From contig CAZRJH010000001.1 in the NCBI GenBank assembly GCA_964600575.1, positions 223,683 to 287,682 of the forward strand: a stretch of 64,000 nt of DNA. The letters are read 5' to 3'. The notes beneath the pieces were generated by a model. It had not been told where the DNA came from, searched no databases, and saw only the letters and a list, made by a program, of their open reading frames with translations. Within the stretch, counting starts at the first letter, position 1. Every line of letters starts with the position of its first letter. Below are positions 1 through 64,000 of the stretch, piece by piece. The translations under genes were made by a program, and so were the position numbers. The stretch comes from an uncultured Gammaproteobacteria bacterium. Lineage in GTDB: Bacteria > Patescibacteriota > Microgenomatia > UBA8517.

Positions 1-5
1 TAGTT

Positions 6-779
6 ATGCTTAGCGGAATGCCCGCTCATTTAACCTATGAAGATATCGTATTAAACAATCCGACAAACGATAAACGAGTTTTTACTAATGGAAGAATCGG
101 ACAATCGGAAGCGGATTTTTACGAAGGCCATCTCCTTATTGAGCATGAGTTAGAAAAAGGAATTGTTTTATTAAGAGATGCTTTTGAGGAAGCAAGCAAT
201 AACCCGTTATCACCTGTAGTTGCCGAGGCTTTAAATCAAAGTCAAAACTCCTTAAAGTTTTTAGTTGAATATACGGGCAGAATCGGAAGAGATATGTCGA
301 TTGAGGATTTTAAATATTTTAGAGCCTACTTACAGTCCCACCCCAGAAACGGACTTTCGGGGCCAAGCGGCCAGTTTACTGCCAGGGTTCCCTTAACGGA
401 GGTGCTTTTGGTTGGAGACAGATTGGGGTCGGGACACTCGGACTATTTTGACAAATATAGACAATACTTCCCTGTAGACGGTATGAAGCAGATAGATAAT
501 TATTTCCAAAGATCGGTTAACGAAGGCAGTCTTTTAACTAAGCTGCAAAAAGCCGGCAACCCTGAACTAAATAAGTTAATTCTTGCTAACTTAAAACTAA
601 TCATGCAATTTAGAAATGCTCATATGAAGGCGACCAAAAGACAGCTTTTAGACGGAATAACCGGCCCTGTTAGAGGTACAAGCGGAGTATCTGATATCGA
701 GGTTTTTTTGCGCGGAAGAATAGATAAATTTCAAACAATTATAGATAGTTCATTTTCGAACCATTTACAAAATGAGTAA
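6..779 (+). CDS. Tryptophan 2,3-dioxygenase (TDO)-like heme dioxygenase family protein, 5'-partial at window edge
   Basis: Motifs align to the TDO family: HLTYEDIV ~ RLTYGGYL; FRAYLQSHPRNGLSGPSGQFTAR ~ FRDVLGPSSGFQSLQYR; QFRNAHMKATKRQLLDGITGPVRGTSGVS ~ [23 protein letters not shown] (proximal His context). The N-terminus is about 30 aa short, consistent with truncation by the window start. Confidence 0.55.
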   Translation: MLSGMPAHLTYEDIVLNNPTNDKRVFTNGRIGQSEADFYEGHLLIEHELEKGIVLLRDAFEEASNNPLSPVVAEALNQSQNSLKFLVEYTGRIGRDMSIEDFKYFRAYLQSHPRNGLSGPSGQFTARVPLTEVLLVGDRLGSGHSDYFDKYRQYFPVDGMKQIDNYFQRSVNEGSLLTKLQKAGNPELNKLILANLKLIMQFRNAHMKATKRQLLDGITGPVRGTSGVSDIEVFLRGRIDKFQTIIDSSFSNHLQNE

Positions 780-1524
780 AGAAAACGACAATGTCGGTCA
801 TGGCGAATTCGAAGTAAAAGCTTTTGCCGTTGATTACGAGGTTATTGCTGATACTTTTATAGATACAAAGGGAGCTGCCGCTTCACTCGTAAAGATGCTG
901 CCAAAAAACTCAACTGTTTTTGAGTTGGGTTTAGGAACGGGTTATTTTGCACAATTTCTTTACAACGAAGGTTTAAATGTTTCCGGAATCGAACCTTCCA
1001 AAACAATGGCTTCCGAACTAAAACAGAGACATCCTTATATAACAATTGCCGCAGAGTTAGCTTTAGAGAATTACGATTTTGATACAAAGCACGAAGCCAT
1101 AGTCTCTCATAGTTCGATTTTCCTCTTTACGGCACCTCACGAGGATCCGGCCTTATTTACGGACCAAGATCTGATATTTCAATCCTTCCTGGTGGATGAG
1201 GATAAAAACATAGAAAATCTTCAAAAAGTCCTATCAGCCTTAACCGATAAAGGAAAACTTTTTATAAATATACAAACAAACGCAAAACCGTCGACGGTTA
1301 TTAACGAACATTTAACATTTAAAATGCTTGAATGTGATTACAATTTTTCTTCAAAAAGAGTTTCCAAACTGTTTGCTTTGGTAGCAGATGGAGAAACAAA
1401 GCTCATGGGTCCGGATGTCTCTTACGTTTTACGATGGCATGATTTTTCCGGTTTAATAAACGGCTTTGGTTATAAAACAGAGGTCTCAGAAGATAAAAAG
1501 TGGGTAATAATATCTCGTATTTGA
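772..1524 (+). CDS. Class I SAM-dependent methyltransferase
   Basis: Glycine-rich SAM motif ELGLGTGYFAQFL followed by an acidic residue pattern; about 250 aa; start overlaps the upstream stop (operon coupling). Confidence 0.6.
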   Translation: MSKENDNVGHGEFEVKAFAVDYEVIADTFIDTKGAAASLVKMLPKNSTVFELGLGTGYFAQFLYNEGLNVSGIEPSKTMASELKQRHPYITIAAELALENYDFDTKHEAIVSHSSIFLFTAPHEDPALFTDQDLIFQSFLVDEDKNIENLQKVLSALTDKGKLFINIQTNAKPSTVINEHLTFKMLECDYNFSSKRVSKLFALVADGETKLMGPDVSYVLRWHDFSGLINGFGYKTEVSEDKKWVIISRI

Positions 1525-1560
1525 CTTTCTGCCAAAAGCTAAATATACTCTTTTAAGTTA

Positions 1561-1780
1561 AAAGCACTTGAGGTGAGGGAATGGACTCACCGAGCTGACC
1601 TGTGAATCATCGAAAGAAAGTAGCAGGCTCCGGAGGACACCGTAACAAGTCAAGACTAATGTCGCTAAGGCGGAGTTAGTTACAAAGGTCCGACGAGTGA
1701 TTGTCGGACAAACAAAAGGTGGCACAGCGAGAGATCTCGCCCTTATTACCGAATTTTCGGTTGTGGAGGCGAGTTTTTTT
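1561..1780 (+). promoter_or_regulatory. T-box-like riboswitch leader: hairpin with UGG in the loop, conserved core, antiterminator with UGGCACA bulge, intrinsic terminator
   Basis: Hairpin GGUGAG-GGAAUGGA-CUCACC (1571-1592) places UGG followed by A in the loop, like an ultrashort stem I. A core containing ACCGUAA and GUCGCUAAGGCGGAG is shared with the second leader at about 9079-9118. A stem GUCCGAC/GUCGGAC lies at 1688-1709. The T-box-like sequence is AAAAGGUGGCACAGCGAG (1714-1731). It can form the antiterminator AAGG / UGGCACA bulge / GCGAG-AGAU-CUCGC / CCUU. The competing terminator CUCGCC...GGCGAG + U7 lies at 1735-1780. Confidence 0.55.
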
Positions 1781-1791
1781 GTATCTAAATA

Positions 1792-3281
1792 TGCATAAAG
1801 AAAGAATAAACGGTCAGGCAAAAGATGTTGCAGTCATAAGACTCAAAGGATTTCCTTATCAACAGGAAATGTTTGGTGTGAGGATAGACTGTTCCGAAAT
1901 CTTGGAAGATCTTACTGCTAATTCAGCCTACGAAGAACGGCTATCCAGAAACATAGCACTTAACGAAGAAAACCTTAAACCTCTATTTGAAAGCGGCTAC
2001 TATGGAATAGACGCAAAGATTAAAAAAGCGGAACCGTTAACTTACCCCGAGGCTTTTAGTTTAATGACTTTTGTGTCTATGGGCGTAAACAAGTTGGTAT
2101 ACAACCAGCTCCAGCCACGCATTTATTCGGGAATGCCAGAAGAAACAAGGCAAATGCTGAGTACTCCCGAAAGAATCTTCGATCAATCGATAGCACTTTT
2201 GTCGGCAATGTCTGCTAAAGAGGCTTTTGTGGGGCTTACCCCGGAGGAGATTGCAGGACTTACGGCAGCAGCTCTCGAAATAGATACGATTGTAAGAATT
2301 CCGGCTTCAAAAAGTGTTTTAGGGATAGGCGGAATGGGCGGAGATAGAGGCTATAAACGAAACGGCGACAACTCGAAACTGTTTAGTTTGTCAACGATGG
2401 GAGCAATCGTTGCTTCCAATTTTGGATATGTCCATAAACACCACTCGTATCCAAACACATCTAAAGTTGCAGGACAAAGTGCAATAGAAGCATTCGGTGC
2501 CATGTCTAATCAATCCACCCCTGAACAGTTTGTTGTTTTGCAGGAAAGTACTCAGTTGATAATGACTAGTTGCCATACCACAAGATTAATCCACACACTT
2601 TCACATAGACTAAAGGGGGAAACAATTAACCACATAGTTGGACCTCTGGCTATACCTGTAGACAAAAACACCGAAGTAAACGCATTTATAGGAGCCAACG
2701 ATAATGTACACCCTGAAACAATTATCGATTCATTAATTGTGATGCAAAAACACGGAGTTCAACGTTACGGCAACAGCGTATCTTTTTGCGGACTCAATAC
2801 AAACACTATTCCTGCAGAAATATTAAATCCTGACACTTACTACAAAAGTAAAGCAGCTAAATCACTTGTTGCAATAGACGAGGTTGCACCCCCGCCTTAC
2901 AAAACTCTGGCAGCTTTTATGGTTAGCGGAATAAATTTGGGAACTTTCGTAATCGAATCCTCTGATTTTATGGAGGATTCGGAACTCGCCGAAGTTCATT
3001 TGGAAAAATTACTTATTCCAAACACAACCGAAGCAATTATGAAAACCAACCAGGAGGCGTTAACTGGGGCCGATAAATCAAAATCCTATTACCTTGCTAT
3101 GACAGCTGCTTTGGGACTGTTTACTAAAGAATATGCTTCTAAACCCGGAGCTTTTGACCGAAAGTCACGAAAAGTTAACAGAGGATATTTAAGACATGCT
3201 TTTAAAAGATCTTTGGAGGCAATTTACTCCGGACAGGCATACAATAAACTTGTAGATTACGCCGAAGCCTCCAGAAAATAA
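1792..3281 (+). CDS. Glycosyl-transferase family 3 (TrpD / nucleoside-phosphorylase fold) protein with long N-terminal extension
   Basis: LGIGGMGGDRGYKRNGDNSKLFSLSTMGAIVASNFGYVHKHH matches the TrpD GTGGDG..NISTA...KHGN signature. The protein is about 497 aa from Met 1792, against about 340 for canonical TrpD. The ORF-track start at 1701 would read through the terminator, so the downstream ATG is preferred. Confidence 0.55.
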
Positions 3282-3289
3282 TTAAATAT

Positions 3290-3985
3290 ATGATATCTGT
3301 TTACTCTACATTTGCCAGTGATACGTTGCTTAAAGACGGATCAAAAACCGTGCTTAACGGAGGACCGTTATATTTTATCGAGGAAGTTTTTAAAACTAGC
3401 GGAGTTTCCTATGAGTCACATTATGGCAAAAGTGCGTCGGTTGAGATAAAAATTAGCCGAGGAACGGAAATCGGGAAAATAACTAAAAAACCGGAGTATT
3501 TAGAAATCAACCCCCTCGACTCGGCCGATATTGTCTTGATATCTACAATCTTTGACGAGTGGAAATTGGACAACGCCGCGAGTTTAAAAGGAAAAATCAT
3601 TCTTGACTTACAAGGTTATGTAAGAAATCCTGATATTTTTGGCGGTAAAAAAAATCTTGAACTCCAAGACCAAGTATTAAAAAATATATTTTGCCTAAAA
3701 GCCACCAAACAGGAACTCGGCTACTTAGGTGAGTCACAAGTCGAAGATCAAAAAAAGCGGGTATTAATAGTCACCGACGGAGGAAATGAAATAGTGGTCT
3801 TTGAATCAGGCAAAAAAAGTTATTTTAAAGTAAACAAAACAGAGAATTTTAAAGACACAATAGGCGCAGGAGACACTTTTTTGGCAAATGTGGCACTAGG
3901 GCTAGACAGCAAAAGCGAAGTTGATGAGACAATTAGAGTTGCAATAGACAAAACTTTGGATTTTTTAAAGTCAAAAACCGAATAA
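3290..3985 (+). CDS. PfkB/ribokinase-family carbohydrate kinase (short form)
   Basis: C-terminal DTIGAGDTFLA anion-hole/ATP motif typical of the ribokinase/PfkB family; 231 aa is short for the family. Confidence 0.5.
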   Translation: MISVYSTFASDTLLKDGSKTVLNGGPLYFIEEVFKTSGVSYESHYGKSASVEIKISRGTEIGKITKKPEYLEINPLDSADIVLISTIFDEWKLDNAASLKGKIILDLQGYVRNPDIFGGKKNLELQDQVLKNIFCLKATKQELGYLGESQVEDQKKRVLIVTDGGNEIVVFESGKKSYFKVNKTENFKDTIGAGDTFLANVALGLDSKSEVDETIRVAIDKTLDFLKSKTE

Positions 3986-3989
3986 ACAA

Positions 3990-4811
3990 ATGAAAGAGCA
4001 ATCAAAATTTTTAAAACCGATAGACAATATAGTGCTCAGCGATTTAGACAATACTCTGGTAGAAGGAGGCATCCATTTTAACCCGGAGTTGGTTGTCCCT
4101 GCAGTGACCAAAGCAAAACAAAACGGATTTGTTGTAGGACTTAGCTCCGATACTCCCTACGAAGCTCTAGAGGTATGGAGAGATAGATTTTCCATGAACG
4201 GACCGATAATTGCAGAGAAGGGCCTTGTTGTCGGCTTAGAAAGCGGGCTCATATACAACAAATCAGATTCCGAAGCGTTTTTTAAAACCAGAAACTTAAT
4301 TGCCGAACAGTTTAAGATGCTTGGATTTGTAGTTTGGGAGGGAAATCCGGTTGAGGCATTAAGGTCTAATTTGCTAATCGGAGAACCGAATGACAGAGTT
4401 CTTTTAGTGAATAGCTTAAGAAAATGTAGCCTAGGTTTGTTTTTTAGGAAAAACGACCGAAGCGGAAGAATGACAATAGATGACCCTACAACTAATTTTG
4501 CAGTGGAAAATTCAAGGCAGTTTTATCCCGATTTTGATCTGGACGAAGATTTAAACACAAAACACGGTCTAGTCTTGGTTGCCAGAAAAGGTACAAATAA
4601 AAGAAGCGGAACAAAAATTTTGATGGATAATCTAAAATTGGAAGAAATAGGTATGGTTGGAGACTCAGACGGGGATTTTTTGGGCAAAGATATCGCAAAA
4701 CATTACGCAGTTGAAAACGCTTCGGATTCTTTTAAGTCTAAAACTGTTTATGTATCGGACAAACCACTTGCCTCCGGAGTTGCCGATATATTAGAAAAAA
4801 TTATTGAGTAA
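3990..4811 (+). CDS. HAD-superfamily (Cof/IIB-type) phosphatase
   Basis: Motif I LSDLDNTLV near the N-terminus and motif IV GDSDGDF near the C-terminus. Confidence 0.6.
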   Translation: MKEQSKFLKPIDNIVLSDLDNTLVEGGIHFNPELVVPAVTKAKQNGFVVGLSSDTPYEALEVWRDRFSMNGPIIAEKGLVVGLESGLIYNKSDSEAFFKTRNLIAEQFKMLGFVVWEGNPVEALRSNLLIGEPNDRVLLVNSLRKCSLGLFFRKNDRSGRMTIDDPTTNFAVENSRQFYPDFDLDEDLNTKHGLVLVARKGTNKRSGTKILMDNLKLEEIGMVGDSDGDFLGKDIAKHYAVENASDSFKSKTVYVSDKPLASGVADILEKIIE

Positions 4812-4826
4812 AATAAAACTAATTTT

Positions 4827-5663
4827 ATGAACAAATTAAATGAAATCTTGGGAACAGCTAAGCCTCTTTTGGGAATGATTCATTTTCCGCCCCTGATAGG
4901 GCACAAGGACTTTCCTGGATTTGACTATATTGCTACAAAAATGCTTTCCGAAGCAAAGATTCTTGAAGACTCGGGATATGATGCCATTATTATCGAAAAT
5001 AACTACGACACTCCTCATACGGAAAAAATAACACCTATGTCTGCTGCCATGTTCGGGGCTCTTGCTAAAATACTCGAAAACAAAATAAATATTCCGTTTG
5101 GCGTTGATATTCTTTGGAACGACTTTGAAACTTCGCTTTCTGTGTGTGCGTCTTCTAAAGCTAAATTTTTTAGAGTGCCAGCATTTGTAGACAGTGTTAA
5201 AACAGATTATGGAGTAATGGAGGCGAGAGCGGACGCCATTTCCGAACTCAGAAAAAGGTTAAACCTAGAAAACATAGGCTTATTTGCGGATATTCAGGTT
5301 AAACATTCGGAGATGCTCGACAAAAATAAAAGTTTATCGACATCCGTAAAAGAAGCAAAAGAAAAAAGCGCCGATGCCGTAATTGTAACGGGAAAGTGGA
5401 CAGGAGATGCCCCCAAAATCGAAGACTTAAAAGAAGTTAAAACTGCAGTCGGGGATTTCCCTATTTTAATAGGCAGCGGTTCGACCATAGAAAACTTAAA
5501 ATTGTTATCAATGTACGCAGACGGAGTAATTGTAGGAACCTTTATTAAAGACGGAGAAAATCAGGATAAAGAAAAAGAAATAAACCTAAAACCTTTTGAG
5601 GCAACGATATCAAAGGAAAAAGCTTCCGACTTCGCAAAAGAGTTTAAATCACTATTTAAATAG
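4827..5663 (+). CDS. BtpA/SgcQ-family TIM-barrel protein
   Basis: N-terminal LLGMIHFPPLIGH and overall length/pattern resemble the BtpA family (PF03437). Confidence 0.45.
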   Translation: MNKLNEILGTAKPLLGMIHFPPLIGHKDFPGFDYIATKMLSEAKILEDSGYDAIIIENNYDTPHTEKITPMSAAMFGALAKILENKINIPFGVDILWNDFETSLSVCASSKAKFFRVPAFVDSVKTDYGVMEARADAISELRKRLNLENIGLFADIQVKHSEMLDKNKSLSTSVKEAKEKSADAVIVTGKWTGDAPKIEDLKEVKTAVGDFPILIGSGSTIENLKLLSMYADGVIVGTFIKDGENQDKEKEINLKPFEATISKEKASDFAKEFKSLFK

Positions 5664-5680
5664 TTTCTTCTCTCTTGCCT

Positions 5681-5709
5681 TTGACGTAAACGTTCATAAA
5701 GCCTAAAAT
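5681..5709 (+). promoter_or_regulatory. Sigma70-like promoter for tyrS (TTGACG-17-TAAAAT), likely a leaderless transcript
   Basis: TTGACG at 5681-5686, a 17-nt spacer, TAAAAT at 5704-5709; the ATG at 5716 sits where the TSS is expected and no SD is present. Confidence 0.45.
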
Positions 5710-5715
5710 CAGCAT

Positions 5716-6864
5716 ATGCAAATTAACGAAGTTCTAGAAAGGGGTGTCTCCCAAATTCTCCCTGACAAAAAGGGATTAGAGGACCTGTTGTCCAAAAAGA
5801 AAATAAAACTTTATCAGGGTTTTGATCCTTCGGCCCCCTCACTTCATTTGGGAAACTTTGTGGGACTAATGAAGCTTAGACAGTTCCAAAAACTAGGACA
5901 TGAGGTTATCTTTTTGGTGGGGGACTTTACGGGAATGATAGGCGACCCGACAGATAAACTTGCCACAAGAAAGAAATTAACAAGGCAAGAGGTTGCAGAA
6001 AACGCAAAAGCTTGGAGATCCCAAGCATCAAAAGTTCTTGATTTCGAAGGTGATAACCCCGCTAAGATTATTTTTAATTCCGAATGGAGCGACAAAATAA
6101 CTTTTAAAGATCTTATAGAAATAACTTCCAATCTTACAGTTCAACAAATGATTGAAAGGGATATGTTCCAGGAACGCCTTAAACAAAAAGCCCCGATTTA
6201 TTTGCATGAATTTTTATATCCCGTTGCCCAAGGGTACGATTCTGTTGCAATGGATGTTGATCTAGAAATCGGCGGAAACGACCAGCTTTTTAATATGATG
6301 GCTGGTAGAACTTTAATGAAAGCCATTAAAGGCAAAGAAAAATATGTTCTTACAACCAAGCTGCTCGTCGACAAAGAAGGTAAAAAAGTAGGTAAAACCA
6401 CGGGCAATGCGCTTTTTATGGATTCCACTCCTTCTGATTTTTACGCAGGAATATTATCTTTCCCCGATGAAGTAATACTTTTAGGATACGAGCTTTTAAC
6501 GGAGCTATCTGTAAGCGGTTTAGAGGAGAAAGTCAAAGAAAATCCTATGAAGGAAAAGAAAAATCTAGCTTTCGAAGTTGTCAGATTTTTATGGGGAGAG
6601 TCAAAAGCACAAGAAGCACAGGAAAAATTCGAAAAAACTTTCCAAGAGAGATCTCCCGAGTTTAATATCAAAGTAGATTCGGGTAGTCCGCTTGTTCAAA
6701 CAATTATTCCTTTCACATCCCTTGCGAGTGCCAGCGATGCTAAAAGACTACTTAAACAAAATGCCGTAGAAGTTAACGGTAAAAAAACTACTGACGGGTC
6801 GTATGTAGTGCAATCCGGTGACGAAATAAAAGTAGGCAGCAGGACGTTTTTAAAGGTCAAATGA
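5716..6864 (+). CDS. tyrS: Tyrosyl-tRNA synthetase
   Basis: Class I aaRS: DPSAPSLHLGN (HIGH variant), KVGKT (KMSKS variant) and a C-terminal S4-like domain (LLKQNAVEVNGKK). Confidence 0.8.
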   Translation: MQINEVLERGVSQILPDKKGLEDLLSKKKIKLYQGFDPSAPSLHLGNFVGLMKLRQFQKLGHEVIFLVGDFTGMIGDPTDKLATRKKLTRQEVAENAKAWRSQASKVLDFEGDNPAKIIFNSEWSDKITFKDLIEITSNLTVQQMIERDMFQERLKQKAPIYLHEFLYPVAQGYDSVAMDVDLEIGGNDQLFNMMAGRTLMKAIKGKEKYVLTTKLLVDKEGKKVGKTTGNALFMDSTPSDFYAGILSFPDEVILLGYELLTELSVSGLEEKVKENPMKEKKNLAFEVVRFLWGESKAQEAQEKFEKTFQERSPEFNIKVDSGSPLVQTIIPFTSLASASDAKRLLKQNAVEVNGKKTTDGSYVVQSGDEIKVGSRTFLKVK

Positions 6865-6971
6865 TATCATCTAAAGGTAAAAAAATATTCAAAATCATAA
6901 TAATAGTTGCAACCATTGCTCTACTGCTTAGTGCAATTCTTCCTTTTGTTGCTTATATCTAAGACTGCCGA

Positions 6972-8972
6972 ATGGATCTATCATCTCCAATAACCGATCT
7001 ACCAAAAGTAGGGCCCATATTATCCAAAAAGTTGGAAAAGCTGGGAATCAGGAAAATTAACGACCTTTTTTATCATGTCCCCTCCCGTTATCTTGATTAT
7101 TCTCAAGTAACCACTATTAACGGATTAAGGGTGGGCGAAGTTGTTACAATTCACGCAAAAATAGTTTCTATTGCAAATATTTTTTCCAAAAAGGGAAGGC
7201 GAATGCAAATAGGAAGTGTTGAGGATTCAACGGGCAAAGTTATGGTTGTTTGGTTTAATCAACCCTTTTTGGTTAAGATGCTTTACCCGGGACGGCTTGT
7301 TTCGTTGTCGGGGAAAGTAGGATTTTTTAACAGAAAGATTTGTTTAACTTCACCCGATTACGAAATTATGGAAGAAGAGGAGGGTGAGACTTTTCATACG
7401 GGTAAACTTGTGCCCGTTTACCCCGAAACTGCAGGACTTTCTTCCAAGTGGCTAAGGACATTAGTTAGAGTAGCCTACGGGAACGAAGGAGTTCAAATTA
7501 ACGACTTTTTGCCTAGGGATATTCTAGAAAGAGAAAACTTGGTAGGTATAAAAGAAGCTTTTTCCCTTGTACATTTTCCGAAAAAAGAGGGGGATGCGAT
7601 AGTAGGACGCGAAAGGCTGGGTTTTAACGAGCTGTTAAATCTTCAGCTTAAAAGTGAATATAGAAAAATAAACTGGAAACAAAACAAAGTTAAATACAAG
7701 CTTAAAATCGACGGGTCTGCACTTAACGAATTTATTAAAAGTCTTCCTTTTGAACTTACCGACTCACAAGGTAAAGCTATCGAAGAAATTATGGAAGACA
7801 TGGAAAAGCCGGTTCCCATGAATAGGCTTTTGGAAGGAGATGTAGGGAGCGGAAAGACAGTTGTTGCTGCCGCGGGTGCTTTCGCAGCATTCACTAACGG
7901 TTATCAATCCTTAATAATGGCCCCTACACAAATTCTTGCTAATCAACATTACGAAACGCTCAAAAAAATATTCGAGCCTTTTAATCTGCGAATTTCTTTG
8001 GTTACCTCTGCTAGTAAAAAGATTGAGCTGGGAAGAAGCGACATTTTTGTTGGAACACACTCTTTGATACACAGCAAGATCAGTTTAGACAAGGTTGCTT
8101 TTGTGGTAATAGATGAACAACATCGCTTTGGCGTAGAACAACGGGCTCATTTAGCTAAAAGGTCGGGTACGCCACATGCATTAACTATGACAGCAACACC
8201 GATTCCCAGAACGGTCGCACTTACAACTTACGGAGATTTAAGTTTGTCAGTCCTTAAAGAAAGCCCTAAAGGCCGCCAGATTGTTACTACTTGGGTTGTG
8301 TCCGAAGAAAAACGGAAAAACGCTTATGCCTGGATAGAAAAACAAATAAAAGAAACGGACTCTCAAGCATTTGTTGTTTGTCCTTTGATAGAAGATTCCG
8401 AATCCGAAACAATGACGGACATAAAGTCTGTTACTTCCGAATACGAAAAACTAAAAAAGATTTTTCCAAAAAGAAAGCTTGGACTACTTCACGGCAGAAT
8501 GAAGGCTAAAGAAAAAGACTTGATTCTTTCAGAATTTAAAAGCAAAAAAATGGACATTTTAGTTGCCACACCTGTTGTGGAGGTTGGTATCGACATACCA
8601 AACGCAACAATAATGGTTATAGAAGCTGCAGAAAGGTTTGGTTTGGCCCAATTGCATCAGCTAAGGGGACGTGTGGGTAGAAGCAGCAAAAAATCTTATT
8701 GTCTACTGTTTAGCAATATTAAATACTCCAAAAGGCTCAAGGCTATGGAAAAAACACACTCGGGATTCGAACTTGCCGAAATTGATTTAGAGTTAAGGGG
8801 ACCCGGAGAAATTTTTGGAACACTTCAATCCGGATTTTCCGAACTTAAAATAGCCGCATGGAACGATCACAAACTAATTAAACGGATTAAAGACTTGGCA
8901 GACGAGATAGTCAAAAACTCCAAAAAATTTCCGGAAATTACTAGAATGTTTAACGAAACTTCATTGATCTAG
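6972..8972 (+). CDS. recG: ATP-dependent DNA helicase RecG
   Basis: N-terminal wedge/OB region, Walker A GDVGSGKT, DEQHRFGV (DEQH box) and helicase C motifs (QLHQLRGRVGR). Confidence 0.85.
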   Translation: MDLSSPITDLPKVGPILSKKLEKLGIRKINDLFYHVPSRYLDYSQVTTINGLRVGEVVTIHAKIVSIANIFSKKGRRMQIGSVEDSTGKVMVVWFNQPFLVKMLYPGRLVSLSGKVGFFNRKICLTSPDYEIMEEEEGETFHTGKLVPVYPETAGLSSKWLRTLVRVAYGNEGVQINDFLPRDILERENLVGIKEAFSLVHFPKKEGDAIVGRERLGFNELLNLQLKSEYRKINWKQNKVKYKLKIDGSALNEFIKSLPFELTDSQGKAIEEIMEDMEKPVPMNRLLEGDVGSGKTVVAAAGAFAAFTNGYQSLIMAPTQILANQHYETLKKIFEPFNLRISLVTSASKKIELGRSDIFVGTHSLIHSKISLDKVAFVVIDEQHRFGVEQRAHLAKRSGTPHALTMTATPIPRTVALTTYGDLSLSVLKESPKGRQIVTTWVVSEEKRKNAYAWIEKQIKETDSQAFVVCPLIEDSESETMTDIKSVTSEYEKLKKIFPKRKLGLLHGRMKAKEKDLILSEFKSKKMDILVATPVVEVGIDIPNATIMVIEAAERFGLAQLHQLRGRVGRSSKKSYCLLFSNIKYSKRLKAMEKTHSGFELAEIDLELRGPGEIFGTLQSGFSELKIAAWNDHKLIKRIKDLADEIVKNSKKFPEITRMFNETSLI

Positions 8973-9019
8973 TTGACAAAGTATTTTATAAGTATTATTA
9001 TAGGTTTACATTTTAATAA

Positions 9020-9275
9020 ATGCGTTACTAGCAGGTTCGCGCCCTGCAAGCAGCAGTCAAAAATGACTGACGGAAGCTAACCGTAAAAACAAGCTAGAGT
9101 TTGTCGCTAAGCGGAGAACTCAAATAAAGAGGATTACCTCGAATTTGATTCCGGCCACAAAGCCGGTTTTTTTTGATTTAGGGGTAGTCGAAAAAGGGTG
9201 GTACAGTCCTACCAAGGGCCCCTTTGGGTACCGATTTTATTTTAATCGGCATCCGAAGGGGCTTTTTTTGTGCCC
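9020..9275 (+). promoter_or_regulatory. Second T-box-like riboswitch leader (UGGUACA bulge), paralogous to the 1561-1780 element
   Basis: ACCGUAA (9079-9085) and GUCGCUAAGCGGAG (9104-9117) are shared with the first leader. Hairpin CCGGCC..GGCCGG + U8 lies at 9153-9177. The T-box-like sequence is AAAAAGGGUGGUACAGUCC (9190-9208). It can form the antiterminator AAGGG / UGGUACA / GUCCU-ACCA-AGGGC / CCCUU. A long terminator hairpin (9218-9262) + U7 follows, and a strong SD (GGAGG) directly precedes the ATG at 9296. Confidence 0.55.
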
Positions 9276-9295
9276 AAATAGAGGAGGTGAGAAAT

Positions 9296-9826
9296 ATGAA
9301 TAAAGAAAACATTTATAAAACGGAAGGTGACGGAAGCAATTATCAGGTTTCTTTGATTGCGTCCGTTATATCTAAGCTAACAAAAGAATCAGGAACGATG
9401 CTCCCCAAAGAGCCGGGTGTAATTAAAGAGCTCTTGGAGCAAAGTGTTACCGTTGTCGCTTGGAGTGACGGTAGAGACCCGAAACCGATAGGTTTTGCAG
9501 CTGTTACTTTTAGCTGGGGTGGGTGGAAAGAGATTGGAGGTCTTGTTGTTGACAAAGAATATAGACAGCAAGGGCTTGGGCATTCTTTAGTGGCAGAGAT
9601 TATCAAAGCTGCACAGGAAAACTACCCAGATTCCAACTTATTTGCACTCTGTAACGAGAAGAGTCTAAAACTTTTTTTGGATAACGGTGCAAAAATAATA
9701 ACGGAACCCGACATGTTGCCCGCAGAAGTTTTTGGTGAGTGTATAAGCTGTCCAATGTTTAGCGATACAAAAGCCAAAGGAAAACTTTGTTGCGACATTC
9801 CTGTAATAATTAAGTCGGTAGTCTAA
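9296..9826 (+). CDS. GNAT-family N-acetyltransferase
   Basis: GNAT motif A region GGLVVDKEYRQQGLGHSLV. Start chosen at MNKEN (9296), preceded by GAGGAGGTGA; the longer ORF-track start at 9224 would span the terminator. Confidence 0.55.
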   Translation: MNKENIYKTEGDGSNYQVSLIASVISKLTKESGTMLPKEPGVIKELLEQSVTVVAWSDGRDPKPIGFAAVTFSWGGWKEIGGLVVDKEYRQQGLGHSLVAEIIKAAQENYPDSNLFALCNEKSLKLFLDNGAKIITEPDMLPAEVFGECISCPMFSDTKAKGKLCCDIPVIIKSVV

Positions 9827-9833
9827 AAAACCA

Positions 9834-10934
9834 ATGGAAATACTCAAAAAGTTAATCCAGATAAATTCAGTATCCGGGCAGGAGCAGGAGATTCAGATTT
9901 ATATCAAAAATTTCCTGCATTCGCTCGGATTAATACCCATTGTTTATGGTGGTAATATTTTTGTGCAAATAAAAGGGCAGGATGGTGACAAATGCTTAAT
10001 TTTTAACGCGCACACAGATACCGTTGCCTCGGGTGAGACTGTGTCTTGGCTTAAGCATCCAACAAATGCATATGAGCATGACGGGAAAATATACGGCCTA
10101 GGCTCTTCGGACAACAAAGCTTCTGTTGCCGCACTTTTGAATTTATGCCGGTTTTTTAGCAAAGAAAAACCTGAGTGTGATTTAATATTTACTTTTACAA
10201 TTAAAGAAGAGGTCGATGGTTCCGGAACAAAGAATTTGGTTGCAAAGTTTGGTGGTTCCTGGCTTAAAAACCACAAGATTATTAGTGCAATAGTAATGGA
10301 ACCCACGGCTTCCGAATATTTTTGCACAGGTCATACTGGAAACATGTTTTTAAAAGTGACAACTAGGGGTAAATCCGGTCACGGGAGTGTGCCGATATCC
10401 ACAAATGAACACGCAGTTTTAAAAATGTACAAAGTTATAAAAAAACTTTTAAAACTTGGCGAAAAATGGGGCTTAGAATATGTGGATTTAAAAATAGGAA
10501 AACCTACTATAGCTGTGGCAACCTCGGTTAAGGCGGGGGACCTTACCTCACCCAACAAGTTTCCTGACAAGTGTGAGGCAACTTTTGATGTTAGAACTAC
10601 TCCCAAAATGCACAAAATGTCTTTTAAAATGCTATCGGAATCAATCAAAGGTCTGGGAGATTTGGAGTATGTCACCGAACCTGTGGAGGGAGCTTCAACC
10701 GACATAAATTCAAAAATCGTTCAGCTTTTTTTGAATCAGAAAATCAAAATTAAAAAATTCAAAGGATCATCGGACTTGCCGTTTTTTACAAATATAGGCA
10801 TTCCGGGAATTATTTTTGGTCCGGGAGAACCACAAACAATGCACAAACCAAACGAATATTGCAAAATCAAAAACATTAAAAAGGCGGAATCCATTTTGAA
10901 GCAGATAATTGTCCGTTTCGGGGGGTATAATTAG
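9834..10934 (+). CDS. M20-family metallopeptidase (ArgE/DapE-like deacylase)
   Basis: NAHTDTV and GSSDNKASVAA metal-binding motifs of acetylornithine deacetylase / succinyl-DAP desuccinylase family. Confidence 0.65.
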   Translation: MEILKKLIQINSVSGQEQEIQIYIKNFLHSLGLIPIVYGGNIFVQIKGQDGDKCLIFNAHTDTVASGETVSWLKHPTNAYEHDGKIYGLGSSDNKASVAALLNLCRFFSKEKPECDLIFTFTIKEEVDGSGTKNLVAKFGGSWLKNHKIISAIVMEPTASEYFCTGHTGNMFLKVTTRGKSGHGSVPISTNEHAVLKMYKVIKKLLKLGEKWGLEYVDLKIGKPTIAVATSVKAGDLTSPNKFPDKCEATFDVRTTPKMHKMSFKMLSESIKGLGDLEYVTEPVEGASTDINSKIVQLFLNQKIKIKKFKGSSDLPFFTNIGIPGIIFGPGEPQTMHKPNEYCKIKNIKKAESILKQIIVRFGGYN

Positions 10935-10936
10935 CC

Positions 10937-11560
10937 ATGAAGATTTTCTTAGTAAGGCACGGCGAAACTACGGGCAATGTACAAGATTTCTATCAGACCG
11001 CAGAAACGCCGTTAACCAAAAAGGGGATTGCGCAGGCAAATTTAGTGGCAAAAAGGTTTGTTGGAGTACCAATTGATCTTATTTATTCAAGTTCCCATAT
11101 TCGCGCTATGAATACTGCTCAAATCATTTCTGATGCAATCGGCGTAAGAGTGGAAATGTCTCAAGACCTTATAGAAATCACCAGGCCTAAAGAGGTTAGA
11201 GGGAGAGCAGGTAACGACCCAGTGGCAGAAAAAATAATGTCTCAGGTTAAAAATAACTTTGGCGATAAGTCTTGGAAATATTCGGACGAAGAAAATTTTT
11301 TCGACTTAAACGATAGGGCTGACCGTATTCTTGGCCATCTAGAAAAATTTCATCAAAAGGAAGCAGTAATCTGCGTGTCCCATGGGACTTTTATAAGGTT
11401 TATTGTTTCCAAAGCCATTTTTGGCCAAGGACTTACGCCGGAAATTTTTACTAAAATGAGGTACGGCCTCGGGTCAAATAACACGGGTGTAACCATATTG
11501 GAGAAAAACAAATACGGAGAACTAAAGCTTGAAGCCTGGAACGACACGAGCCATCTTTAA
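10937..11560 (+). CDS. Histidine phosphatase (phosphoglycerate-mutase-like) family protein
   Basis: N-terminal RHGETTGN catalytic RHG motif. Confidence 0.65.
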   Translation: MKIFLVRHGETTGNVQDFYQTAETPLTKKGIAQANLVAKRFVGVPIDLIYSSSHIRAMNTAQIISDAIGVRVEMSQDLIEITRPKEVRGRAGNDPVAEKIMSQVKNNFGDKSWKYSDEENFFDLNDRADRILGHLEKFHQKEAVICVSHGTFIRFIVSKAIFGQGLTPEIFTKMRYGLGSNNTGVTILEKNKYGELKLEAWNDTSHL

Positions 11561-11570
11561 GACAAGCAAA

Positions 11571-11707
11571 CCTTGCCTCTCGCCAAGCCTCGTGGTAAGC
11601 CAACTTGCGGCTTCGCCCAAAGCAACCTTGCCTCTCGCCAAGCCTCGTGGTAAGCCAACTTGCGGCTTCGCCCAAAGCAACCTTGCCTCTCGCCAAGCCT
11701 CGTGGTA
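11571..11707. repeat. 55-bp direct tandem repeat, about 2.5 copies, GC-rich, abutting the rpmF start
   Basis: Unit CCTTGCCTCTCGCCAAGCCTCGTGGTAAGCCAACTTGCGGCTTCGCCCAAAGCAA begins at 11571, 11626 and 11681 (third copy truncated). A 55-bp period does not preserve reading frame. Confidence 0.85.
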
Positions 11708-11718
11708 GAATTAAGCCT

Positions 11719-11877
11719 ATGGTACCGCTTCCAAAGAGAAAACATACAAGATCACGTTCTAACATAAGACGCGCAGGTCAACCCAAGCTTAAACTTGGGA
11801 ACCTAACAAAGTGCAGTAACTGCGGCAAGCTTAGAGAATCTCACAGGGCCTGTCCTTACTGCGGTTTCTACAAATAA
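11719..11877 (+). CDS. rpmF: 50S ribosomal protein L32
   Basis: MVPLPKRKHTRSRSNIRRAG plus the C-terminal zinc ribbon CSNCGKLRESHRACPYCGFY. Confidence 0.8.
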   Translation: MVPLPKRKHTRSRSNIRRAGQPKLKLGNLTKCSNCGKLRESHRACPYCGFYK

Positions 11878-11942
11878 ATTTTACAAATTTAGGTGCTTTT
11901 TCTTCTTGCCACATACACATAGTCTATTTATACTAACTTGAT

Positions 11943-12305
11943 ATGAAAACTTCGACCGATCCGAGGCACATAAGAAGGCGGGAGACCGTGAAAGCACTTT
12001 TTGCAGATACATTTGTGGCTCAGCCCGAATACTCGGAAATGGCCAAAAAAATAATTGAGGCCAAAGACGTGTTGGACTCAAAAATTCAAAAGGCGGCGCC
12101 CGCATGGCCGATTGATAAACTAAATAGAATTGATTTGGCAGTGCTCAGGCTGGCCGTATATGAGCTGGAAAACGAAGACACACCGCCAAAAGTAGTCATA
12201 GACGAAGCAGTCGAGCTTGCAAAAGAATTTGGCAGCGAGTCGTCTTCCTCTTTTGTAAACGGAGTTTTGGGCACAATTTACCAAGAAAAAGAAAAGTCAG
12301 AATAA
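11943..12305 (+). CDS. nusB: Transcription antitermination factor NusB
   Basis: [15 protein letters not shown]...[30 protein letters not shown] matches the NusB family. Confidence 0.75.
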
Positions 12306-12306
12306 A

Positions 12307-12549
12307 ATGGATACCGAAATTGCAAAAATCAAAGAAAAAATAAGAAAAGAGCTTGCCGATTACTTGGGAACCGATCCCGAAGATATAGACGACGAGTCCG
12401 TTTTAACGGAAGATCTTCATATGCAACCAACCGACTTAACCGATTTTGCCGAGATTCTTTCCTCTGCTGGTTACGACATTTCTAAGTTGGACTTCACCGA
12501 AATTGAAACTTTTTCAGAGCTTGTGGATGCAGTTATGGCAAGAGAGTGA
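12307..12549 (+). CDS. Acyl-carrier-protein-like small acidic protein lacking the phosphopantetheine Ser
   Basis: 80 aa acidic helical protein. EDLHMQPTDLTDF aligns to the ACP DLGADSLDTVEL, but Ser is replaced (Pro/Thr). Located immediately upstream of rnc, as acpP often is. Confidence 0.4.
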   Translation: MDTEIAKIKEKIRKELADYLGTDPEDIDDESVLTEDLHMQPTDLTDFAEILSSAGYDISKLDFTEIETFSELVDAVMARE

Positions 12550-12550
12550 T

Positions 12551-13225
12551 ATGACAGACGTTAAAAAGTTAAAAGAAAGCTTCAAAAACAAAGATTTGTT
12601 CGATCTTGCCCTTACTCATAGGTCGTGGGTTAACGAACATAAAGGAAAAAGAACCCACAACGAGCGGTTAGAGTTTTTGGGAGATGCCGTCTTGGAATTT
12701 GTTGTCTCCAAAGAAATCTATTCCGCCTTTCCCGACAAAGAAGAGGGATATCTTACAGCTTTGCGCGCAAACCTGGTAAACACTGTTTCTTTGTCCGAAA
12801 TAGCCAAAACTCTTAATCTTGGAGAGCTTCTTTTCTTGTCAAAAGGGGAAGAAGAAAGCGGCGGAAGAACAAACCCTTCGCTTTTGGCGGATACAGTTGA
12901 GGCAATAATAGGAGCAATATTTTTGGATTCAGGGGTAGATACGGCAGAAGAGTTCATAAGAGAGAACTTGCTTTTGGATTTGGAAAAGCGGGCAAAATCG
13001 CCGCTTAAAGACCCTAAATCTGTACTCCAGGAGTTTGTACAAGCACAAAGCTTAGCGGCACCCAAGTATGTGGTTTCCAAAGAAACAGGCCCGGATCACA
13101 ACAAGATTTTTGTAATGGAAGTCTGGGTAGACGGTAAAGTTTGGGGGGTGGGAGAAGGCAAGAGCAAAAGCTTGGCCGAGCAGGAAGCAGCCTCAAAAGC
13201 CATATCCGCCAACATTAAATCTTAG
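12551..13225 (+). CDS. rnc: Ribonuclease III
   Basis: ERLEFLGDAVL signature plus a C-terminal dsRBD. Start moved to the internal MTDVKK (12551), just after the upstream stop. Confidence 0.8.
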   Translation: MTDVKKLKESFKNKDLFDLALTHRSWVNEHKGKRTHNERLEFLGDAVLEFVVSKEIYSAFPDKEEGYLTALRANLVNTVSLSEIAKTLNLGELLFLSKGEEESGGRTNPSLLADTVEAIIGAIFLDSGVDTAEEFIRENLLLDLEKRAKSPLKDPKSVLQEFVQAQSLAAPKYVVSKETGPDHNKIFVMEVWVDGKVWGVGEGKSKSLAEQEAASKAISANIKS

Positions 13226-13267
13226 CTACTGGCAGACACCTCAAAAATATAGTAAAATACGCACAAT

Positions 13268-13486
13268 ATGATAGCAATTCGCTTGGCAAGGCTTGGCCGC
13301 AAAAAAGGACCTTTTTACAGGGTTGTTGTCATTGATTCAAGAAAAAAGGTTAACGGTGAGTTTTTAGAGATACTCGGTTTTTGGAATCCGGCAAAAAACA
13401 CCAAAAAGATAGACTCCGAAAAAGTTCAAGGTTGGGTTGCAAAAGGAGCCCAAATCAGCGCAACTGTTAAAAAGCTTTTAGAATAA
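13268..13486 (+). CDS. rpsP: 30S ribosomal protein S16
   Basis: MIAIRLARLGRKKGPFYRVVV matches the S16 N-terminus. Confidence 0.8.
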   Translation: MIAIRLARLGRKKGPFYRVVVIDSRKKVNGEFLEILGFWNPAKNTKKIDSEKVQGWVAKGAQISATVKKLLE

Positions 13487-13487
13487 T

Positions 13488-13715
13488 ATGATAGATTTAC
13501 TAAACTTCATGCTAAAGGGTCTCTTGGGAGAAGAGGAATTTTCCGTTACCGAATCCGAAGCAGAAGGTAGAACTCTTTACTCCATAAAGACCAAACCCGA
13601 AAACATTGGACTGGTAATTGGAAAGGGTGGCAGAACAATTCATTCATTGAGGAATCTTCTTAAGGTTAGAGCAACCCTCGAGAAAAAAGCCGTCGGCCTA
13701 GAGATTACAGAGTAA
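13488..13715 (+). CDS. KH-domain RNA-binding protein (YlqC/UPF0109-like)
   Basis: GLVIGKGGRTIHSLR KH GXXG motif; conserved position after rpsP. Confidence 0.7.
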   Translation: MIDLLNFMLKGLLGEEEFSVTESEAEGRTLYSIKTKPENIGLVIGKGGRTIHSLRNLLKVRATLEKKAVGLEITE

Positions 13716-13769
13716 CAACTAAAGGTCATTCTCCTCGCAAATCCGATATCTTAATTCAAAAAATTTTTG

Positions 13770-14444
13770 TTATGGTAAAAACGGATCTTCTTTGCCTGCG
13801 GTATCAGTAGCAGTTATGGTGGAGAAATCAGGCATTTCTAAATTATTTATCATTTCCAAAAGGGTAGACTCTGCGCTCGTAAGTTCTGCAACTTTTTCCG
13901 TAAGGGCCGGGAGCTTGGTAGGAAGCGCCGACCAATAAGATTTAACGCTAATTGTAGACCTAGCAGTTCCGCCGGTTTCGTTTAATTTTATTTTATCGAC
14001 AACGGTTATAGGAGCAAGAGTTTGTATGTCAAGTATTGTTTGAATCACCTGACCTCTTCCCCCTGTAATGTCGAAAGTTATATCAACTCTTTGCAAACCA
14101 GAAGAATCGGCAACCTCGGCCCCGCTTTTAATATTTCCTATTGTAACCCCGTTTTCTGTTCCCAAACTCCTAAGTTGTGACAATAGCACAACGGACGGGT
14201 TTGCTTCGGGAAAAGCAATTGTCGCGTTTTGTGCCCCCAATACAATGTTTTCCGGAACTCGTTGTAATGTTGATAATTTCTGATTTAAAGCAGTTTGGTC
14301 GGTTTGAGCTTTTTTAATGTTTGTCCTAAGTCCGGAAATCTTACCGTAACCAAAAGACCAAACAAAATAAGTTAACATTATTACACCTACCAAAGGGCCA
14401 AAAGCCATTAGTTGCATTTTTGTACCTTCGTTTAAACCTTTCAT
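13770..14444 (-). CDS. pilO: Type IV pilus assembly protein PilO-like
   Basis: N-terminal TM, coiled coil, position after pilN; PilO-like length. Confidence 0.5.
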   Translation of the reverse strand: MKGLNEGTKMQLMAFGPLVGVIMLTYFVWSFGYGKISGLRTNIKKAQTDQTALNQKLSTLQRVPENIVLGAQNATIAFPEANPSVVLLSQLRSLGTENGVTIGNIKSGAEVADSSGLQRVDITFDITGGRGQVIQTILDIQTLAPITVVDKIKLNETGGTARSTISVKSYWSALPTKLPALTEKVAELTSAESTLLEMINNLEMPDFSTITATDTAGKEDPFLP

Positions 14445-14453
14445 TTTAATAAT

Positions 14454-14981
14454 CTACAATAAGTGAACTGTTACAAGATAACCGCTAGACGGGTTATAAC
14501 CAAACGACGACAAGATTGAAGATTTATAAACTTTATTCTCAGAAATACTTCTTAGGAAATTTGTTAAATCTTCGTTATTTCTAAAAAGAATGGAAACATC
14601 CGTTTTCTGTGTATCTACTTCAAGTTCTGTTAAAGAGGAGTTGCCCACAAGTTCGCTTATAAACGGATCTATTTTTATCATATTTTTGGTGGAGTCCGGA
14701 AGATTCTTGACAGTTTGTATCTTTGCTAATCTATCTTTAAGTAAAACTAACTGCTGCTCGCTGCTTTCTTGTGCTGTAATTTGACCCTTAAGTTTGGTGT
14801 TGGCTGCATTAAGGTCTTGAAACTGTAGGCTGCTAATTACAAAAAATACGCCCAAGCCAAAACCAACTACTAAAAATATACCCAAGAAAATTACATTAAG
14901 CATTCTAGCCAATTTCATTAACTGAGCAATTGGACCACTAATGGTTGCTTCCGGAGGCAGTAAATTTATTTTAATAGCCAT
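14454..14981 (-). CDS. pilN: Type IV pilus assembly protein PilN
   Basis: INLLP motif at the N-terminus followed by a TM helix; lies between pilM and pilO. Confidence 0.6.
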   Translation of the reverse strand: MAIKINLLPPEATISGPIAQLMKLARMLNVIFLGIFLVVGFGLGVFFVISSLQFQDLNAANTKLKGQITAQESSEQQLVLLKDRLAKIQTVKNLPDSTKNMIKIDPFISELVGNSSLTELEVDTQKTDVSILFRNNEDLTNFLRSISENKVYKSSILSSFGYNPSSGYLVTVHLL

Positions 14982-14985
14982 ATTG

Positions 14986-15996
14986 TTATTCCCTCATGGC
15001 CAAACCTGACGCTACAGAATACAGAGGTGCATAAGGGGCCAGTCTTTGAGATGTCTCGGCATCAACCGAAATTTTGGAAAAAGGATTTGCGACTAATACT
15101 TCGAGGCCCATTAAGCTACTTAACGACGAAATCATTTGCGGCATTCCACTGCTTCCACCCGATAAAATAACTGCGGTGGGTGCGTCTCCCTTTTCCTCAG
15201 TTTGATAAAAATTAATTGCTTTTTTGACTTCATCAACAACCATCCTAAGGACCGGTTCGAGTGCAACCTTGATTTTTCCTTCCAATTGTTTAACTTCTAA
15301 CCCGTAAGTTTTTTTGTATTCCTCTGCCTGGACAGGGGATATTCCAAGTCCTTGAGAAACTGCTCTTGTAAAAGCTTCTCCCGCGATAGGAATTGATCTG
15401 GAGAAAGATAAAAGTCCATTTTTGGCTATAGCTATATCAGTTGAATTTGCTCCTAAGTCCAAAAGTAGAACTGTTTTATCTACAGGTGCAAGTGATCTGG
15501 TTAGGGCAATCAGTTCGGTCTCAACCGCCATTGTGTTAAGGCCAGCAGCGGAAACGACTTTCATATATTTATCAATAACGACTCTGGGGGCTGCAACCAG
15601 AAGCACAATGACTTCCGGTGGAGTTGATGTCTCATTGCGAGATAAAATACTGTGCTGAATAATAGCCTCGTTTACTGGAATAGGTATATATTGTTCCGAT
15701 TCCCATTTAACAGCGCTGGCAATTTCTGCGTCAGTTAATAACGGAAATTTTATTGTTCTGGTAAAAACAAGCTGCTCTGGCAGAGCTATGACAACCTCTT
15801 TTGATGAGACTCCGGCTTCGCTGTGAAGCTTTTTAACAACTTCGCCCAAATTAGCAAATTCTTTGTCGTCGGCCATCTTTTCCACAGACTGCCCTGCATA
15901 CCCGACAATACCCGAAGCTGCCAAGGTAAAGGCCTCTCCTTCTTTTTGAAGTTCAACTATTTTTATTGTCTTTGATCCTATATCTATTCCTACCAT
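14986..15996 (-). CDS. pilM: Type IV pilus assembly ATPase-fold protein PilM
   Basis: MVGIDIGSKTIKIVEL actin-like N-terminus and LDLGANSTDIA phosphate-2-like motif. Confidence 0.75.
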   Translation of the reverse strand: MVGIDIGSKTIKIVELQKEGEAFTLAASGIVGYAGQSVEKMADDKEFANLGEVVKKLHSEAGVSSKEVVIALPEQLVFTRTIKFPLLTDAEIASAVKWESEQYIPIPVNEAIIQHSILSRNETSTPPEVIVLLVAAPRVVIDKYMKVVSAAGLNTMAVETELIALTRSLAPVDKTVLLLDLGANSTDIAIAKNGLLSFSRSIPIAGEAFTRAVSQGLGISPVQAEEYKKTYGLEVKQLEGKIKVALEPVLRMVVDEVKKAINFYQTEEKGDAPTAVILSGGSSGMPQMISSLSSLMGLEVLVANPFSKISVDAETSQRLAPYAPLYSVASGLAMRE

Positions 15997-16096
15997 ATGT
16001 ATTTACCCGGCCAACCATACGGCTAGAAGGGCAGTTAATAAATACTAACAATTTTTTACAACCGTGTCACAAGTAATTTAGATTTTACTAAATAAA

Positions 16097-16996
16097 TTAT
16101 TTACTAACACCAGACGGGCTATAAATCGCAAACTCGAAATCACTGGGTATTTCTGACCAACTCTGGAATACGTTCAATCTTCTTTGGCTTTGTCCCGCAA
16201 CACCACTAGAATCAACAGCCAGGCCCTGTGTTGGCAATAATGCACCGCCCGCATAGGCCACATTAAAACCGACATTATGATTTTGATCTGTGTTGTAAAA
16301 CATTCTGACTCTGGCATAATTAAGCCCTCCTTGGGTGTTGTATATACCCGCAGCTATTCCTAAAGTCGACAAATCTATGGTCTTTTGGAACGCAAAGACT
16401 TCACCGTTTATGGTGCAAGTTCCGGGATCTGGGCTAGAGAAGTTGTTTGTGGCAATTCTAGATAAATTAGGATCAAAAGCGGCTCTAGCAATTGTAGCGG
16501 TTGCAGGATTTCCGGGTGTAGTCTCGTAAACCACAGTAACCTCAACTGCGGGAGTGGATGCTAGCACCGAACTGGTACCGCTTTTACCCCAACACACCTG
16601 AAGATATCTTCCTGTGAAACAAGGGTGTTGGGCGTCGCAGACTACTGAGCCGGAACTATCGTGATCCATAAACCAAATAGTTGATGTTTCACCCGGAGAA
16701 AGATTAACGGGATAAACCAACGACTGTTGGCCTGAGGCAAAGTTTGTAACAGTGCTTGTAAAGTTAGCATTGCCGATCTGGCTTGTGCCACCAGTACCCA
16801 ATATTAAAGCCTGTTCGACTCCTGCTTCTGCTGCAGAAAACGCCCGGATTGCGTCTTCTGATCTAGAAGAAACGGCGACATCGGTTACACTCCTTGCCAA
16901 GACGAAAAGAACCAAAGTAAGAACTACGGCTAACGACAGTAGAACCAAAACCAAGGCTTGGCCGCTGCTATTTTTATTATCCTCAAAAAAACCCAT
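16097..16996 (-). CDS. PilX-like pilus assembly protein (PilX_N domain), membrane anchored
   Basis: SGQALVLVLLSLAVVLTLVLFVLARS...AIRAFSAAEAGVEQAL resembles PilX_N (..ALVVALLVL..TLLG..A...S......AF.AAEAG). First gene of the pilM-N-O operon. Confidence 0.5.
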   Translation of the reverse strand: MGFFEDNKNSSGQALVLVLLSLAVVLTLVLFVLARSVTDVAVSSRSEDAIRAFSAAEAGVEQALILGTGGTSQIGNANFTSTVTNFASGQQSLVYPVNLSPGETSTIWFMDHDSSGSVVCDAQHPCFTGRYLQVCWGKSGTSSVLASTPAVEVTVVYETTPGNPATATIARAAFDPNLSRIATNNFSSPDPGTCTINGEVFAFQKTIDLSTLGIAAGIYNTQGGLNYARVRMFYNTDQNHNVGFNVAYAGGALLPTQGLAVDSSGVAGQSQRRLNVFQSWSEIPSDFEFAIYSPSGVSK

Positions 16997-17016
16997 TAAC
17001 TAATTAAACATCAAAG

Positions 17017-17640
17017 TTAGAACAACTTCAACATAAATTTCAAAATAAGAAATATTGTCTTAATTGCTATTTCCAAATCCAGGAAAAAATTGGCCTTTTC
17101 CAAATACTCACCGTCGAGTTTCATCCATTTTTGAAAGGACATGTCGTGAGATCCATTTGTTACCCATTCACTTGTAATACCGGGTTTGGCAATATGTCTT
17201 TTAAAATCGGTTTGGCTTAGTCTATCGGCTTCGTTCAGCGGCAATGGCCTGGGGCCGACAATGCTCATCTCTCCTTTTAAAACATTTATCAACTGAGGCA
17301 ATTCATCTAGGCCTATTTTGGATAATATTTTTCCTACCCCTGTAAACCTCGGGTCGTCGGTGATTTTAAATACAGGGCCGCCCACTTCGTTTAACTTTTT
17401 TAAGGACTTTTTTCTTGATTCCGCTTCCATAATCATAGACCTAAATTTATATATTAAAAAAGTTTTACCTTTGTAACCGGTTCTTTTTTGTTTAAAAATA
17501 ATGGGAGGTCCCTGAGAGAAAAATAAAACCAAGCATATTACCGCAAAAACAGGGATGGCAAACAATAGGCCAAAAAATGCCACTACTAGATCAAAAATTC
17601 TTTTACTGGGTGACTCTAGATAAACGGAATATTTGTTCAT
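17017..17640 (-). CDS. Undecaprenyl-phosphate sugar-phosphate transferase (bacterial sugar transferase, WbaP/PglC-type initiating enzyme)
   Basis: KRIFDLVVA..., PQLINVLKGEMSIVGPRP signature; single N-terminal TM; about 200 aa small PGT form. Confidence 0.8.
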   Translation of the reverse strand: MNKYSVYLESPSKRIFDLVVAFFGLLFAIPVFAVICLVLFFSQGPPIIFKQKRTGYKGKTFLIYKFRSMIMEAESRKKSLKKLNEVGGPVFKITDDPRFTGVGKILSKIGLDELPQLINVLKGEMSIVGPRPLPLNEADRLSQTDFKRHIAKPGITSEWVTNGSHDMSFQKWMKLDGEYLEKANFFLDLEIAIKTIFLILKFMLKLF

Positions 17641-19325
17641 TATTTAGTTATCAAATATCTTCCCATTACCAAAAAATCTATCGGGTTGTCGTAAAAATCG
17701 TATAACGCCTGTTCCGGTTTCTCTACAATGGGCTCGCCGTCAACATTATAGCTAGTATTGAGCACACACGGAATTCCTGTTTTGTTGTAAAAAGATTTTA
17801 TGACCTTATAGTACAACCCGTCTGTCGGATTTACAGTTTGCACTCGACAAGTTTTATCTTTGTGTACGACGGCGCTTATTAAATCTATTTTTTCAGATTT
17901 TGTTGGTAAGCAATAGTTCATAAAAGAGAAATTTGTATCGCTTTTGGGAACTTCGAAAAGAAAATTAATTTTATTTTCTAAAACCGAGGCGGCAAAAGGT
18001 CGAAAGGGCTCTCTTTTTTTTATAAGATTTACCTTGTTTTTCATCTCACGATTTTTCGGATTTGCAATTATGGACCTTGACCCGAGGGCCCTTGGTCCAA
18101 ATTCCATCCTACCTTCAAACCAGCCGACGATTTTGTCTTTAATCAACAAATCCGACACTCGTTCCGACAATTCGGTATCACTTTTAAACTTAACAAATTT
18201 TACTTCCTTAATTTTTAGAAGCGTTTCGATATACTCGTCAGAATAGAAATTGCCTAGTTTTAATGATTTCAAAGTTTTTCTTTTCGGATTTTTACCTGTC
18301 AACATATAAACAAAAAGTGCCGCCCCGATTGCACAGCCGCTGTCAACTGTAGCACCGGGATTGAAAACATTTTTAAATTTAGTTTTTTCAAAAATTTTGC
18401 CGTTGGCCAATGAATTTAAAGCAACCCCTCCACCTAACGATAAATTCTTGGATAAAGTTGAGTCATAGAGTTTGTTTAAAACCGAAAAATATATATCTTC
18501 TGTTACCTGCTGTATGCTTGCCGATATATCTTTGTGCCTTTTGCTTATTTTTCCACCGTAGACGCGCGGTTTGCCGAGAAGTTTTTCGAACTCTTTAGTC
18601 CACATCTTGTGAGATCTGTCGTATGAAAAGTATTTTTTATTTACAACAAAATTCCCGTCACCCTGAACATTAATCATTTTAAAAATTTGTTCTTTATATA
18701 TGGGACTGCCGTAAGCGGAAAGACCCATCATTTTGTACTCATCATTGTTAACTTTAAATCCTAAATACGAAGTGAAGGTGGAATAAACAAGCCCTAATGA
18801 GTTGGGGAAATTTAGACTCACTATTTTTTTAAGTTTGTTGCCCGACCCCTTCCACAAAACAGTTGATTCGTATTCACCAACGCCGTCAATTGTTAAAACA
18901 GCCGATTCTTTGTATGGAGACAAAAAATAAGAAAAGGCCGCGTGAGAGGTATGATGCGGCACAAAAAATATTTTGCCTTTAAAACCGGTTTTTTTTCTAA
19001 TTGTTTTTTCGACTTGAATCTTTTCACCAAGTGCGTCTTGAATGGTGTTTAAAAAATACTTAAAGGAAAAAGGAAATGTTTCAACATAAGTCGTGAGTAT
19101 CCTCTCTAGCTTAAGAACTGGTTTTTCGTAATATGCGATCGCATCCAAATCGCCAATAGCTATCCGAGAAAATTCTAGACACTTGTTAATTGCTTGCTCG
19201 GGAAAACCGTTGTCATGTTTAATTCTGGTGAATCGTTCTTCTTCGAAAGCACAAACAACCGATCCGTTCTCTATTATGGCGGCTGCGCTGTCGTGGTAAT
19301 AACTAGATAAACCTAATATTTTCAT
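17640..19325 (-). CDS. Carbamoyltransferase (NodU/CmcH family)
   Basis: MKILGLSSYYHDSAAAIIENGSVVCAFEEERFTRIKHD N-terminal ASKHA-like domain and a YrdC-like C-terminal half; 561 aa. Confidence 0.75.
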   Translation of the reverse strand: MKILGLSSYYHDSAAAIIENGSVVCAFEEERFTRIKHDNGFPEQAINKCLEFSRIAIGDLDAIAYYEKPVLKLERILTTYVETFPFSFKYFLNTIQDALGEKIQVEKTIRKKTGFKGKIFFVPHHTSHAAFSYFLSPYKESAVLTIDGVGEYESTVLWKGSGNKLKKIVSLNFPNSLGLVYSTFTSYLGFKVNNDEYKMMGLSAYGSPIYKEQIFKMINVQGDGNFVVNKKYFSYDRSHKMWTKEFEKLLGKPRVYGGKISKRHKDISASIQQVTEDIYFSVLNKLYDSTLSKNLSLGGGVALNSLANGKIFEKTKFKNVFNPGATVDSGCAIGAALFVYMLTGKNPKRKTLKSLKLGNFYSDEYIETLLKIKEVKFVKFKSDTELSERVSDLLIKDKIVGWFEGRMEFGPRALGSRSIIANPKNREMKNKVNLIKKREPFRPFAASVLENKINFLFEVPKSDTNFSFMNYCLPTKSEKIDLISAVVHKDKTCRVQTVNPTDGLYYKVIKSFYNKTGIPCVLNTSYNVDGEPIVEKPEQALYDFYDNPIDFLVMGRYLITK

Positions 19326-19326
19326 A

Positions 19327-19602
19327 TTAAAAAGGTGACTCTAGGTCTTTTTTGTTAAACAACGAATCGGGAACAATCCAAAAGTTGTTAGCCTTATTAT
19401 CTTTTTTAGAAAAATATTTAAAAAACTTGGCAAAGCCCACTCCAAGAACATAAACAGGAATTAAAATGGTTTTAAGAATAAATATGTTAATTTTTTTAAT
19501 CATTAAATGAGAGGGTAGAGAAATATTGGAACAGGGGAAAATTGAACAAAAACAACCAACAAAGAAACAATAATTAAAAATATAAAAAGCGGAATTAACC
19601 AA
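19327..19602 (-). CDS. Small hydrophobic membrane protein, function unknown
   Basis: 91 aa, two predicted TM segments, tightly packed in the operon. Confidence 0.3.
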   Translation of the reverse strand: MVNSAFYIFNYCFFVGCFCSIFPCSNISLPSHLMIKKINIFILKTILIPVYVLGVGFAKFFKYFSKKDNKANNFWIVPDSLFNKKDLESPF

Positions 19603-19638
19603 ATTTTTTTAGTTTTGGTTATTAGAATATAAATTTGC

Positions 19639-20643
19639 CTAAGGGTCTCCATAAGTTTTCATCAAATATGAACCAATTGAGTTCACCACCAAATTGTCAA
19701 AATCTCTTGTTGGGTGAAGTTTGTCGGTTGTGTCTTTTTGCTCATAAGCTTCTGGGCCACCATATGGAAGGGATTCTTCAACCATATCTACATATGGAAT
19801 GCTTCTGTTATTCAACAGTACTTTAATAGTATTTAATTCGCCTGTCCACTGTGATTTACCGAAAATGGGATATATAACAAAAAGAAGATCAGTTTTATTT
19901 TGTGAAGAAATGTGCTCAAGTGTATCAAGCGACTTGTTCATGGAGGCAAGTTTTGAATTCCAAACTTCTGTGCTAGGCCCAGCGTTCTCAAATTTTTTAT
20001 CTAATAATATATTCTTAAAAAGCAAAACCCGATAGATACTTGATTTTTCAAACATGAACTTGTTCAACTTAATACTAGGTTCTTCGGGCGATGACATAAA
20101 AGTTAATTTTCCATCCAAATTAAGAACAACCGGCGAAAAATCGAAGTCGTTTAGTGTAAACTGTATAATTAGGAGATCTGGATTCAACTTTGTTAAATGA
20201 TCTTGAAATAGGCTTACTTCTTGTTTAGTGTTATATGACTCCACGCCAATCTTAACTACTTGAACTTTTTTTTCTTTAAATATGCCCATAGAAATGATAT
20301 TGTCCTCCAAAGGCTTACCTATATTGGCCCGGTTTGTATTGGAGTCTCCCAAAATCATTATTTTAAATGTGTCATCGTCTTCATCTCCCAAAACTTTTGA
20401 GTCATTTTGTTCCTCCAATATTTCGGGGAAAGAACAGTTTCCCCAAACAGGCTCAAAACCCAAGTCAGACGAGGGTTTAAAACAGTTTTCATTGTTAAAG
20501 TTGTCATCAAAACTACGCCAATCTTTTATTGAATTTTCTAGGATCTTTGGCTCGATATATGTGCTGGAAAACATGTCAGAGAATACCAAAGCCAACGAGA
20601 GGAAAACAAAAAAAAGGGTCGCAGAAGTTATTTTGCTTTTCAT
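19639..20643 (-). CDS. Secreted SGNH/GDSL-type hydrolase-like protein
   Basis: Signal-peptide-like N-terminus; FKIMILGDSNTN GDS(N) motif block I. Confidence 0.5.
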   Translation of the reverse strand: MKSKITSATLFFVFLSLALVFSDMFSSTYIEPKILENSIKDWRSFDDNFNNENCFKPSSDLGFEPVWGNCSFPEILEEQNDSKVLGDEDDDTFKIMILGDSNTNRANIGKPLEDNIISMGIFKEKKVQVVKIGVESYNTKQEVSLFQDHLTKLNPDLLIIQFTLNDFDFSPVVLNLDGKLTFMSSPEEPSIKLNKFMFEKSSIYRVLLFKNILLDKKFENAGPSTEVWNSKLASMNKSLDTLEHISSQNKTDLLFVIYPIFGKSQWTGELNTIKVLLNNRSIPYVDMVEESLPYGGPEAYEQKDTTDKLHPTRDFDNLVVNSIGSYLMKTYGDP

Positions 20644-21305
20644 TTTTTGACAGCAACCAAGGACTTAACAAACAAACCATATTTTTCTTTGTAAATTTTT
20701 GCTTCAGGAAAAAGGGTTTCCATATCAGAATAACTCAATAAGTTCCAATCGCTATGTATATGCCTAATGCCCAACCAGTTGATTATCTTTCCAATAAGTA
20801 TTTGGATATTTCTAGGTAAAAAAATAAATAGCACAGGCATTAGCGTATGACTTTCAACTAGAAAGTATTTATTAGGCGTCTGAACAAAAAAACTTTTACC
20901 AACCCTTGCTATCTCTTTAGCAAAAGCTTGTTGTACAACAAAAGCTTTTCTTTTAAAAACTTTGTTACTCATGCCTAAAATTGCCTTTTTGTTTCCGGTT
21001 ACATGTTCTATTACCGAATTGCATAGTACTATATCAAAAGACTTGTCTTTAAAAGGTAGTTTAAAGTCTGCATTAATTATCTTTGTTTTGAAATCATGTT
21101 GCTTATTGGCAATATCAAGTAATTCAATATCATAATCTGCAACAACAATATTTTTTCTGTTAAGTTTGTCTGGGAATTTTTTTATAATTTCGTTTATATA
21201 GCTCCCATCACCTCCGCCAAGATCCAAAACAGTCTGTGTTTTTCGGGGTTTAATGCTTTTAACAAAAAGTCGAGCCCTACTGTTTCTAAAACTATTCAGT
21301 TTCAT
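20640..21305 (-). CDS. Class I SAM-dependent methyltransferase
   Basis: VLDLGGGDGSY SAM-binding motif. Confidence 0.6.
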   Translation of the reverse strand: MKLNSFRNSRARLFVKSIKPRKTQTVLDLGGGDGSYINEIIKKFPDKLNRKNIVVADYDIELLDIANKQHDFKTKIINADFKLPFKDKSFDIVLCNSVIEHVTGNKKAILGMSNKVFKRKAFVVQQAFAKEIARVGKSFFVQTPNKYFLVESHTLMPVLFIFLPRNIQILIGKIINWLGIRHIHSDWNLLSYSDMETLFPEAKIYKEKYGLFVKSLVAVKK

Positions 21306-21354
21306 TTATTTAAGCAACATTATATCTAGAAGATAACGAAATTTCATGGTATAA

Positions 21355-22143
21355 GTGAATGCAAAAATGAAGGTTAAATTTAAAACTGATTACGCAAAAC
21401 GTTTTGCAGAAATTCTACTCGCACTTACAGAAAAAGAAAGTAAGATTAGATACGCCAGAACATTTTTTGGTAAAGGCTGGGTATTGCTTTTTCCTGTTAT
21501 TCAAATGCTAGTAATGGGTTTTATTTTTTCTTTCTTTATTAAGTTACCAAATTATTTTCAATTCTTGTTTGGAGGGCTTTGTATTTGGAATTTTTTTTCA
21601 ATTTCCATAACACGATCTTGCGTTAGTTTGGTCTCAGAGAGAATGTTGGTTCAAAAATCAAAGTTTCCAGTTGAAACGGTACCACTTTCGGTTGTTCTTT
21701 CAAATCTGGAGAACCTCATAATATCCGCAGTGTTGTTCATACTCTATTTGTTAATTACTAACAGCCTCGAGAGTGTCGATATCGCACTTCTATCTTACTC
21801 TCTAATAATGCTTATACTGCTAACGTCTGGTATTTCACTTCTGGTTTCGGTAATAAACGTATTTAGAAGAGACGTAAATTTCATAATACAATCCTTAATT
21901 CCTTTATTGTTTTATGCCACACCTATTTTATATAGACTTGACGACATTCCCGAAAAATTTCGCTTCGTTTTAATGCTAAATCCTATGAGCAGTATTGTAG
22001 TGGGATTCAGGTCTGCTTTCATGAGTCAGGAAACAACTCCATTTAATATGGTTGTTATTAACATTTTTACAGTGACGTTTATTTTTATATTGGGAATCAT
22101 GGTTTTCAAAATCAACAAAAACAAAATACCAGACTATTTATAA
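21355..22143 (+). CDS. ABC-2 type polysaccharide/teichoic-acid exporter permease (Wzm/TagG-like)
   Basis: Six TM topology; ABC-2 family N-terminal pattern (RYARTFFGKGWVLLFPVIQML); followed by the ATPase. Confidence 0.7.
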   Translation: MNAKMKVKFKTDYAKRFAEILLALTEKESKIRYARTFFGKGWVLLFPVIQMLVMGFIFSFFIKLPNYFQFLFGGLCIWNFFSISITRSCVSLVSERMLVQKSKFPVETVPLSVVLSNLENLIISAVLFILYLLITNSLESVDIALLSYSLIMLILLTSGISLLVSVINVFRRDVNFIIQSLIPLLFYATPILYRLDDIPEKFRFVLMLNPMSSIVVGFRSAFMSQETTPFNMVVINIFTVTFIFILGIMVFKINKNKIPDYL

Positions 22144-22144
22144 A

Positions 22145-22885
22145 ATGGAAGATTCAAGGGAACTTATAAAATTAACAAACGTAACCAAAGATTTTTATAT
22201 AAAAAGAGGCACCTTTTTCGCCGTAAAGTCTCCAAAGAGAGTTACCGCGGTAAAAAATATTAATTTAACTATTTCAAAAGGCGAACGAATAGGAATAGTG
22301 GGGGCAAATGGTTCAGGAAAAACAACTCTTTTAAAAATTATCTCTGGAATAACAACACCGACAAAAGGAGTAGTGCAAGCAATAGGCAAGATAGTATCAA
22401 TAATGAAAATTGAGGCTGGTTTTAATCAAGATCTCAACGGGTATGAAAATCTAAAACTTAACGGCTTGTTGACCGGAATGTCCGGCAAGGAAATTGAGAG
22501 AAAGACTAAAAAAATAATTAAATTTTCCGAGTTGGAAAAGCATATGGACTCACCACTTTATACTTATTCAGATGGGATGCGCTTTAGGCTTGCTTTGGCT
22601 ATCGCGTTTGCAAGTGAGTGCGACCTGCTTTTGATAGACGAGGTGATAGTCTCAGGAGATATAAATTTTCAAGAAAAGACAATAGACACTATAAACAGCA
22701 TTCAAAAAAAGGGAGGGGCAGCTACAGTTATTACTTCACACATACCTTCCTTTGTTTGGGCATTTTCTAATGTTTTTTATGAAATGCAAAACGGAGAAAT
22801 CAAAAAAATTTCTTACAAAAAAATGGAGAGCGAGGTTAAGAGAGTAGATGCAACTTGGAGAAAAAAGATCTTAACAAAAATATGA
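22145..22885 (+). CDS. ABC transporter ATP-binding protein (Wzt/TagH-like, no C-terminal carbohydrate-binding domain)
   Basis: Walker A GANGSGKTTLLK, signature YSDGMRFRLALA, Walker B LLLIDE. Confidence 0.8.
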   Translation: MEDSRELIKLTNVTKDFYIKRGTFFAVKSPKRVTAVKNINLTISKGERIGIVGANGSGKTTLLKIISGITTPTKGVVQAIGKIVSIMKIEAGFNQDLNGYENLKLNGLLTGMSGKEIERKTKKIIKFSELEKHMDSPLYTYSDGMRFRLALAIAFASECDLLLIDEVIVSGDINFQEKTIDTINSIQKKGGAATVITSHIPSFVWAFSNVFYEMQNGEIKKISYKKMESEVKRVDATWRKKILTKI

Positions 22886-23574
22886 AAAAAATACTAAACG
22901 ATTTGGGACTCACAACTTTGCTTAGAATATTAACATTCAGAAGTTTTGATATAAACATTTTCAATAAACAGTTTTCCAAGTTATTAATCGACGTTTATGA
23001 CGGATATTGGGGACATTCAGTTTCAAGAAAAAACGGAGATTTAGGGTTTGGGTTTTTTCATTTTGGACTCATAGCAGCACACAAACCAAAAAGAGTTTTA
23101 TGCGTCGGTTCTCAAAAAGGGTTTATACCCGTTATTTGTGCATTGGCTTGTAAAAGCAACAATAAAGGTCATGTAGATTTTGTTGATGCCGGATTTGATG
23201 AAGGTCACCCAAAAGCCTGGAGTGGCATAGGTTTTTGGAGAAAAGTAAATCTGAATAAGCATTTTGCCAAGGCGGGAGCAGAAAACTGGATAACCACTCA
23301 TGTTTTGACAACAGAGGATTTTGCCAAAAAAAATAAAAGAAGATATGACTATATTTATATTGACGGGGATCATTCCTATGAAGGAGTAAAAAGAGATTAT
23401 AAAATTTTCTGGCCACTACTAAACAAAGGTGGATTTATGGCGTTTCACGATGTTCTAGCAGAAGGGTCGTTTAGATCTAAATATAATTTTGGTGTATGGA
23501 AGTTGTGGAAAGAAATAAAGAATGAAAAAATTTATTTTAGTCGTTTGCCGGGACTGGGAATACTGCAAAAATGA
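22882..23574 (+). CDS. Class I SAM-dependent methyltransferase (Methyltransf_24/TylF-CmcI-like)
   Basis: YDYIYIDGDHSYEGVKRDY motif typical of CmcI/TylF-like O-methyltransferases; ATG overlaps the upstream TGA (ATGA). Confidence 0.5.
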   Translation: MKKILNDLGLTTLLRILTFRSFDINIFNKQFSKLLIDVYDGYWGHSVSRKNGDLGFGFFHFGLIAAHKPKRVLCVGSQKGFIPVICALACKSNNKGHVDFVDAGFDEGHPKAWSGIGFWRKVNLNKHFAKAGAENWITTHVLTTEDFAKKNKRRYDYIYIDGDHSYEGVKRDYKIFWPLLNKGGFMAFHDVLAEGSFRSKYNFGVWKLWKEIKNEKIYFSRLPGLGILQK

Positions 23575-24758
23575 AATTTCCTGAGAATGCTTCTAATAAA
23601 ATAAAGATGTTTTTGGAGTTTAGTAAAATCAAGTCTTCTTTCTCAAGACAGCACTCTGTGAACATGCTCTCCTTGCTAACCCCAAACATAGATAGAAATG
23701 CTCTCTACGCTCACAAACAACTAATAAAGTTTAACCCCGATAATCACGGAATGTGGGTTAATCAATCCGAAAGGACCAATAAACACAACTCCCAAAGGCT
23801 AGAGTCTGAAGTAATTCAAATGACACTTGGTCTAATGGGTTGCCCAAGCAGTAAATTTACCGGTTACTTGGGCAGCGGGGGCACAGAATCAAATATCTAT
23901 TTGGCATGGGTAGGCAGGAACTATTTAAACAAAAAATTCCCGGGAGGAAATCTTTCGCTGCTAAAAACCGACTTAACACACCACTCAATAGACAAAGCCT
24001 GCAACATTCTCTCGCTCACAAGTCATACCCTAAAACTAAACGAAAAATCGTGGTCTATTGACTTAAACGAGTTTTCAAAAACTATACAAAAATTGTCACA
24101 AACTGGTTACAAAAAGTTTTTACTACCTTTGACTTTGGGTTACACCCTAACAGGAACATCAGATGATGTGGAGGCAATATGCAAGGAGCTAAAAACCCTT
24201 CAAAAAAAGTTAAAAATAAAATTCTATGTTTGGATTGACGCCTCCTTCAACGGTCTGCCATCTGCAGTTAGAACCAACAATTTTAACCCTTTCAAAAATC
24301 CTGAGGTAAAAGGATTGCTTATGGACTTTCATAAAACAGGTTTTGTTTCACTTACAGCTGGCATGATTCTGTTAAGACGCGGTTTCGAAAAAAATGTCGA
24401 GACAAAAAGTATATATCTCGATTTCAAAGATTTCACCTTATCGGGTTCTAGAACAGGCATACGAGCGGCAGAATGTTGGTATACCATTAAGAGTCTAGGG
24501 CGGAAAGGTTACCTGGACAAATACAAACAAATTATCAACAGCAGAAACAAAATAATAAATTTTTTGGAAAATGAAAGTGACTTAAAAATTATATATAATG
24601 ACCAAAGCTTGCATTGCGGTGTTATTCTTAAAAGCAACAAAAGCAAAAAAAGCTTTTATGAAAAAAAATACGGTTTGAAATTTAAGAACACAAAGTTATT
24701 GTTTACAAAAGGAAAATTAAATTTTTTAATAAGCCGATGTTTTTTTATAAATAAATGA
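23571..24758 (+). CDS. PLP-dependent group II decarboxylase-like enzyme
   Basis: GYLGSGGTESNIYLA (S.GGTESN motif) and DFHKTG (PLP-lysine D.HK motif). Confidence 0.55.
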   Translation: MKFPENASNKIKMFLEFSKIKSSFSRQHSVNMLSLLTPNIDRNALYAHKQLIKFNPDNHGMWVNQSERTNKHNSQRLESEVIQMTLGLMGCPSSKFTGYLGSGGTESNIYLAWVGRNYLNKKFPGGNLSLLKTDLTHHSIDKACNILSLTSHTLKLNEKSWSIDLNEFSKTIQKLSQTGYKKFLLPLTLGYTLTGTSDDVEAICKELKTLQKKLKIKFYVWIDASFNGLPSAVRTNNFNPFKNPEVKGLLMDFHKTGFVSLTAGMILLRRGFEKNVETKSIYLDFKDFTLSGSRTGIRAAECWYTIKSLGRKGYLDKYKQIINSRNKIINFLENESDLKIIYNDQSLHCGVILKSNKSKKSFYEKKYGLKFKNTKLLFTKGKLNFLISRCFFINK

Positions 24759-25864
24759 AAACAAATATCCATATCCAAGAATTTACTTTTGACGATGTTC
24801 TTCTTGTTCCAGGAAAGTCAAAATTTGAACTCGCAGAAGAGAACACTATCGAAATTTCTTCATACCTAACTAATAAAATACGCATAAAAAATCCTGTGGT
24901 TTCCGCCAATATGGCGACAGTTACCGAAACGGATATGGCAATCACAATGGCGGATTTGGGTGGGGTTGGAATAATACACCAGTTTATGGATTACGAAAGA
25001 CAACTTAAAGAAGTCAAAAAAGCAAAATCAAGGTCGGAAATAGTCGGTGCGGCAGTTTTTAGTTATGGAAACAAAATTTTAGAACACTCGCTTAACCTAA
25101 AAAGATCTGGCTGCGACGTTCTTGTTGTAGATAGTGCAAACGCACATAACAAACAAGCAATGGATCTTATCTATCAAATTAAAAAAAGGGTCAAAATTCC
25201 ATTAATTGCAGGCAATGTCGCAACAGCAGAAGCAGTTAAAGACTTAGTTAAAATCGGAGTAGACGGAGTAAAAGTCGGTATAGGTCCTGGTTCACATTGT
25301 ACGACAAGGTTAGTAACAGGTTTTGGAAGGCCTCAATTATCAACAATCAAAGATTGTGTTTCGGTAGGTAAAAAATACGGCATTCCCATAATGGCAGACG
25401 GCGGAATCAGAACTCCAGGCGATGCCGTTAAAGCAATAGCTTTTGGTGCAAGCACAGTCATGATTGGCGGTATGTTTGCGGGAACCAAACAAAGTCCCGG
25501 AGATTTGATAAAAAAGAACGGAGCCCTATACAAAATGTCCTGGGGCAACTGCACCAACGAGGCTTATAAGTGGACTTTTTCAAAAGAAAACATCAAGTCT
25601 CAAATTAAAAAAATCATTAAAACCTACTTGTATTCACAAAGGGAGGATTTGTCTTCAAGTTTTTTGGAGGAGGGTGTATCTGGTTTAATAGAATACAAAG
25701 GCGACGTAGAAAAAATATTTTTAGAAATAGCTGGCGGGATAAGGCGCGGCTTATGGTACGGTGGTGCCAAGGATATAAAAGAGTTTCAAAAGAAAATAAA
25801 GTATGTTTTAATCACAAACTCTACACTCCAGGAAAATAAAGCCAGAATTGCAAATGACTTCTAA
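24755..25864 (+). CDS. IMP dehydrogenase / GMP reductase family protein without CBS domains
   Basis: [10 protein letters not shown]-terminus; catalytic loop [11 protein letters not shown] (IMPDH signature GIGPGSICTT); 369 aa leaves no room for a CBS pair. Confidence 0.65.
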
Positions 25865-26765
25865 AATATTAATAGACACGGACCCGGGTTTCGACGACTC
25901 GATCGCTCTGCTTTTAGCGCTTTCTTCCTGCGAAAATAGAGTGTTTGGAGCAGTATCGGTTTTTGGCAATCATTATTCTAGGCTAACTTATTCTAATTTG
26001 TCGTATGTTGTAGAAATTGCAAAAAGTCTTGGAGGGGATAACCCATTGATTGCTAAAGGTGTAGACAGACCGTTGATTAAAAAATATTCACCATTTTACA
26101 AAATCCACGGCAAAGTAGGTTTAGGCGCGAGCCAACTCGAATATACTAAACATAAAACAATTGTAGACTTCGAGAATGTTTATAAGAATTTTTTAAACAA
26201 AAACATTCCTAACAAAAAAATACTTATGCTTGGACCATTAACAAATCTTGCAAAATACCTTGAAAAATATCCCGAAATGATAAACAAACTTCCGGAAACT
26301 GTTGTAATGGGCGGTTCGTTTTTTACAAAAGGGAACTACTCCGAGTCGATTGAGGCAAATTTCGGACACGACCCAGAGGCAGTATCAGCGGTTTGGGGTT
26401 CCGCTATTAAAAATGTGGTAATTGTTCCACTTGATGTTACCGAAAAGTTTGTGTTTGATCCTGCAGAACTTATCAATATCAAATCTAAAAAATTGAAAAA
26501 TTTCATTAAGATTTCAGGGGAGACATACTTTTCTTATTATAAAAATAACAAAAATGAACCAAAAGTTCCTATCCATGACGCTTTAGCATATATTTACACA
26601 CAGAAACCGGAATATTTCGAGGTATCATACGTGGGCACGAGAATTAAAAAAGATGGACAAATTGTCCTCGACAAAGATTCGAGTAGAAAATGTTTCGTAG
26701 TTTGCAGCTTTAACAAATCAAAGGTATACAACTACTTTTTCAAGCATATGAATTTTTATACTTAA
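25848..26765 (+). CDS. Inosine-uridine-preferring nucleoside hydrolase family protein
   Basis: N-terminal IDTDPGFDDSIALLLAL (DXDXXXDD calcium/ribose-binding motif). Confidence 0.75.
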   Translation: MQMTSKILIDTDPGFDDSIALLLALSSCENRVFGAVSVFGNHYSRLTYSNLSYVVEIAKSLGGDNPLIAKGVDRPLIKKYSPFYKIHGKVGLGASQLEYTKHKTIVDFENVYKNFLNKNIPNKKILMLGPLTNLAKYLEKYPEMINKLPETVVMGGSFFTKGNYSESIEANFGHDPEAVSAVWGSAIKNVVIVPLDVTEKFVFDPAELINIKSKKLKNFIKISGETYFSYYKNNKNEPKVPIHDALAYIYTQKPEYFEVSYVGTRIKKDGQIVLDKDSSRKCFVVCSFNKSKVYNYFFKHMNFYT

Positions 26766-26774
26766 GTTTATTTA

Positions 26775-27554
26775 ATGGATAAATTAACAAAATTAGTTGC
26801 AGAGAAAACAATTGAGCAAAAGTGTGCTTACATATCGGCAGAATTCGTTGAAGACTTACACATCAAGGTCCGCGGTAAGTATGTTAGATTTCATAAAATT
26901 CTCTGGGATTATTTACCAGAATCGAGCACTAAGGTTTTAACAGAAACGGCAAAAGCCGTTTCAAAATTAGCAATTTCTTCAAATGCGGAGATAATTTTAG
27001 GCATAGAAGCATCCGGAATAGCTGTGGCGTCAGTAGCCAGTGTTATATCTGGTAGAAAATTCGGGTTTATAAGAAAGAAGAGTAAAACTTACGGTTTGCA
27101 AAGAATCATCGAAGGTGAGTTTTCAGAAAATAAAAGAGCCATCATCGTCGATAATTTTTACTTTTCAGGTGGAACTCTAAAATCAGCAATTAATAAAGCA
27201 AGGGCAGTAGGGCTAAAAGTCATTCTTGCAGTATGTGTTGACGGATTCACGGAACTAGCAAATCCCAGAATGATTAACGGAGTGCCTGTCAAAATACTTA
27301 TAAACAACAAGGAGAAGGTTAAATATTTACTAAAGAAAAAATACTTTCCTAAAAATCTGACACCTTATATAGCTGATTATATTGAAAATCCGCTTCTTTA
27401 CATTGAAAATTCCGAAACTTATATAAACTTTACCAACGAAATTAAGAAACATAAAAACAATCAGGTTGTTATTGAAACCAAAAACAGAAGCCATCTTAAT
27501 AATTTTTACAAAAAAATATTGAAGTTCCTGAATGCCCTAAAAATACCCATTTAG
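26775..27554 (+). CDS. Type I phosphoribosyltransferase (orotate-PRTase-like)
   Basis: FGFIRKKSKTYGLQRIIEG resembles the OPRT RKE.K.HG...IEG block; PRPP-binding loop AIIVDNFYFSGGT. Confidence 0.55.
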   Translation: MDKLTKLVAEKTIEQKCAYISAEFVEDLHIKVRGKYVRFHKILWDYLPESSTKVLTETAKAVSKLAISSNAEIILGIEASGIAVASVASVISGRKFGFIRKKSKTYGLQRIIEGEFSENKRAIIVDNFYFSGGTLKSAINKARAVGLKVILAVCVDGFTELANPRMINGVPVKILINNKEKVKYLLKKKYFPKNLTPYIADYIENPLLYIENSETYINFTNEIKKHKNNQVVIETKNRSHLNNFYKKILKFLNALKIPI

Positions 27555-28110
27555 AAGACTTATTTAAATTTCCAGCTGCTCGAGTTGGTCCTTTGAGACC
27601 ATCATGGTTCATCTTTATATTTTTACAGTCATGAATGCACAATATTCCTCCAAAAACAAGTTTTTTTGTCCAGTGCCTTAAGTCGGAATCAATCGCCAAG
27701 TCTGTGTGATCCCCGTCAATAAACAAAAAACCAATTTTGCGTTTGAACTTCTTTTGTGCTTCAAAAGATTTTTTGGGAATTATCTTGATTTTATTGGCTA
27801 AATTAAATCTTTTAAAAAGCTTTCGACAATAATTAAGATTTTCCTTAATGTTATTAATGTTTAAATATTTAAGATGTTCTAAAAGATAGGGTTTCGAGAT
27901 TGCATCCCTTTGGAGATTAAAAGGGTCTACGGTATAAAGCTTAGAGCTAAAATTCAAACTTGACATAGCCGACGCAATTACAACAGCGGACCCGCCGCGC
28001 CACGTACCTATCTCGACCACATCCAATTTTCTATTGGCGTTGTTTAAATATTTAACTAAGGCAAAAATTTCTCTTTGTGTAATTAATCCTTCTGGTGATG
28101 GGAATTTCAA
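27496..28110 (-). CDS. Class I SAM-dependent O-methyltransferase-like (Methyltransf_24)
   Basis: VVEIGTWRGGSA SAM motif and FIDGDH motif. Confidence 0.55.
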   Translation of the reverse strand: MKFPSPEGLITQREIFALVKYLNNANRKLDVVEIGTWRGGSAVVIASAMSSLNFSSKLYTVDPFNLQRDAISKPYLLEHLKYLNINNIKENLNYCRKLFKRFNLANKIKIIPKKSFEAQKKFKRKIGFLFIDGDHTDLAIDSDLRHWTKKLVFGGILCIHDCKNIKMNHDGLKGPTRAAGNLNKSSKWVFLGHSGTSIFFCKNY

Positions 28111-28230
28111 AATGTAAGTATCTAAAGATTTTGCGGTATCAAAAAAAATTTGTTAAATATAATGTAAAAAAAGTCGGGAAGTTCAAATATGTAGTTGCCT
28201 TTAAGTTTAAATAAAATATTTGCAACAAGT

Positions 28231-29724
28231 TTAATCATTTGAAGTAATAAATTTATAAATCTGTCTTAAGTAAGAGACGGAATAATTTTCGTTGATATTT
28301 TTAGACCACAAATGTTCAATTTTATTGAAATCGTCCGTGATCGTATGACCTTTGCTCACAAACAATTTAAAACTTGGGTCATCGGTTTCGTGATAAATCG
28401 ATGAAGATATCTCCTTGTTTATTTTTGAAACAATATTCAAATTGTCGGTAGCTAAAAAAATCACATAGGACGGATGCATTTCAGGTGTAAGACTAAGGAA
28501 ATACACTTTGTTAAATGTTTTTCTTAAAGTGTGCCCAACAGAGTTAACCAAATCGTCACTCCCGTCCGATTTGCCAATAATATGTGTAATAAATATGCCT
28601 CCAGTATTTAACTTTGACTTAACAACTGTGTTGAACTCGTGTGAATAAACATGGGCGACAGGTGATATGTTGGTTAAAAGGTCATTGTATATAATGTCAT
28701 ATTTAGTCTCCACTTTTCTCAAGTACAACCTTGCTTCTTGATTGATAAAGGAGTTTTTTTCATCATTCCATCTACCATTAACAACTTTTATCATTTCCAA
28801 AGTTTTGGGGTTAATGTCTACCAAATCATATGAGACATCGTTATCGCTCCAATAGTCTGTGTATGTGCCCAGCCCTGCTCCCAAAATAAGCATTTTGGGG
28901 TTGTCTAGCGACTTTGCAGCATAATATATGAATTTTTGATAACTAACTATTTTATTTTCTTTGTCAAAACACCCTTGCTGGTTTGAGTCGATCAAAAGAC
29001 AATATATCCCGAAGCTGTTGGTAGATATATTTATAATTTCATATTTGGCATCAAAGTTTGTGTATGAATATATTATTCTCGGATCTTTTGTTTTGTTTTG
29101 AGTTAGCACTTGGCCTGTCAAAATAACAAACACCAAAGCAACATAGCCAGGGAAAAATCGATAGTTCAAAAGTAAACCCGTTAGCACAAGAAGCATCGCA
29201 GCCAATAAAAATATGGCAGTTAGCGACAAGTGTGGGATCAACAAGTAGGAGGATATCAACGCCCCAACAAGTGACCCCAAAGTTCCCAGGGCATAGACAA
29301 CCCCAATTAATTTCTCAGTCGATTTTTTATCAAGAAACAACAATCTGGTTAAAAATGAAGTAGTAACACCCATAGAAACAAAGGCCAAAGAAAATAACAA
29401 AGAAGAAGCAACCAAAGGGGCAGAACTTAAAGAAAATTTGTCGGAAAAATTTAATATTTGATTACGTAAGCTAAACGGAAGTATTGTCATGATTGCTGAA
29501 ATTAACAAATTCATCTGTAAATGGTTAATTTCTAGATTTTTAAAAATTTTTGATCCAAGTAAATATCCAAACGAAAGAAATCCCAAAGTTACACTAATTA
29601 ATGCAGTCCAAACATATATCGTTGAGGCGTAGTAGGGAGCTATTACTCTTGATCCAACTACCTCCACAACCAAAGAAACAAGTCCGTTTAAGAAAGAGAC
29701 AAAAAGCAACAAGTTACTGTTCAT
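28231..29724 (-). CDS. Polytopic membrane protein fused to a spermidine-synthase-like (aminopropyl/methyltransferase fold) domain
   Basis: About 220 aa N-terminal multi-TM region, then MLILGAGLGTYTDYW...DLVDINPK, typical of the spermidine-synthase-like Rossmann domain. Confidence 0.5.
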   Translation of the reverse strand: MNSNLLLFVSFLNGLVSLVVEVVGSRVIAPYYASTIYVWTALISVTLGFLSFGYLLGSKIFKNLEINHLQMNLLISAIMTILPFSLRNQILNFSDKFSLSSAPLVASSLLFSLAFVSMGVTTSFLTRLLFLDKKSTEKLIGVVYALGTLGSLVGALISSYLLIPHLSLTAIFLLAAMLLVLTGLLLNYRFFPGYVALVFVILTGQVLTQNKTKDPRIIYSYTNFDAKYEIINISTNSFGIYCLLIDSNQQGCFDKENKIVSYQKFIYYAAKSLDNPKMLILGAGLGTYTDYWSDNDVSYDLVDINPKTLEMIKVVNGRWNDEKNSFINQEARLYLRKVETKYDIIYNDLLTNISPVAHVYSHEFNTVVKSKLNTGGIFITHIIGKSDGSDDLVNSVGHTLRKTFNKVYFLSLTPEMHPSYVIFLATDNLNIVSKINKEISSSIYHETDDPSFKLFVSKGHTITDDFNKIEHLWSKNINENYSVSYLRQIYKFITSND

Positions 29725-30398
29725 TTTATTTTGTAAAGCAATTTGCGGATAAATCTAAATTTGAGGTATTTAGGCAATTCTAATACTGTTGCGGATCTTG
29801 TATTACCAGAAATAGCGCTACCTACACCATGTGTGTCCATGCCTAGCTTTTTTGCTGGAATAATATCCATATTGTCAAAGTCACCGACCATAAGAATTTC
29901 TTTGGGTTTCAGGTTAGAAAACTGCAAAACACCCCTAAACATCTTAAGATTTGGCTTGAGTGTTTTTTCACTATCCGAAGAAAAGACCTTTTCAAAAAAT
30001 CTAAGTTTTCCTGGCTTCTCTACAAAACCCAAACGATCTAAAACCTTGAAGGTGTTTTCTTGAGTAGAGTTTGTCAAGACAAAGTGTCGATACTTTTTAA
30101 GTTTACTAAACAAACTCAACAACTCTGGACTACGTTTAGCAAATAAATGGCGCTTAATTTTCTTCTCCATTTCCAGAACTATATCAAGTTCGTTTTTTTT
30201 GGTAATCAAAAAAGCAGTCTTAATCCAATTGTTGTTGGCAGATACTTTTTCGAAACGCTTTTTTGCATAAACCAAACCATCGCCTGTGTATTTAGAACAG
30301 ATGGAAATTAAAACTTTTTTAATTGATGAGGCAGTTTTTTCGCTATAAAAAAGTGTCCCATCCAGATCCCATACTATAGCTTTGATTTTGGAGTTCAT
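29721..30398 (-). CDS. HAD-superfamily hydrolase
   Basis: Motif I AIVWDLDGTLF; motif IV GDFDNMD. Confidence 0.6.
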   Translation of the reverse strand: MNSKIKAIVWDLDGTLFYSEKTASSIKKVLISICSKYTGDGLVYAKKRFEKVSANNNWIKTAFLITKKNELDIVLEMEKKIKRHLFAKRSPELLSLFSKLKKYRHFVLTNSTQENTFKVLDRLGFVEKPGKLRFFEKVFSSDSEKTLKPNLKMFRGVLQFSNLKPKEILMVGDFDNMDIIPAKKLGMDTHGVGSAISGNTRSATVLELPKYLKFRFIRKLLYKIK

Positions 30399-30399
30399 T

Positions 30400-30897
30400 T
30401 TAAGTTCTTCCGTATAATTTAGGTATAAAATTTTGGAGTGATTTTCTCGTTCTTTTGGAAACGTAGTTAGACATAAGTATAGATGATGCTAGTGAATGCA
30501 GGTTCTGTAGCTTGGCATCAACAATATTTTTGTCATAAACAAAGTCTGCAATTAGACTCAAGTTACTAAATTCTTTTATATATCCAAGTTTGTAAGTCTG
30601 GAGGTAAATATCCGGTCCGGTTCTGGAGATATAGTTAAGTAAGATGTTTTTTTGTTTATTTGTCTTACGAGATAAATAAACAACTTGAATGATATTTAAT
30701 TTATAAAAAAATATTTCCAGTATATACAAAGCTTCGGATAGTATTGGAACAAAAAGAATAGGAGAGTGTCTAATTTTGATTAAGCGAAGCTTTGGATTAA
30801 CCATAGATATTTTTAGACCTGATAAAAAGATCTTCTCTGACAAAATTATATGGATTGACTTTAATGTTGGTGTTAGATGAGTGCGTATTGTATGCAT
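30400..30897 (-). CDS. Hypothetical protein
   Basis: ORF only; its 5' end overlaps the 3' end of the upstream GT2 ORF by about 100 nt in another frame. Confidence 0.25.
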   Translation of the reverse strand: MHTIRTHLTPTLKSIHIILSEKIFLSGLKISMVNPKLRLIKIRHSPILFVPILSEALYILEIFFYKLNIIQVVYLSRKTNKQKNILLNYISRTGPDIYLQTYKLGYIKEFSNLSLIADFVYDKNIVDAKLQNLHSLASSILMSNYVSKRTRKSLQNFIPKLYGRT

Positions 30898-31570
30898 ACA
30901 ACTTTCGATTTATATATTTATAATTATCACCGTACATTTTTATTAAGGGTAAATACGTACACAAGTCAAAGCAATACCTAAACCATTTTGTAGAATTTTC
31001 CATAAAATTTGTTTTAGGAATACTATTGAATGAATCAAACCTAAAAGTCATCGGGTGAAATACACGAAAAGGCTCTCTTAAAAAGTTTCCGTTCTTGATG
31101 GATGATTTTTTATATCGAGTGTTTAGTAATAGATATTTATCATCTTCAGACTTATTGATATATTCATATCCGTTCCATATAACACAACTACCATAAGTGA
31201 ACTTTAATTCATGGCCTGAGTACTCCTGTGCAAGATAAGAAAGTGCACCCTTGTCTACCAGCCAATCGTCGGCATCTACAACCACTACAACAGAGTTGCG
31301 TCTTCTAACATATTTGTGCAACATGTCGTAGGCATTAAATACGGAATACAAACGGTCTTTTCTAAAAACGCATTCGTGCTTTTTAAGTCTTTCTTTTATA
31401 TAGTTGATTTCACTTCTGCTATAATCCGAGGCGTCGTCTACATACAAAATTTTAAAATTTTGGTAGGTTTGATTAAGTACAGAGTGAACACTTTTGTCAA
31501 AATATTCAAATGAATTCCAAGATCTCATCAGTATATAAAAAAACGTTTCTGGGGAAGTTGGTTTCAACAT
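30797..31570 (-). CDS. Family 2 glycosyltransferase (GT-A fold)
   Basis: FYILMRSWNSFEYFDKSVHSVLNQTYQNFKILYVDDASD (GT2 N-terminal Rossmann with the DXD-like VDDAS). Confidence 0.6.
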   Translation of the reverse strand: MLKPTSPETFFYILMRSWNSFEYFDKSVHSVLNQTYQNFKILYVDDASDYSRSEINYIKERLKKHECVFRKDRLYSVFNAYDMLHKYVRRRNSVVVVVDADDWLVDKGALSYLAQEYSGHELKFTYGSCVIWNGYEYINKSEDDKYLLLNTRYKKSSIKNGNFLREPFRVFHPMTFRFDSFNSIPKTNFMENSTKWFRYCFDLCTYLPLIKMYGDNYKYINRKLYAYNTHSSNTNIKVNPYNFVREDLFIRSKNIYG

Positions 31571-33045
31571 ATTTTAATTTAGACGATGCTTTTTTCGCCA
31601 TTATAACACTCACGTTTTGCTTTATTGCCTTATCAACTATATTTGGCACATCACTAAAACTAGCAACAATACTACTCATGGCCACAGGGATAATCTTATA
31701 CATAAAATATCAGAATCTTTATAGAAGTTTTTTCCTTATAGCTTTATTCTCTCTACCAATTATCAATCCTGGTAAATACTACGAACAGGAGTTGTTGGGA
31801 ATATCCCAGATAACAAACATTTTGGCTTTTGACTCGGGTAGATATGTAAGTTACGGTATAAACTTAACTTCAATATTCTTATCAATTTGTTTGGTTTTGG
31901 TGTTTGCGGAATATTTCAAATCCAAAAATAAAAAGGGGGTAATAAAGCACCTAATTGAAAAAAATACATATTTAGTAATAGCTGCATTTGGCTTCCTAAT
32001 TTCAGGGTTAGGCACAAGCATTGTTTTTTCACCTTTTGTGAGTCTTTCATCTGTATGGACAATACAATACTCACAAATTTTCCTTGTAGGTTTTCTTTTT
32101 TATTTTTTTTGGAGATCTCATCCAAACAACTCTAAACTGTTTTACTCAACAATCTCAGTAATGATTATTCTCCAGACACTTATATCAATCGGTCAATTTA
32201 TTAAACAATCAACTTTGGGGCTACCGATAGAGGTTTACTTGGACAAGCAATTTTATTACGGTGCAGACGAGATAAGCAGCCTCGCAAGAGTTGTTGGCAC
32301 TTTTTATTATCCCAACGGGTATGCATTCATAGCCAACTTAATTATTTGTTTTTTGTTACCGAAAGCGTTCAAAAAAAACAGCTTATACACATTGGCTGTT
32401 TTAGCTGGATATTTATCCATTGCATTGACCCAAAGTAGGTCAAACTGGATATCGGCTTTTGCTATTTTTGTGGTTTACTACAATGTTTATCTTAAAAATT
32501 ATAAAAACATATTGAAATTTGTAAACAAAAGAGCATTTTTATACCTAACCCTAATAATTGTAGCCGCGCTGTCTTTCGTGGTTACACCAAGATTACTGAT
32601 ATCCGCCAACTTTTATAACGAAAACGGGGGGTGGGAATTAAGAAGTAAGATGTTTACTGAAGGGTGGGAGGCTTTTTACAATTCACCATGGTTTGGTTTT
32701 GGCGCAGGAACAAATGAAACAGTACTAAATTCTTATTTCCCAGATGGAGTTACTTCAGTATTTCCATTGCCTGTTCTCCTTGCCCCCCTACAGATGCTTT
32801 TGGAATTTGGCCTTATCGGTTGTTTATTTTTTATAATTCCTGCCTACATTGTGTTGCGTAGAATCTTTAACAAACTGGCAAAGGGGCTTTCTTTGGTGTC
32901 CGACAATTTGGTCTTTACATATATTTGTGCAAATGTAGTTATATTAGTTCATTACTTTTTCCAGAATCACTATGGCGCAATGGAGTTCACTTTTTTGGGT
33001 CTTGTATTAGGGTCCGGGTTGATTGCATCAGACATTGAAAGCTGA
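31510..33045 (+). CDS. Polytopic membrane protein, Wzy/O-antigen polymerase-ligase-like
   Basis: At least 10 predicted TM helices with a periplasmic loop containing LTQSRSNW; location in the glycan island. Confidence 0.4.
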   Translation: MNSKISSVYKKTFLGKLVSTYFNLDDAFFAIITLTFCFIALSTIFGTSLKLATILLMATGIILYIKYQNLYRSFFLIALFSLPIINPGKYYEQELLGISQITNILAFDSGRYVSYGINLTSIFLSICLVLVFAEYFKSKNKKGVIKHLIEKNTYLVIAAFGFLISGLGTSIVFSPFVSLSSVWTIQYSQIFLVGFLFYFFWRSHPNNSKLFYSTISVMIILQTLISIGQFIKQSTLGLPIEVYLDKQFYYGADEISSLARVVGTFYYPNGYAFIANLIICFLLPKAFKKNSLYTLAVLAGYLSIALTQSRSNWISAFAIFVVYYNVYLKNYKNILKFVNKRAFLYLTLIIVAALSFVVTPRLLISANFYNENGGWELRSKMFTEGWEAFYNSPWFGFGAGTNETVLNSYFPDGVTSVFPLPVLLAPLQMLLEFGLIGCLFFIIPAYIVLRRIFNKLAKGLSLVSDNLVFTYICANVVILVHYFFQNHYGAMEFTFLGLVLGSGLIASDIES

Positions 33046-33057
33046 TATAAAGACCGT

Positions 33058-33891
33058 ATGGAAAAATATAAAAAAATTTCAAAAAATATAACCTGGTTCG
33101 ACAAAATCGCAGTTTTGGTTTTCTTAACTATTGTTCTTGGAGTTTTTGGTTTTTTTTACAGAAAGAGCCAGTATGTTGATATAAAAATTAGGGTTACCGA
33201 CAAAGATGTATTGTACGCATGGAACAATCCCCAAAATTGGTTTGCAAACAGATTTGTAGTTGGAGACTCAGAAAAAGATTTATTAGGTAATGACATAGCA
33301 AAAATTACAAACGTTGAATCGTACAATATTGATAATTACACGAAAGCTGTATATCTAAACATTAATATAAAAGCCACTTATGACCCCAGGACGCGTCAAT
33401 ACAGTGCCAGAGGCAAAAAACTGTCTTTTGGGACACCTGTGAAATTTAGTATGAATGGAGTTTCTTTCGACGGCCTGGTAGTAGACCCTCCACATTCTAG
33501 TCAGGACACAAACACATCCTTTGTAATCTCAGAGGTGTTTATCAGGGGAATACAAAGCGACTCCGCAGGAAAAACTTTTGTTGAACCCGAAGTCTTATCC
33601 CAAATAAAACAAGGGGACGTTATAGAAAGCAGTAGTGGAGTAAAATTTGCAGAAGTCTTGAATGTTAAATTAACAAGCGCTGAACATGTGACTCAAGATT
33701 CAAACGGTCGTTTATATCTCAGGTATGATCCTCTGTACAAAGACGCACGGGTTTTAGTCAGATTCAAAGTTAAGTCAGTAGGAAATGAAAAATATATTTT
33801 TAACGACTACCCTTTAAGAATAGGTAGTAAACCCGCATTAACATTTAAAGACAAGTTTATTGTGGGGGAAATAGTTAAAATCAATAACTAG
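33058..33891 (+). CDS. Membrane-anchored hypothetical protein
   Basis: Single N-terminal TM then a soluble domain; no recognisable motif. Confidence 0.3.
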   Translation: MEKYKKISKNITWFDKIAVLVFLTIVLGVFGFFYRKSQYVDIKIRVTDKDVLYAWNNPQNWFANRFVVGDSEKDLLGNDIAKITNVESYNIDNYTKAVYLNINIKATYDPRTRQYSARGKKLSFGTPVKFSMNGVSFDGLVVDPPHSSQDTNTSFVISEVFIRGIQSDSAGKTFVEPEVLSQIKQGDVIESSSGVKFAEVLNVKLTSAEHVTQDSNGRLYLRYDPLYKDARVLVRFKVKSVGNEKYIFNDYPLRIGSKPALTFKDKFIVGEIVKINN

Positions 33892-34963
33892 ACTTATATA
33901 CTTGTCGGTAAATTTCTAGAGTATGTCTAGCGCAATCTCTCCAGGAAAATTTTTTAGAATTTTCCTTACCCTTGACTCCAAGGGCTCGACCCTTTTTTCT
34001 ATCTTTTATAAGAAGTTGCATTGCAGACTTGATCTGCAAAACTGAGTAGGGATCGACCAGAATTGAAGCACCCCTAGACACCTCTGAACAAGCTCCAAAG
34101 TTAGATGTTATAACAGGCGTACCTCGTGCCATGGCCTCCACGATTGGTAGGCCAAAACCTTCGTATATCGAGGGATATACTAATGCTATAGACTTGTCGT
34201 ACAAATCAACCAATCCCATATCATTTAGTCTTGAATAAACCAGTACTCGTTTCTCCAAACCATATTCCTTGATTAACTTGGTTATTCTTTTTTTGTTATC
34301 TTTCCTGGAAATAACAATCGCCAGTTTTATACTTTTGACAGCATTGGGTAGTTGAGCATAAGCTTGAAAGATTCTCCTTGTGTTCTTGCGTTCGTTAAAA
34401 TCAGCAAATGCCAAAAACAAATTCCGCTCGGAGCTGGTCTGCCTTTTATTTTTTAAAAAAACATCATCAACCCCCTCCAACACAACATCCACCTGTTTGT
34501 TTTTTGCACTCAACTCTTTTTTCATAGCCAAAGTCGGCACAATCAACCTTTTGGAATTGTTTGTCGTAAAAAAAGATGTAACCTCGCTTACTATACGGTT
34601 TAAAATAAATTTGCCAGCTATCGGATACGTATATCCCAACTTAACATCATGAACTGTGCTAATTACGGGGATTTTATTTAAAAAAATATCTCCAAATGGG
34701 GTCAAAAAATGGAAAAGATCCAATTGTTTTTTCATTGCGAAAAAACTTAAAAAAAATTGCCTGTTTAAAAAGGGTGCCACCTTGGGGGTCAAAACCAGTT
34801 TAAAGTTTTTTTGATTTGGTATGGAAATCTTGGTGTTACTAAAAAGCAAATACTCATTTTTTTTATCCAAGCGAGCTAAATTTTTAATCAAGTTTCTGGA
34901 ATACCTTCTGTTTCCGCACTCAAAAGGAATGGCCATACTAGAAGCATCGATTCCTATTTTCAT
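33881..34963 (-). CDS. GT4-family (GT-B) glycosyltransferase
   Basis: EGFGLPIVEAMARGTPVITSN (E-X7-E motif region of retaining GT4). Confidence 0.75.
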   Translation of the reverse strand: MKIGIDASSMAIPFECGNRRYSRNLIKNLARLDKKNEYLLFSNTKISIPNQKNFKLVLTPKVAPFLNRQFFLSFFAMKKQLDLFHFLTPFGDIFLNKIPVISTVHDVKLGYTYPIAGKFILNRIVSEVTSFFTTNNSKRLIVPTLAMKKELSAKNKQVDVVLEGVDDVFLKNKRQTSSERNLFLAFADFNERKNTRRIFQAYAQLPNAVKSIKLAIVISRKDNKKRITKLIKEYGLEKRVLVYSRLNDMGLVDLYDKSIALVYPSIYEGFGLPIVEAMARGTPVITSNFGACSEVSRGASILVDPYSVLQIKSAMQLLIKDRKKGRALGVKGKENSKKFSWRDCARHTLEIYRQVYKSSY

Positions 34964-34986
34964 TTAAGTAAATTGATTCTACAATC

Positions 34987-36231
34987 TTGTCGCGATATTC
35001 CAACACCCAAATGAAAATATTATTGGTAAACAATATGCACTCGGAGTCGGGCGGCACTGAAACATATTATTTTAATATCTCAAAACTACTGAAGAGTCAT
35101 AATCATCAAATTGGTTTTTTTTCTACATTTGATAAAAAAAATAAAAAGACAAAAGACTATATTAAAACTGTCAAATACCCAGAGTTAAACAACATAAACT
35201 CAAAGAATTGGTTAAATATATTCCTAAATTCTCTTTATTCAGTTAGGAACAAATTTGAATTTTCAAACACACTGGATGAATTTAAACCGGACATAATTCA
35301 TTTTCAAAATATTTATATGGCAATATCTCCCTCCATCCTCCATGAAGCTAAAAAACGAAACATACCTTCGGTTATGACAGTTCATGATTACAATTTGATT
35401 ACACCAAACAATATTTTTTTTCATAATGGAGCGGTTTGCTGGGTGCCTTTGCAAAAGGGTTATCTACACATTATTTTCCACAAATGTGTACGAGGGTCTT
35501 TTTTTGGAACTTTTCTAATCACAACCATCCTAAAAATTCACCGTGTCTCAAAAATATATCAAAAAAATATTGATTTTTTTATTTTCCCTTCAACTTTTTC
35601 AAAACACCTTTTTGAGAAATCCGGACTAAAAACATTAGACAATCTGGTATTAAACAATTTTGCTTTTAAAACCAAATACAAAAAAGGTAACCCCGGAAAA
35701 TATGTTTTATATTTTGGACAAATTGCCGAGCATAAAGGAGTGGAAAGCATACTTGAGGCCGCTTTTCGACTTCCACAGATAAATTTTGTAGTAGTAGGCG
35801 AGGGGCCCCTGACGGAAAAAATAAAGGATGCCGTAAAGAGAATGCATTTGATCAATGTAAAGGCATTCAAATTTAGGACCAAAAAAGACTTAGCAAAAAT
35901 TATAAGAATGTCCATGTTTACAGTGGTACCTTCGATATGGCCGGAAAATCAACCTTATTCAATTATCGAATCATTTTCGTTTGGAAAACCAGTCGTAGCT
36001 TCTAACATCGGAGGAATCAATGAAATAGTGAACAATACAAACGGAATATTGGTAACACCAAACAACATTGAAGAGCTAACACATGCCATTCAACGTTTAT
36101 GGTTAGACAAAAATCTAAGAGGACAGTTGGGAGAAAAAGCAAAAAAAGATTTTCTATTAAAATATTCGGATACTCTTCATTACACAAGATTAATGTCAGT
36201 CTATAAAAAATTAATAAATGAAAAGAAATAA
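34987..36231 (+). CDS. GT4-family glycosyltransferase
   Basis: ENQPYSIIESFSFGKPVVASNIGGINEIV. Confidence 0.75.
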   Translation: MSRYSNTQMKILLVNNMHSESGGTETYYFNISKLLKSHNHQIGFFSTFDKKNKKTKDYIKTVKYPELNNINSKNWLNIFLNSLYSVRNKFEFSNTLDEFKPDIIHFQNIYMAISPSILHEAKKRNIPSVMTVHDYNLITPNNIFFHNGAVCWVPLQKGYLHIIFHKCVRGSFFGTFLITTILKIHRVSKIYQKNIDFFIFPSTFSKHLFEKSGLKTLDNLVLNNFAFKTKYKKGNPGKYVLYFGQIAEHKGVESILEAAFRLPQINFVVVGEGPLTEKIKDAVKRMHLINVKAFKFRTKKDLAKIIRMSMFTVVPSIWPENQPYSIIESFSFGKPVVASNIGGINEIVNNTNGILVTPNNIEELTHAIQRLWLDKNLRGQLGEKAKKDFLLKYSDTLHYTRLMSVYKKLINEKK

Positions 36232-37306
36232 GATTGCAGTTATTCATGACATTTTAATCGACTATGGAGGAGCCGAACGAGCTTTGGAGTCTTTTTTAAG
36301 AGATTTCAAAAATTGCGATCTTTATACTTTTTATTTTGATTCAAAAAGTAAGACTATGAGAAGAGTAGTTGGCAAAATAAGGGTGCGAAGTTCACTTTTT
36401 CAATTCGTTCCAATAAAACATTTGGGTAGATTTGTCTCTTTTTTGAAACCCTTTGCCTGGCTATATTTTTATTTACTTAGAATTCCCGATTATCAAACAA
36501 TTGTTTCTTTCTCAAGCTCCTACAATGCCAAACTTGTAAGAAAACGGGGTGCGCAACGTCATGTTTCTTATATTTTTACACCTCCAAAATATCTTTACAA
36601 AGAAACTAACGATCTTGTATTTATAAAAAAATTTCCATTTAACTTGATACTGAAACCAATTTTTGCAGTTCTTCGTTTAATTGATAAAAACTCTGTTCAA
36701 AATATCGACTTATTGATAGCAATATCCAACACTGTAAAAAGGCGTATTAAAAAGTACTACGACCGAAATTCGGACATTATATATCCGCCAGTAAATATTC
36801 AAAAACCGACATACAAAATCAAGAAAGGGAACCACTATCTGTTTTTATCCAGACTCGTAAAACAAAAGGGGTTAGATTTAATAACAGAACTTGCGAGTAA
36901 ATACGACATCAAAATCAAAATAGCCGGCGCCGGTTACATGCAAAAAAAATTGCCTTTTAATAAAAACATAGAATATTTGGGTTTTGTGCCCGAAAACGAA
37001 ATTTCAGACACCTATGCAAAGGCCAGAGCAACAATATACTGCGCCAAAGACGAAGACTTTGGCCTCGTGCCAGTCGAAAGTATGTATTGCGGAACACCGG
37101 TCGTCGCCTTTAAAAGCGGGGGGGTAGAGGAAACAGTAGTAAATAAAAAAAGCGGTATTTTTTTTGAAAGCTTTAGCGTCATTTCACTCTACAAAGCAAT
37201 TAAAAAACTTGAGAGAATAAACTTTAGAAGCAATTCTGTTAAACGTTATGCCGAAAAGTACAAAAACAAATATTTTCTCCGGAAGTTTAAAAAAGTACTT
37301 GGGTAG
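36218..37306 (+). CDS. GT4-family glycosyltransferase
   Basis: EDFGLVPVESMYCGTPVVAFKSGGVEETV. Confidence 0.75.
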   Translation: MKRNKIAVIHDILIDYGGAERALESFLRDFKNCDLYTFYFDSKSKTMRRVVGKIRVRSSLFQFVPIKHLGRFVSFLKPFAWLYFYLLRIPDYQTIVSFSSSYNAKLVRKRGAQRHVSYIFTPPKYLYKETNDLVFIKKFPFNLILKPIFAVLRLIDKNSVQNIDLLIAISNTVKRRIKKYYDRNSDIIYPPVNIQKPTYKIKKGNHYLFLSRLVKQKGLDLITELASKYDIKIKIAGAGYMQKKLPFNKNIEYLGFVPENEISDTYAKARATIYCAKDEDFGLVPVESMYCGTPVVAFKSGGVEETVVNKKSGIFFESFSVISLYKAIKKLERINFRSNSVKRYAEKYKNKYFLRKFKKVLG

Positions 37307-38417
37307 AATAGTAAATTTTTTAAAAGATTACAAACACATATTTGTAATCTTTGCGCTTACCAGGATTATTTACACTATAATCGGTATATATTCCGTACCC
37401 AGGGAAGACGCTTTCAGAATACATCCCATAGAAGAGAAGCGTTACACAACCATAAAATATCTTAATTTTTGGGCTAAGTGGGATACTGCATACTACTTGG
37501 AGATAGCCAAACAAGGTTACGACAAAACGACCCACCCCAACGGTAAAGCAAATTACGCTTTTTTCCCACTTTATCCGATTACCATAAATTTGTTTAAAGG
37601 TCTTTTTTTTGGAAAAGAATTTATTGCGGCTTTTTTTGTATCCAATCTGTGTTATTTAATAGCCTGTGTTTATTTGTACAAACTTGCCTCATTGGACACA
37701 GACAAATTTGTGGCACAGCGTATAACAAAATATACATTTTTAATTCCTGCCGCTTTTTTGTTTTCGGCTCCGCTTTCCGAAAGTTTGTTTTTAATGCTAA
37801 TTGTTTTAAGTTTCTACTATGCCAGAAAGGATCAGTGGCTAAATTCAAGTATACTCGGACTTCTGGGATCGTTAACGCGTCCGATAGGCGTTGTTTTGTT
37901 TTTACCTCTTGTAACAGAGCTCCTTGATTCAAAGCTGGAAATTGTGAAGAAAATTAAAAGTTTTCTTTATTTATGTATTGTTCCGATGGGAATTTTCATT
38001 TTCGGGTTTTACGTAAGGTCACTAACGGGAGATTTCTTTGCTTTTATGAAAGTTCAGTATGCCTGGGACAGAGCAATGATCAATCCGTTCTTTTTATTGG
38101 CGATGCTTTATGTGGTAAACACGCCTTATACAATTTTTGTCCTTTATTATTCTTTGTCTATATCCACAATGTTTGCAATATATTTTAAAAAATTAAGACC
38201 TTCTTATTGGATACTAGCAATATTAATGTTTTTTATACCCCTATCAACAGGGCCTCAAAGTATCGTTAGATTGTCACTTCCCATTTTCCCGTTGTATTTT
38301 ATACTTGCAGATATGACCAAAGACCCAGAAGTTGATAACGTCTTAACCGTTACTTTAGCGATTCTTCAAGGCGCCCTGTTTGTTGCTTGGATAGCAGGTT
38401 CCACCATTGTTGTTTGA
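37248..38417 (+). CDS. Polytopic membrane protein, GT-C-like (mannosyltransferase/DUF2029-like)
   Basis: About 10 TM helices, conserved D/E-containing first loops; no soluble domain. Confidence 0.35.
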   Translation: MPKSTKTNIFSGSLKKYLGRIVNFLKDYKHIFVIFALTRIIYTIIGIYSVPREDAFRIHPIEEKRYTTIKYLNFWAKWDTAYYLEIAKQGYDKTTHPNGKANYAFFPLYPITINLFKGLFFGKEFIAAFFVSNLCYLIACVYLYKLASLDTDKFVAQRITKYTFLIPAAFLFSAPLSESLFLMLIVLSFYYARKDQWLNSSILGLLGSLTRPIGVVLFLPLVTELLDSKLEIVKKIKSFLYLCIVPMGIFIFGFYVRSLTGDFFAFMKVQYAWDRAMINPFFLLAMLYVVNTPYTIFVLYYSLSISTMFAIYFKKLRPSYWILAILMFFIPLSTGPQSIVRLSLPIFPLYFILADMTKDPEVDNVLTVTLAILQGALFVAWIAGSTIVV

Positions 38418-39594
38418 AAAAATGAAGATAGCCATTTATTACCCTTGGGTTTACTCAAAAAGCGGGGTTGAAAAAACCATACTTGCTATGGTTTCGGACA
38501 AAAGAAATCAATACACGATTTTCACAAATCATTACGATAAACAATCAACTTTTGAAGAATTTTCTGATTTAGAAGTTGTGGAACTGGATAAAGTTTCTGT
38601 AAAAAGAGATTTGTTAAACGTACTTAAGGCGGCTTTTACAATAGCAAAACAAAAAATTGATCTGAACGACTATGATTTATTATTGGTAAACAGTGAAGGC
38701 CTTGGTGATTTAATTCTTCTAAAGAACAGCTATAAACCTGTAATTTGCTTTTGCCATACTCCATTAAGGCCGGTTTTCGACTTGTATTACAAAACAAGAA
38801 TTTTGGAAACATATAACACTTCTAAAAAAATATTATTTTATTTTTTTTCAAAAATTTTTACGAAGATTGATCGTCTACTTTGGAAAAAATACGACCGCAT
38901 TATTTTTAACAGCAAAGAAAGTTTTAACCGTGCAATACGAGGTGGCCTAGTCAGCAAATCTTCTACAAAATGGAGCATACTGAATCCTCCGTCCATGTCT
39001 GATAATAAAAACATATCAAAAACTTTTAACAATTACTTTCTTTTGCCGGGAAGGATCATGTGGACAAAAAATATTGAGTTAGCAATTAACGGTTTTGTTA
39101 ATTTCAAAAAAGATAGCGCAGGAAAAAAGAATTACAAACTTATAATTGCAGGCCACCTAGACGCCAAAAGTCAACAATACTTAGAGAACCTTAAAAAACT
39201 TACTAAAACCAGAAACGACATTCAGTTTGTTATCGATCCCGACCAAAAAGAACTAGACCTGCTATATCTAAAAAGCATGTGTGTTGTCTCCAGTGCTTTT
39301 AACGAAGATTGGGGCTTAACCCTTTTGGAAGCCAATGCTTTCGGCAAGGGGGTAATTGCAATTGACCGAGGCGGTCCTAAAGAGTCACAAATTAATCAAG
39401 AAACTGCAATTTTAATAAAAGAAAGCACAAAGGCAATGTCGGAAGCTTTTTCAAAGATGGCAAAAGTTAAGTATGCAAAAAAACTAGGCAGAAACGCTTT
39501 CCAGTTATCAAAAAAATATAATAAAAAATATTTTATTGACAAACTTAACAAACAATTTCAGTTAGTTTCGGATTCACGAAAATTGCCCAGATGA
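38407..39594 (+). CDS. GT4-family glycosyltransferase
   Basis: EDWGLTLLEANAFGKGVIAIDRGGPKE. Confidence 0.7.
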   Translation: MLFEKMKIAIYYPWVYSKSGVEKTILAMVSDKRNQYTIFTNHYDKQSTFEEFSDLEVVELDKVSVKRDLLNVLKAAFTIAKQKIDLNDYDLLLVNSEGLGDLILLKNSYKPVICFCHTPLRPVFDLYYKTRILETYNTSKKILFYFFSKIFTKIDRLLWKKYDRIIFNSKESFNRAIRGGLVSKSSTKWSILNPPSMSDNKNISKTFNNYFLLPGRIMWTKNIELAINGFVNFKKDSAGKKNYKLIIAGHLDAKSQQYLENLKKLTKTRNDIQFVIDPDQKELDLLYLKSMCVVSSAFNEDWGLTLLEANAFGKGVIAIDRGGPKESQINQETAILIKESTKAMSEAFSKMAKVKYAKKLGRNAFQLSKKYNKKYFIDKLNKQFQLVSDSRKLPR

Positions 39595-40256
39595 AATTCA
39601 TTAACTGCTTTTTCCAGTGAACCTACTTTAGGGTATAGTCCATACATTTCGTATCTCTCAAGATAGTCTTTGCAAAAATCACCATTTTCTTTGATTATTG
39701 AGCAATCGTTTAGAACTTTTCTAAAACTTGAAACGTCATTCATGGCAATATATTCGGAGGCAAGTTCTACATAAAGGAAACTCATCGCGGGCGTTAATCT
39801 AATCGATTCCTTTATGCAAGAGATTGCATGTTCAAAGTACCCTGCTCTAAAAAAAATTAGAGACATTTTGTACTTAATGTTTGCCAACACCTCGGGATAG
39901 GGTTTATCCACAGCAATAAGTATGACGGGGGTGATTTTACTTTTAATATCACTTTTTGTTCCCATGCTAACGTTCTTTAAATTCAAGCTTGAGGTACCCC
40001 CCTCAAAAATTGTAGGAAAATACTTTTTATTTTCCCTAATGTATAAATTTGAAGATAAATCTATTAACTTAAGAGTAAGGTCAAGATTGTCTTTTTTAAT
40101 AAAATACGATGAAGCTTGTAGTAAATATTGGGAAAGTTTAAATTTGTCGCTATTATATAGGTAACCAACTTCAGATATTAACAAAAGTATAATGAAAAAC
40201 AAACTAAATAAAATAATATTTATTTTTGAGAAGTATTTGTTTTTGGTGTTAGGCAT
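39558..40256 (-). CDS. Membrane-anchored hypothetical protein (helical-repeat-like)
   Basis: N-terminal TM; no enzyme motif; convergent overlap with the 3' end of the upstream GT4 gene. Confidence 0.3.
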   Translation of the reverse strand: MPNTKNKYFSKINIILFSLFFIILLLISEVGYLYNSDKFKLSQYLLQASSYFIKKDNLDLTLKLIDLSSNLYIRENKKYFPTIFEGGTSSLNLKNVSMGTKSDIKSKITPVILIAVDKPYPEVLANIKYKMSLIFFRAGYFEHAISCIKESIRLTPAMSFLYVELASEYIAMNDVSSFRKVLNDCSIIKENGDFCKDYLERYEMYGLYPKVGSLEKAVNEFHLGNFRESETN

Positions 40257-42336
40257 GTTAAATCATTTAAAAAAACCGAGTAAATTCCAAAAAATAATCT
40301 TAACAGTAATTTTAGGATTATTTTTAACTATTTACTTCACTTTTCCGCTCATAGCAAACCTCCGGACCAGCTATCCAAAAAATTCAGATTTTTATCTTAA
40401 TGCATGGACTTATTGGTATACCGCCAAAAGTGTAGTGGACGGATCTATTTTAAATACCCAACAATTTTATAATACCGACCACCTTTATCCGTTCCCCGGG
40501 ACATTAGCACAACAAGACTTTATGCTGCTTCCGTCTGTATTGCTATATTTACCGATTTTCACACTCACCAAAGACCACATATTAAGCACAAACGTCTTAA
40601 TATTTATGACTTATTTTTTGAATTTTGCTTCCTCTTTTTATTTTATCAAAAAAATAACAAGGGAAACTTTAACCGGCTTGTTTGGAGCAATGGTATTCTC
40701 GTTCTCTCCAAGCGTGATTAATCTCTGGGGCGGGCATTTGGAATACCTTTCCCGTTTTATAATTCCTCCGTTAACTTACTTTTTTTTGAGTTATTTAAAA
40801 ACACCAAAAATATTAACCGGTTTTGCTTTTTTTGCCTGTTACACGGCTTTATGGTTTACATCAATAGTGCTAGCTTTGCTAACAACGGTTTTGTTCCTTG
40901 TTGCCGGAATAATTTATTTTTTTTATAAACTTTTTTCGGCAAACAAACACAAAAGCAAATTAAAACTAGTTTGTTTTGCTTTAACAAGCATTATTTTTTT
41001 ACCTCTAATTTGGAGGTTTTTTAATTTTTATATTGATTATTCTAAAAAAGAAAATTTTACAAGGCACGAAAACGAGATTCGACAATACACAGTGAGCCCG
41101 CTGGACTTCGTGATACCGTTTCCAAACAATATTCTTTTTGGATTTTTGGCCAAATCTACAGAAAACTTAAGAAACAAGAACACCGGTCACGAATTCAATT
41201 ATCAGGAGCACACCATGAGTTTTGGATATCTTCCTCTAGTCTTCTTGGTTGTATCCGCTATTTTTTTTACCAAAACCAGGCGTAAAACCAATAAAAAGTT
41301 AGTTGCAATTATTGCTCTTGTTTGTTTAATTTTAGCTTTTGGACCGAAAATCTATATTAATAACACCGAAGTAAAGCTTCCGTATTACTATATAAGTCAG
41401 GCGTTTCCTCCACTCCAAGCCATACGCACTCCAACCAGAATAAAATATATAGGTTTGTATTTTGTTGCAATTTTGGCATCTTACGGTTTAAGTTATCTAG
41501 GCAAAAAGTCAGGTAAATATAGGAGAATTATATTTGTATCGAGTCTTTTGGTTCTAACCCTGGAGTACAAAACACAATTTACAATAAACAAACCCGAGTA
41601 TAAAAGGATAGATTACGATATTTACAAAAAAAAGGTTTTATTTTTACCAATCAAGGACGACTTCGAAAAGCTAAACAATGCATCTTACTCAATCTACAAC
41701 ATTGTCCACAACATAACTACCGTAAACGGATCTACGGGATCAGAATATCAAATTAACGGTTTTTTTCCTTTTGTTTACAATCTAAAAACTTATTCTTTTA
41801 ATGAATATTGGTTTGAACTTCTAAGTTCGATCGGCGTTGATTTCGTAATAGTCAGTAAGACCGAAAACAATTTTGTAGACATCCAGACAAGTATGGCTAA
41901 AGTTGGGGAGTTAACACTTAAAAGCTTGAAAATTTATGAGGACGAAAATTGGTTAATTTTGGATGTAAAAAAGTTTTACAAGCAGGGAGTTGTTTGCCTG
42001 GACCCTTCAGTTAACAACCTCGGGATAAAATTCAATCTTATGTCTGATCCCTTATCAAATAAACATCTGCTTATTTATAGCGGAATCAACAACAGAGACT
42101 GCAATTTAACATTTTTAAATCAAAACAGGTATGTTTCTATGCAGTACAAGCCGTCTTTTCAAAAAACAAATAACAAAACTTACAAAAACTACCTAATTAT
42201 GCCTGTCTACCTTCAAGCAGGCGGGGAATATTCGAACGAGATTCTGCTGGAAAATCCAAACAATGAACAAATAAATGAAGTCGAGATTGATTTAAACGGA
42301 AGTATATTTATAGTTAAAAACTCAAAAGATTATTAG
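40192..42336 (+). CDS. Large polytopic membrane protein, putative GT-C / YfhO-like glycosyltransferase
   Basis: About 13 N-terminal TM helices followed by a roughly 300 aa extracytoplasmic C-terminal domain; 714 aa. Confidence 0.35.
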   Translation: MKNKLNKIIFIFEKYLFLVLGMLNHLKKPSKFQKIILTVILGLFLTIYFTFPLIANLRTSYPKNSDFYLNAWTYWYTAKSVVDGSILNTQQFYNTDHLYPFPGTLAQQDFMLLPSVLLYLPIFTLTKDHILSTNVLIFMTYFLNFASSFYFIKKITRETLTGLFGAMVFSFSPSVINLWGGHLEYLSRFIIPPLTYFFLSYLKTPKILTGFAFFACYTALWFTSIVLALLTTVLFLVAGIIYFFYKLFSANKHKSKLKLVCFALTSIIFLPLIWRFFNFYIDYSKKENFTRHENEIRQYTVSPLDFVIPFPNNILFGFLAKSTENLRNKNTGHEFNYQEHTMSFGYLPLVFLVVSAIFFTKTRRKTNKKLVAIIALVCLILAFGPKIYINNTEVKLPYYYISQAFPPLQAIRTPTRIKYIGLYFVAILASYGLSYLGKKSGKYRRIIFVSSLLVLTLEYKTQFTINKPEYKRIDYDIYKKKVLFLPIKDDFEKLNNASYSIYNIVHNITTVNGSTGSEYQINGFFPFVYNLKTYSFNEYWFELLSSIGVDFVIVSKTENNFVDIQTSMAKVGELTLKSLKIYEDENWLILDVKKFYKQGVVCLDPSVNNLGIKFNLMSDPLSNKHLLIYSGINNRDCNLTFLNQNRYVSMQYKPSFQKTNNKTYKNYLIMPVYLQAGGEYSNEILLENPNNEQINEVEIDLNGSIFIVKNSKDY

Positions 42337-42365
42337 TTTAATTTATTTAATGTAGTATTTAATAA

Positions 42366-43430
42366 ATGTTCAGTATCGAAAAAAAACTTACACACAGCTT
42401 GTTCGACCACTTTGCTTTTCTTGTCGTGACCGTCTTAATTAATCTCGGTTCGCTCGGGGTATTTACGGCAATTTTTCTTTATTTGGGTATTGTTTTGGCA
42501 TGCTTGCTCGTTGGGTTTAAATTAGTAATTCAAAAAAATATATATTTACCTCGTCACTATGTAATTTACCTTGTATTTATAGGCATACTGGCTATACACA
42601 CCTCAAAGTTCAGCGGAGATTTTTATTACTTTTGGATTTACGCTTCAGGTGCTGTTTTTTGGCTTTTGGCCGCAAATTTTAAAAATGTTTTAGAAGAACA
42701 CTTTTACTATCTGATTTACACGCTCGGCTTATTAATGGCAACTTTATTTATAACAACTTCCATTAACCCCATATCAACACCCAATTTGGCAACTCTTTTT
42801 GCCCCTGCAACTTCCGCCGTAAAACACAGCAATATAGGCGATTTATGGTCAATAATAATTGTTGCCTCTGTAATCTATTTTCATAAAAGAAATAAGGTAA
42901 TCGGTTTGATATTTATCGCCGTTGGTTTACTTTTTATTGCGACATCCTTTTCAAGATCTGCTGTTGTAGCATCTGTTATTGGAGTCGGGTTTGTAATTTT
43001 GAAAACCAGATGGGTCCTGTTTAAGAAGATATTTCCGCTTTTTTTGGCTGTATTTGCTGTTATTTTTATCACCATCAGTCTCTCTAAATCTGTCTTGTTT
43101 TCGCGGCCTTACTTTGCAGAAGCACTATCAGCACTTTTCAACCGTCCGCTTGGAACGGGTTTAGGTAATTTTAGCCTTATAAGTACTTCTTCTAATTTTG
43201 CCCACAGTATTTTTCTTGAAGTTGTGTCTGCGCTTGGAGTGTTTTCGATACCTTTTATAGTCTGGTTAGGTTTTATGGTAAAAGACATTTTGGTTGCAAG
43301 TGGGGAGGATATAGGCTATTCCGCGGTGGAACTTACAATACTTGCAATATTTATGTTTACGCCCAACTATATTATATTTGGCCTTGTTTGGCTTTGGTTT
43401 TTGACAATCGGACTAAAAAGAGAAGACTAA
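42366..43430 (+). CDS. O-antigen-ligase-like (Wzy_C) membrane protein, paralog 1
   Basis: Polytopic; loop FSRSAVVASVIG and SRPYFAEA shared with the paralog at 43989. Confidence 0.5.
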   Translation: MFSIEKKLTHSLFDHFAFLVVTVLINLGSLGVFTAIFLYLGIVLACLLVGFKLVIQKNIYLPRHYVIYLVFIGILAIHTSKFSGDFYYFWIYASGAVFWLLAANFKNVLEEHFYYLIYTLGLLMATLFITTSINPISTPNLATLFAPATSAVKHSNIGDLWSIIIVASVIYFHKRNKVIGLIFIAVGLLFIATSFSRSAVVASVIGVGFVILKTRWVLFKKIFPLFLAVFAVIFITISLSKSVLFSRPYFAEALSALFNRPLGTGLGNFSLISTSSNFAHSIFLEVVSALGVFSIPFIVWLGFMVKDILVASGEDIGYSAVELTILAIFMFTPNYIIFGLVWLWFLTIGLKRED

Positions 43431-43449
43431 ACTTGAATTTGTTTCAAGA

Positions 43450-43914
43450 TCAATTTCTTTCCAAAGAAATACCTAGAGAATTAATCGTTATAACCACCGG
43501 CATTGTTACCCAAAAACTTCCTTGCGGTAATGTTCCGCCAAAAGCCTCATACTCATCTTTCTTAAAATGCACTCTGGTTAAACTCCCGTCCTCGTTTTTT
43601 ATTCCAATTACATAAACATACTTTTCTCCGTCTATTACTCTTTGTTCCAAATCTGCCGAGACAAAAGTGCCGTAAATTTTAGTCTCTTGTCTAGAAGCTA
43701 TGTTTGAAGTTGTATAGTCGTAAATTTTTTCTATACTGGTCTTATCAACAAGTTTTATCTTCCTTTCCGAAGCAACCACAACCTCCTCAACCTTTACTTT
43801 ATCCTTTCTTATAATGTAAACGGTAAGGAAAAATCCGCCTACACACAGTATCAAAGCAACAAGGACAACAATAATAACCCGCAAATACTTTTCTGAGCCA
43901 TTATCAGAATCCAT
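43450..43914 (-). CDS. Membrane-anchored hypothetical protein
   Basis: N-terminal TM (LRVIIVVLVALILCVGGFFLTVYII) plus a small soluble domain. Confidence 0.35.
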   Translation of the reverse strand: MDSDNGSEKYLRVIIVVLVALILCVGGFFLTVYIIRKDKVKVEEVVVASERKIKLVDKTSIEKIYDYTTSNIASRQETKIYGTFVSADLEQRVIDGEKYVYVIGIKNEDGSLTRVHFKKDEYEAFGGTLPQGSFWVTMPVVITINSLGISLERN

Positions 43915-43988
43915 AATTTATAATAAACCAAAGTTCTACATAAAACAAAACGTTAGTTTAAAAACAAAATGTTATAATTTGCAAAACT

Positions 43989-45077
43989 GTGGCAATTGAA
44001 TATATTGCAAAAATCTTAGACAAAAAAATAATTTCTTACTTTTTTTTGTTTTTTCTTTCACTAAATTTAATCTTAGCTTCAATTGGGGGCAGTATGACAA
44101 CTCCACTTTTTTTGTCGTTTATTATTAACTTGTTTTTTTGGGGAGTTTTGTTAACGGGTGATCATCCAATAACTTTCCCAAGGTATTTTAAGTTATATGT
44201 TCTTTTTTTGGCCATAGGCCTTTTGCACTACATTTTTTTTAAGGGAAATATAAAGTTGTATATGATTCTTGTTTCCGGAGCGATATATTGGATTACCGCC
44301 TACAATTTTAAAAGTCAGATTTCTAAATTATTACCATTTGTTTTACAGGTCTTGTCTGTCGTGATTGTAATATTTTTTTTGGTAAATATCGGTAAGGATC
44401 TAAGATTCGACGTAACAGAGAACCTGTTTCATCCAACTGCAACCTCTAAACATAACCACATCGGTGATCTTTTTGCTCTGACACTGGTGTCAAATATAAA
44501 ACATGTATCTGCAGGTTTTAGATTTAGCAACATAGTTTTTATAGTTGTTTCCTTGATATTTATGGCGATTTCTTATTCAAGATCTGCTGTTGTTTCACTT
44601 CTTATCTCTATTGCTTACTTGTTTTCGACATCAAAAAACAAGCAAAAAATTTCGTTATTTTTAAAAATACTTTTTGTAGTGGGAGTATCCCTGGTTGTTT
44701 ATTTTGGTCTTCAGAAAACGACTATTTTTTCAAGACCGTATTTTGCCGAATCTTTTTGGTTACTTTTAAAAAATCCGTTTGGCATCGGTTTTGGCAATTT
44801 TCCCTTGTATAACCACAATATCCAAGTGGTTCATAGCATTATTATGGAGATAATAGTAGGCTATGGTTTGTTTTCTATTGTTTGGATTTATTGGTTTTAC
44901 ATCTCCTTAACTCAAGTTCTGAAATCCGATAACAATAAGGTGCTAAGTGCAGTATATTTAGGCATTATTACAAACTTGGCTTTTGACCGCACATATCTCA
45001 TACCTACTTTTGTATGGCTCTTGTTCGTTATTTTAGGAGTACTTGAGCAGGATACCGGGGCAGACGTATATTTATGA
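43989..45077 (+). CDS. O-antigen-ligase-like (Wzy_C) membrane protein, paralog 2
   Basis: YSRSAVVSLLISIAY, SRPYFAESF motifs paralogous to 42366..43430. Confidence 0.5.
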   Translation: MAIEYIAKILDKKIISYFFLFFLSLNLILASIGGSMTTPLFLSFIINLFFWGVLLTGDHPITFPRYFKLYVLFLAIGLLHYIFFKGNIKLYMILVSGAIYWITAYNFKSQISKLLPFVLQVLSVVIVIFFLVNIGKDLRFDVTENLFHPTATSKHNHIGDLFALTLVSNIKHVSAGFRFSNIVFIVVSLIFMAISYSRSAVVSLLISIAYLFSTSKNKQKISLFLKILFVVGVSLVVYFGLQKTTIFSRPYFAESFWLLLKNPFGIGFGNFPLYNHNIQVVHSIIMEIIVGYGLFSIVWIYWFYISLTQVLKSDNNKVLSAVYLGIITNLAFDRTYLIPTFVWLLFVILGVLEQDTGADVYL

Positions 45078-45083
45078 TGAATA

Positions 45084-45112
45084 TTGACATTTATTTTTAT
45101 TAGTCCTATAAT
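45084..45112 (+). promoter_or_regulatory. Consensus sigma70 promoter TTGACA-17-TATAAT, ATG 7 nt downstream (leaderless candidate)
   Basis: TTGACA at 45084-45089, a 17-nt spacer, TATAAT at 45107-45112; CDS ATG at 45119. Confidence 0.55.
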
Positions 45113-45118
45113 ATAGCC

Positions 45119-46627
45119 ATGTTTACAGAACGAAAACTACCACTGTGGGCACGATTGACTTCGGGATTTGTTATCGGAGCACTTCTTTCAGGTTGTATGG
45201 GAAAAACCTTTGGAACAGTTACCCCAACGGCAGAGTCAGCTTCACCTACACCTATGAGTGAACCTTACTGCGACTCGCACATGCTTACAATCGAGCCGCC
45301 TATGGATTTAGACGCCATCAACCCTTATGTGCTACCCATAATTTCCGAAAATCTAATGGGTCCTAGCGGAGTTGGTAGAATCACAGGTTTGAGCAGAGTT
45401 ACAAACCCTTCCCCCGACTACGTCTCCAATGTCAAAAAATCAGCACAAGACAAAAATCTCCCTTTGGATGCAGCTAAGGCAACGGTTGTCGAGTTCGGGA
45501 TGGAAGGAGACTCTAACAAATCTTGTGCACCCTTAACTATGATTTTAGGAGAAGAAAAATCAGACGGAACCCAACCTGCTTATTTAGGTTTTGCCACGGA
45601 ACAAATTGACTCTGATCAAAACGGCACCCCTGATTTGGATGTGCTCGTGCCTTCGTTCGACGGCAATATTGATACTTTTTTACCGCTCGGACAAGTAGAT
45701 GCCAATCCGGGAGACAGCGTTGTTCATGTAGGCACAATCGACCAACTGGACCCCAACTCAATAAGTCCAATTTTTGAAATAGACCAGGAAAGCGGTAAAG
45801 TTACATTCTATCCGCCTTTTTACCAGGGTGAAGGCTCCGGATCAGAAGCGGGAGTACAGGTAGAATCTGCAGCTAATTTTGTTAATGTCTCTTATAAGAC
45901 AGAGGGTGCAAATCCTACTAATATCTTAACACCAACCCCGTCCGCACCTGTCACAGAAGTAACCGTAGCTCCTCCTGCTACGGAAACACCCGAAGCCAGC
46001 CAATTCCAAGTTTGTTCAGCAGAAAATTATGCAAATTGTGCCATACCATCCCAAGATTTGTTTAACGGTAATTACTTAAACTGGCTTAAAACTTTACAAG
46101 TTGAACAATTTGACCCTGCGAAAGTTGAACAACTTCAATGTTTCGGAAACAGTCAAGAAATAACATTTGTAGGTAGTCCAAGTAAAAATAATTTTGCAAA
46201 TCCTGATACTGCAATGGTAAAGCGAGGCTTTACATTTGGGGTAGTAACTTTACAGCCGGGGGAAGTGGGTTACGATTTTCCGCAAACCAGGACCTTCCTG
46301 ATTTTACCCGCTTTTTCTTACTCAAAGAGTTTAAATACGGGAGTTTGGAACCTTTTTGCATACAGAATAGACGGTCTGGCTCCCGAAAAAGTAGTTGAAT
46401 TTGCTAGCGGTTGGGCAAAATCCGGCAATCTTATGGTTATGTCAAGCCAATATGAGTCGGGGACGGGTACAGAAGTTGGTAATCCTTACCACAGAAATCC
46501 TTTGGTTGTTAACACATTCAACCTTTATCCCGATATGCAGACCAAACTAGACAATTTTGGTGAAAATTGTGACCCTGGCTACATTAGTGACCCGGGAATA
46601 ATTCTTGAAACAAGTTACACACGCTAA
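45119..46627 (+). CDS. Putative lipoprotein / secreted surface protein
   Basis: Signal peptide with lipobox-like LLSGC; Thr/Pro-rich linker (TPTPSAPVTEVTVAPPATETPE). Confidence 0.5.
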   Translation: MFTERKLPLWARLTSGFVIGALLSGCMGKTFGTVTPTAESASPTPMSEPYCDSHMLTIEPPMDLDAINPYVLPIISENLMGPSGVGRITGLSRVTNPSPDYVSNVKKSAQDKNLPLDAAKATVVEFGMEGDSNKSCAPLTMILGEEKSDGTQPAYLGFATEQIDSDQNGTPDLDVLVPSFDGNIDTFLPLGQVDANPGDSVVHVGTIDQLDPNSISPIFEIDQESGKVTFYPPFYQGEGSGSEAGVQVESAANFVNVSYKTEGANPTNILTPTPSAPVTEVTVAPPATETPEASQFQVCSAENYANCAIPSQDLFNGNYLNWLKTLQVEQFDPAKVEQLQCFGNSQEITFVGSPSKNNFANPDTAMVKRGFTFGVVTLQPGEVGYDFPQTRTFLILPAFSYSKSLNTGVWNLFAYRIDGLAPEKVVEFASGWAKSGNLMVMSSQYESGTGTEVGNPYHRNPLVVNTFNLYPDMQTKLDNFGENCDPGYISDPGIILETSYTR

Positions 46628-46664
46628 CCTCAACAGTTGCTCCATTAAAAAGAGTGTGATTTAA

Positions 46665-47201
46665 TTGATTTGGATGAAGCTACATTATCGTAAGTTAGGC
46701 ATTGTCTTTATAATGCTGTCAATTATTTTTTATATTCTGTACGTATTTTTAGGAGTGGAGAAAATTCAACAACCCTTCATGTACACAAACAAGCTCGAAT
46801 CTCAGATTAAGGAAAATTCGATTAGACAACTAAGAGATCATCCCAACTTAAATTTTTATAACGGTATATTTGCCCAAAAAATATTTTTTAACGACAAATT
46901 ATACGGTTTATGGATTGTTAACTTTAACGGTTTAAAGTACCACAAAGTTTCAGCATCAACAAAGTTTTCTTATTTCAGTTTATGTAAAGATCAAAGATGG
47001 ATGAACCCCCAACAGCGCCTTTCAAAAAATGATAATATAAATTATAAGGACTGGTTGAAAATGATAAGACAAGGCGATTATATTCAGGTGATTACAGATA
47101 AAGAAAACAATGCCGTCACTACGGAGATAATAGGCTATGATTGGTGGGCTTTTTCCAGCAAAATACCAGTCAACTATTTTCAAACAAGATGTCAAAACTA
47201 A
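46665..47201 (+). CDS. Membrane-anchored hypothetical protein
   Basis: N-terminal TM then a soluble domain; no motif. Confidence 0.3.
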   Translation: MIWMKLHYRKLGIVFIMLSIIFYILYVFLGVEKIQQPFMYTNKLESQIKENSIRQLRDHPNLNFYNGIFAQKIFFNDKLYGLWIVNFNGLKYHKVSASTKFSYFSLCKDQRWMNPQQRLSKNDNINYKDWLKMIRQGDYIQVITDKENNAVTTEIIGYDWWAFSSKIPVNYFQTRCQN

Positions 47202-48982
47202 TTAAAATTTTACTAACAGTATTTGGTCTTTTTGTATTCTTCGGTATCTCGGCTAAATTAAATCCCGTAAACGCGCAATGTGTATGCGCCAACTGGGAAT
47301 ATCATCCGTACACATGCACAGTAGACGAAAAAGATGCTTCGGGTAATGTAATAGGTTCCACAACGGGTTGGTGCTCATATGCAATTTGTACGGACAACAA
47401 TTCTTACAACGGCTGTACATCTCCTCAATGTGATCCTGGCACGTACCCTTGTAACCGTGCTAGTGATGGGTATTGCTGCCCTCAAAACGAACCACAACCA
47501 ACAACAAACCCGGGATGTACTTCCAACTGCTGTAGCGGCTGTAGTTGTACCAATAGTTGCACAGGAAACCCAGCAACATGTGACCAAACAGCACCCACCA
47601 ATTTAAGTACAACAAGACTGTCATCTACCAGTGTTCTATTGCAGTGGACGCCTGGAAACCCAGGAGGCTCAAATCCATATCAAGCCCTTTATGTAAGCAC
47701 CAACCCAGACCCGCAAACGGGTTGCGCAGGAACTTCGGGAGGTACAAGTGTCTGTCCTGTAAAACAGGATAGCAGTACTACTGCAATGGCATCTACTCAG
47801 TCGTCATATACAGTTAACAATCTTTCCGCAAATACTGTCTATTACTGGACTGTCATGAACATCCAAGATGCAAACTGTGCGTCTTACTCCACCTCCTCTT
47901 CACCATACGTATCTTCTTGTAGTGTTACGCCTTCAAGTGTAACCATTAACCACGGTTCTACTCAGCTAATTACATCAAGTCTTACATCCGGAACCGGAAT
48001 CACACAGGTTACATTTACAAGCAACGATACTTCTAAAGTTACGGTTAGCCCTGGTAGCGACGCAAGTTACTCCTATCAAACAACTGCTACGGGTGTTGCA
48101 CCCACCTCCTCAGCAGTAACGATTACCGAGAATGTTTATGTAACAGGTGGCACGATAGGGTGTACAAATAACATAACAGTAAATGTTTTGGCCGCTTCTC
48201 CTTGGTGGCAGGTAAAAGACGCAGATGTTGCGAGTACCGGGACTTTAAACAGCGCAGTTCCAACCGGAGATTATTTTAGTCTAGCCGGTGCAGGAGGATA
48301 TCCAGGAATCCCTTCTTACATTGTATCTACAAGCCTGGATAATCTTAATGTTTCTCAGCTGGGGTGGCTTGTTCAATCAGATAACCCGACGGCAAGGCAA
48401 TACGATTACAGTTTCTTTAACAATCAGGTACCCGCCGATGCTGTAATAACAACCCTATCAAGTAATGTTTTAGACCAGGCTACCATTAATGCAAATGTAA
48501 CACCTTCTTACGGATATTATTGGTATAGATATGACGGATCAACAAGCGGTTTAGACTTAACAATCAACTCCGACTTAGTTTTGGGAACCAGAAAGGTAGT
48601 AGTATTAGCCGAATCATCCAGTGTGAATATTAGTGCTTTGGTAAACTTTACAAAAGGAAGCGGTTTTTTCCTTATTGTTGCAGGCAAGGACACCTCTGGA
48701 TCCAAAGGTGATATTGTCATAGACCCGGCCTTAGGCGGAAATGCTTTTGACTTAGAGGGAATTTATGTGGCTTCGGGGTCGTTTCAAACAGGCGCATCAA
48801 CGCTACCATTAAGAGTTCGCGGTTCTGTTGTGGGTTACGACTCAGTATTGTTACAACGAGACTTAAGCGGTTTAAATCTAGCCACGCCAGCAGAATATTT
48901 TGAATACGCTCCCGATTTATCTCTCTTGTTCCCCTCTGTTCTGGGTGCCCGAAAGATAACCTGGAAAGAAGTTGCTCCATAA
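47189..48982 (+). CDS. Secreted Cys-rich surface protein with fibronectin-III-like/Ig-like regions
   Basis: Signal peptide MSKLIKILLTVFGLFVFFGISA, then a block of more than 25 Cys (CVCANWEY...CCSGCSC), FN3-like LSTTRLSSTSVLLQWTPGNPGG...YYWTV, and Ser/Thr-rich Big-like segments. Confidence 0.5.
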   Translation: MSKLIKILLTVFGLFVFFGISAKLNPVNAQCVCANWEYHPYTCTVDEKDASGNVIGSTTGWCSYAICTDNNSYNGCTSPQCDPGTYPCNRASDGYCCPQNEPQPTTNPGCTSNCCSGCSCTNSCTGNPATCDQTAPTNLSTTRLSSTSVLLQWTPGNPGGSNPYQALYVSTNPDPQTGCAGTSGGTSVCPVKQDSSTTAMASTQSSYTVNNLSANTVYYWTVMNIQDANCASYSTSSSPYVSSCSVTPSSVTINHGSTQLITSSLTSGTGITQVTFTSNDTSKVTVSPGSDASYSYQTTATGVAPTSSAVTITENVYVTGGTIGCTNNITVNVLAASPWWQVKDADVASTGTLNSAVPTGDYFSLAGAGGYPGIPSYIVSTSLDNLNVSQLGWLVQSDNPTARQYDYSFFNNQVPADAVITTLSSNVLDQATINANVTPSYGYYWYRYDGSTSGLDLTINSDLVLGTRKVVVLAESSSVNISALVNFTKGSGFFLIVAGKDTSGSKGDIVIDPALGGNAFDLEGIYVASGSFQTGASTLPLRVRGSVVGYDSVLLQRDLSGLNLATPAEYFEYAPDLSLLFPSVLGARKITWKEVAP

Positions 48983-49066
48983 AACACTTCTATATATGAC
49001 ACCTCCTTACATCCATGTAACGGAGAGTGACATACCAGGCGTTCAATTCATCCGCCACATCAAGAC

Positions 49067-49094
49067 GTGACATGTTCTTGAATGCTGGTATAAT
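49067..49094 (+). promoter_or_regulatory. Candidate promoter with extended -10 (TGgTATAAT) upstream of relA/spoT
   Basis: GTGACA (49067-49072), a 16-nt spacer, TGGTATAAT (49086-49094). Confidence 0.35.
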
Positions 49095-49106
49095 CCTTTA
49101 ATCATT

Positions 49107-50969
49107 ATGAAATCGGAAATTTCTTCCGTTCACGAAAACCCTGATCAAAATTTGAATTTTGAGGACTATGTAAGAAAAACCCCCTTAGTACTAAAGGCGT
49201 TCCAGATTGGATCCCGTGCTCACGAAGGTCAGTTTAGAAAAGAAGGGGCTCCTTATTTTACTCACTGCATAGAGGTCGCAAAAATAATATATGAAGAGTG
49301 GGGGATCAAAAACTCGCCGGAAAAAGTTGCAGCCGCCCTGCTACACGACACTGTTGAAGACACAGAACTTACGATTGACCATATAGAAGCTGAGTTTGGC
49401 GCAGAAGTTGCATACCTCGTAGAAGGGGTCTCCAAATTCAGGTCCGACAAATCCCTTAACGGAAAATCCGCAGATAAAGAAACAGTTAGAAAAATTTTTG
49501 ACAAAACGCTTATTAATCCTTGGGTTGCAGTCTTAAAACTAGCCGACAGACTCCACAACATGAGAACACTTAACTTTATGCCTCCGGAAAAGCGTGTTGC
49601 CAAAGCGGCGGAAACATTGGGTTACGCAAAACTTGCAGAATCGCTTGGCATGTGGAAAGTTATGATCGAGCTCGAAGACCTCTCGCTAAAGTTTGCTAAT
49701 CCGCAAGAATACGAAAAGTTTTCCAAAATACTGTCATCCGATCCGCGTACTAACGAACTTTTTGTCGGCTATATGGTATCCAAACTTGACTCGATTGTAA
49801 GATCGTTGGGAATCGCAGCCGTAGTGGAAACCCAAGTAAACGGAGTTGCTAGGCTTAGACATAAAATGATCAGGGAGCATAGATTTTCCAAAATTAACGA
49901 TGCTATTAGTTTTAGAATAATAACAGACGACAGCCAATCTATACAAAACGCGGAAAATGAAAGCTTGGTAATACTTGGTGCTTTGTGGGCAAACTTTGGA
50001 GATATGGAAGATTCTTCCAGATTTGATAACTTTTTATATAAACCCAGGGATAACGGTTACAGCGCAATCCAACTCACACTCGACTATCCTTTTTCCTCTG
50101 GAAAGCGGTCTGTAGAAATTGCTGTTTCGACATCGAGTAGGGAAGAGCTGAATAACCATGGGGTATTAAGCTTAATCCGTAATTTTAATACCGATATTAG
50201 CGCCTACGCATTAAAACTTATATTTACTCCAACAGGAGAGGTAAAATTTCTAAGACCAGAGGCAACAGGATTGGATTTTGCCTACTCAATAGAAAAACAC
50301 ATGGGAGCCCAAGCTACTGGAATATTTATAGACGGCACCGAATTTCCAATATCCACGATAATCCCTAACGCATCGACTGTAGAAATAATTGTAGGGCCAC
50401 CAAGGGCGGTTCCAGACCCCGAAGCGGTTAATTATGTACTTCCGCCAGCCCGAAAAATAATAGAGGATCAAAAATCAGAGTTCGAGGATCAAAAAACAAT
50501 AGCAAAAGGAAAAGATATGATTAAGGAGGTTTTAGCAAAACGAGGCCTTTTTGACCTGTTCGACTTAATCAGGTTTCCAAAACACTCAGATAAAGTTACT
50601 AGGATGCTTAGATATTTGGGTGCCAAAAGATATGTCAGTAATCTTTATAGAATGATCGGGCTCGGGCAACTTGGAGTGGAAGATTTGGATAAAGCTATGG
50701 ATGAATTTCATCTAACAAAAGAGGAGTTAAAACTTAATTCTATACTTTTAGAAGGGGAGGATGTAAAAGATTTACTGGGTTTTATAGGAAAGGTGGTTGG
50801 TAGGTACGGCGGCAATATAAAACCAATGATAAATGAACCGTTCGAACAAAACGGAAGGGATTTGTTTAAAGCGACACTAATTGTAGAAGGCCTTCCTGGA
50901 ACAAAAACTAAAAATCTAAGGCAAGCTTTTCTAAAAAACAACGCAATTAAAAAAGTAACTATAGTCTAG
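49107..50969 (+). CDS. Bifunctional (p)ppGpp synthetase/hydrolase RelA/SpoT homolog
   Basis: HD domain (HCIEVA...AALLHDTVEDT), synthetase region (NGYSAIQLTL ~ GY.SLH), TGS/ACT-like C-terminus; 620 aa. Confidence 0.75.
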   Translation: MKSEISSVHENPDQNLNFEDYVRKTPLVLKAFQIGSRAHEGQFRKEGAPYFTHCIEVAKIIYEEWGIKNSPEKVAAALLHDTVEDTELTIDHIEAEFGAEVAYLVEGVSKFRSDKSLNGKSADKETVRKIFDKTLINPWVAVLKLADRLHNMRTLNFMPPEKRVAKAAETLGYAKLAESLGMWKVMIELEDLSLKFANPQEYEKFSKILSSDPRTNELFVGYMVSKLDSIVRSLGIAAVVETQVNGVARLRHKMIREHRFSKINDAISFRIITDDSQSIQNAENESLVILGALWANFGDMEDSSRFDNFLYKPRDNGYSAIQLTLDYPFSSGKRSVEIAVSTSSREELNNHGVLSLIRNFNTDISAYALKLIFTPTGEVKFLRPEATGLDFAYSIEKHMGAQATGIFIDGTEFPISTIIPNASTVEIIVGPPRAVPDPEAVNYVLPPARKIIEDQKSEFEDQKTIAKGKDMIKEVLAKRGLFDLFDLIRFPKHSDKVTRMLRYLGAKRYVSNLYRMIGLGQLGVEDLDKAMDEFHLTKEELKLNSILLEGEDVKDLLGFIGKVVGRYGGNIKPMINEPFEQNGRDLFKATLIVEGLPGTKTKNLRQAFLKNNAIKKVTIV

Positions 50970-51475
50970 TAATTGCGAAGGTAAATTGTATTTGTTGTCG
51001 AAAAAGAAGATGTAGCACCTGTTACAGTACTTTTATCCTCGGCGGTTACTATAACGCTCACAGACGAGGGATTATTGGAGGTCCCAGGGGTACAAGAAAA
51101 AGAACAGGCTGTTAGCTTAATTGTGTCATTGGTGAGCCTCCCGGAACCAGATGCGATATATCCGTCAGCACCGGCAATGTTCACACACGAAAATGTAGTT
51201 GTCTTCCCTGTAGAATCGCTATAGGAAAATATGTCAGGATCGCTAAGCGGGCATGCGGTAATAGAATCTGCATTTCTAATCTGACGTTCTATAACTGTCA
51301 TGGCAAAATCAACATTCTCCCTAACTTTCACCAAAGACTCAGTCTTTTTTGATCCTTGTATAGTCAAAAGTACGGACCTTGTTACAACAACTCCTAGTAT
51401 AGAAAAAATAGTAATAACGACCAGGATTTCCAAAAGCGACAAACCGGACTGTTTATTTTTCATCTTTGCCTCCAA
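50966..51475 (-). CDS. Prepilin-type N-terminal domain protein (minor pilin/pseudopilin)
   Basis: QSGLSLLEILVVITIFSILGVVV class III signal-like segment. Confidence 0.55.
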   Translation of the reverse strand: MEAKMKNKQSGLSLLEILVVITIFSILGVVVTRSVLLTIQGSKKTESLVKVRENVDFAMTVIERQIRNADSITACPLSDPDIFSYSDSTGKTTTFSCVNIAGADGYIASGSGRLTNDTIKLTACSFSCTPGTSNNPSSVSVIVTAEDKSTVTGATSSFSTTNTIYLRNY

Positions 51476-51900
51476 TCAGTATAATTCGTAGAGTTGACTA
51501 TTTCATGCCAACCTTGAGAGTCATTCCATTTTATAGTGACAGTTGCGGTTACAACAGTTTTTCCGGAAACCACTCCCAAAGAAAAGTCCAACTGTCGTAC
51601 AAACTGCGTGCCTACTACATAGTTAGTATCAGCACATGCACCGCTAATACTCCAAGAAAGAGACATCAAACAGTACGAAGGTGTTTGCGCATTTGATAAA
51701 AACAAAGATATATCTTTGTCTCTTTCAGATCTCAGCCATTCCATTGTTTGTTGCGACAACAACGATCCTTGCGTACCGTTTTTTGAAAAAACCGCGTTTC
51801 TAATGGAATTGGTAACCATAGAAACCAAAGCAATTACAATTAACGCACTAATTGCTAACGCTATAATCACTTCGAACAAAGACTGGCCTTTTTGCATCAT
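51460..51900 (-). CDS. Prepilin-type N-terminal domain protein (minor pilin)
   Basis: MMQKGQSLFEVIIALAISALIVIALV. Confidence 0.55.
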   Translation of the reverse strand: MMQKGQSLFEVIIALAISALIVIALVSMVTNSIRNAVFSKNGTQGSLLSQQTMEWLRSERDKDISLFLSNAQTPSYCLMSLSWSISGACADTNYVVGTQFVRQLDFSLGVVSGKTVVTATVTIKWNDSQGWHEIVNSTNYTDWRQR

Positions 51901-52442
51901 CTAACTTCTCCTCCAGAGGTTACATAAACAGAAAAAGTCGCATTTGTACCCGTTTGTGTTGCTCTAATTTCTACAGTCTGACCGGACTCTATATTATTTC
52001 CCTCTCCCAAAACTTTAAAAGTAATGGGGTTAACAGAAGGTATAGTCAAAGTTATACCTTCCGGCAAAGTAACGCTTTTAGTGACAACTTCTGTTTGTAC
52101 TCCGACTTTGCTACATTTTGCAAAAACATCGTACTGATCAGACGAAACCACTCTAAATCCGTAGTGATCTAGAACGTATGTATTGTCACAAGCACTTACT
52201 TGCGGTTTAATTCCGCTTAGTGCGTTGGTCTGTGTAAGTCTGACATCTCCCTGGACTTGTTTAGAAAAACTAGACAAAGCTTGTCTTCTTGTAAAATCAC
52301 GATAACTAACAAATCCGTAGCCAAATAGTGTACTAACAATGGTTATACCAACCAAAAGTTCAATGAGAGTGAACGCACGTTCACGAACAGAAGTAGGATT
52401 CATGAGTCTAAAGCCGATATTATTGCGTTGTTTGTTAATCAT
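51897..52442 (-). CDS. Type IV pilin-like protein
   Basis: ...NIGFRLMNPTSVRERAFTLIELLVGITIV: G/A-FTLIEL cleavage motif preceded by an extended leader. Confidence 0.6.
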   Translation of the reverse strand: MINKQRNNIGFRLMNPTSVRERAFTLIELLVGITIVSTLFGYGFVSYRDFTRRQALSSFSKQVQGDVRLTQTNALSGIKPQVSACDNTYVLDHYGFRVVSSDQYDVFAKCSKVGVQTEVVTKSVTLPEGITLTIPSVNPITFKVLGEGNNIESGQTVEIRATQTGTNATFSVYVTSGGEVR

Positions 52443-52945
52443 GGATTAACTACTTTGTAGTTGCAAGAAGCCCCCCCGCAAGAGGAAATTCCGCCGCAGC
52501 TTACAGTGGAACCGCTTGACTGCTCCAAAGCGGCACAAATTTCATAGGCGGCACCCGACGAATCATAAACATAGTAATTATTGGGGGATATGGGGTCTGA
52601 AGGAACTTGATTGATGTAAGTATTAGTAGAGGAACAAGAAGTAGTGCTATCGTCACCCGTTAGGGAACTTCCAAAAACCGAGGATGCGTTGCCCGAACCG
52701 GATGGATAAACATCACAATCTGCTCTGTATATTTCTATCCCGCTTCTAATCTGTTCTAAATCTGTTTTCCGTTTTGCGTCACGAGAAGATTCACGGGCAC
52801 CCTGTAAACCAAAAATCGAAAGACCAACTAAGATTCCGATTATAGAGATAACCACCAAAAGCTCAATGAGAGTAAAACCGGAGGTTTTGCTCACAGAAGT
52901 TTGATTCATGAGTTTAAGGCCATGCGATTCGCGATTATTTATCAT
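52439..52945 (-). CDS. Type IV pilin paralog (extended leader)
   Basis: MINNRESHGLKLMNQTSVSKTSGFTLIELLVVISIIGIL...RDAKRKTDLEQI. The ATG overlaps the upstream TAA (TAATG) when the start is placed at 52945; the longer ORF-track start (53017) overlaps the upstream gene. Confidence 0.65.
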   Translation of the reverse strand: MINNRESHGLKLMNQTSVSKTSGFTLIELLVVISIIGILVGLSIFGLQGARESSRDAKRKTDLEQIRSGIEIYRADCDVYPSGSGNASSVFGSSLTGDDSTTSCSSTNTYINQVPSDPISPNNYYVYDSSGAAYEICAALEQSSGSTVSCGGISSCGGASCNYKVVNP

Positions 52946-53460
52946 TATAGTGGGCAATTTCCGGCGGCAATTGTAAGACTTCCTTGCAACACAGTTCCCG
53001 ACTTGCCGTTTGAACACAAAAGGAAATATCCGGTAACATTTTCCAACTTAGCCCACAAAACATAACTTGTGGAGGTTGCGGCACCGGTAGAGGCAGCCCC
53101 ATCCGACTGATATTTATATACATAAGTATTGTCATTCACATTTTTTGCATCTTCGGGGCAGGTGGTCATACCAATATCTGCGCAAAGGGTTGTGGATGCG
53201 GTTGCACCGGACCCGTCTGGTCGAGAGGGGAAAAGACTCCCGTTTTGATTGGCAAACGATTCAACCGCAGTCTGATATTGTTTTAGGTCCGATTTTCTGG
53301 CTGTATCCCTTGCCTGCCTTTGTGAGGAAGTGAAAGAAACCATGGCCAATGCGGCCAAAATTCCAATAATTGAAATAACTACCAAAAGCTCGATGAGAGT
53401 AAAACCGAAGGTTTTGCTCACAGAAGTTTGATTCATTAATGTAAAACCTTTATTCTTCAT
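52945..53460 (-). CDS. Type IV pilin paralog (extended leader)
   Basis: MKNKGFTLMNQTSVSKTFGFTLIELLVVISIIGILAALA...RDTARKSDLKQY. Confidence 0.65.
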   Translation of the reverse strand: MKNKGFTLMNQTSVSKTFGFTLIELLVVISIIGILAALAMVSFTSSQRQARDTARKSDLKQYQTAVESFANQNGSLFPSRPDGSGATASTTLCADIGMTTCPEDAKNVNDNTYVYKYQSDGAASTGAATSTSYVLWAKLENVTGYFLLCSNGKSGTVLQGSLTIAAGNCPL

Positions 53461-53993
53461 ATTTGTATTTGGAATTGCCACTGCGTCGGGCACCAACTTG
53501 AGTCACTTGTGGTTACTCCGGTTGTATCACTTTCATTTTCCAAACAAGCCGAAAGCGTAAAAGTATCCTGACTGGCTCCTCGCTCATATTTATAAACCTG
53601 GGTATTTATTGGGTCTTCGGGAAGTTTCGGCATATAAGTGGTTGTGCCGACAGTCCAAGGATCACCCCAATTACAAAGAGTTGCACCCAAGCCTCCACAG
53701 CCCATTATTTCTCCCGCAGCCGAATTTGCGGGATATATGCTTAGATCGTTGAAGTACAAGCGCAAAGCGGTTGATAAGTTCTTTAAGTCGGATTTTCTTG
53801 CGGCGTCTCTAGCCCTACCTCTGGCTGTGTTCATATTGGCAACAACAAGCGTTGCTAAAACACCTATTATGGAAACAACTACCAAAAGTTCAATGAGGGT
53901 AAAACCGAAGGTCTTGCTCTCAGAAGTTCGATTCATGAGTGTAAAGCCAAAGGATTTGCGTTTTAAAGTTTTATTCATGGCAGATTTATTCAT
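53457..53993 (-). CDS. Type IV pilin paralog (extended leader)
   Basis: ...KRKSFGFTLMNRTSESKTFGFTLIELLVVVSIIGVLATL...RDAARKSDLKNL. Confidence 0.65.
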   Translation of the reverse strand: MNKSAMNKTLKRKSFGFTLMNRTSESKTFGFTLIELLVVVSIIGVLATLVVANMNTARGRARDAARKSDLKNLSTALRLYFNDLSIYPANSAAGEIMGCGGLGATLCNWGDPWTVGTTTYMPKLPEDPINTQVYKYERGASQDTFTLSACLENESDTTGVTTSDSSWCPTQWQFQIQI

Positions 53994-54004
53994 TGTAAAT
54001 GTTT

Positions 54005-54595
54005 TTATTCTGTTGGTGTAGTGTTTGGACTATATATTGAGAAATTACAGGTTTTTCCGCCGCCACAACTTATCGAAAGTGGGGAATTCTCACAATCCCC
54101 GCCGACACATCCAGGGTCCTCTGTGTTTTCTATAAATGCAAACAACTGATACTTTTGATTTAATGGCGGATCAACGACTCTATAGTAGTAATCAAAGCCT
54201 TCCGTCGGGTCTTTAGGAACTACTTTAAAGTAAACTGTCTTGCCGTCTGTAAAACTGCCCGCTCCCCAGGAACAGGGTGATCCGCTATTCGTACCCGGGT
54301 CGTAAGGACATGCGTCTAATATTCCAGCTGCACTGTCCGGATATTTTTGGAAGTCCGAGTAAAAAAGCTCAAGCGAGTTTGATATTTGTTTGAGGTCGGA
54401 TTTTCTTTGAGCATCCCGACCTCTTGCTTGTGAACTTCTAAAAGAAACAAGTCCGACGGTAACAAGAACCGAAAGAATCGCCATAACCACCATAAGTTCG
54501 ATGAGAGTAAAACCGAAGGTTTTGCTCACAGAAGTTGGATTCATGAGAGTGAAGCCTTTTTTAAATATCGAGTTCGGTTTAACTACTTGTTTCAT
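54005..54595 (-). CDS. Type IV pilin paralog (extended leader)
   Basis: ...FKKGFTLMNPTSVSKTFGFTLIELMVVMAILSVL...RDAQRKSDLKQI. Confidence 0.65.
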   Translation of the reverse strand: MKQVVKPNSIFKKGFTLMNPTSVSKTFGFTLIELMVVMAILSVLVTVGLVSFRSSQARGRDAQRKSDLKQISNSLELFYSDFQKYPDSAAGILDACPYDPGTNSGSPCSWGAGSFTDGKTVYFKVVPKDPTEGFDYYYRVVDPPLNQKYQLFAFIENTEDPGCVGGDCENSPLSISCGGGKTCNFSIYSPNTTPTE

Positions 54596-55173
54596 TTGGC
54601 AGATTGTTTAGACTCCTCATCACATTGTTGCAGGGTTTTGGTTAATACGCAAGCATAATGACGCCCCAAGTTGCAAACTTTAGAACCGCAATTTAAATTT
54701 TTAGATAATATTTTTTTATCGTATTCAACATCATCTTTGGACTCAAGCGAAGAAAAAAGTTGATAACGAGATCCGTCGGAAGAATAAAAATAAGTAACAC
54801 CATCTTTTGCGTGTGGGTCATTTGGTAAGATTTGGGCGTAAACCTTAGTGCTACCGGGAGTTAAATCATAGAACTTATCTTTACCCCATTCGCAGGGAAT
54901 CAAATCAACCACCAATCTTCCGTTTTTGTCTAGCGTTACTTTGTCATCGGGTCTTTTGCAAGCCAATATTTTTCCGTCTGCGGTAGATTTTGGAAACTCT
55001 CCAAAGTCTCCCACATATGTAGAAAGCGCTGTTTGAACAATGGCCATATCATCCTTACGGTTTTGGTCCCGTCCCCGCATCAAACTTTTTATAAAATTAG
55101 GAGCCGAAATACCCACGAGCACAGCAAATATAATTATTAAAGCAGTCGTTTCTTCTTTGGAAAACTTCTTCAT
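54592..55173 (-). CDS. Pilin-like protein with degenerate N-terminus (no G/FTLIE)
   Basis: TM then RGRDQNRKDDMAIVQTAL...FGEFP matches the post-helix region of neighbouring pilins, but the leader/cleavage motif (EETTALIIIFAVLV) lacks Gly-1/Glu5. Confidence 0.45.
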   Translation of the reverse strand: MKKFSKEETTALIIIFAVLVGISAPNFIKSLMRGRDQNRKDDMAIVQTALSTYVGDFGEFPKSTADGKILACKRPDDKVTLDKNGRLVVDLIPCEWGKDKFYDLTPGSTKVYAQILPNDPHAKDGVTYFYSSDGSRYQLFSSLESKDDVEYDKKILSKNLNCGSKVCNLGRHYACVLTKTLQQCDEESKQSAK

Positions 55174-55782
55174 TTATTGCCAGGGTTTACATTCCGTTTG
55201 AATACTACACTGGCCAAAACATGTTGAACTTTGGAAGTTGGGATCACACTCGGGACCAGGACGAGTTTCGTCCCAGAGAATGGGAACACAAACTCCGCTT
55301 CTACAGCCATAGAAACCGCCAGTCTGCTGAAGCTGACAGTTGGGGGCATTAGGGGATGATGTGTAATAATTAAAAGCGCTATCGGGTCCGCAATTAGCCA
55401 TAACAGCTGAGTCTGATGTCGAAACATTTGTAAAAATTCTATACCACCTGGCACAGGAACTTGAAACATCGTAGTCGTAATAATACGAAGCTTTAGTTAC
55501 AGGATCACATGGAAGTTTTTCTATGTAAGGAGAGAGTCCGTTTCCGGGGTCGCAAGCCATAAGACTGGGCGGGGGATAACAGTTGTGATCTTTTTCGTAC
55601 TCTTCTATGGATATTTTTATCCGCTCCAAATCTCCTTTGCGTTTTGCGTCGTTGGCTCTAAATATCTGAGATCTAAAGTATGTCAAAAATATAACAATCA
55701 AGACGGCAACAAGAAGTATAACCAGTATAACTTCAACCAAAGTTAAACCTTTATTTTTGCGACTTTTCGTAAGTTTACGCAT
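55174..55782 (-). CDS. Type IV pilin-like protein, Cys-rich C-terminal domain
   Basis: KNKGLTLVEVILVILLVAVLIV...RANDAKRKGDLERI; about 9 Cys in the C-terminal half. Confidence 0.6.
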   Translation of the reverse strand: MRKLTKSRKNKGLTLVEVILVILLVAVLIVIFLTYFRSQIFRANDAKRKGDLERIKISIEEYEKDHNCYPPPSLMACDPGNGLSPYIEKLPCDPVTKASYYYDYDVSSSCARWYRIFTNVSTSDSAVMANCGPDSAFNYYTSSPNAPNCQLQQTGGFYGCRSGVCVPILWDETRPGPECDPNFQSSTCFGQCSIQTECKPWQ

Positions 55783-55787
55783 ATTCG

Positions 55788-56636
55788 TTATCTAGCCACA
55801 AACAAATAATTATAAATCGGATTACCCCATATATATGTTGCCACAAGTCCGGCAATCAGAAAAGGCCCGAACGCAATTTTATCTTTAAGTTTAGAAGTTT
55901 TTAAAAGCACTAAAATAATACCAACAAAAGCTCCGGACAAAAAAGAAATAAAAAACCATATAAAAACCAGTTTGAATCCCAAAAACAATCCGCCCAAAAC
56001 TGCAAATTTGACATCGCCAAGTCCCATTCCCCGTCCGCGTGTAATCAGATTGATCAAAAGTAGAAAAAGCGCAGCAACAAAGCCCGCCAGCAATGCTTGA
56101 TATATACGAACATTATCTACAAGAATTAATTTTAAGAGGATGGCGGCAATTCCAGAAAAAACCAATGTGTCAGGAATTATTTGATGTTCCAGATCGATCA
56201 CAAATATCAAAATTAAAACAGATGCTAAAAAGAGCATAAATACAAGCGACAACGGATCGTTTACAAAGGTTGCCAAGAAATAAAAAACTAAACAAGTGGA
56301 AAGTTCTATCAAAAAATACCTGGGGGATATTGTTTTTTTACAACTTCTACATTTTCCTCCCAAAATCAAATAGGAAATCAAGGGTATATTGTCATACCAA
56401 TTAATTTGATGTTTGCAATTAGGGCAAAAACTTCTTCCTTTTACAACAGATATATCTCTAGGCAGCCTATACGAAAATGCTGCAAAAAAAGAACCAAACA
56501 TAAGTCCTAAGACAGATATGAATAATTGTAGAGGTTCCACTTTACTCCGGGATACAGACGTAGCAGAGGTTTGCTGTCCAGTTATCGCTTGCGGATGTGC
56601 ACGAGTTGGTTGTTGCCACTGTTCCGTTAGCAGCAA
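55788..56636 (-). CDS. pilD: Prepilin peptidase (A24 family) PilD
   Basis: SFCPNCKHQINWYDNIPLISYLILGGKCRSCKK zinc-finger loop plus polytopic TM with conserved Asp regions. The annotated 5' end overlaps the upstream pilin gene, so the true start is probably internal or non-ATG. Confidence 0.75.
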   Translation of the reverse strand: MLLTEQWQQPTRAHPQAITGQQTSATSVSRSKVEPLQLFISVLGLMFGSFFAAFSYRLPRDISVVKGRSFCPNCKHQINWYDNIPLISYLILGGKCRSCKKTISPRYFLIELSTCLVFYFLATFVNDPLSLVFMLFLASVLILIFVIDLEHQIIPDTLVFSGIAAILLKLILVDNVRIYQALLAGFVAALFLLLINLITRGRGMGLGDVKFAVLGGLFLGFKLVFIWFFISFLSGAFVGIILVLLKTSKLKDKIAFGPFLIAGLVATYIWGNPIYNYLFVAR

Positions 56637-57186
56637 ATCCTAAAGAGTGAACTTTTGTGGCGGTTATTGCTTTGTCGCGTGTTGATTTGGACAAAGGAAT
56701 GTAGCAGGCATATACGCTTGCGGAAGATCCGGAAGCTTTACCAACCTGGATTTGTTTGTCGGCGGTTGCTCCCGAAACCCAATCACGTCCCAAAAATTCT
56801 GTCTTGAGTTCGTCGTTAGTAATAAGTAGTCCGGCTGTGGCACAACTTGCTCCGCACAATCCTACAGCTTCGGTGCCGGCGGCCTGGAAACCAAAAGCAG
56901 CTTCGGAACTTGCGGTACAGCCTGCAGCTGCACAACCCTCCCATGGGAATTTGCTGTGAGATGCAAAATATCTTTCGATTGCCGAGATCATTTGTCCGCC
57001 GTCTGCATTAAACCTGGCGTCTCTGGCTCTATTTGCCTGTTCGATAGGATTAATAGCGGCGATAACTATCAAAGCGATTGCACCAAGAAGTCCAATAACG
57101 ATAAGAAGCTCTACTAATGTAAAACCTTGGGCAAGTGTTTTTCTCATACGATAATTAAGTATCAACTCTATAAAATATCTTGTCAA
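56542..57186 (-). CDS. Type IV pilin (PilA-like; first pilin after pilC)
   Basis: MRKTLAQGFTLVELLIVIGLLGAIALIVIAAINPIEQANRARDARFNAD; probable start at the internal MRKTLA. Confidence 0.65.
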   Translation of the reverse strand: MTRYFIELILNYRMRKTLAQGFTLVELLIVIGLLGAIALIVIAAINPIEQANRARDARFNADGGQMISAIERYFASHSKFPWEGCAAAGCTASSEAAFGFQAAGTEAVGLCGASCATAGLLITNDELKTEFLGRDWVSGATADKQIQVGKASGSSASVYACYIPLSKSTRDKAITATKVHSLGFAANGTVATTNSCTSASDNWTANLCYVCIPE

Positions 57187-57194
57187 GTAGTTAC

Positions 57195-58400
57195 TTAAAA
57201 CTGGCTTGTAAGATTGTATATCGGCAATATTACGGCAATAACCAAAAATCCTACACCCAACCCCAAAAGCACCATAACCAATGGCTCAATTGCCGCCGTT
57301 AACCCCTTCACTTTTTCATCCGATTCTACTTCGAATATATGGCTTATTTTTTGTAAGACTTCGTCCATTTTTCCCGTTTCCTCACCAACGGCAATCATCT
57401 GCGATAAAAGGAAAGGAAATGCCTCCGGATGCCTTGAGAAAGAAAACGCGATAGGGAACCCTTTTTCCACTTGTTTTGCTGCATCTTTTAACGCATCGGA
57501 GATCAAGCTGTTTGCAACAACTTCCGCTGTAATATTTAAAGCCTCTAAAATTGGAACACCGGATCCCACCATTAAAGACATTGTTCTTGTTAGCTCGGTC
57601 ATAATTACCTGGCGCTGAAGGTCGCCAAAAACCGGAATTTTAAAAATCCATTCGTCGGTTTGCCTACGACCCTGTGCAGTCTTCCTGTATAAACTAAACA
57701 TATAAACACCGATCCCAAATGCTCCCACAACCAAAAACCAGTAATTAACCATAAAAGAAGAAATCCCTATAAGAATCCTAGTGGGCAAGGGGAGTGTTGC
57801 CCCAAATTCCGAGTAAAGCGAGGTAAGTCTCGGGATAACAAAAATCATCATGATAAAGGAGACAATAACCATACCCACAACTATTATTGCAGGGTAAATC
57901 AAAGCACCTTTTACTTTTCCGTTGAATTCCTGCTGCTTTTCTAAAGTATCAGCCAAACGGGACAAAACTGTGTCCATGACTCCTCCAACCTCACCCGATT
58001 TAACTAAAGCAATATATGTTCTGGAGAAAATTTTATTATGTTTTTCCATAGAAGCAGAAAGTGATTCTCCCGCCTCCACATCTGCCAAAATCTGAGCGAC
58101 TATTGTTTGCATCGGACCCTTGGATTGCGACCTTAAAACCAAAAGAGCTTCGGTTATTGGAAGTCCGGCGTTAATCATGGTAGAAAGCTGTCTTGTAAAA
58201 GTTGCAACATCCTGGGTTGTAATTCTTTCTCTTAGTCTTTTAAAAATGGACAAGGGATTGTCCATTTTTGGTGAAATAGAAATTACATAGAACCCTTTAT
58301 TTCTTATAAGTTTTGCCGCTTCCGAAGTATTAGCCGCTTCAACCTCACCAGTTGTGAGTTTTCCGTTTTTATCTTTTGCTTTGTAGTTAAATCTATTCAT
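57195..58400 (-). CDS. pilC: Type IV pilus platform protein PilC (GspF family)
   Basis: Two GspF repeats, three TM segments, about 400 aa; lies between pilT and the pilin. Confidence 0.8.
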   Translation of the reverse strand: MNRFNYKAKDKNGKLTTGEVEAANTSEAAKLIRNKGFYVISISPKMDNPLSIFKRLRERITTQDVATFTRQLSTMINAGLPITEALLVLRSQSKGPMQTIVAQILADVEAGESLSASMEKHNKIFSRTYIALVKSGEVGGVMDTVLSRLADTLEKQQEFNGKVKGALIYPAIIVVGMVIVSFIMMIFVIPRLTSLYSEFGATLPLPTRILIGISSFMVNYWFLVVGAFGIGVYMFSLYRKTAQGRRQTDEWIFKIPVFGDLQRQVIMTELTRTMSLMVGSGVPILEALNITAEVVANSLISDALKDAAKQVEKGFPIAFSFSRHPEAFPFLLSQMIAVGEETGKMDEVLQKISHIFEVESDEKVKGLTAAIEPLVMVLLGLGVGFLVIAVILPIYNLTSQF

Positions 58401-58415
58401 ATAGTCATATTAAAT

Positions 58416-58439
58416 CAAAATGTCTGCTTGGACATTTTG
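58416..58439. promoter_or_regulatory. Perfect 9-bp inverted repeat (CAAAATGTC-N6-GACATTTTG) in the pilT-pilC intergenic region
   Basis: Seen directly; followed by a second small palindrome GATTGGCAATC. No U-tract on the transcribed (-) strand immediately after it. Confidence 0.4.
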
Positions 58440-58520
58440 ATTGGCAATCATAGAATTTCTATATATCAAATTCAAAACACAAAGTAATTAAACACATAAT
58501 TTTATTTTGAATTTGCTATA

Positions 58521-59597
58521 TCATATCTGGCGGACAAGTCTTGATAGCTCTTCGGGCCTAAGAGACCATGACTGGGCAACGTCCATTGATATGATTCCGC
58601 GTTTTACAAGATCGGCCAAAGATCTTTCGATTGTGCTCATACCGACCTCCTGCGAAGTCTCCAAGATACTTTCTATCTGATGAGTTTTGCCTTCACGGAT
58701 TGATGTTCTTATGGCGGTTGTTCCCAACATTACTTCGTGTGCAATTACACGCTTTCTGTCTATGGTCTGGATTAACCTTTGGGAAAACACTGCCTCTAAA
58801 ACATTGCTCAACTGAAGCCTTACTTGTCCCTGTTGTTCCTGTGGAAAAACATCAACAATTCTATCGATAGTTTGTGCGGCAGAGTTGGTATGAAGTGTCG
58901 CAAACACTAAATGTCCGGTTTCTGCAACGGTTAGCGCGGCCGCAATTGTTTCGTAGTCACGCATTTCGCCTACGAGTACAACATCGGGGTCTTCACGGAG
59001 AACCGACCTAAGTGCTATCTCCCAAGAGTGAGAATCGGTTCTCATTTCTCTTTGAGAAATTATCGACTTATTTGGCTTGAATACAAATTCAATCGGATCT
59101 TCTATGGTAACTATATGTGTCGCACGAGAAATGTTTATTTCGTCAATCATGGCGGCAAGTGTTGTGGATTTACCATGACCCGTAGGGCCCGTAACCAAAA
59201 CAAGTCCTTGTCGCAAATTAGTAAAAGAATGCAAGATGTTAGGCAGCCCAAGAGTATCAATGGGGGGAATAGTTAAAGGAATCTGTCTAAATGCGGCGGC
59301 TAAATTATTTTTTGCAGTGTAAGCATTTACTCTAAATCTGGCTTTATCCGAAAAAGCTATAGAAAAATCTATTTCTTTGTTTACATTCAATCTTTCCAAC
59401 TGCTCACTGGATAAACTTTGCTTTAAAAGATCCGATATAATTTCGGAGCTTAAAAGTCCCATATTCGTAAGGGGAGTAAGCTCTCCCTCTACTCTAAGGG
59501 TGGGGTACGTTCCGGCAATCAAATGCAAATCTGATGCCTTTGAATCTATAACCAACTGTAAGTATTGTTTGATATCCATTTTATTCTTGTGCAACAC
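58521..59597 (-). CDS. pilT: Twitching-motility/retraction ATPase PilT
   Basis: 358 aa; Walker A GPTGHGKSTT, Asp/His boxes, ASDLHL N-terminal motif. Confidence 0.8.
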   Translation of the reverse strand: MLHKNKMDIKQYLQLVIDSKASDLHLIAGTYPTLRVEGELTPLTNMGLLSSEIISDLLKQSLSSEQLERLNVNKEIDFSIAFSDKARFRVNAYTAKNNLAAAFRQIPLTIPPIDTLGLPNILHSFTNLRQGLVLVTGPTGHGKSTTLAAMIDEINISRATHIVTIEDPIEFVFKPNKSIISQREMRTDSHSWEIALRSVLREDPDVVLVGEMRDYETIAAALTVAETGHLVFATLHTNSAAQTIDRIVDVFPQEQQGQVRLQLSNVLEAVFSQRLIQTIDRKRVIAHEVMLGTTAIRTSIREGKTHQIESILETSQEVGMSTIERSLADLVKRGIISMDVAQSWSLRPEELSRLVRQI

Positions 59598-61302
59598 GAA
59601 GGATTTCCTCCACAGACGTAACTCCTTCTACAACTTTCATATAACCGTCTTGCTTTAATGTAATCATACCTTCTTCTTTAGCTGCCTTGTCAATATCGGA
59701 TGCCGATGCCCGTTCCAAAATAAGCTTACCAATTCTTTCGGTAACAGGTAACACCTCAAAAATACCGACACGTCCGTAGTAACCGGAATTGCCACAGTCG
59801 GCATCCCCTTTACCTTTGTAAAATTGAGGAGGCCCTTTGGGTTGCCAAAGAGTTCCAAGCTCTTGTTTTATTTCTGCCATTACAGTTTCATCAGCCGGGT
59901 AGGCCTCTTTACAGTCGTCGTGAATTTTACGGACAACTCTTTGGGCAACAATACAAGTCATGGAGGACGCCAAGAGGTAGGGTTCTGCTCCCATATCTAA
60001 AAGACGGGGGAGTGCTCCCGCCGCGTCGTTTGTGTGCAAAGTAGAAAACACCAAATGACCTGTTAGTGCGGCTTGAACAGCCAGATCGGCGGTTTCCCTG
60101 TCTCTTATCTCTCCTACCAAAATAACATTAGGGTCCTGACGCAAAAAAGATTTAAGTCCTTCGGCAAAAGTTAATCCAACCGCAGGGTTTATTTGCACCT
60201 GGTTTACTCCCGCCATTTTATATTCGACGGGGTCTTCCAAAGTAACAATATTTATCTTGGGAGTATTAAGGGCAGATATAACAGAATATAAAGTGGTGGT
60301 TTTACCCGAACCTGTGGGCCCGCAGATCAAAATAATTCCATGAGGCCTAAGAATAGAATCCTGTAAGTTTTTAAGACCCCTACCTCTTAAACCAAGATCG
60401 GAAAGAGTAGGTACTCCGCCTGACTTTTTAAGAAGACGCATAACAATCTTTTCTCCCCAAGTTGTAGGCAGGGAACTTATACGCAAATCGACTTCTTCTT
60501 CGCTACCCTTAAAGTTAAAGCGTCCGTCTTGGGGGATTCTCTTTTCGTCTATCTTCATTCCGCTAAGAATTTTTATTCTCGAAATCAAAGAGTCGTGTAG
60601 CGCTTTTGGAATAGTAAGCTTTTCCTGCAAAATTCCGTCTATACGATAACGTACACGGGTAGTTTTTTCCTGCGGTTCTATATGAACATCGGAAGCACGC
60701 GATTTAATAGCAAAGTCCAAAATCTGCGAAACTATCTCCGCTATTTTTTCCTCTCTTATAAATCCGCCTTTTCCCGCCTCTACCGACCTTTGATCTGGAA
60801 CAGTGCTTAGGGGGTTAACATCTTTTAGTGCCGCATTAACTTCGCGAGTAAGTGTTGTCGTATACCTGGTTCTGATAAAGTCGATAATTTTATCCTCTTC
60901 GGAAGCGTAAGGTTTAATACGATACCCCGTCTTTTGCTCTATAAACTCAATTGCAGAAAGATCCAGTGGATCCGCCATTGCAAGACCCAATACTTTTTCT
61001 TTTTTGTCCAAATCTACGGGAAAAACTTTAAAACGCTCTGCAACTTCGGACGCCAAGGCGGCGAGTGCATCTGGAACAACCGGGATGTTTGCCAGATCTA
61101 TATAGGCAATGTTATAAAGTTGGGCTTTTGCCTGAACAATCTTTGCGACACTAACCATATTTCCTCTTCTCAATATGTCTTCTTGAGTGTTTCCGCTTTG
61201 AACTTCGGCAAGTTTTACTTGTTCCGCACGGGCTTTATCAAGAGCCCCCAAACTAACAAGAACATCGGCAAGTGTTTGATTAGAATTATCAGAAGTAGGC
61301 AT
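59581..61302 (-). CDS. pilB: Type IV pilus assembly ATPase PilB (GspE family)
   Basis: 573 aa; N-terminal GSPII-like domain, Walker A GPTGSGKTTT, Walker B/His box, tetracysteine-like CxxC region. Confidence 0.8.
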   Translation of the reverse strand: MPTSDNSNQTLADVLVSLGALDKARAEQVKLAEVQSGNTQEDILRRGNMVSVAKIVQAKAQLYNIAYIDLANIPVVPDALAALASEVAERFKVFPVDLDKKEKVLGLAMADPLDLSAIEFIEQKTGYRIKPYASEEDKIIDFIRTRYTTTLTREVNAALKDVNPLSTVPDQRSVEAGKGGFIREEKIAEIVSQILDFAIKSRASDVHIEPQEKTTRVRYRIDGILQEKLTIPKALHDSLISRIKILSGMKIDEKRIPQDGRFNFKGSEEEVDLRISSLPTTWGEKIVMRLLKKSGGVPTLSDLGLRGRGLKNLQDSILRPHGIILICGPTGSGKTTTLYSVISALNTPKINIVTLEDPVEYKMAGVNQVQINPAVGLTFAEGLKSFLRQDPNVILVGEIRDRETADLAVQAALTGHLVFSTLHTNDAAGALPRLLDMGAEPYLLASSMTCIVAQRVVRKIHDDCKEAYPADETVMAEIKQELGTLWQPKGPPQFYKGKGDADCGNSGYYGRVGIFEVLPVTERIGKLILERASASDIDKAAKEEGMITLKQDGYMKVVEGVTSVEEILRVAQE

Positions 61303-61367
61303 TAAGAAACATTGTGCACGATTTAAAAACTAATATCAAGCCAAATTGGCGGATATGAGTTATTATA

Positions 61368-61991
61368 TTGGCTATGCATGCGTTTTTGCTGGTGGGGGAT
61401 AATATCGAACCGATTCTTAAAAAAATAAACGCAAAACCGGTTGAATTTCCTATACTTAAAATAGACGAAGTCCGCGCACTCAATAAAGAACTTAGCCTTT
61501 ATTACAACGAACCTACTGCAATAATTTGCAGGAATATCGATATTGCTCAGGAAGAAGCGGTAAATGCCTTTCTTAAAAATCTTGAAGAACCTCAAAAAAA
61601 TATTTATTTTATTTTGACAACTTCGGGAATAAGAAAAGTCTTACCCACAATTGTTTCCCGCTGCCAAATAGTTTGGGACAAAATACAAAAGTTAGACGAG
61701 AAACTATTAAAGACGGGTCAAAAATTTTTGGATAAATCGCCAGGTGATAAATTCAACTACATCGATAAAATCAAAGAACGCCAGGACGGGTTAGATCTCG
61801 CAGAGTCTTTAATACACATTCTTCATTCTCAAACACAGGAGTCGGGTATTAGCTACAAAAACGCAGCAATTTGCATGAAAGCTGCGCTTGACGCATTTGT
61901 AAATATCAAAGCCAACGGCAATACAAATTTACAACTTTCTAACTTATCTATAATTTTAAATTCGAACCCATTGAAAAGCTCGAAAAATTAA
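61368..61991 (+). CDS. holB: DNA polymerase III delta-prime-like clamp-loader subunit (short)
   Basis: HAFLLVGDN..., LEEP motif, SRCQ sensor motif; only 207 aa. Confidence 0.5.
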   Translation: MAMHAFLLVGDNIEPILKKINAKPVEFPILKIDEVRALNKELSLYYNEPTAIICRNIDIAQEEAVNAFLKNLEEPQKNIYFILTTSGIRKVLPTIVSRCQIVWDKIQKLDEKLLKTGQKFLDKSPGDKFNYIDKIKERQDGLDLAESLIHILHSQTQESGISYKNAAICMKAALDAFVNIKANGNTNLQLSNLSIILNSNPLKSSKN

Positions 61992-61996
61992 GATAG

Positions 61997-63958
<1,962 letters not shown>

Positions 63959-64000
63959 TACAAATTTCGAGCGAAGTACCCGCCAGGGTGCCAAATTGGC

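Follow-up and report, generated by a model that had tools for sequence, protein, structure and literature searches.

Three genes for enzymes of nucleotide metabolism, an IMPDH-like protein, an IU-type nucleoside hydrolase and an OPRT-like phosphoribosyltransferase (PRTase), lie within a glycan island of the 64,000-nucleotide stretch of DNA analyzed here (the window), and the best reading of them, to which we give a probability of about 0.45, is that they belong to a pathway dedicated to the synthesis of a ribotide-derived unit of an exported glycan. That the trio serves the glycan locus, not the general nucleotide supply, is likewise a tentative view, held at slightly short of even odds. The initial annotation had offered three explanations, namely salvage genes inserted by chance, synthesis of a nucleoside- or base-derived glycan moiety, and a module generating a ribosyl donor. 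The second is the best supported of these, through genomic context and residue conservation, from which we infer its chemistry: the class of substrate, the order of the steps and the attachment to the glycan.

The Trio Closes a Seven-gene Unit in a Glycan Island

Pfam and NCBIfam annotation of the flanks confirms the glycan island around the trio, with a PLP decarboxylase/exporter block upstream and methyltransferase and glycosyltransferase genes downstream, as initially described, and the placement of the three ORFs was upheld (Table I). They are the distal genes of a tightly packed plus-strand unit of seven (21355-27554), in the order ABC-2 permease, ABC ATPase, Methyltransf_24 methyltransferase (MT24a), PLP decarboxylase, IMPDH-like protein, hydrolase and PRTase, with neighbours that throughout either overlap or lie no more than 9 nt apart. 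The ATPase gene begins 1 nt past the end of the permease gene, the decarboxylase stop and the IMPDH-like start overlap in an ATGA (24755-24758), and the IMPDH-like and hydrolase genes overlap by 11-17 nt (25848/25854-25864) according to the start chosen, the likelier being the ATG at 25854, which gives a hydrolase of 303 residues and matches the public assembly call. The trio had been described as consecutive, overlapping genes, which holds for these last two junctions but not for hydrolase and PRTase, which are 9 nt apart.

Terminator-like matches are rarer in the unit than in shuffled sequence; the only one on the plus strand lies inside the ABC ATPase gene (22602-22623), and none follows position 22623 within the unit. 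The PRTase gene converges with a second, minus-strand Methyltransf_24 gene, the 3' ends overlapping by 59 nt, and beyond this the minus-strand genes continue with the fused MFS/spermidine-synthase, HAD and GT2 genes, followed by Wzy_C and GT4 genes. The trio is not directly beside the HAD gene.

TABLE I. Genes of the seven-gene unit and of its flanks in the window
Feature	Position	Strand	Evidence
Left glycan island: initiating sugar transferase (Bac_transf), NodU-like carbamoyltransferase, GDSL-like, Methyltransf_11	17017-21305	-	Pfam, NCBIfam
ABC-2 type exporter permease, first gene of unit	21355-22143	+	Pfam ABC2_membrane, E = 3.1e-16
ABC exporter ATPase	22145-22885	+	Pfam ABC_tran, E = 1.4e-23
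Methyltransf_24 SAM-dependent methyltransferase (MT24a)	22855-23574	+	Pfam PF13578, E = 1.3e-18
Fold-type I PLP-dependent decarboxylase (histidine/serine/MfnA-decarboxylase-like)	23571-24758	+	Pfam Pyridoxal_deC, E = 1.9e-12
CBS-less IMPDH/GMPR-family protein, 369 aa	24755-25864	+	Pfam IMPDH, E = 1.6e-107
IU-type nucleoside N-ribohydrolase	25848-26765, likely ATG 25854	+	Pfam IU_nuc_hydro, E = 2e-55
OPRT-like type I phosphoribosyltransferase, 259 aa	26775-27554	+	Pfam Pribosyltran, 28.5 bits
Second Methyltransf_24/TylF-like methyltransferase	27496-28110	-	Pfam PF13578, E = 6e-18; TylF, E = 2.8e-6
Fused MFS/spermidine-synthase-like membrane protein	28231-29724	-	NCBIfam NF037959, E = 1.9e-44, above cut-off
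HAD-IA phosphatase, DLDGT motif	29721-30398	-	Pfam Hydrolase, HAD_2
Right glycan island: GT2, Wzy_C protein, DUF4330 protein, four GT4-type glycosyltransferases	30797-39594		

The IMPDH-like Protein Belongs to a Separate Clade

The description of a 369-residue IMPDH-family protein with the catalytic loop and no CBS pair is borne out: the Pfam IMPDH match runs unbroken as one domain over residues 10-362 (profile positions 2-343 of 345), the same Pfam search gave no CBS match in the protein, and the catalytic loop begins at residue 175. By itself, the missing CBS pair is nothing out of the ordinary for this bacterial group: a canonical Patescibacteria IMPDH used for comparison, which carries YRGMGS and RY and is encoded among purL, purM, purQ, purA and folD, is also CBS-less. 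The AlphaFold2 model (mean pLDDT 88.7) matches IMPDH catalytic domains in Foldseek with a TM-score of 0.88. Cys182 is the predicted nucleophile, with Thr184 and Glu306 kept, and a Cys/Thr/Glu set is common to IMPDH and GMPR (PMC2525682).

Placement as GuaB or GuaC gave neither. The protein scores below every curated NCBIfam cut-off, for IMP dehydrogenase (311.8 against 481.5), the GMP reductases (199.7 against 344 and 176.1 against 397), GuaB1 (235 against 549) and GuaB3 (92 against 342), and in a neighbour-joining tree it falls in a monophyletic clade (bootstrap 173/200) outside the groups holding Escherichia coli GuaC and GuaB. As judged from its sequence, it appears to represent an undescribed, distinct branch of the IMP-dehydrogenase family. 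Mycobacterial GuaB1, a GMP reductase with CBS, and GuaB3, a CBS-less IMPDH-related protein (PMC9790621), are like the window protein in being IMPDH paralogues that are not IMP dehydrogenases; GuaB3, however, is without the catalytic loop that the window protein keeps (PMC9790621), and sequences of GuaB1 type, marked by a TRGMAS motif, branch elsewhere in the tree.

A residue table of 35 clade members shows that the Cys and Thr, Glu431, S329, D364 (D or E), M70, M385, G387 and G413 are kept, while the Arg-Tyr dyad of the IMPDH flap is absent. Substitutions typical of the clade are D71 to P/A/S/M, I330 to H (a change seen also in a haloarchaeal CBS-less group), V to R within GVPQ, R412 mostly to W but also to A/L/F, G415 to C (34/35), S440 to R (35/35) and G443 to W (33/35); D71, R412, G/A415 and S440 are invariant in all sampled IMPDH and GMPR groups. 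The signature motifs GSHCTTR, GRPQ, SWG[N/M]C and RRxxWY mark the clade, and its specific residues in the window protein are His181, Arg192, Cys266, Arg331 and Trp334. The dinucleotide contacts D126 and N154 are retained in the window protein and lost in about half of the clade, which may not be uniform in function.

The Hydrolase and PRTase Are Divergent Members of Their Families

RihC is the best NCBIfam equivalog for the hydrolase, at a score below the cut-off, and the only close relative of the window protein is its orthologue in locus L002. The motifs DTDPGFDD, LGPLTN, EANF and IHD are kept in the hydrolases of all four loci that carry the trio; with every catalytic motif present, the window hydrolase is predicted to be intact.

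The PRTase had been called OPRT-like with a divergent PRPP loop, and our results agree. Its match to Pfam Pribosyltran is barely above the cut-off (28.5 against 26.3 bits), and the best NCBIfam match, OPRT, is well under it (47.8 against 106.8 bits). A phmmer search of the PDB gave OPRT/UMP synthase as the best match (E = 1.7e-7), and OPRTs are the top Foldseek matches of the AlphaFold2 model (mean pLDDT 90.5), whose best 50 PDB matches are OPRT and APRT; by both sequence and structure the protein is nearer OPRT than APRT. The PRPP loop reads IIVDNFYFSGGT, so that the second acidic residue is Asn. Family alignments give a loop VDN(F/Y)xF(S/T)GGT together with a C-terminal helical "YFP" extension, and the Asn is a family trait and not a sign of decay. 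Exhaustive HMMER searching returned only five representatives of the family at E <= 1e-30.

A glycan phosphoribosyltransferase (gPRT) and a HAD phosphoribose phosphatase act in two steps in bacterial polysaccharide synthesis (PMC11127046, PMC11194591, PMC11294581), and the window locus likewise has a PRPP-using transferase, a HAD and an ABC transporter, as a ribosyl-donor or ribofuranosylation module would need. The gPRT prototype 7shg, however, is among neither the best 50 PDB matches of the PRTase model nor the sequence matches; the window HAD gave generic PDB matches only; the PRTase and HAD genes are neither adjacent nor fused; and the HAD goes with the IMPDH-like gene, not the PRTase, as seen among the nine loci that have no PRTase. 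This part of the initial annotation is weakly supported, and we regard such a module as very improbable.

Conservation of the Locus Points to a Core without Hydrolase and PRTase

We compared 13 non-redundant loci, from candidate-phyla bacteria plus one Pacearchaeota archaeon; most of them belong to uncultured lineages that are related to one another, so that their independence is incomplete. The IMPDH-like gene is set in a glycan locus in all 13. Near it are a HAD phosphatase in 12 (directly adjacent in eight of the nine distant loci, and absent from L016), Methyltransf_24 homologues in 11, an ABC-2/ABC exporter in 11 and a PLP decarboxylase in 11, six of fold-type I and five of fold-type III; the latter, in five related loci, is an Orn/DAP/Arg-type enzyme, a case of non-orthologous replacement between the two folds. 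The whole trio is present in four of these glycan loci, that of the window among them, all in the window's subclade; the other nine have neither hydrolase nor PRTase. The conserved core is Methyltransf_24, PLP decarboxylase, IMPDH-like protein and HAD, and the trio is not an evolutionary unit. A trio standing alone among unrelated neighbours was searched for elsewhere, and none was found.

Three other lineages repeat the gene order of the window, at 57-68% identity between their IMPDH-like proteins and that of the window (68, 59 and 57%), and the arrangement is for this reason not due to chance. MT24a ranks with the best-conserved genes in the locus (77, 58 and 60% identity to the L002, L006 and L007 orthologues). 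Of the syntenic genes, hydrolase (46, 33 and 34% identity to the other trio lineages) and PRTase (50, 44 and 40%) evolve fastest, although their catalytic motifs are preserved, and both have nearly no relatives outside the trio loci.

As for the partners, the PLP decarboxylase matches the NCBIfam histidine decarboxylase model below its cut-off (E = 3.4e-35), has histidine and serine decarboxylases as its best PDB matches and carries the HK lysine. The window HAD matches NCBIfam TIGR02253 and pyrimidine 5'-nucleotidase models, all below cut-off, and is of the same subfamily as the HADs directly beside the IMPDH-like gene in distant loci, homologues of which adjoin that gene in L008-L015. In L016 the neighbour is a DUF4406 protein, with a match to a "nucleoside 2-deoxyribosyltransferase" family of phages, and in L013 a P-loop kinase.

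An IMPDH-like enzyme that has left nucleotides would also suit its constant partners, namely a phosphatase, methyltransferases and an amino-acid decarboxylase akin to those that act on histidine and serine. Its cysteine would oxidize another phosphorylated metabolite on the way to a small amine substituent of the glycan, for instance ethanolamine- or choline-like, with hydrolase and PRTase as unrelated passengers. The variability of the dinucleotide contacts and of several base contacts within the clade is consistent with this. We think it improbable, given that 14 of the 18 positions that we take to be IMP contacts, after human IMPDH2, are kept, among them the Asp/Glu that binds ribose, the Ser and Gly residues that bind phosphate, and Glu431, and that nucleotide-type neighbours (IU-hydrolase with PRTase, DUF4406, P-loop kinase) recur independently.

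Recycling of by-products from the SAM-dependent steps is a further alternative that we hold to be improbable. Three or more class I methyltransferases and the fused MFS/spermidine-synthase are encoded in the locus; the hydrolase would convert their adenosine-type by-products to adenine, and the PRTase the adenine to AMP, the IMPDH-like enzyme acting separately in the core cassette. The spermidine-synthase-like gene occurs in three of the four lineages with hydrolase and PRTase (in L006 joined to a HAD domain) and in none of the nine loci lacking them, but this correlation comes from one subclade only, and L007 has hydrolase and PRTase without it. The nearness of the PRTase to OPRT also argues against this reading. 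Moreover, IU-type hydrolases depend on the ribose 5'-hydroxyl, so 5'-methylthioadenosine is an unlikely substrate.

Ordinary Salvage Accounts Less Well for the Locus

A textbook salvage route likewise runs from nucleoside through base and NMP to interconversion, and this counts against the glycan reading. The hydrolase would split scavenged nucleosides, the PRTase would turn the base into an NMP, and the IMPDH-family enzyme would serve the cell at large by interconverting IMP, XMP and GMP, the operon being merely shared with glycan genes; in genomes as small as this, a common operon need not mean a common function. The three activities make a coherent chain, the motifs are all intact, and the Cys/Thr/Glu core is kept. 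Because its NAD contacts are retained, the window protein could still be a GMP reductase, or else an IMPDH that works slowly by the Thr-Glu relay; IMPDH uses the Arg418 pathway as its hydrolase machinery, and the relay can hydrolyze the intermediate slowly without it (PMC2525682). No second IMPDH, GuaA, PurA or PurM was found within the 64-kb window.

Compared with canonical salvage (IunH/Rih, HGPRT/APRT, GuaB, GuaC), the superfamilies are the same, but the window proteins stay under all equivalog cut-offs, and the IMPDH-like protein lies outside both the GuaB and GuaC groups, with the Arg-Tyr dyad gone, the base pocket remodeled and otherwise invariant positions changed. All 13 clade members whose loci were compared have a glycan setting with HAD, decarboxylase and methyltransferase partners, whereas purine genes surround a housekeeping CBS-less IMPDH from this group of bacteria. 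Nor are hydrolase and PRTase like housekeeping salvage enzymes, being restricted to one lineage and quick to evolve. We consider ordinary salvage unlikely, and insertion of salvage genes by chance in particular is disfavoured because the genes form one operon-like, packed unit with an exporter, their order is conserved in four lineages, and the clade was in a glycan locus in 13 of 13 loci while the canonical enzyme is found with purine genes.

Comparison with Known Systems

The closest precedent is tubercidin/toyocamycin biosynthesis, in which a PRPP-dependent type I PRTase (TubE/ToyH), a CBS-less IMPDH/GMPR enzyme of ~370-385 residues (the GMP-reductase homologue TubD/ToyE, 385 residues in the precedent) and a phosphohydrolase (TubG/ToyI) are likewise encoded together and build a modified nucleoside from a free base outside primary metabolism (PMC6112128). 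The likeness of ToyE/TubD to the IMPDH-like protein is one of published descriptions. The window locus differs in having no 7-deazapurine genes, in its setting, a glycan-export locus and not an actinomycete antibiotic cluster, in a PRTase that is OPRT-like instead of purine-PRTase-like, and in the constant PLP decarboxylase and Methyltransf_24 partners of its cassette; the radical SAM proteins of related loci are SPASM/NirJ/AhbD-like, not QueE.

The pairing of Methyltransf_24 with a PLP decarboxylase, beside a nucleotide-type enzyme, recalls microcin C, where MccD and MccE, a SAM enzyme of methyltransferase fold and a fold-type III PLP decarboxylase, act on a nucleotide-linked substrate (aminopropylation). 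The likeness is to general descriptions of those enzymes; the window locus has no peptide-adenylate genes, and about half of the cassettes have a fold-type I decarboxylase.

A Proposed Ribotide-derived Unit for the Exported Glycan

In the pathway that we favor, the IMPDH-like protein would be a neofunctionalized member of the IMPDH/GMPR family that still binds a ribonucleoside-5'-phosphate-like substrate, Cys182 attacking an amidine-type ring carbon with the aid of Thr184 and Glu306. Since the Arg-Tyr flap, by which IMPDH hydrolyzes the covalent intermediate, is lost and the surroundings of the base are remodeled, the step is probably GMPR-like or a new C2 exchange or redox reaction on a purine-like ribotide, and not IMP to XMP. 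The HAD phosphatase would take off the 5'-phosphate, and the decarboxylase and Methyltransf_24 enzyme may provide or modify a portion of this product that carries an amine or a methyl group. Hydrolase and PRTase could be two helpers gained in the window's lineage, the PRTase joining a scavenged base to PRPP to give the ribotide substrate, and the hydrolase releasing the base from scavenged nucleosides or freeing the finished base. The co-encoded ABC-2 exporter would carry out the product, or the glycan bearing it. A point against this pathway is that no glycan bearing a purine or any other base is known to us. The finding that this branch of the IMPDH family always lies in glycan clusters suggests that it probably makes a nucleotide-derived building block of the cell surface and does not take part in ordinary nucleotide recycling.

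Gene layout and surroundings of the trio

The trio closes a run of seven plus-strand genes whose order is ABC-2 permease, ABC ATPase, Methyltransf_24, fold-type I PLP decarboxylase, IMPDH-like gene, IU-nucleoside hydrolase and PRTase, and adjacent genes in this run either overlap or stand no more than 9 nt apart. The ORF list and Pfam matches bear out the initial annotation of three consecutive genes of nucleotide type within a glycan island. Its description of the three as overlapping holds at the junction between the IMPDH-like and hydrolase genes and fails between hydrolase and PRTase, which are separated by 9 nt. The most probable start codon of the hydrolase gene is the ATG at 25854, giving a 303-residue product in agreement with the public gene call. 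The decarboxylase and IMPDH-like genes share an ATGA, in which the first ends and the second begins. A consensus scan found no terminator-like site on the plus strand past 22623, and hence none between the ABC ATPase gene and the trio; beyond this absence the promoter and terminator scans are uninformative, as their matches were rarer than in shuffled sequence. Rfam and tRNA scans of the window gave no match. The PRTase gene and a second, minus-strand Methyltransf_24 gene have convergent 3' ends that overlap by 59 nt.

The convergent minus-strand genes encode this second Methyltransf_24/TylF-like protein, a fused MFS/spermidine-synthase protein, a HAD phosphatase and a GT2 glycosyltransferase; beyond these, to the right, come a Wzy_C protein, DUF4330 and four GT4 genes. 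On the left side are a Methyltransf_11 gene and genes for a GDSL-like protein, a NodU-like carbamoyltransferase and the initiating Bac_transf enzyme. The island (~18-44 kb) is poorer in G+C (32-36%) than its flanks (38-44%). At E <= 0.001 Pfam matched none of seven sizeable ORFs (154-714 aa) that lie inside the glycosyltransferase block or to its right. Type IV pilus genes abut the gene for the initiating sugar transferase, an adjacency that is kept in two related loci, and because of it pilin or some other protein of the cell surface might be the target of the glycan, with its Wzy_C ligase-like protein.

Coordinates of the features discussed (positions within the window or within the named locus)
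Locus	Feature	Positions	Strand	Product or match
Window	Type IV pilus genes (PilM, PilO-like, PilX_N-like)	13770-16996	-	
Window	Seven-gene run	21355-27554	+	
Window	Methyltransf_24	22855-23574	+	
Window	Fold-type I PLP decarboxylase	23571-24758	+	
Window	IMPDH-like	24755-25864	+	369 aa; Pfam IMPDH PF00478, E = 1.6e-107, one unbroken domain
Window	IU-nucleoside hydrolase	25848-26765	+	305 aa from TTG; Pfam IU_nuc_hydro PF01156, E = 2e-55
Window	PRTase	26775-27554	+	259 aa; Pfam Pribosyltran PF00156, 28.5 bits (cut-off 26.3)
Window	Overlap of PRTase and second Methyltransf_24 genes	27496-27554	+/-	
Window	HAD phosphatase	29721-30398	-	
Window	ORFs without Pfam match	37248-38417 and 39558-46627		
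L002	Pilus/sugar-transferase adjacency	234-2227		
L006	Pilus/sugar-transferase adjacency	886-4075		
L006	HAD fused to MFS/spermidine-synthase	12859-15096	-	745 aa
L007	Predicted membrane protein	11163-12680		505 aa; no family match
L008	Fold-type III decarboxylase	8793-9995		
L011	Fold-type III decarboxylase	11128-12312		
L013	P-loop kinase	11106-11663	-	185 aa
L014	Fold-type III decarboxylase	7897-9048		
L015	Cassette in Candidatus Pacearchaeota archaeon, JBAZCR010000001.1	1354-15775		
L015	Fold-type III decarboxylase	11942-13216		
L016	DUF4406	9464-9916	-	150 aa
L016	Fold-type III decarboxylase	13481-14692		

The IMPDH-like protein lies outside the characterised families

A CBS (Bateman) subdomain is usual but not universal in IMP dehydrogenases. 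As the initial annotation had it, the 369-residue protein has the catalytic loop and no such subdomain: PF00571 gives no match, and the Pfam match covers a single continuous catalytic domain. CBS absence is ordinary in this bacterial group, since a canonical Patescibacteria IMPDH used as a control (YRGMGS loop, Arg-Tyr dyad), which sits among purL, purM, purQ, purA and folD, is also CBS-less; what sets the window protein apart are its glycan context and its altered active site. The AlphaFold2 model (mean pLDDT 88.7, with low confidence only at the flap insert, residues ~268-300) has the (beta/alpha)8 catalytic domain and superposes on IMPDH catalytic domains with a TM-score of 0.88 and an rmsd of 1.4 A. 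All NCBIfam scores fall short of the family cut-offs: 311.8 bits against 481.5 for IMP dehydrogenase (TIGR01302), about 235 against 549-675 for GuaB1/GMP reductase with CBS, 199.7 against 344 (NF003966), 176.1 against 397 (NF003470), 167.7 against 492 (TIGR01305) and 165.8 against 466 (TIGR01306) for GMP reductases, and 91.8 against 342 for GuaB3.

A database search returned about 30 CBS-less relatives (365-399 aa, 41-68% identity) and then canonical IMPDHs. In a neighbour-joining tree of 342 columns the clade that groups with the window protein (173 of 200 bootstrap replicates) falls outside the E. coli GuaC branch, the GuaB1-like sequences, the canonical IMPDHs and a haloarchaeal group, and identity to E. 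coli GuaC is 30%. The tree and the NCBIfam cut-offs therefore place the protein with neither GuaB nor GuaC. The CBS-less haloarchaeal group has a GSHCTTR loop, lacks the Arg-Tyr dyad and keeps the other invariant positions; its loci (L017-L074), in which spurious high-GC ORFs dominate, show no conserved neighbours and gave no functional hint.

The clade carries a distinct signature. GSHCTTR stands for the canonical GSICTTR, TGxGRPQL for GxGVPQ, (S/T)WG(M/N)C(T/S) for YRGMGS (SWGNCT in the window protein) and GGxRR(G/S)xWY for GGLRSGMGY, and a longer Lys-rich insert takes the place of the flap sequence DRYFQ. Residues at IMP, NAD and catalytic positions were tabulated in five groups from an alignment anchored on annotated E. 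coli GuaB and GuaC, with the contact positions described for human IMPDH2 and the T. foetus enzyme. The nucleophile Cys182, which lies in a loop of the form GxGxGSxC(T/I)T, Thr184 and Glu306 (equivalent to Glu431) are invariant in 35 of 35 clade members, in which S329, D364 (Asp in 28, Glu in seven), M70, M385, G387 and G413 are also kept. The Arg-Tyr dyad, present in 16 of 16 canonical IMPDHs, is missing from the window protein and the entire clade; the GuaC-like and GuaB1-like groups also lack it and show the same pattern of a Cys/Thr/Glu core without the flap. Cys319, Thr321 and Glu431 are common to IMPDH and GMPR, and it is the flap Arg418 pathway of water activation that is specific to IMPDH, where the Arg-Tyr dyad of the mobile flap activates the water that hydrolyses E-XMP* (PMC2525682).

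Changes specific to the clade are D71 to Pro, Ala, Ser or Met, Val to Arg in GVPQ, R412 mostly to Trp (also Ala, Leu or Phe), G/A415 to Cys in 34 of 35 members, S440 to Arg and G443 to Trp. Four of these positions (D71, R412, A/G415 and S440) are invariant across all GMPR and IMPDH groups sampled, and a His preceding the catalytic Cys occurs elsewhere only in the haloarchaeal group. The NAD contacts D274 and N303, invariant in the other groups, vary in the clade (Asp 17, Glu 10, Tyr five, Phe two; Asn 17, Leu nine, Pro seven, Val one), and the window protein retains both, as D126 and N154. Because of the scores below cut-off, the residue changes, the tree and the model, the window protein is a member of the IMPDH/GMPR superfamily outside all its characterised families.

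A cassette shared among glycan loci

Genomic contexts were collected for ten clade members by exact-protein look-up and for five more from a scan of species-representative genomes, the latter annotated by BLAST against the window proteins and with Pfam/NCBIfam. One scanned locus was the same contig as a looked-up one, and removal of further duplicates left 13 loci, some of them from Candidatus Shapirobacteria genomes and one from a Candidatus Pacearchaeota archaeon. These loci are phylogenetically related, so the following counts overstate independence. Glycan genes lie near the IMPDH-like gene in 13/13, a HAD phosphatase of one subfamily is found in 12/13 (immediately adjoining in eight of the nine distant loci), and a PLP-dependent decarboxylase, Methyltransf_24 and an ABC-2 exporter each occur in 11/13. 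A radical SAM and MetW-like methyltransferase pair is present in four loci, and a fifth, L012, has the radical SAM gene only. These radical SAM proteins were considered as QueE-type 7-deazapurine enzymes and rejected, being SPASM/NirJ/AhbD-like.

The decarboxylase is of fold-type I in six loci and of fold-type III (LysA/FslC-like) in five, a non-orthologous displacement. That either fold can fill this place strongly indicates that decarboxylation belongs to the same pathway as the IMPDH-like enzyme.

The archaeal (DPANN) locus L015 has the same cassette as the bacterial loci, comprising HAD, IMPDH-like, Methyltransf_24, fold-type III decarboxylase, radical SAM, methyltransferase, ABC-2/ABC and carbamoyltransferase genes, which suggests transfer between domains. 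In the trio-bearing locus L006 the HAD is fused N-terminally to the MFS/spermidine-synthase membrane protein, and this fusion suggests that dephosphorylation is coupled to a membrane step. Another trio-bearing locus, L007, encodes a predicted membrane protein between its IMPDH-like and hydrolase genes; we considered it as a diverged spermidine-synthase fusion, and it proved unrelated to MFS/spermidine-synthase. Two distant loci, L013 and L016, come from records labelled 'uncultured Pseudomonadales bacterium', and their sortase, DUF4330 and candidate-phyla cassette seem at odds with this label; the bins may be misclassified.

The same two loci have other genes in place of the usual partners. 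In L016, where the HAD is missing, a DUF4406 protein that matches the phage 'nucleoside 2-deoxyribosyltransferase' family adjoins the IMPDH-like gene, and in L013 the neighbour is a P-loop kinase resembling PSTK and polynucleotide kinase. Both are independent pointers to nucleotide chemistry. An IMPDH-like enzyme that acts on a substrate other than a nucleotide is improbable, given that the ribose and phosphate contacts are retained and that nucleotide-type neighbours recur.

Hydrolase and phosphoribosyltransferase

The hydrolase scores 189 bits against the PF01156 cut-off of 34.2. Because the DTDPGFDD (the DxDxxxDD Ca2+/ribose motif), LGPLTN, EANF and IHD (catalytic His-Asp) motifs are kept in all four orthologues, it is predicted to be a competent N-ribohydrolase. 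It reaches none of the NCBIfam RihA, RihB, RihC and UriH equivalogs (RihC is best, with 137.8 bits against a cut-off of 382), and its nearest relative beyond the trio loci is 35% identical.

The PRTase is closest to orotate PRTases. UMP synthase is its best match among PDB sequences (E = 1.7e-7), the OPRT model TIGR00336 is its best NCBIfam model (47.8 bits, below the cut-off of 106.8), and the top Foldseek matches of its AlphaFold2 model (pLDDT 90.5) are OPRT, with TMt of 0.59-0.80 and E down to 7.8e-14, followed by APRT. The PRPP loop was initially described as divergent and is so: IIVDNFYFSGGT has the expected length and the SGGT part, with VDN, whose Asn is conserved in the family, for the two adjacent acidic residues. 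A word-indexed homologue search gave a single relative, and an exhaustive profile search of 1.84 billion representatives gave five at E <= 1e-30. The latter search showed a very small family, in which about 12 full-length relatives have both the VDN loop and, at the C-terminus, a helical extension with 'GYFP...YI'. More distant relatives, of which five were used in a metagenome scan, led to one 2.8-kb locus with small, unrelated neighbours (toxin-antitoxin-like and CYTH-like, by eye) and no IMPDH.

Among glycan loci of related genomes, hydrolase and PRTase are found together in four of the 13 clade loci, the window included, and they are confined to the window and three lineages with IMPDH-like proteins that share at least 57% identity with that of the window.

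Amino acid identity to the window proteins in the other trio-bearing loci
Protein	L002	L006	L007
IMPDH-like	68%	59%	57%
Methyltransf_24	77%	58%	60%
IU-nucleoside hydrolase	46%	33%	34%
PRTase	50%	44%	40%

Hydrolase and PRTase look unlike the widespread housekeeping enzymes of salvage. Plain nucleotide salvage would match the three activities and the NAD contacts kept in the window protein, and a second IMPDH, GuaA, PurA and PurM were not found in the 64-kb window, itself part of a 346-kb contig. We nevertheless regard salvage as unlikely, as it leaves unexplained why the protein lacks defining features of GuaB and GuaC, why otherwise invariant positions are altered, why all 13 loci have a glycan context and why hydrolase and PRTase are so restricted in distribution. 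Another reading, in which by-products of adenosine type released by the many SAM enzymes of the locus are recycled, would fit the spermidine-synthase-like gene that accompanies hydrolase and PRTase in three of the four lineages; this breaks down in L007, and the PRTase is OPRT-like, so that we give it a low probability.

PRPP-dependent ribofuranosylation is a real mechanism of polysaccharide synthesis (PMC11127046, PMC11194591, PMC11294581), with PDB entry 7shg as the prototype structure of the glycan phosphoribosyltransferases (PMC11294581). That structure is absent from the phmmer matches of the PRTase at E <= 1 and from its 50 best Foldseek matches, and neither sequence nor fold supports the PRTase as such an enzyme. 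Moreover, the HAD accompanies the IMPDH-like gene and not the PRTase, including in loci without a PRTase; in the window it lies 2.2 kb off on the opposite strand, and no pairing or fusion with the PRTase was found. Ribofuranosylation by the trio is thus very improbable.

Discussion

These data directly support a dedicated, conserved cassette of glycan-export loci, with a signature enzyme that is predicted to bind a ribotide and attach to it covalently through Cys and that lacks the hydrolase device of IMPDH. We tentatively propose, with a probability of roughly 0.45, that the cassette makes a ribotide-derived product that joins or accompanies the exported polymer. The IMPDH-like enzyme would act on a purine-like ribotide in a C2 exchange or redox step that either resembles the GMPR reaction or is new, and the HAD would take the phosphate off its product. 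The decarboxylase and Methyltransf_24 could supply or tailor a part bearing an amine or methyl group, and the product would be placed on the exported polymer or leave along with it. In the window lineage the PRTase may build the ribotide from a scavenged base, and the hydrolase may split nucleosides to provide that base, or else set free the finished one.

By analogy, the system would work most like a nucleoside-tailoring module, the order of PRTase, IMPDH/GMPR-family tailoring enzyme and phosphatase being known from tubercidin and toyocamycin biosynthesis (PMC6112128). GTP cyclohydrolase I, CPH4 synthase and QueE-type radical SAM proteins are absent from the annotated genes of the window island. 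The window system lies outside the toyocamycin/tubercidin pathway because, unlike that pathway, it has no deazapurine genes.

A more specific scheme, to which we give only a slim chance, is substitution at C2, in which an amine captures the Cys182 thioimidate to yield an N2-aminoalkyl purine nucleotide that becomes a substituent of the surface glycan. This thioimidate would be the usual one, formed with a purine ribotide, and there would be no Arg-Tyr flap to bring water to it. The capturing amine would be a product of the PLP decarboxylase, which is translationally coupled, or would be decarboxylated by it afterwards. Dephosphorylation by the HAD would follow, plus an N-ribohydrolase step in the window lineage, and surface glycans of candidate-phyla bacteria and DPANN archaea would then carry a non-carbohydrate substituent. 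Half of the clade has lost dinucleotide contacts, an extra Cys266, His181 and Arg192 are invariant, and the fold I decarboxylase is exchanged for a LysA/FslC-like fold III enzyme; these three observations are consistent with the scheme and do not demonstrate it.

All three trio proteins belong to known superfamilies. As far as literature searches show, the IMPDH-like clade and its signature, the constant association of this clade with HAD, decarboxylases of fold I or III and Methyltransf_24 in glycan loci from candidate-phyla bacteria and one DPANN archaeon, and the tiny VDN-type PRTase family are undescribed; these searches found nothing specific on this clade or on IMPDH in Patescibacteria glycan loci. 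Few nucleotide enzymes are as well studied as IMPDH and GMP reductase and, to our knowledge, no other chemistry is known for this fold beyond the GMP-reductase homologues of nucleoside antibiotics and the uncharacterised GuaB3.

Genes of this clade are now annotated 'IMP dehydrogenase', and tallying them as purine metabolism misleads metabolic reconstructions of such genomes. The clade has kept the covalent-catalysis core, discarded the hydrolase flap and remodelled the base pocket, and it is bound to glycan loci in ultra-small uncultured bacteria and archaea. Its active-site changes and its confinement to surface-glycan loci point to a not-yet-assigned reaction and possibly to a new class of glycan decoration, in organisms that attach to their hosts by their surfaces.

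Follow-up and report, generated by a model that had tools for sequence, protein, structure and literature searches.

A recently copied direct-inverted-direct repeat in the leaders of five adjacent prepilin genes

Five consecutive minus-strand prepilin genes encoding minor pilins of a Patescibacteria pilus operon, G3 to G7 (51897-54595 of the window, the whole 64,000-nucleotide stretch analyzed), have leaders of 19-30 residues that contain a recently copied DNA repeat. The leaders share the pattern native leader-GFTL-MN(P/R/Q)TS(V/E)SKT(F/S)G/FTLIEL, with a slash before FTLIEL marking the cleavage site. The insert is a 42-nt in-frame unit that splits the class III signal precisely at the junction of its GFTL and IEL codons, and it creates a direct-inverted-direct architecture whose arms co-vary. 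It is probably a template-switch product that spread by short-tract gene conversion and is tolerated in a leader removed by the prepilin peptidase PilD.

The extended leader with a second GFTL, described for five genes in the initial annotation, is real, and all five proteins exceed the Pfam N_methyl (PF07963) cut-off. The G7 ortholog of the syntenic sister genome also has a weak GspH Pfam match. Allowing up to 3 mismatches, the window contains 4 matches to GFTL-30 nt-GFTLIE, and shuffles contain 0. The duplication is less regular than described, as the first GFTL is intact in G3, G4, and G5 only, having become GLKL in G6 and GFRL in G7. Likewise, Gly precedes FTLIEL in G3-G6, whereas G7 has Ala at this position and a unit one codon shorter.

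The array itself comprises nine pilin-like genes counted after PilD (Table 1), rather than 5-7. The range 51897-55782 given earlier includes G3-G7 but also G1 and G2, which are without the feature. G2 indeed lacks the motif, but it belongs to an old conserved ortholog group, with 72% (sister) and 53% (genome L020) identity to orthologs at the same position, and is not a recent loss. It has no match in a Pfam profile search and is outside the repeat phenomenon. Antigenic diversification of the array finds no support, because every paralog has a conserved ortholog and gene order is alike in other genomes. PilD (Pfam A24_N_bact, 5e-31; Peptidase_A24, 1e-15) is syntenic in L001, L014, L016, L018, and L025-L028, and its true start is probably internal, since the TTG listed as its start falls inside the upstream pilin gene. 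The probable major pilin is 94% identical to its sister ortholog.

Table 1. Pilin genes, repeat units, and hairpins, in window positions.
Feature	Position	Strand	Sequence	Remarks
Probable major pilin	56542-57147	minus	MRKTLAQG/FTLVEL	Read from ATG at 57147
Prepilin peptidase PilD	55788-56636	minus		ORF as listed; just upstream of pilin array
G1 prepilin	55174-55782	minus	MRKLTKSRKNKG/LTLVEV	Ordinary 12-aa leader; Cys-rich C-terminus
G2 GspG-like paralog	54592-55173	minus		N-terminal hydrophobic helix, without G/FTLxE motif
G3 prepilin	54005-54595	minus	MKQVVKPNSIFKKGFTLMNPTSVSKTFG/FTLIELMVV	GspG-like minor pilin; 28-aa leader
G3 first GFTL codons	54545-54556	minus		Before 42-nt unit
G3 42-nt unit	54503-54544	minus	ATGAATCCAACTTCTGTGAGCAAAACCTTCGGTTTTACTCTC (MNPTSVSKTFGFTL)	Fold z-score -3.4
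G3 hairpin	54503-54529	minus	GTGAGCAAAACC-TTC-GGTTTTACTCTC	Inverted repeat I4
G4 prepilin	53457-53993	minus	MNKSAMNKTLKRKSFGFTLMNRTSESKTFG/FTLIEL	30-aa leader
G4 additional 15-nt tandem duplication	53967-53996	minus		Repeat search
G4 native leader and first GFTL	53937-53978	minus	MNKTLKRKSFGFTL	Orthologous to sister's MKINKKIFGFTL
G4 42-nt unit	53895-53936	minus	MNRTSESKTFGFTL	Sequence comparison
G5 prepilin	52945-53460	minus	MKNKGFTLMNQTSVSKTFG/FTLIEL	19-aa leader
G5 first GFTL codons	53437-53448	minus	GGTTTTACATTA	Same letters as in sister genome
G5 42-nt unit	53395-53436	minus		
G5 hairpin	53395-53421	minus		Inverted repeat I3
G6 prepilin	52439-52945	minus	MINNRESHGLKLMNQTSVSKTSG/FTLIEL	23-aa leader
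G6 degenerate first motif	52910-52921	minus	GLKL	
G6 42-nt unit	52868-52909	minus		
G6 hairpin	52868-52894	minus		Inverted repeat I2
G7 prepilin	51897-52442	minus	MINKQRNNIGFRLMNPTSVRERA/FTLIEL	23-aa leader; Ala at position -1
G7 degenerate first motif	52404-52415	minus	GFRL	
G7 39-nt variant unit	52365-52403	minus	MNPTSVRERAFTL	
G7 own hairpin	52369-52384	minus	GTGAAC-GTGC-GTTCAC	
G8 minor pilin	51460-51900	minus		Ordinary short leader
G9 minor pilin	50966-51463	minus		From its ATG; ordinary short leader

The repeat consists of a forward copy (A1, the native GFTL), 15 nt, an inverted copy (A'), 3 nt, and a second forward copy (A2), which is the GFTL that actually continues into the hydrophobic helix. 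A' is GAGAGCAAAACC, read E-S-K-T, and the leader codons for E/V-S-K-T are the reverse complement of those for G-F-T-L. The inverted repeat in G3, G5, and G6 has 13-nt arms that are 85% complementary across a 3-nt spacer, and four units have fold z-scores of -3.1 to -3.9. The G4 unit has diverged furthest, differing from the other copies at 4-5 of 42 nt, and a C.A mismatch weakens its hairpin; the G4 native leader and first GFTL lie in 42-nt tandem register with it at 71% identity (repeats D2, D3). In the G7 hairpin, GAA (leader Glu) pairs with TTC (Phe), whereas the other units pair AAA with TTT.

Paired cells make up 88.9% of the alignment versus 32-56% in slid registers, with compensatory changes at pairs 31:51 (AU/GC/CG) and 37:45 (AU/GC). 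Where ACT/ACC/ACG and GGT/GGC vary synonymously, the leader shows matching S/G/R and T/A changes. The two covariation samples of this analysis are small (9 and 5 sequences) and composed of related sequences. Eight main-family units (window G3-G6, three sister units, and L020 G4) retain a C.A mismatch inside the hairpin, which a synonymous change would repair. Homogenization of the arms alone does not predict this mismatch, which counts against a template-switch reading.

The unit was copied between genes recently. Among codons for identical residues in G3, G5, and G6, synonymous differences number 0/38 within the unit but 15/28 across the following 14 codons, which encode the adjacent conserved helix (Fisher p = 1.4e-7). 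Units differ at 1-5 of 42 nt within the window and 2-8 within the sister genome, but at 8-12 between the two. Mature proteins show the opposite pattern, with orthologs 87-92% identical (G3-G6; 68% for G7) and paralogs only 24-40%. Units thus cluster by genome and mature proteins by ortholog, which is concerted evolution. The initial annotation had read its synonymous differences as a sign of peptide-level selection and not of recent copying, and had named gene conversion as the finding that would overturn this; the within-genome likeness of the units is that finding. The differences it quoted are real, but CGA/CAA is non-synonymous; CTC/TTA belongs to the first GFTL and not to the copied unit, and AAG/AAA is specific to G4.

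The distribution of the unit among relatives is patchy, and the unit is dispensable. It is absent from three of the five sister orthologs, namely those of G3 (MKIRLKG/FTLIELMVV), G4 (MKINKKIFG/FTLIEL), and G7, while the sister G5 ortholog has two units against one in the window. Window G3 reads MK..KGFTL[MNPTSVSKTFGFTL]IEL where its sister counterpart reads MKIRLKGFTLIEL, with one stop-overlapping ATG for both. L020, a distant relative whose orthologs are only 47-60% identical to those of the window, has a unit in G4 and G7 only, and none of the four relatives L025-L028 has a unit. Units retain about 81-86% nucleotide identity between genomes whose orthologous proteins share only about 50-60%.

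The forward-inverted-forward layout also recurs in independent Patescibacteria pilin leaders. GFT[LFIMV] is present in 7 of 144 representative pilin leaders versus 0.05 expected, and genes with a double motif fold more stably (mean z -1.45 versus +0.16, p = 4e-6). L013 contains a perfect 12+3+12 palindrome in which leader QCKP is the antisense of GFTL. In a second family, the A-A'-A layout and compensatory changes are retained across five diverged orthologs, with co-varying arms ATCAGGGT/ACCCTGAT, ATCAACGT/ACGTTGAT, and GTCATTGT/ACAATGAT; one of these three versions was predicted from protein sequence before the DNA was looked up. Persistence of the unit and its layout over such divergence could reflect selection on structure.

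In the favored explanation, the direct-inverted-direct arrangement would stem from faulty replication of the conserved pilin 5' sequence, through a fold-back or template switch. Identical flanking 12-14-mers may then have guided short-tract gene conversion that spread the unit among adjoining minor-pilin paralogs, with slippage altering its copy number. Template switching homogenizes inverted-repeat arms, including those in coding DNA (PMC5941160, PMC8604942, PMC7202029), and switching between the arms here would preserve their complementarity, such that synonymous GFTL-codon changes drag leader residues along. Translation would start at the ancestral upstream ATG and PilD would cut only at the membrane-proximal G/FTLIEL, leaving the mature pilin unchanged. 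The cassette may be tolerated because it lies wholly inside the cytoplasmic leader, which PilD removes. The sequences themselves show the architecture, the recent copying, the patchy distribution, the co-varying arms, and the recurrence elsewhere; a template-switch origin, a single cleavage site, and absence of function are inferred.

A recently copied insert that is missing in close relatives looks like a tolerated footprint of DNA copying or possibly an RNA hairpin. The latter reading makes the palindrome itself the functional unit, a cis-acting nucleic-acid element of which the leader peptide is just the coding shadow; it is plausible but less likely. A' would pair with A1 upstream or A2 downstream as a hairpin or switch at the cistron 5' end, tuning translation (for example through coupling to the upstream gene or a masked internal AUG) or mRNA stability, and minor-pilin stoichiometry would be set by the hairpin. 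Compensatory changes in two independent families, significantly stable folds, support for both alternative pairings in the second family, retention over deep divergence, the conserved internal C.A mismatch, and convergence of independent lineages on one register with a 3-nt loop centered on codon -2 all favor it. However, orthologs in the sister genome and four other relatives dispense with the element, the carrier paralogs vary from genome to genome, and arm co-variation is also known from template switching without selection (PMC5941160, PMC8604942). The unit matches no Rfam family, and the units contain no terminator-like or promoter-like signal. An effect on initiation at the upstream start is unlikely, as the hairpin lies at least 40 nt downstream of it.

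The extended leader is probably translated, as proposed initially: ATGA overlaps in G3, G5, and G7, a TAATG in G6, and an 11-nt gap in G4 place the start codons on or beside the preceding stops, the upstream ATGs are orthologous, and they are the only possible starts of the short-leader sister orthologs. Moreover, two of the sister units open with ATT or GTG instead of ATG. The G3 ATG, for instance, overlaps the G2 stop and is also the start of the sister G3 ortholog. It is improbable that translation really begins at the internal ATG, which encodes the M of MNxTS, leaving an ordinary 11-residue leader and making the upstream GFTL a chance-open untranslated spacer. ATG does open 8/9 terminal units (GTG in that of the sister G6 ortholog; ATT in the single non-terminal unit, from the sister), and the genome hardly uses Shine-Dalgarno sites, so that criterion rules out no start. 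Yet the upstream ATGs are ancestral, first-GFTL variation in G3, G4, and G5 is purely synonymous, no internal Met or other start codon occurs in comparable double-motif leaders of other lineages, and the internal AUG falls within a small predicted hairpin (GGCUUCA-CUCUCA-UGAAUCC). Slightly less credible still is a duplicated GFTL acting as a peptide signal, whether as a second PilD site, as a docking site or pseudo-substrate for PilD, or as a secondary targeting signal particular to the lineage. Its probable translation, the roughly 100-fold enrichment of pseudo-motifs in the leaders of this pilin family, and the mostly synonymous unit differences between genomes are in its favor. Against it, the insert is patchy among orthologs, the first motif decays to GLKL, GFRL, and AYTL, and nucleotide identity among paralogs exceeds what peptide selection gives. 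The replacements S to G, T to A, K to E, and R to I/N track complementary codons, not physicochemical conservation, and antisense complementarity to the GFTL codons explains the conserved residues. The first GFTL also lacks the features that define class III signals (PMC4471445): polar residues come after it, where such a signal would have a hydrophobic helix and Glu5. Two-step maturation and PilD docking, both raised in the initial annotation, are thus unsupported.

The copying resembles that behind Neisseria pilE/pilS antigenic variation, where non-reciprocal transfer between pilin copies with conserved 5' segments likewise leads to within-genome concerted evolution. Unlike pilE/pilS, the converted tract is about 42 nt and lies in the discarded leader rather than an exposed variable domain. 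Every copy is a complete gene that looks expressed and has a conserved ortholog, and there is no antigenic change. As in quasipalindromes of E. coli and yeast (PMC7202029, PMC5941160, PMC8604942), the spacer is a few nucleotides, multi-nucleotide changes keep short arms complementary, and in coding DNA these produce clustered amino-acid replacements. Unlike quasipalindromes, the GFTL-codon arm is pinned by strong protein selection, which makes the leader arm its slave; the repeat also belongs to a direct-inverted-direct triplet and recurs at one gene position in many lineages. Attenuators and translational-coupling hairpins similarly have three segments, the middle one pairing with either neighbor, at the cistron 5' end of a tightly coupled operon. 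Unlike attenuators, the hairpins here lie within coding sequence downstream of the start, and close relatives dispense with them; a terminator and a separate regulatory leader ORF are both absent.

Long-leader class III systems include type IVb pilins, Flp pilins, and Streptococcus sanguinis pilins, with documented leaders of up to 18-26 residues (PMC4471445). They share with the present system a hydrophilic leader ending in Gly, a hydrophobic helix with Glu5, and a dedicated A24 peptidase that processes the leader on the cytoplasmic side. The extra length here instead comes from repeating the cleavage motif and adding its antisense copy, and insert presence and copy number vary between orthologs. 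Nor are the window pilins of type IVb: they are type IVa/GspG-like, carry Phe at +1, and measure 145-168 residues when mature. Leaders of about 20-30 residues are not unusual here; prepilin leaders of 6-26 residues are reported (PMC4471445), and those of this pilin family span 4-43 (median 11). Leader length is unconstrained in this family.

The extended leaders of the prepilins G3 to G7 are encoded by an in-frame insert, the unit, that lies between the GFTL and IEL codons of the signal peptide and measures 42 nt (39 nt in G7). These genes belong to a minus-strand operon ordered ATPases, platform protein, probable major pilin (N-terminus MRKTLAQG↓FTLVEL), PilD, and nine pilin-like genes, G1 to G9. 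PilD matches Pfam A24, so that a dedicated prepilin peptidase is encoded with the pilins. T2SSE and T2SSF Pfam matches occur in the genes upstream at the locus of a syntenic sister genome, and the window orthologs of these genes are 92-93% identical. G3 to G7 all score above the Pfam N_methyl (PF07963) cut-off, and G3 to G6 carry a class III signal (hydrophilic leader, Gly at -1, ~21 hydrophobic residues, and Glu at +5) of the form ...G↓FTLIEL(L/M)VV. Named homologs come from Woesebacteria and other Patescibacteria.

Extended-leader prepilins of the window and their orthologs in the sister genome (primed); arrows mark the predicted cleavage site
Gene	Window position	Strand	Leader	Extra units
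G3	54005-54595	-	MKQVVKPNSIFKKGFTLMNPTSVSKTFG↓FTLIEL	
G4	53457-53993	-	MNKSAMNKTLKRKSFGFTLMNRTSESKTFG↓	
G5	52945-53460	-	MKNKGFTLMNQTSVSKTFG↓	
G6	52439-52945	-	MINNRESHGLKLMNQTSVSKTSG↓	
G7	51897-52442	-	MINKQRNNIGFRLMNPTSVRERA↓	
G3'			MKIRLKG↓FTLIELMVV	0
G4'			MKINKKIFG↓FTLIEL	0
G5'			MKKNGFTL-INPTSESKTKGFTL-MNPTSEGKAKGFTL-IEL	2
G6'			...NSGFTL-VNPNSEGKAKGFTL-IEL	1
G7'			MIKHNERKNYETKSFG↓FTLIEL	0

The initial annotation had reported an extended leader in five consecutive genes, and the feature is present in all five. The window has four instances of the arrangement GFTL-30 nt-GFTLIE and shuffles have none, and the upstream ATGs overlap or adjoin the preceding stop codons, as described. The duplicated GFTL holds for G3 to G5, whereas G6 and G7 have a degenerate first motif. 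The stretch ascribed to the array includes G3 to G7 but also takes in G1 and G2, both of which lack the feature. G7 has Ala at -1 (GCG, 52374-52376, minus strand), where its sister ortholog has Gly; Ala is also found at this position in several homologs elsewhere, Gly being otherwise near-invariant there.

The closest G5 homolog (89% identity) lies on a 208-kb contig of the sister genome, L001, whose gene order matches that of the window from gyrB to a relA-like gene. Start ATGs are orthologous in the two genomes and overlap stop codons in both, and the window-sister difference in G3 and G5 is a clean multiple of 42 nt placed between the GFTL and IEL codons. Each long leader thus consists of the ancestral one, GFTL included, and an inserted unit, ATG AAT CNA ACT TCT GNG AGC AAA ACC TTC GGT TTT ACT CTC. 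With 42-nt spacing and 0, 1, or 2 extra units among orthologs, it behaves as an in-frame tandem repeat with copy-number variation. Identity between window and sister is 92-94% for PilB, PilT, PilC, and the major pilin. It is only ~65% for PilD (window 55788-56636, L001 7020-7772) and 64-67% for G7 to G9; as listed, with a TTG start, the PilD ORF shares 95 nt with the major pilin gene, so translation of PilD probably begins at an internal codon.

L020, a distant relative whose orthologs are only 47-60% identical to those of the window, has the unit in G4 (leader MPKKFLQGFTL-MNSTSESKTKG↓FTLIEL) and G7 (..AYTL-MNPTSERSERG↓YTLIEIL) and none in G3, G5, or G6. No paralog carries it in four other relatives, L025 to L028, whose G5 orthologs are 65-74% identical to window G5. 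The leader of the L025 G7 ortholog (at 6021) ends in ...EMNPASQG↓FTLIEIL, and MNPTS occurs in the G7 leaders of the window and L020. Together, these hint that the MNPTS start of the unit derives from a native G7 leader. A metagenome scan for the unit returned one relevant locus, L020, the other four matches being unrelated ORFs. Among the species representatives of a genome collection, from which the window's own genome is evidently absent, a pattern requiring Phe at -2 had no match. The pattern GFTL-30 nt-GFTLIE gave 12 loci there, several of them probably due to chance; by our own estimate, with ~10^6 pilin genes and odds of 1 in 65,536, chance alone would yield roughly 15. A 44-aa leader profile retrieved short fragments only, none with the unit.

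The shared leader had been attributed to selection on the peptide rather than to recent copying, and the nucleotide comparison does not support this. Mature proteins group by ortholog, with 87-92% identity between genomes for G3 to G6 and 68% for G7 versus 24-40% between paralogs. Units group by genome: window copies differ from one another at 1-5 of 42 nt and sister copies at 2-8, but window and sister copies are 8-12 nt apart. Among codons for residues identical in G3, G5, and G6, synonymous differences number 0/38 in the unit and 15/28 in the next 14 codons, a tract equally conserved as protein (Fisher p = 1.4e-7). A paralog-like tract with ortholog-like flanks and sharp boundaries is the signature of concerted evolution by gene conversion, and near-identical leader nucleotides arising in this way are what the initial annotation itself had named as evidence against its proposal. 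As for its examples of synonymous change, CTC/TTA belongs to the first GFTL and is not part of the copied tract, CGA/CAA changes the amino acid, and AAG/AAA is confined to G4, which has the oldest copy of the unit. The 5' end of G4 also has a 15-nt tandem duplication upstream of the 42-nt repeat (ACA ATG AAT AAA TCT / GCC ATG AAT AAA ACT, encoding MNKS-A-MNKT; 53967-53996, minus strand) and thus holds several duplication layers.

The nine-gene array and its order are kept at all these loci, with the order preserved at eight distinct loci besides that of the sister, so the paralogs are old, distinct minor pilins and not a diversifying cassette array. An antigenic-variation array was rejected because of ortholog conservation and synteny, and the antigenic diversification proposed for the mature domains does not fit their conservation in the sister genome or the preserved gene order. 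G2 (54592-55173, minus strand), a paralog resembling GspG, has a hydrophobic N-terminal helix (MKKFSKEETTALIIIFAVLVG...) but no Gly at -1, no Glu5, and no Pfam match. It had been taken for a member that lost the motif, but it forms a conserved ortholog group at the same operon position, 72% identical in the sister and 53% in L020, and is thus an old non-canonical pilin-like component that is possibly uncleaved.

The unit is a quasipalindrome, with short-spacer inverted arms and coordinated changes on both. Leader codons -6 to -3 (GAG/GTG AGC AAA ACC, encoding E/V-S-K-T) are the reverse complement of the GFTL codons (GGT TTT ACT CTC; reverse complement GAGAGTAAAACC), and an inverted-repeat search recovered arms of 13 nt that are 85% complementary and separated by 3 nt; they occur in G3, G5, and G6. 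Fold z-scores are -3.1 to -3.9 for the units of window G3, sister G5' and G6', and L020 G4. Over nine units, 88.9% of cells are paired, a value that none of 500 shuffles attains; shuffles give 82.7% and slid registers 32-56%. Both partners have changed in two of the pairs. When the third base of the Thr codon varies (ACT/ACC/ACG), the codon that follows Glu in the leader varies to match at its first base (AGC Ser, GGC Gly, or CGG Arg), and GGT TTT versus GGC TTT goes with ACC Thr versus GCT Ala. In the G7 unit the partner of Phe TTC is a leader GAA (Glu), and in the other units AAA (Lys) is the partner of TTT. The antisense match and these arm changes show that nucleotide complementarity to the cleavage-site codons dictates the "conserved peptide".

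The element as a whole consists of the native GFTL codons, 15 nt, the inverted copy, 3 nt, and a second GFTL at the helix. Complementarity also links the native copy and ATGAA with TTCT and the inverted copy, at 79% of cells paired. No covariation was found in this long palindrome within the window's family, so the native copy seems to be drifting, and a conserved switch is not claimed for this family. A MITE-like mobile element with target-site duplication was also considered and rejected: pairing in the inverted repeat is between the insert and the flanking "duplication", not between the ends of the insert itself, which measures only 30 nt.

Comparable leaders recur in other lineages. GFT[LFIMV] is found in 7 of 144 leaders of pilin-family representatives (50% identity clusters), where 0.05 would be expected. 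In 103 pilin 5' ends covering every retrieved locus, the 12 GFTL nucleotides usually find a best complement of 6-7/12. Nine genes reach 10/12 or more, and in eight of these the spacer is exactly 3 nt. Two independent lineages are among these eight: L013, a perfect palindrome (CAATGTAAACCC-CTA-GGGTTTACATTG, leader QCKP), and one L002 gene (10/12). Double-motif genes are more structured than single-motif genes (mean fold z -1.45 vs +0.16, p = 4e-6), and likely chance double motifs are unstructured. The L008 locus (JACZRW010000038.1, minus strand near position 34) has four GFT(L/F) in one leader with a period of 14-16 aa and an S-E-K-S type antisense arm before each, in a gene cut at the contig end.

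A second family comprises five G5 orthologs (P0071, P0058, P0116, P0415, and P0438) from other Patescibacteria, at L014 (6019-6093), L029, L030, L031, and L032, with an element independent of the window's, GFT(L/M/V)IRT..R..NL(I/V)x(V/I/A)QxG↓FT(L/M)IEL. It is a nested palindrome with compensatory changes in three stems. Its arms co-vary (ATCAGGGT/ACCCTGAT, ATCAACGT/ACGTTGAT, GTCATTGT/ACAATGAT), as does its inner hairpin (CCTGC/GCAGG, CTTGC/GCAAG, TTCGC/GCGAA); the second of the arm pairs was predicted from the protein before the DNA was examined (leader Asn implying TTG for Leu and ACR for Thr) and then confirmed. Two alternative structures pair 92% and 88.5% of cells versus 23-49% in slid registers, and five pairs are changed on both sides. 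L029 has FTM in place of FTL in its mature protein, and its antisense arm and upstream pseudo-motif are altered accordingly; the pseudo-motif of L030 is GFTV.

The comparisons favor the upstream ATG as the start codon. It is the sole start available to the short-leader orthologs, variation in the first GFTL of G3 to G5 is synonymous only, and the double-motif leaders of other families contain no internal Met. The internal ATG may be incidental, as its ATG AAT appears to differ from the ATC GAA after the second GFTL by roughly one missing base. Shine-Dalgarno sites are nearly absent from the genome (median duplex energy -0.5 kcal/mol upstream of 36 long ORFs), so scoring them does not discriminate between the two candidate starts. 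A/T-rich stretches precede start codons, and strong GGAGG-like sites, including those of G8 (51900) and G9 (51463) at the far end of the array, are exceptional. A class III signal is defined by a hydrophobic tract and Glu5 (PMC4471445). The first GFTL is followed by polar residues and has neither, which makes cleavage at this site unlikely; the predicted mature pilin is identical from either start.

The best explanation, and on balance a probable one, is a template-switch insertion that spread by conversion and slippage and was tolerated in the leader. Fold-back or template-switch insertion would create the direct-inverted-direct triplet, short-tract gene conversion and slippage would move the cassette among paralogs and shift its copy number, and template switching would keep the arms complementary. 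Such arm homogenization is a documented non-adaptive process (PMC5941160, PMC8604942, PMC7202029). The cassette would be tolerated because leader length in the pilin family varies freely (4-43 aa) and leaders are removed. Its components (class III signals, pilin gene conversion, and inverted-repeat arm homogenization) are already known.

That the hairpins are a functional cis-regulatory element is possible, though unlikely. Covariation of the arms, their long persistence, and a conserved C.A mismatch speak for such a role, whereas the element is dispensable between close relatives, Rfam yields nothing at its gathering score anywhere in the window, or at E<=1 within 51700-55900, and a promoter and terminator scan found nothing at the units. 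It is doubtful that the three segments of codons, antisense, and codons form a structured switch with mutually exclusive hairpins; such a switch would set the translation or stability of individual pilin cistrons, and the GFTL leader would be a mere protein-coding shadow of it. The leader palindrome is nevertheless a candidate coding-embedded RNA structure, and, if functional, such hairpins would be regulators of a new type that, embedded in coding sequence, act on the subunit stoichiometry of type IV pili in pilus-dependent organisms. Peptide-level roles for a ~20-aa leader with a pseudo-cleavage site are without support and very improbable.

Type IVb pilins also have long leaders (~15-30 aa), but they form a separate sequence family with a longer mature protein (180-200 aa prepilin). 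In contrast, G3 to G7 owe their leader length to a 42-nt insert that orthologs lack, have Phe at +1, and have mature parts of 145-168 aa that match T2SSG. In pilE/pilS systems and shufflons, silent or partial cassettes or invertible segments vary the exposed domain strain by strain, whereas G3 to G7 are all full ORFs with signal peptides and conserved mature domains. A literature search turned up no account of pilin leaders in which the cleavage motif is repeated and accompanied by its antisense copy.

A striking "conserved" peptide motif is thus read here as a by-product of antisense complementarity, template switching, and gene conversion. Its conservation is no evidence for a new pilin maturation pathway and cautions against reading conservation as function. 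The unit offers a clean natural case in which an inverted-repeat arm pinned by protein selection dictates a weakly constrained neighboring peptide, the synonymous choice of Gly-Phe-Thr-Leu codons deciding whether the leader reads ESKT, EGKA, QCKP, or IRV/INV/VIV. Pseudo-motifs in ~5% of the pilin family are also an annotation pitfall that could mislead cleavage-site predictors and start calls in CPR genomes. L001/L009 (CAZRGC010000004.1) are titled "uncultured Gammaproteobacteria bacterium" and have Patescibacteria-like gene content and homologs; the titles of L010, L012, and L013 may be off likewise, and the record titles of this assembly series look unreliable.
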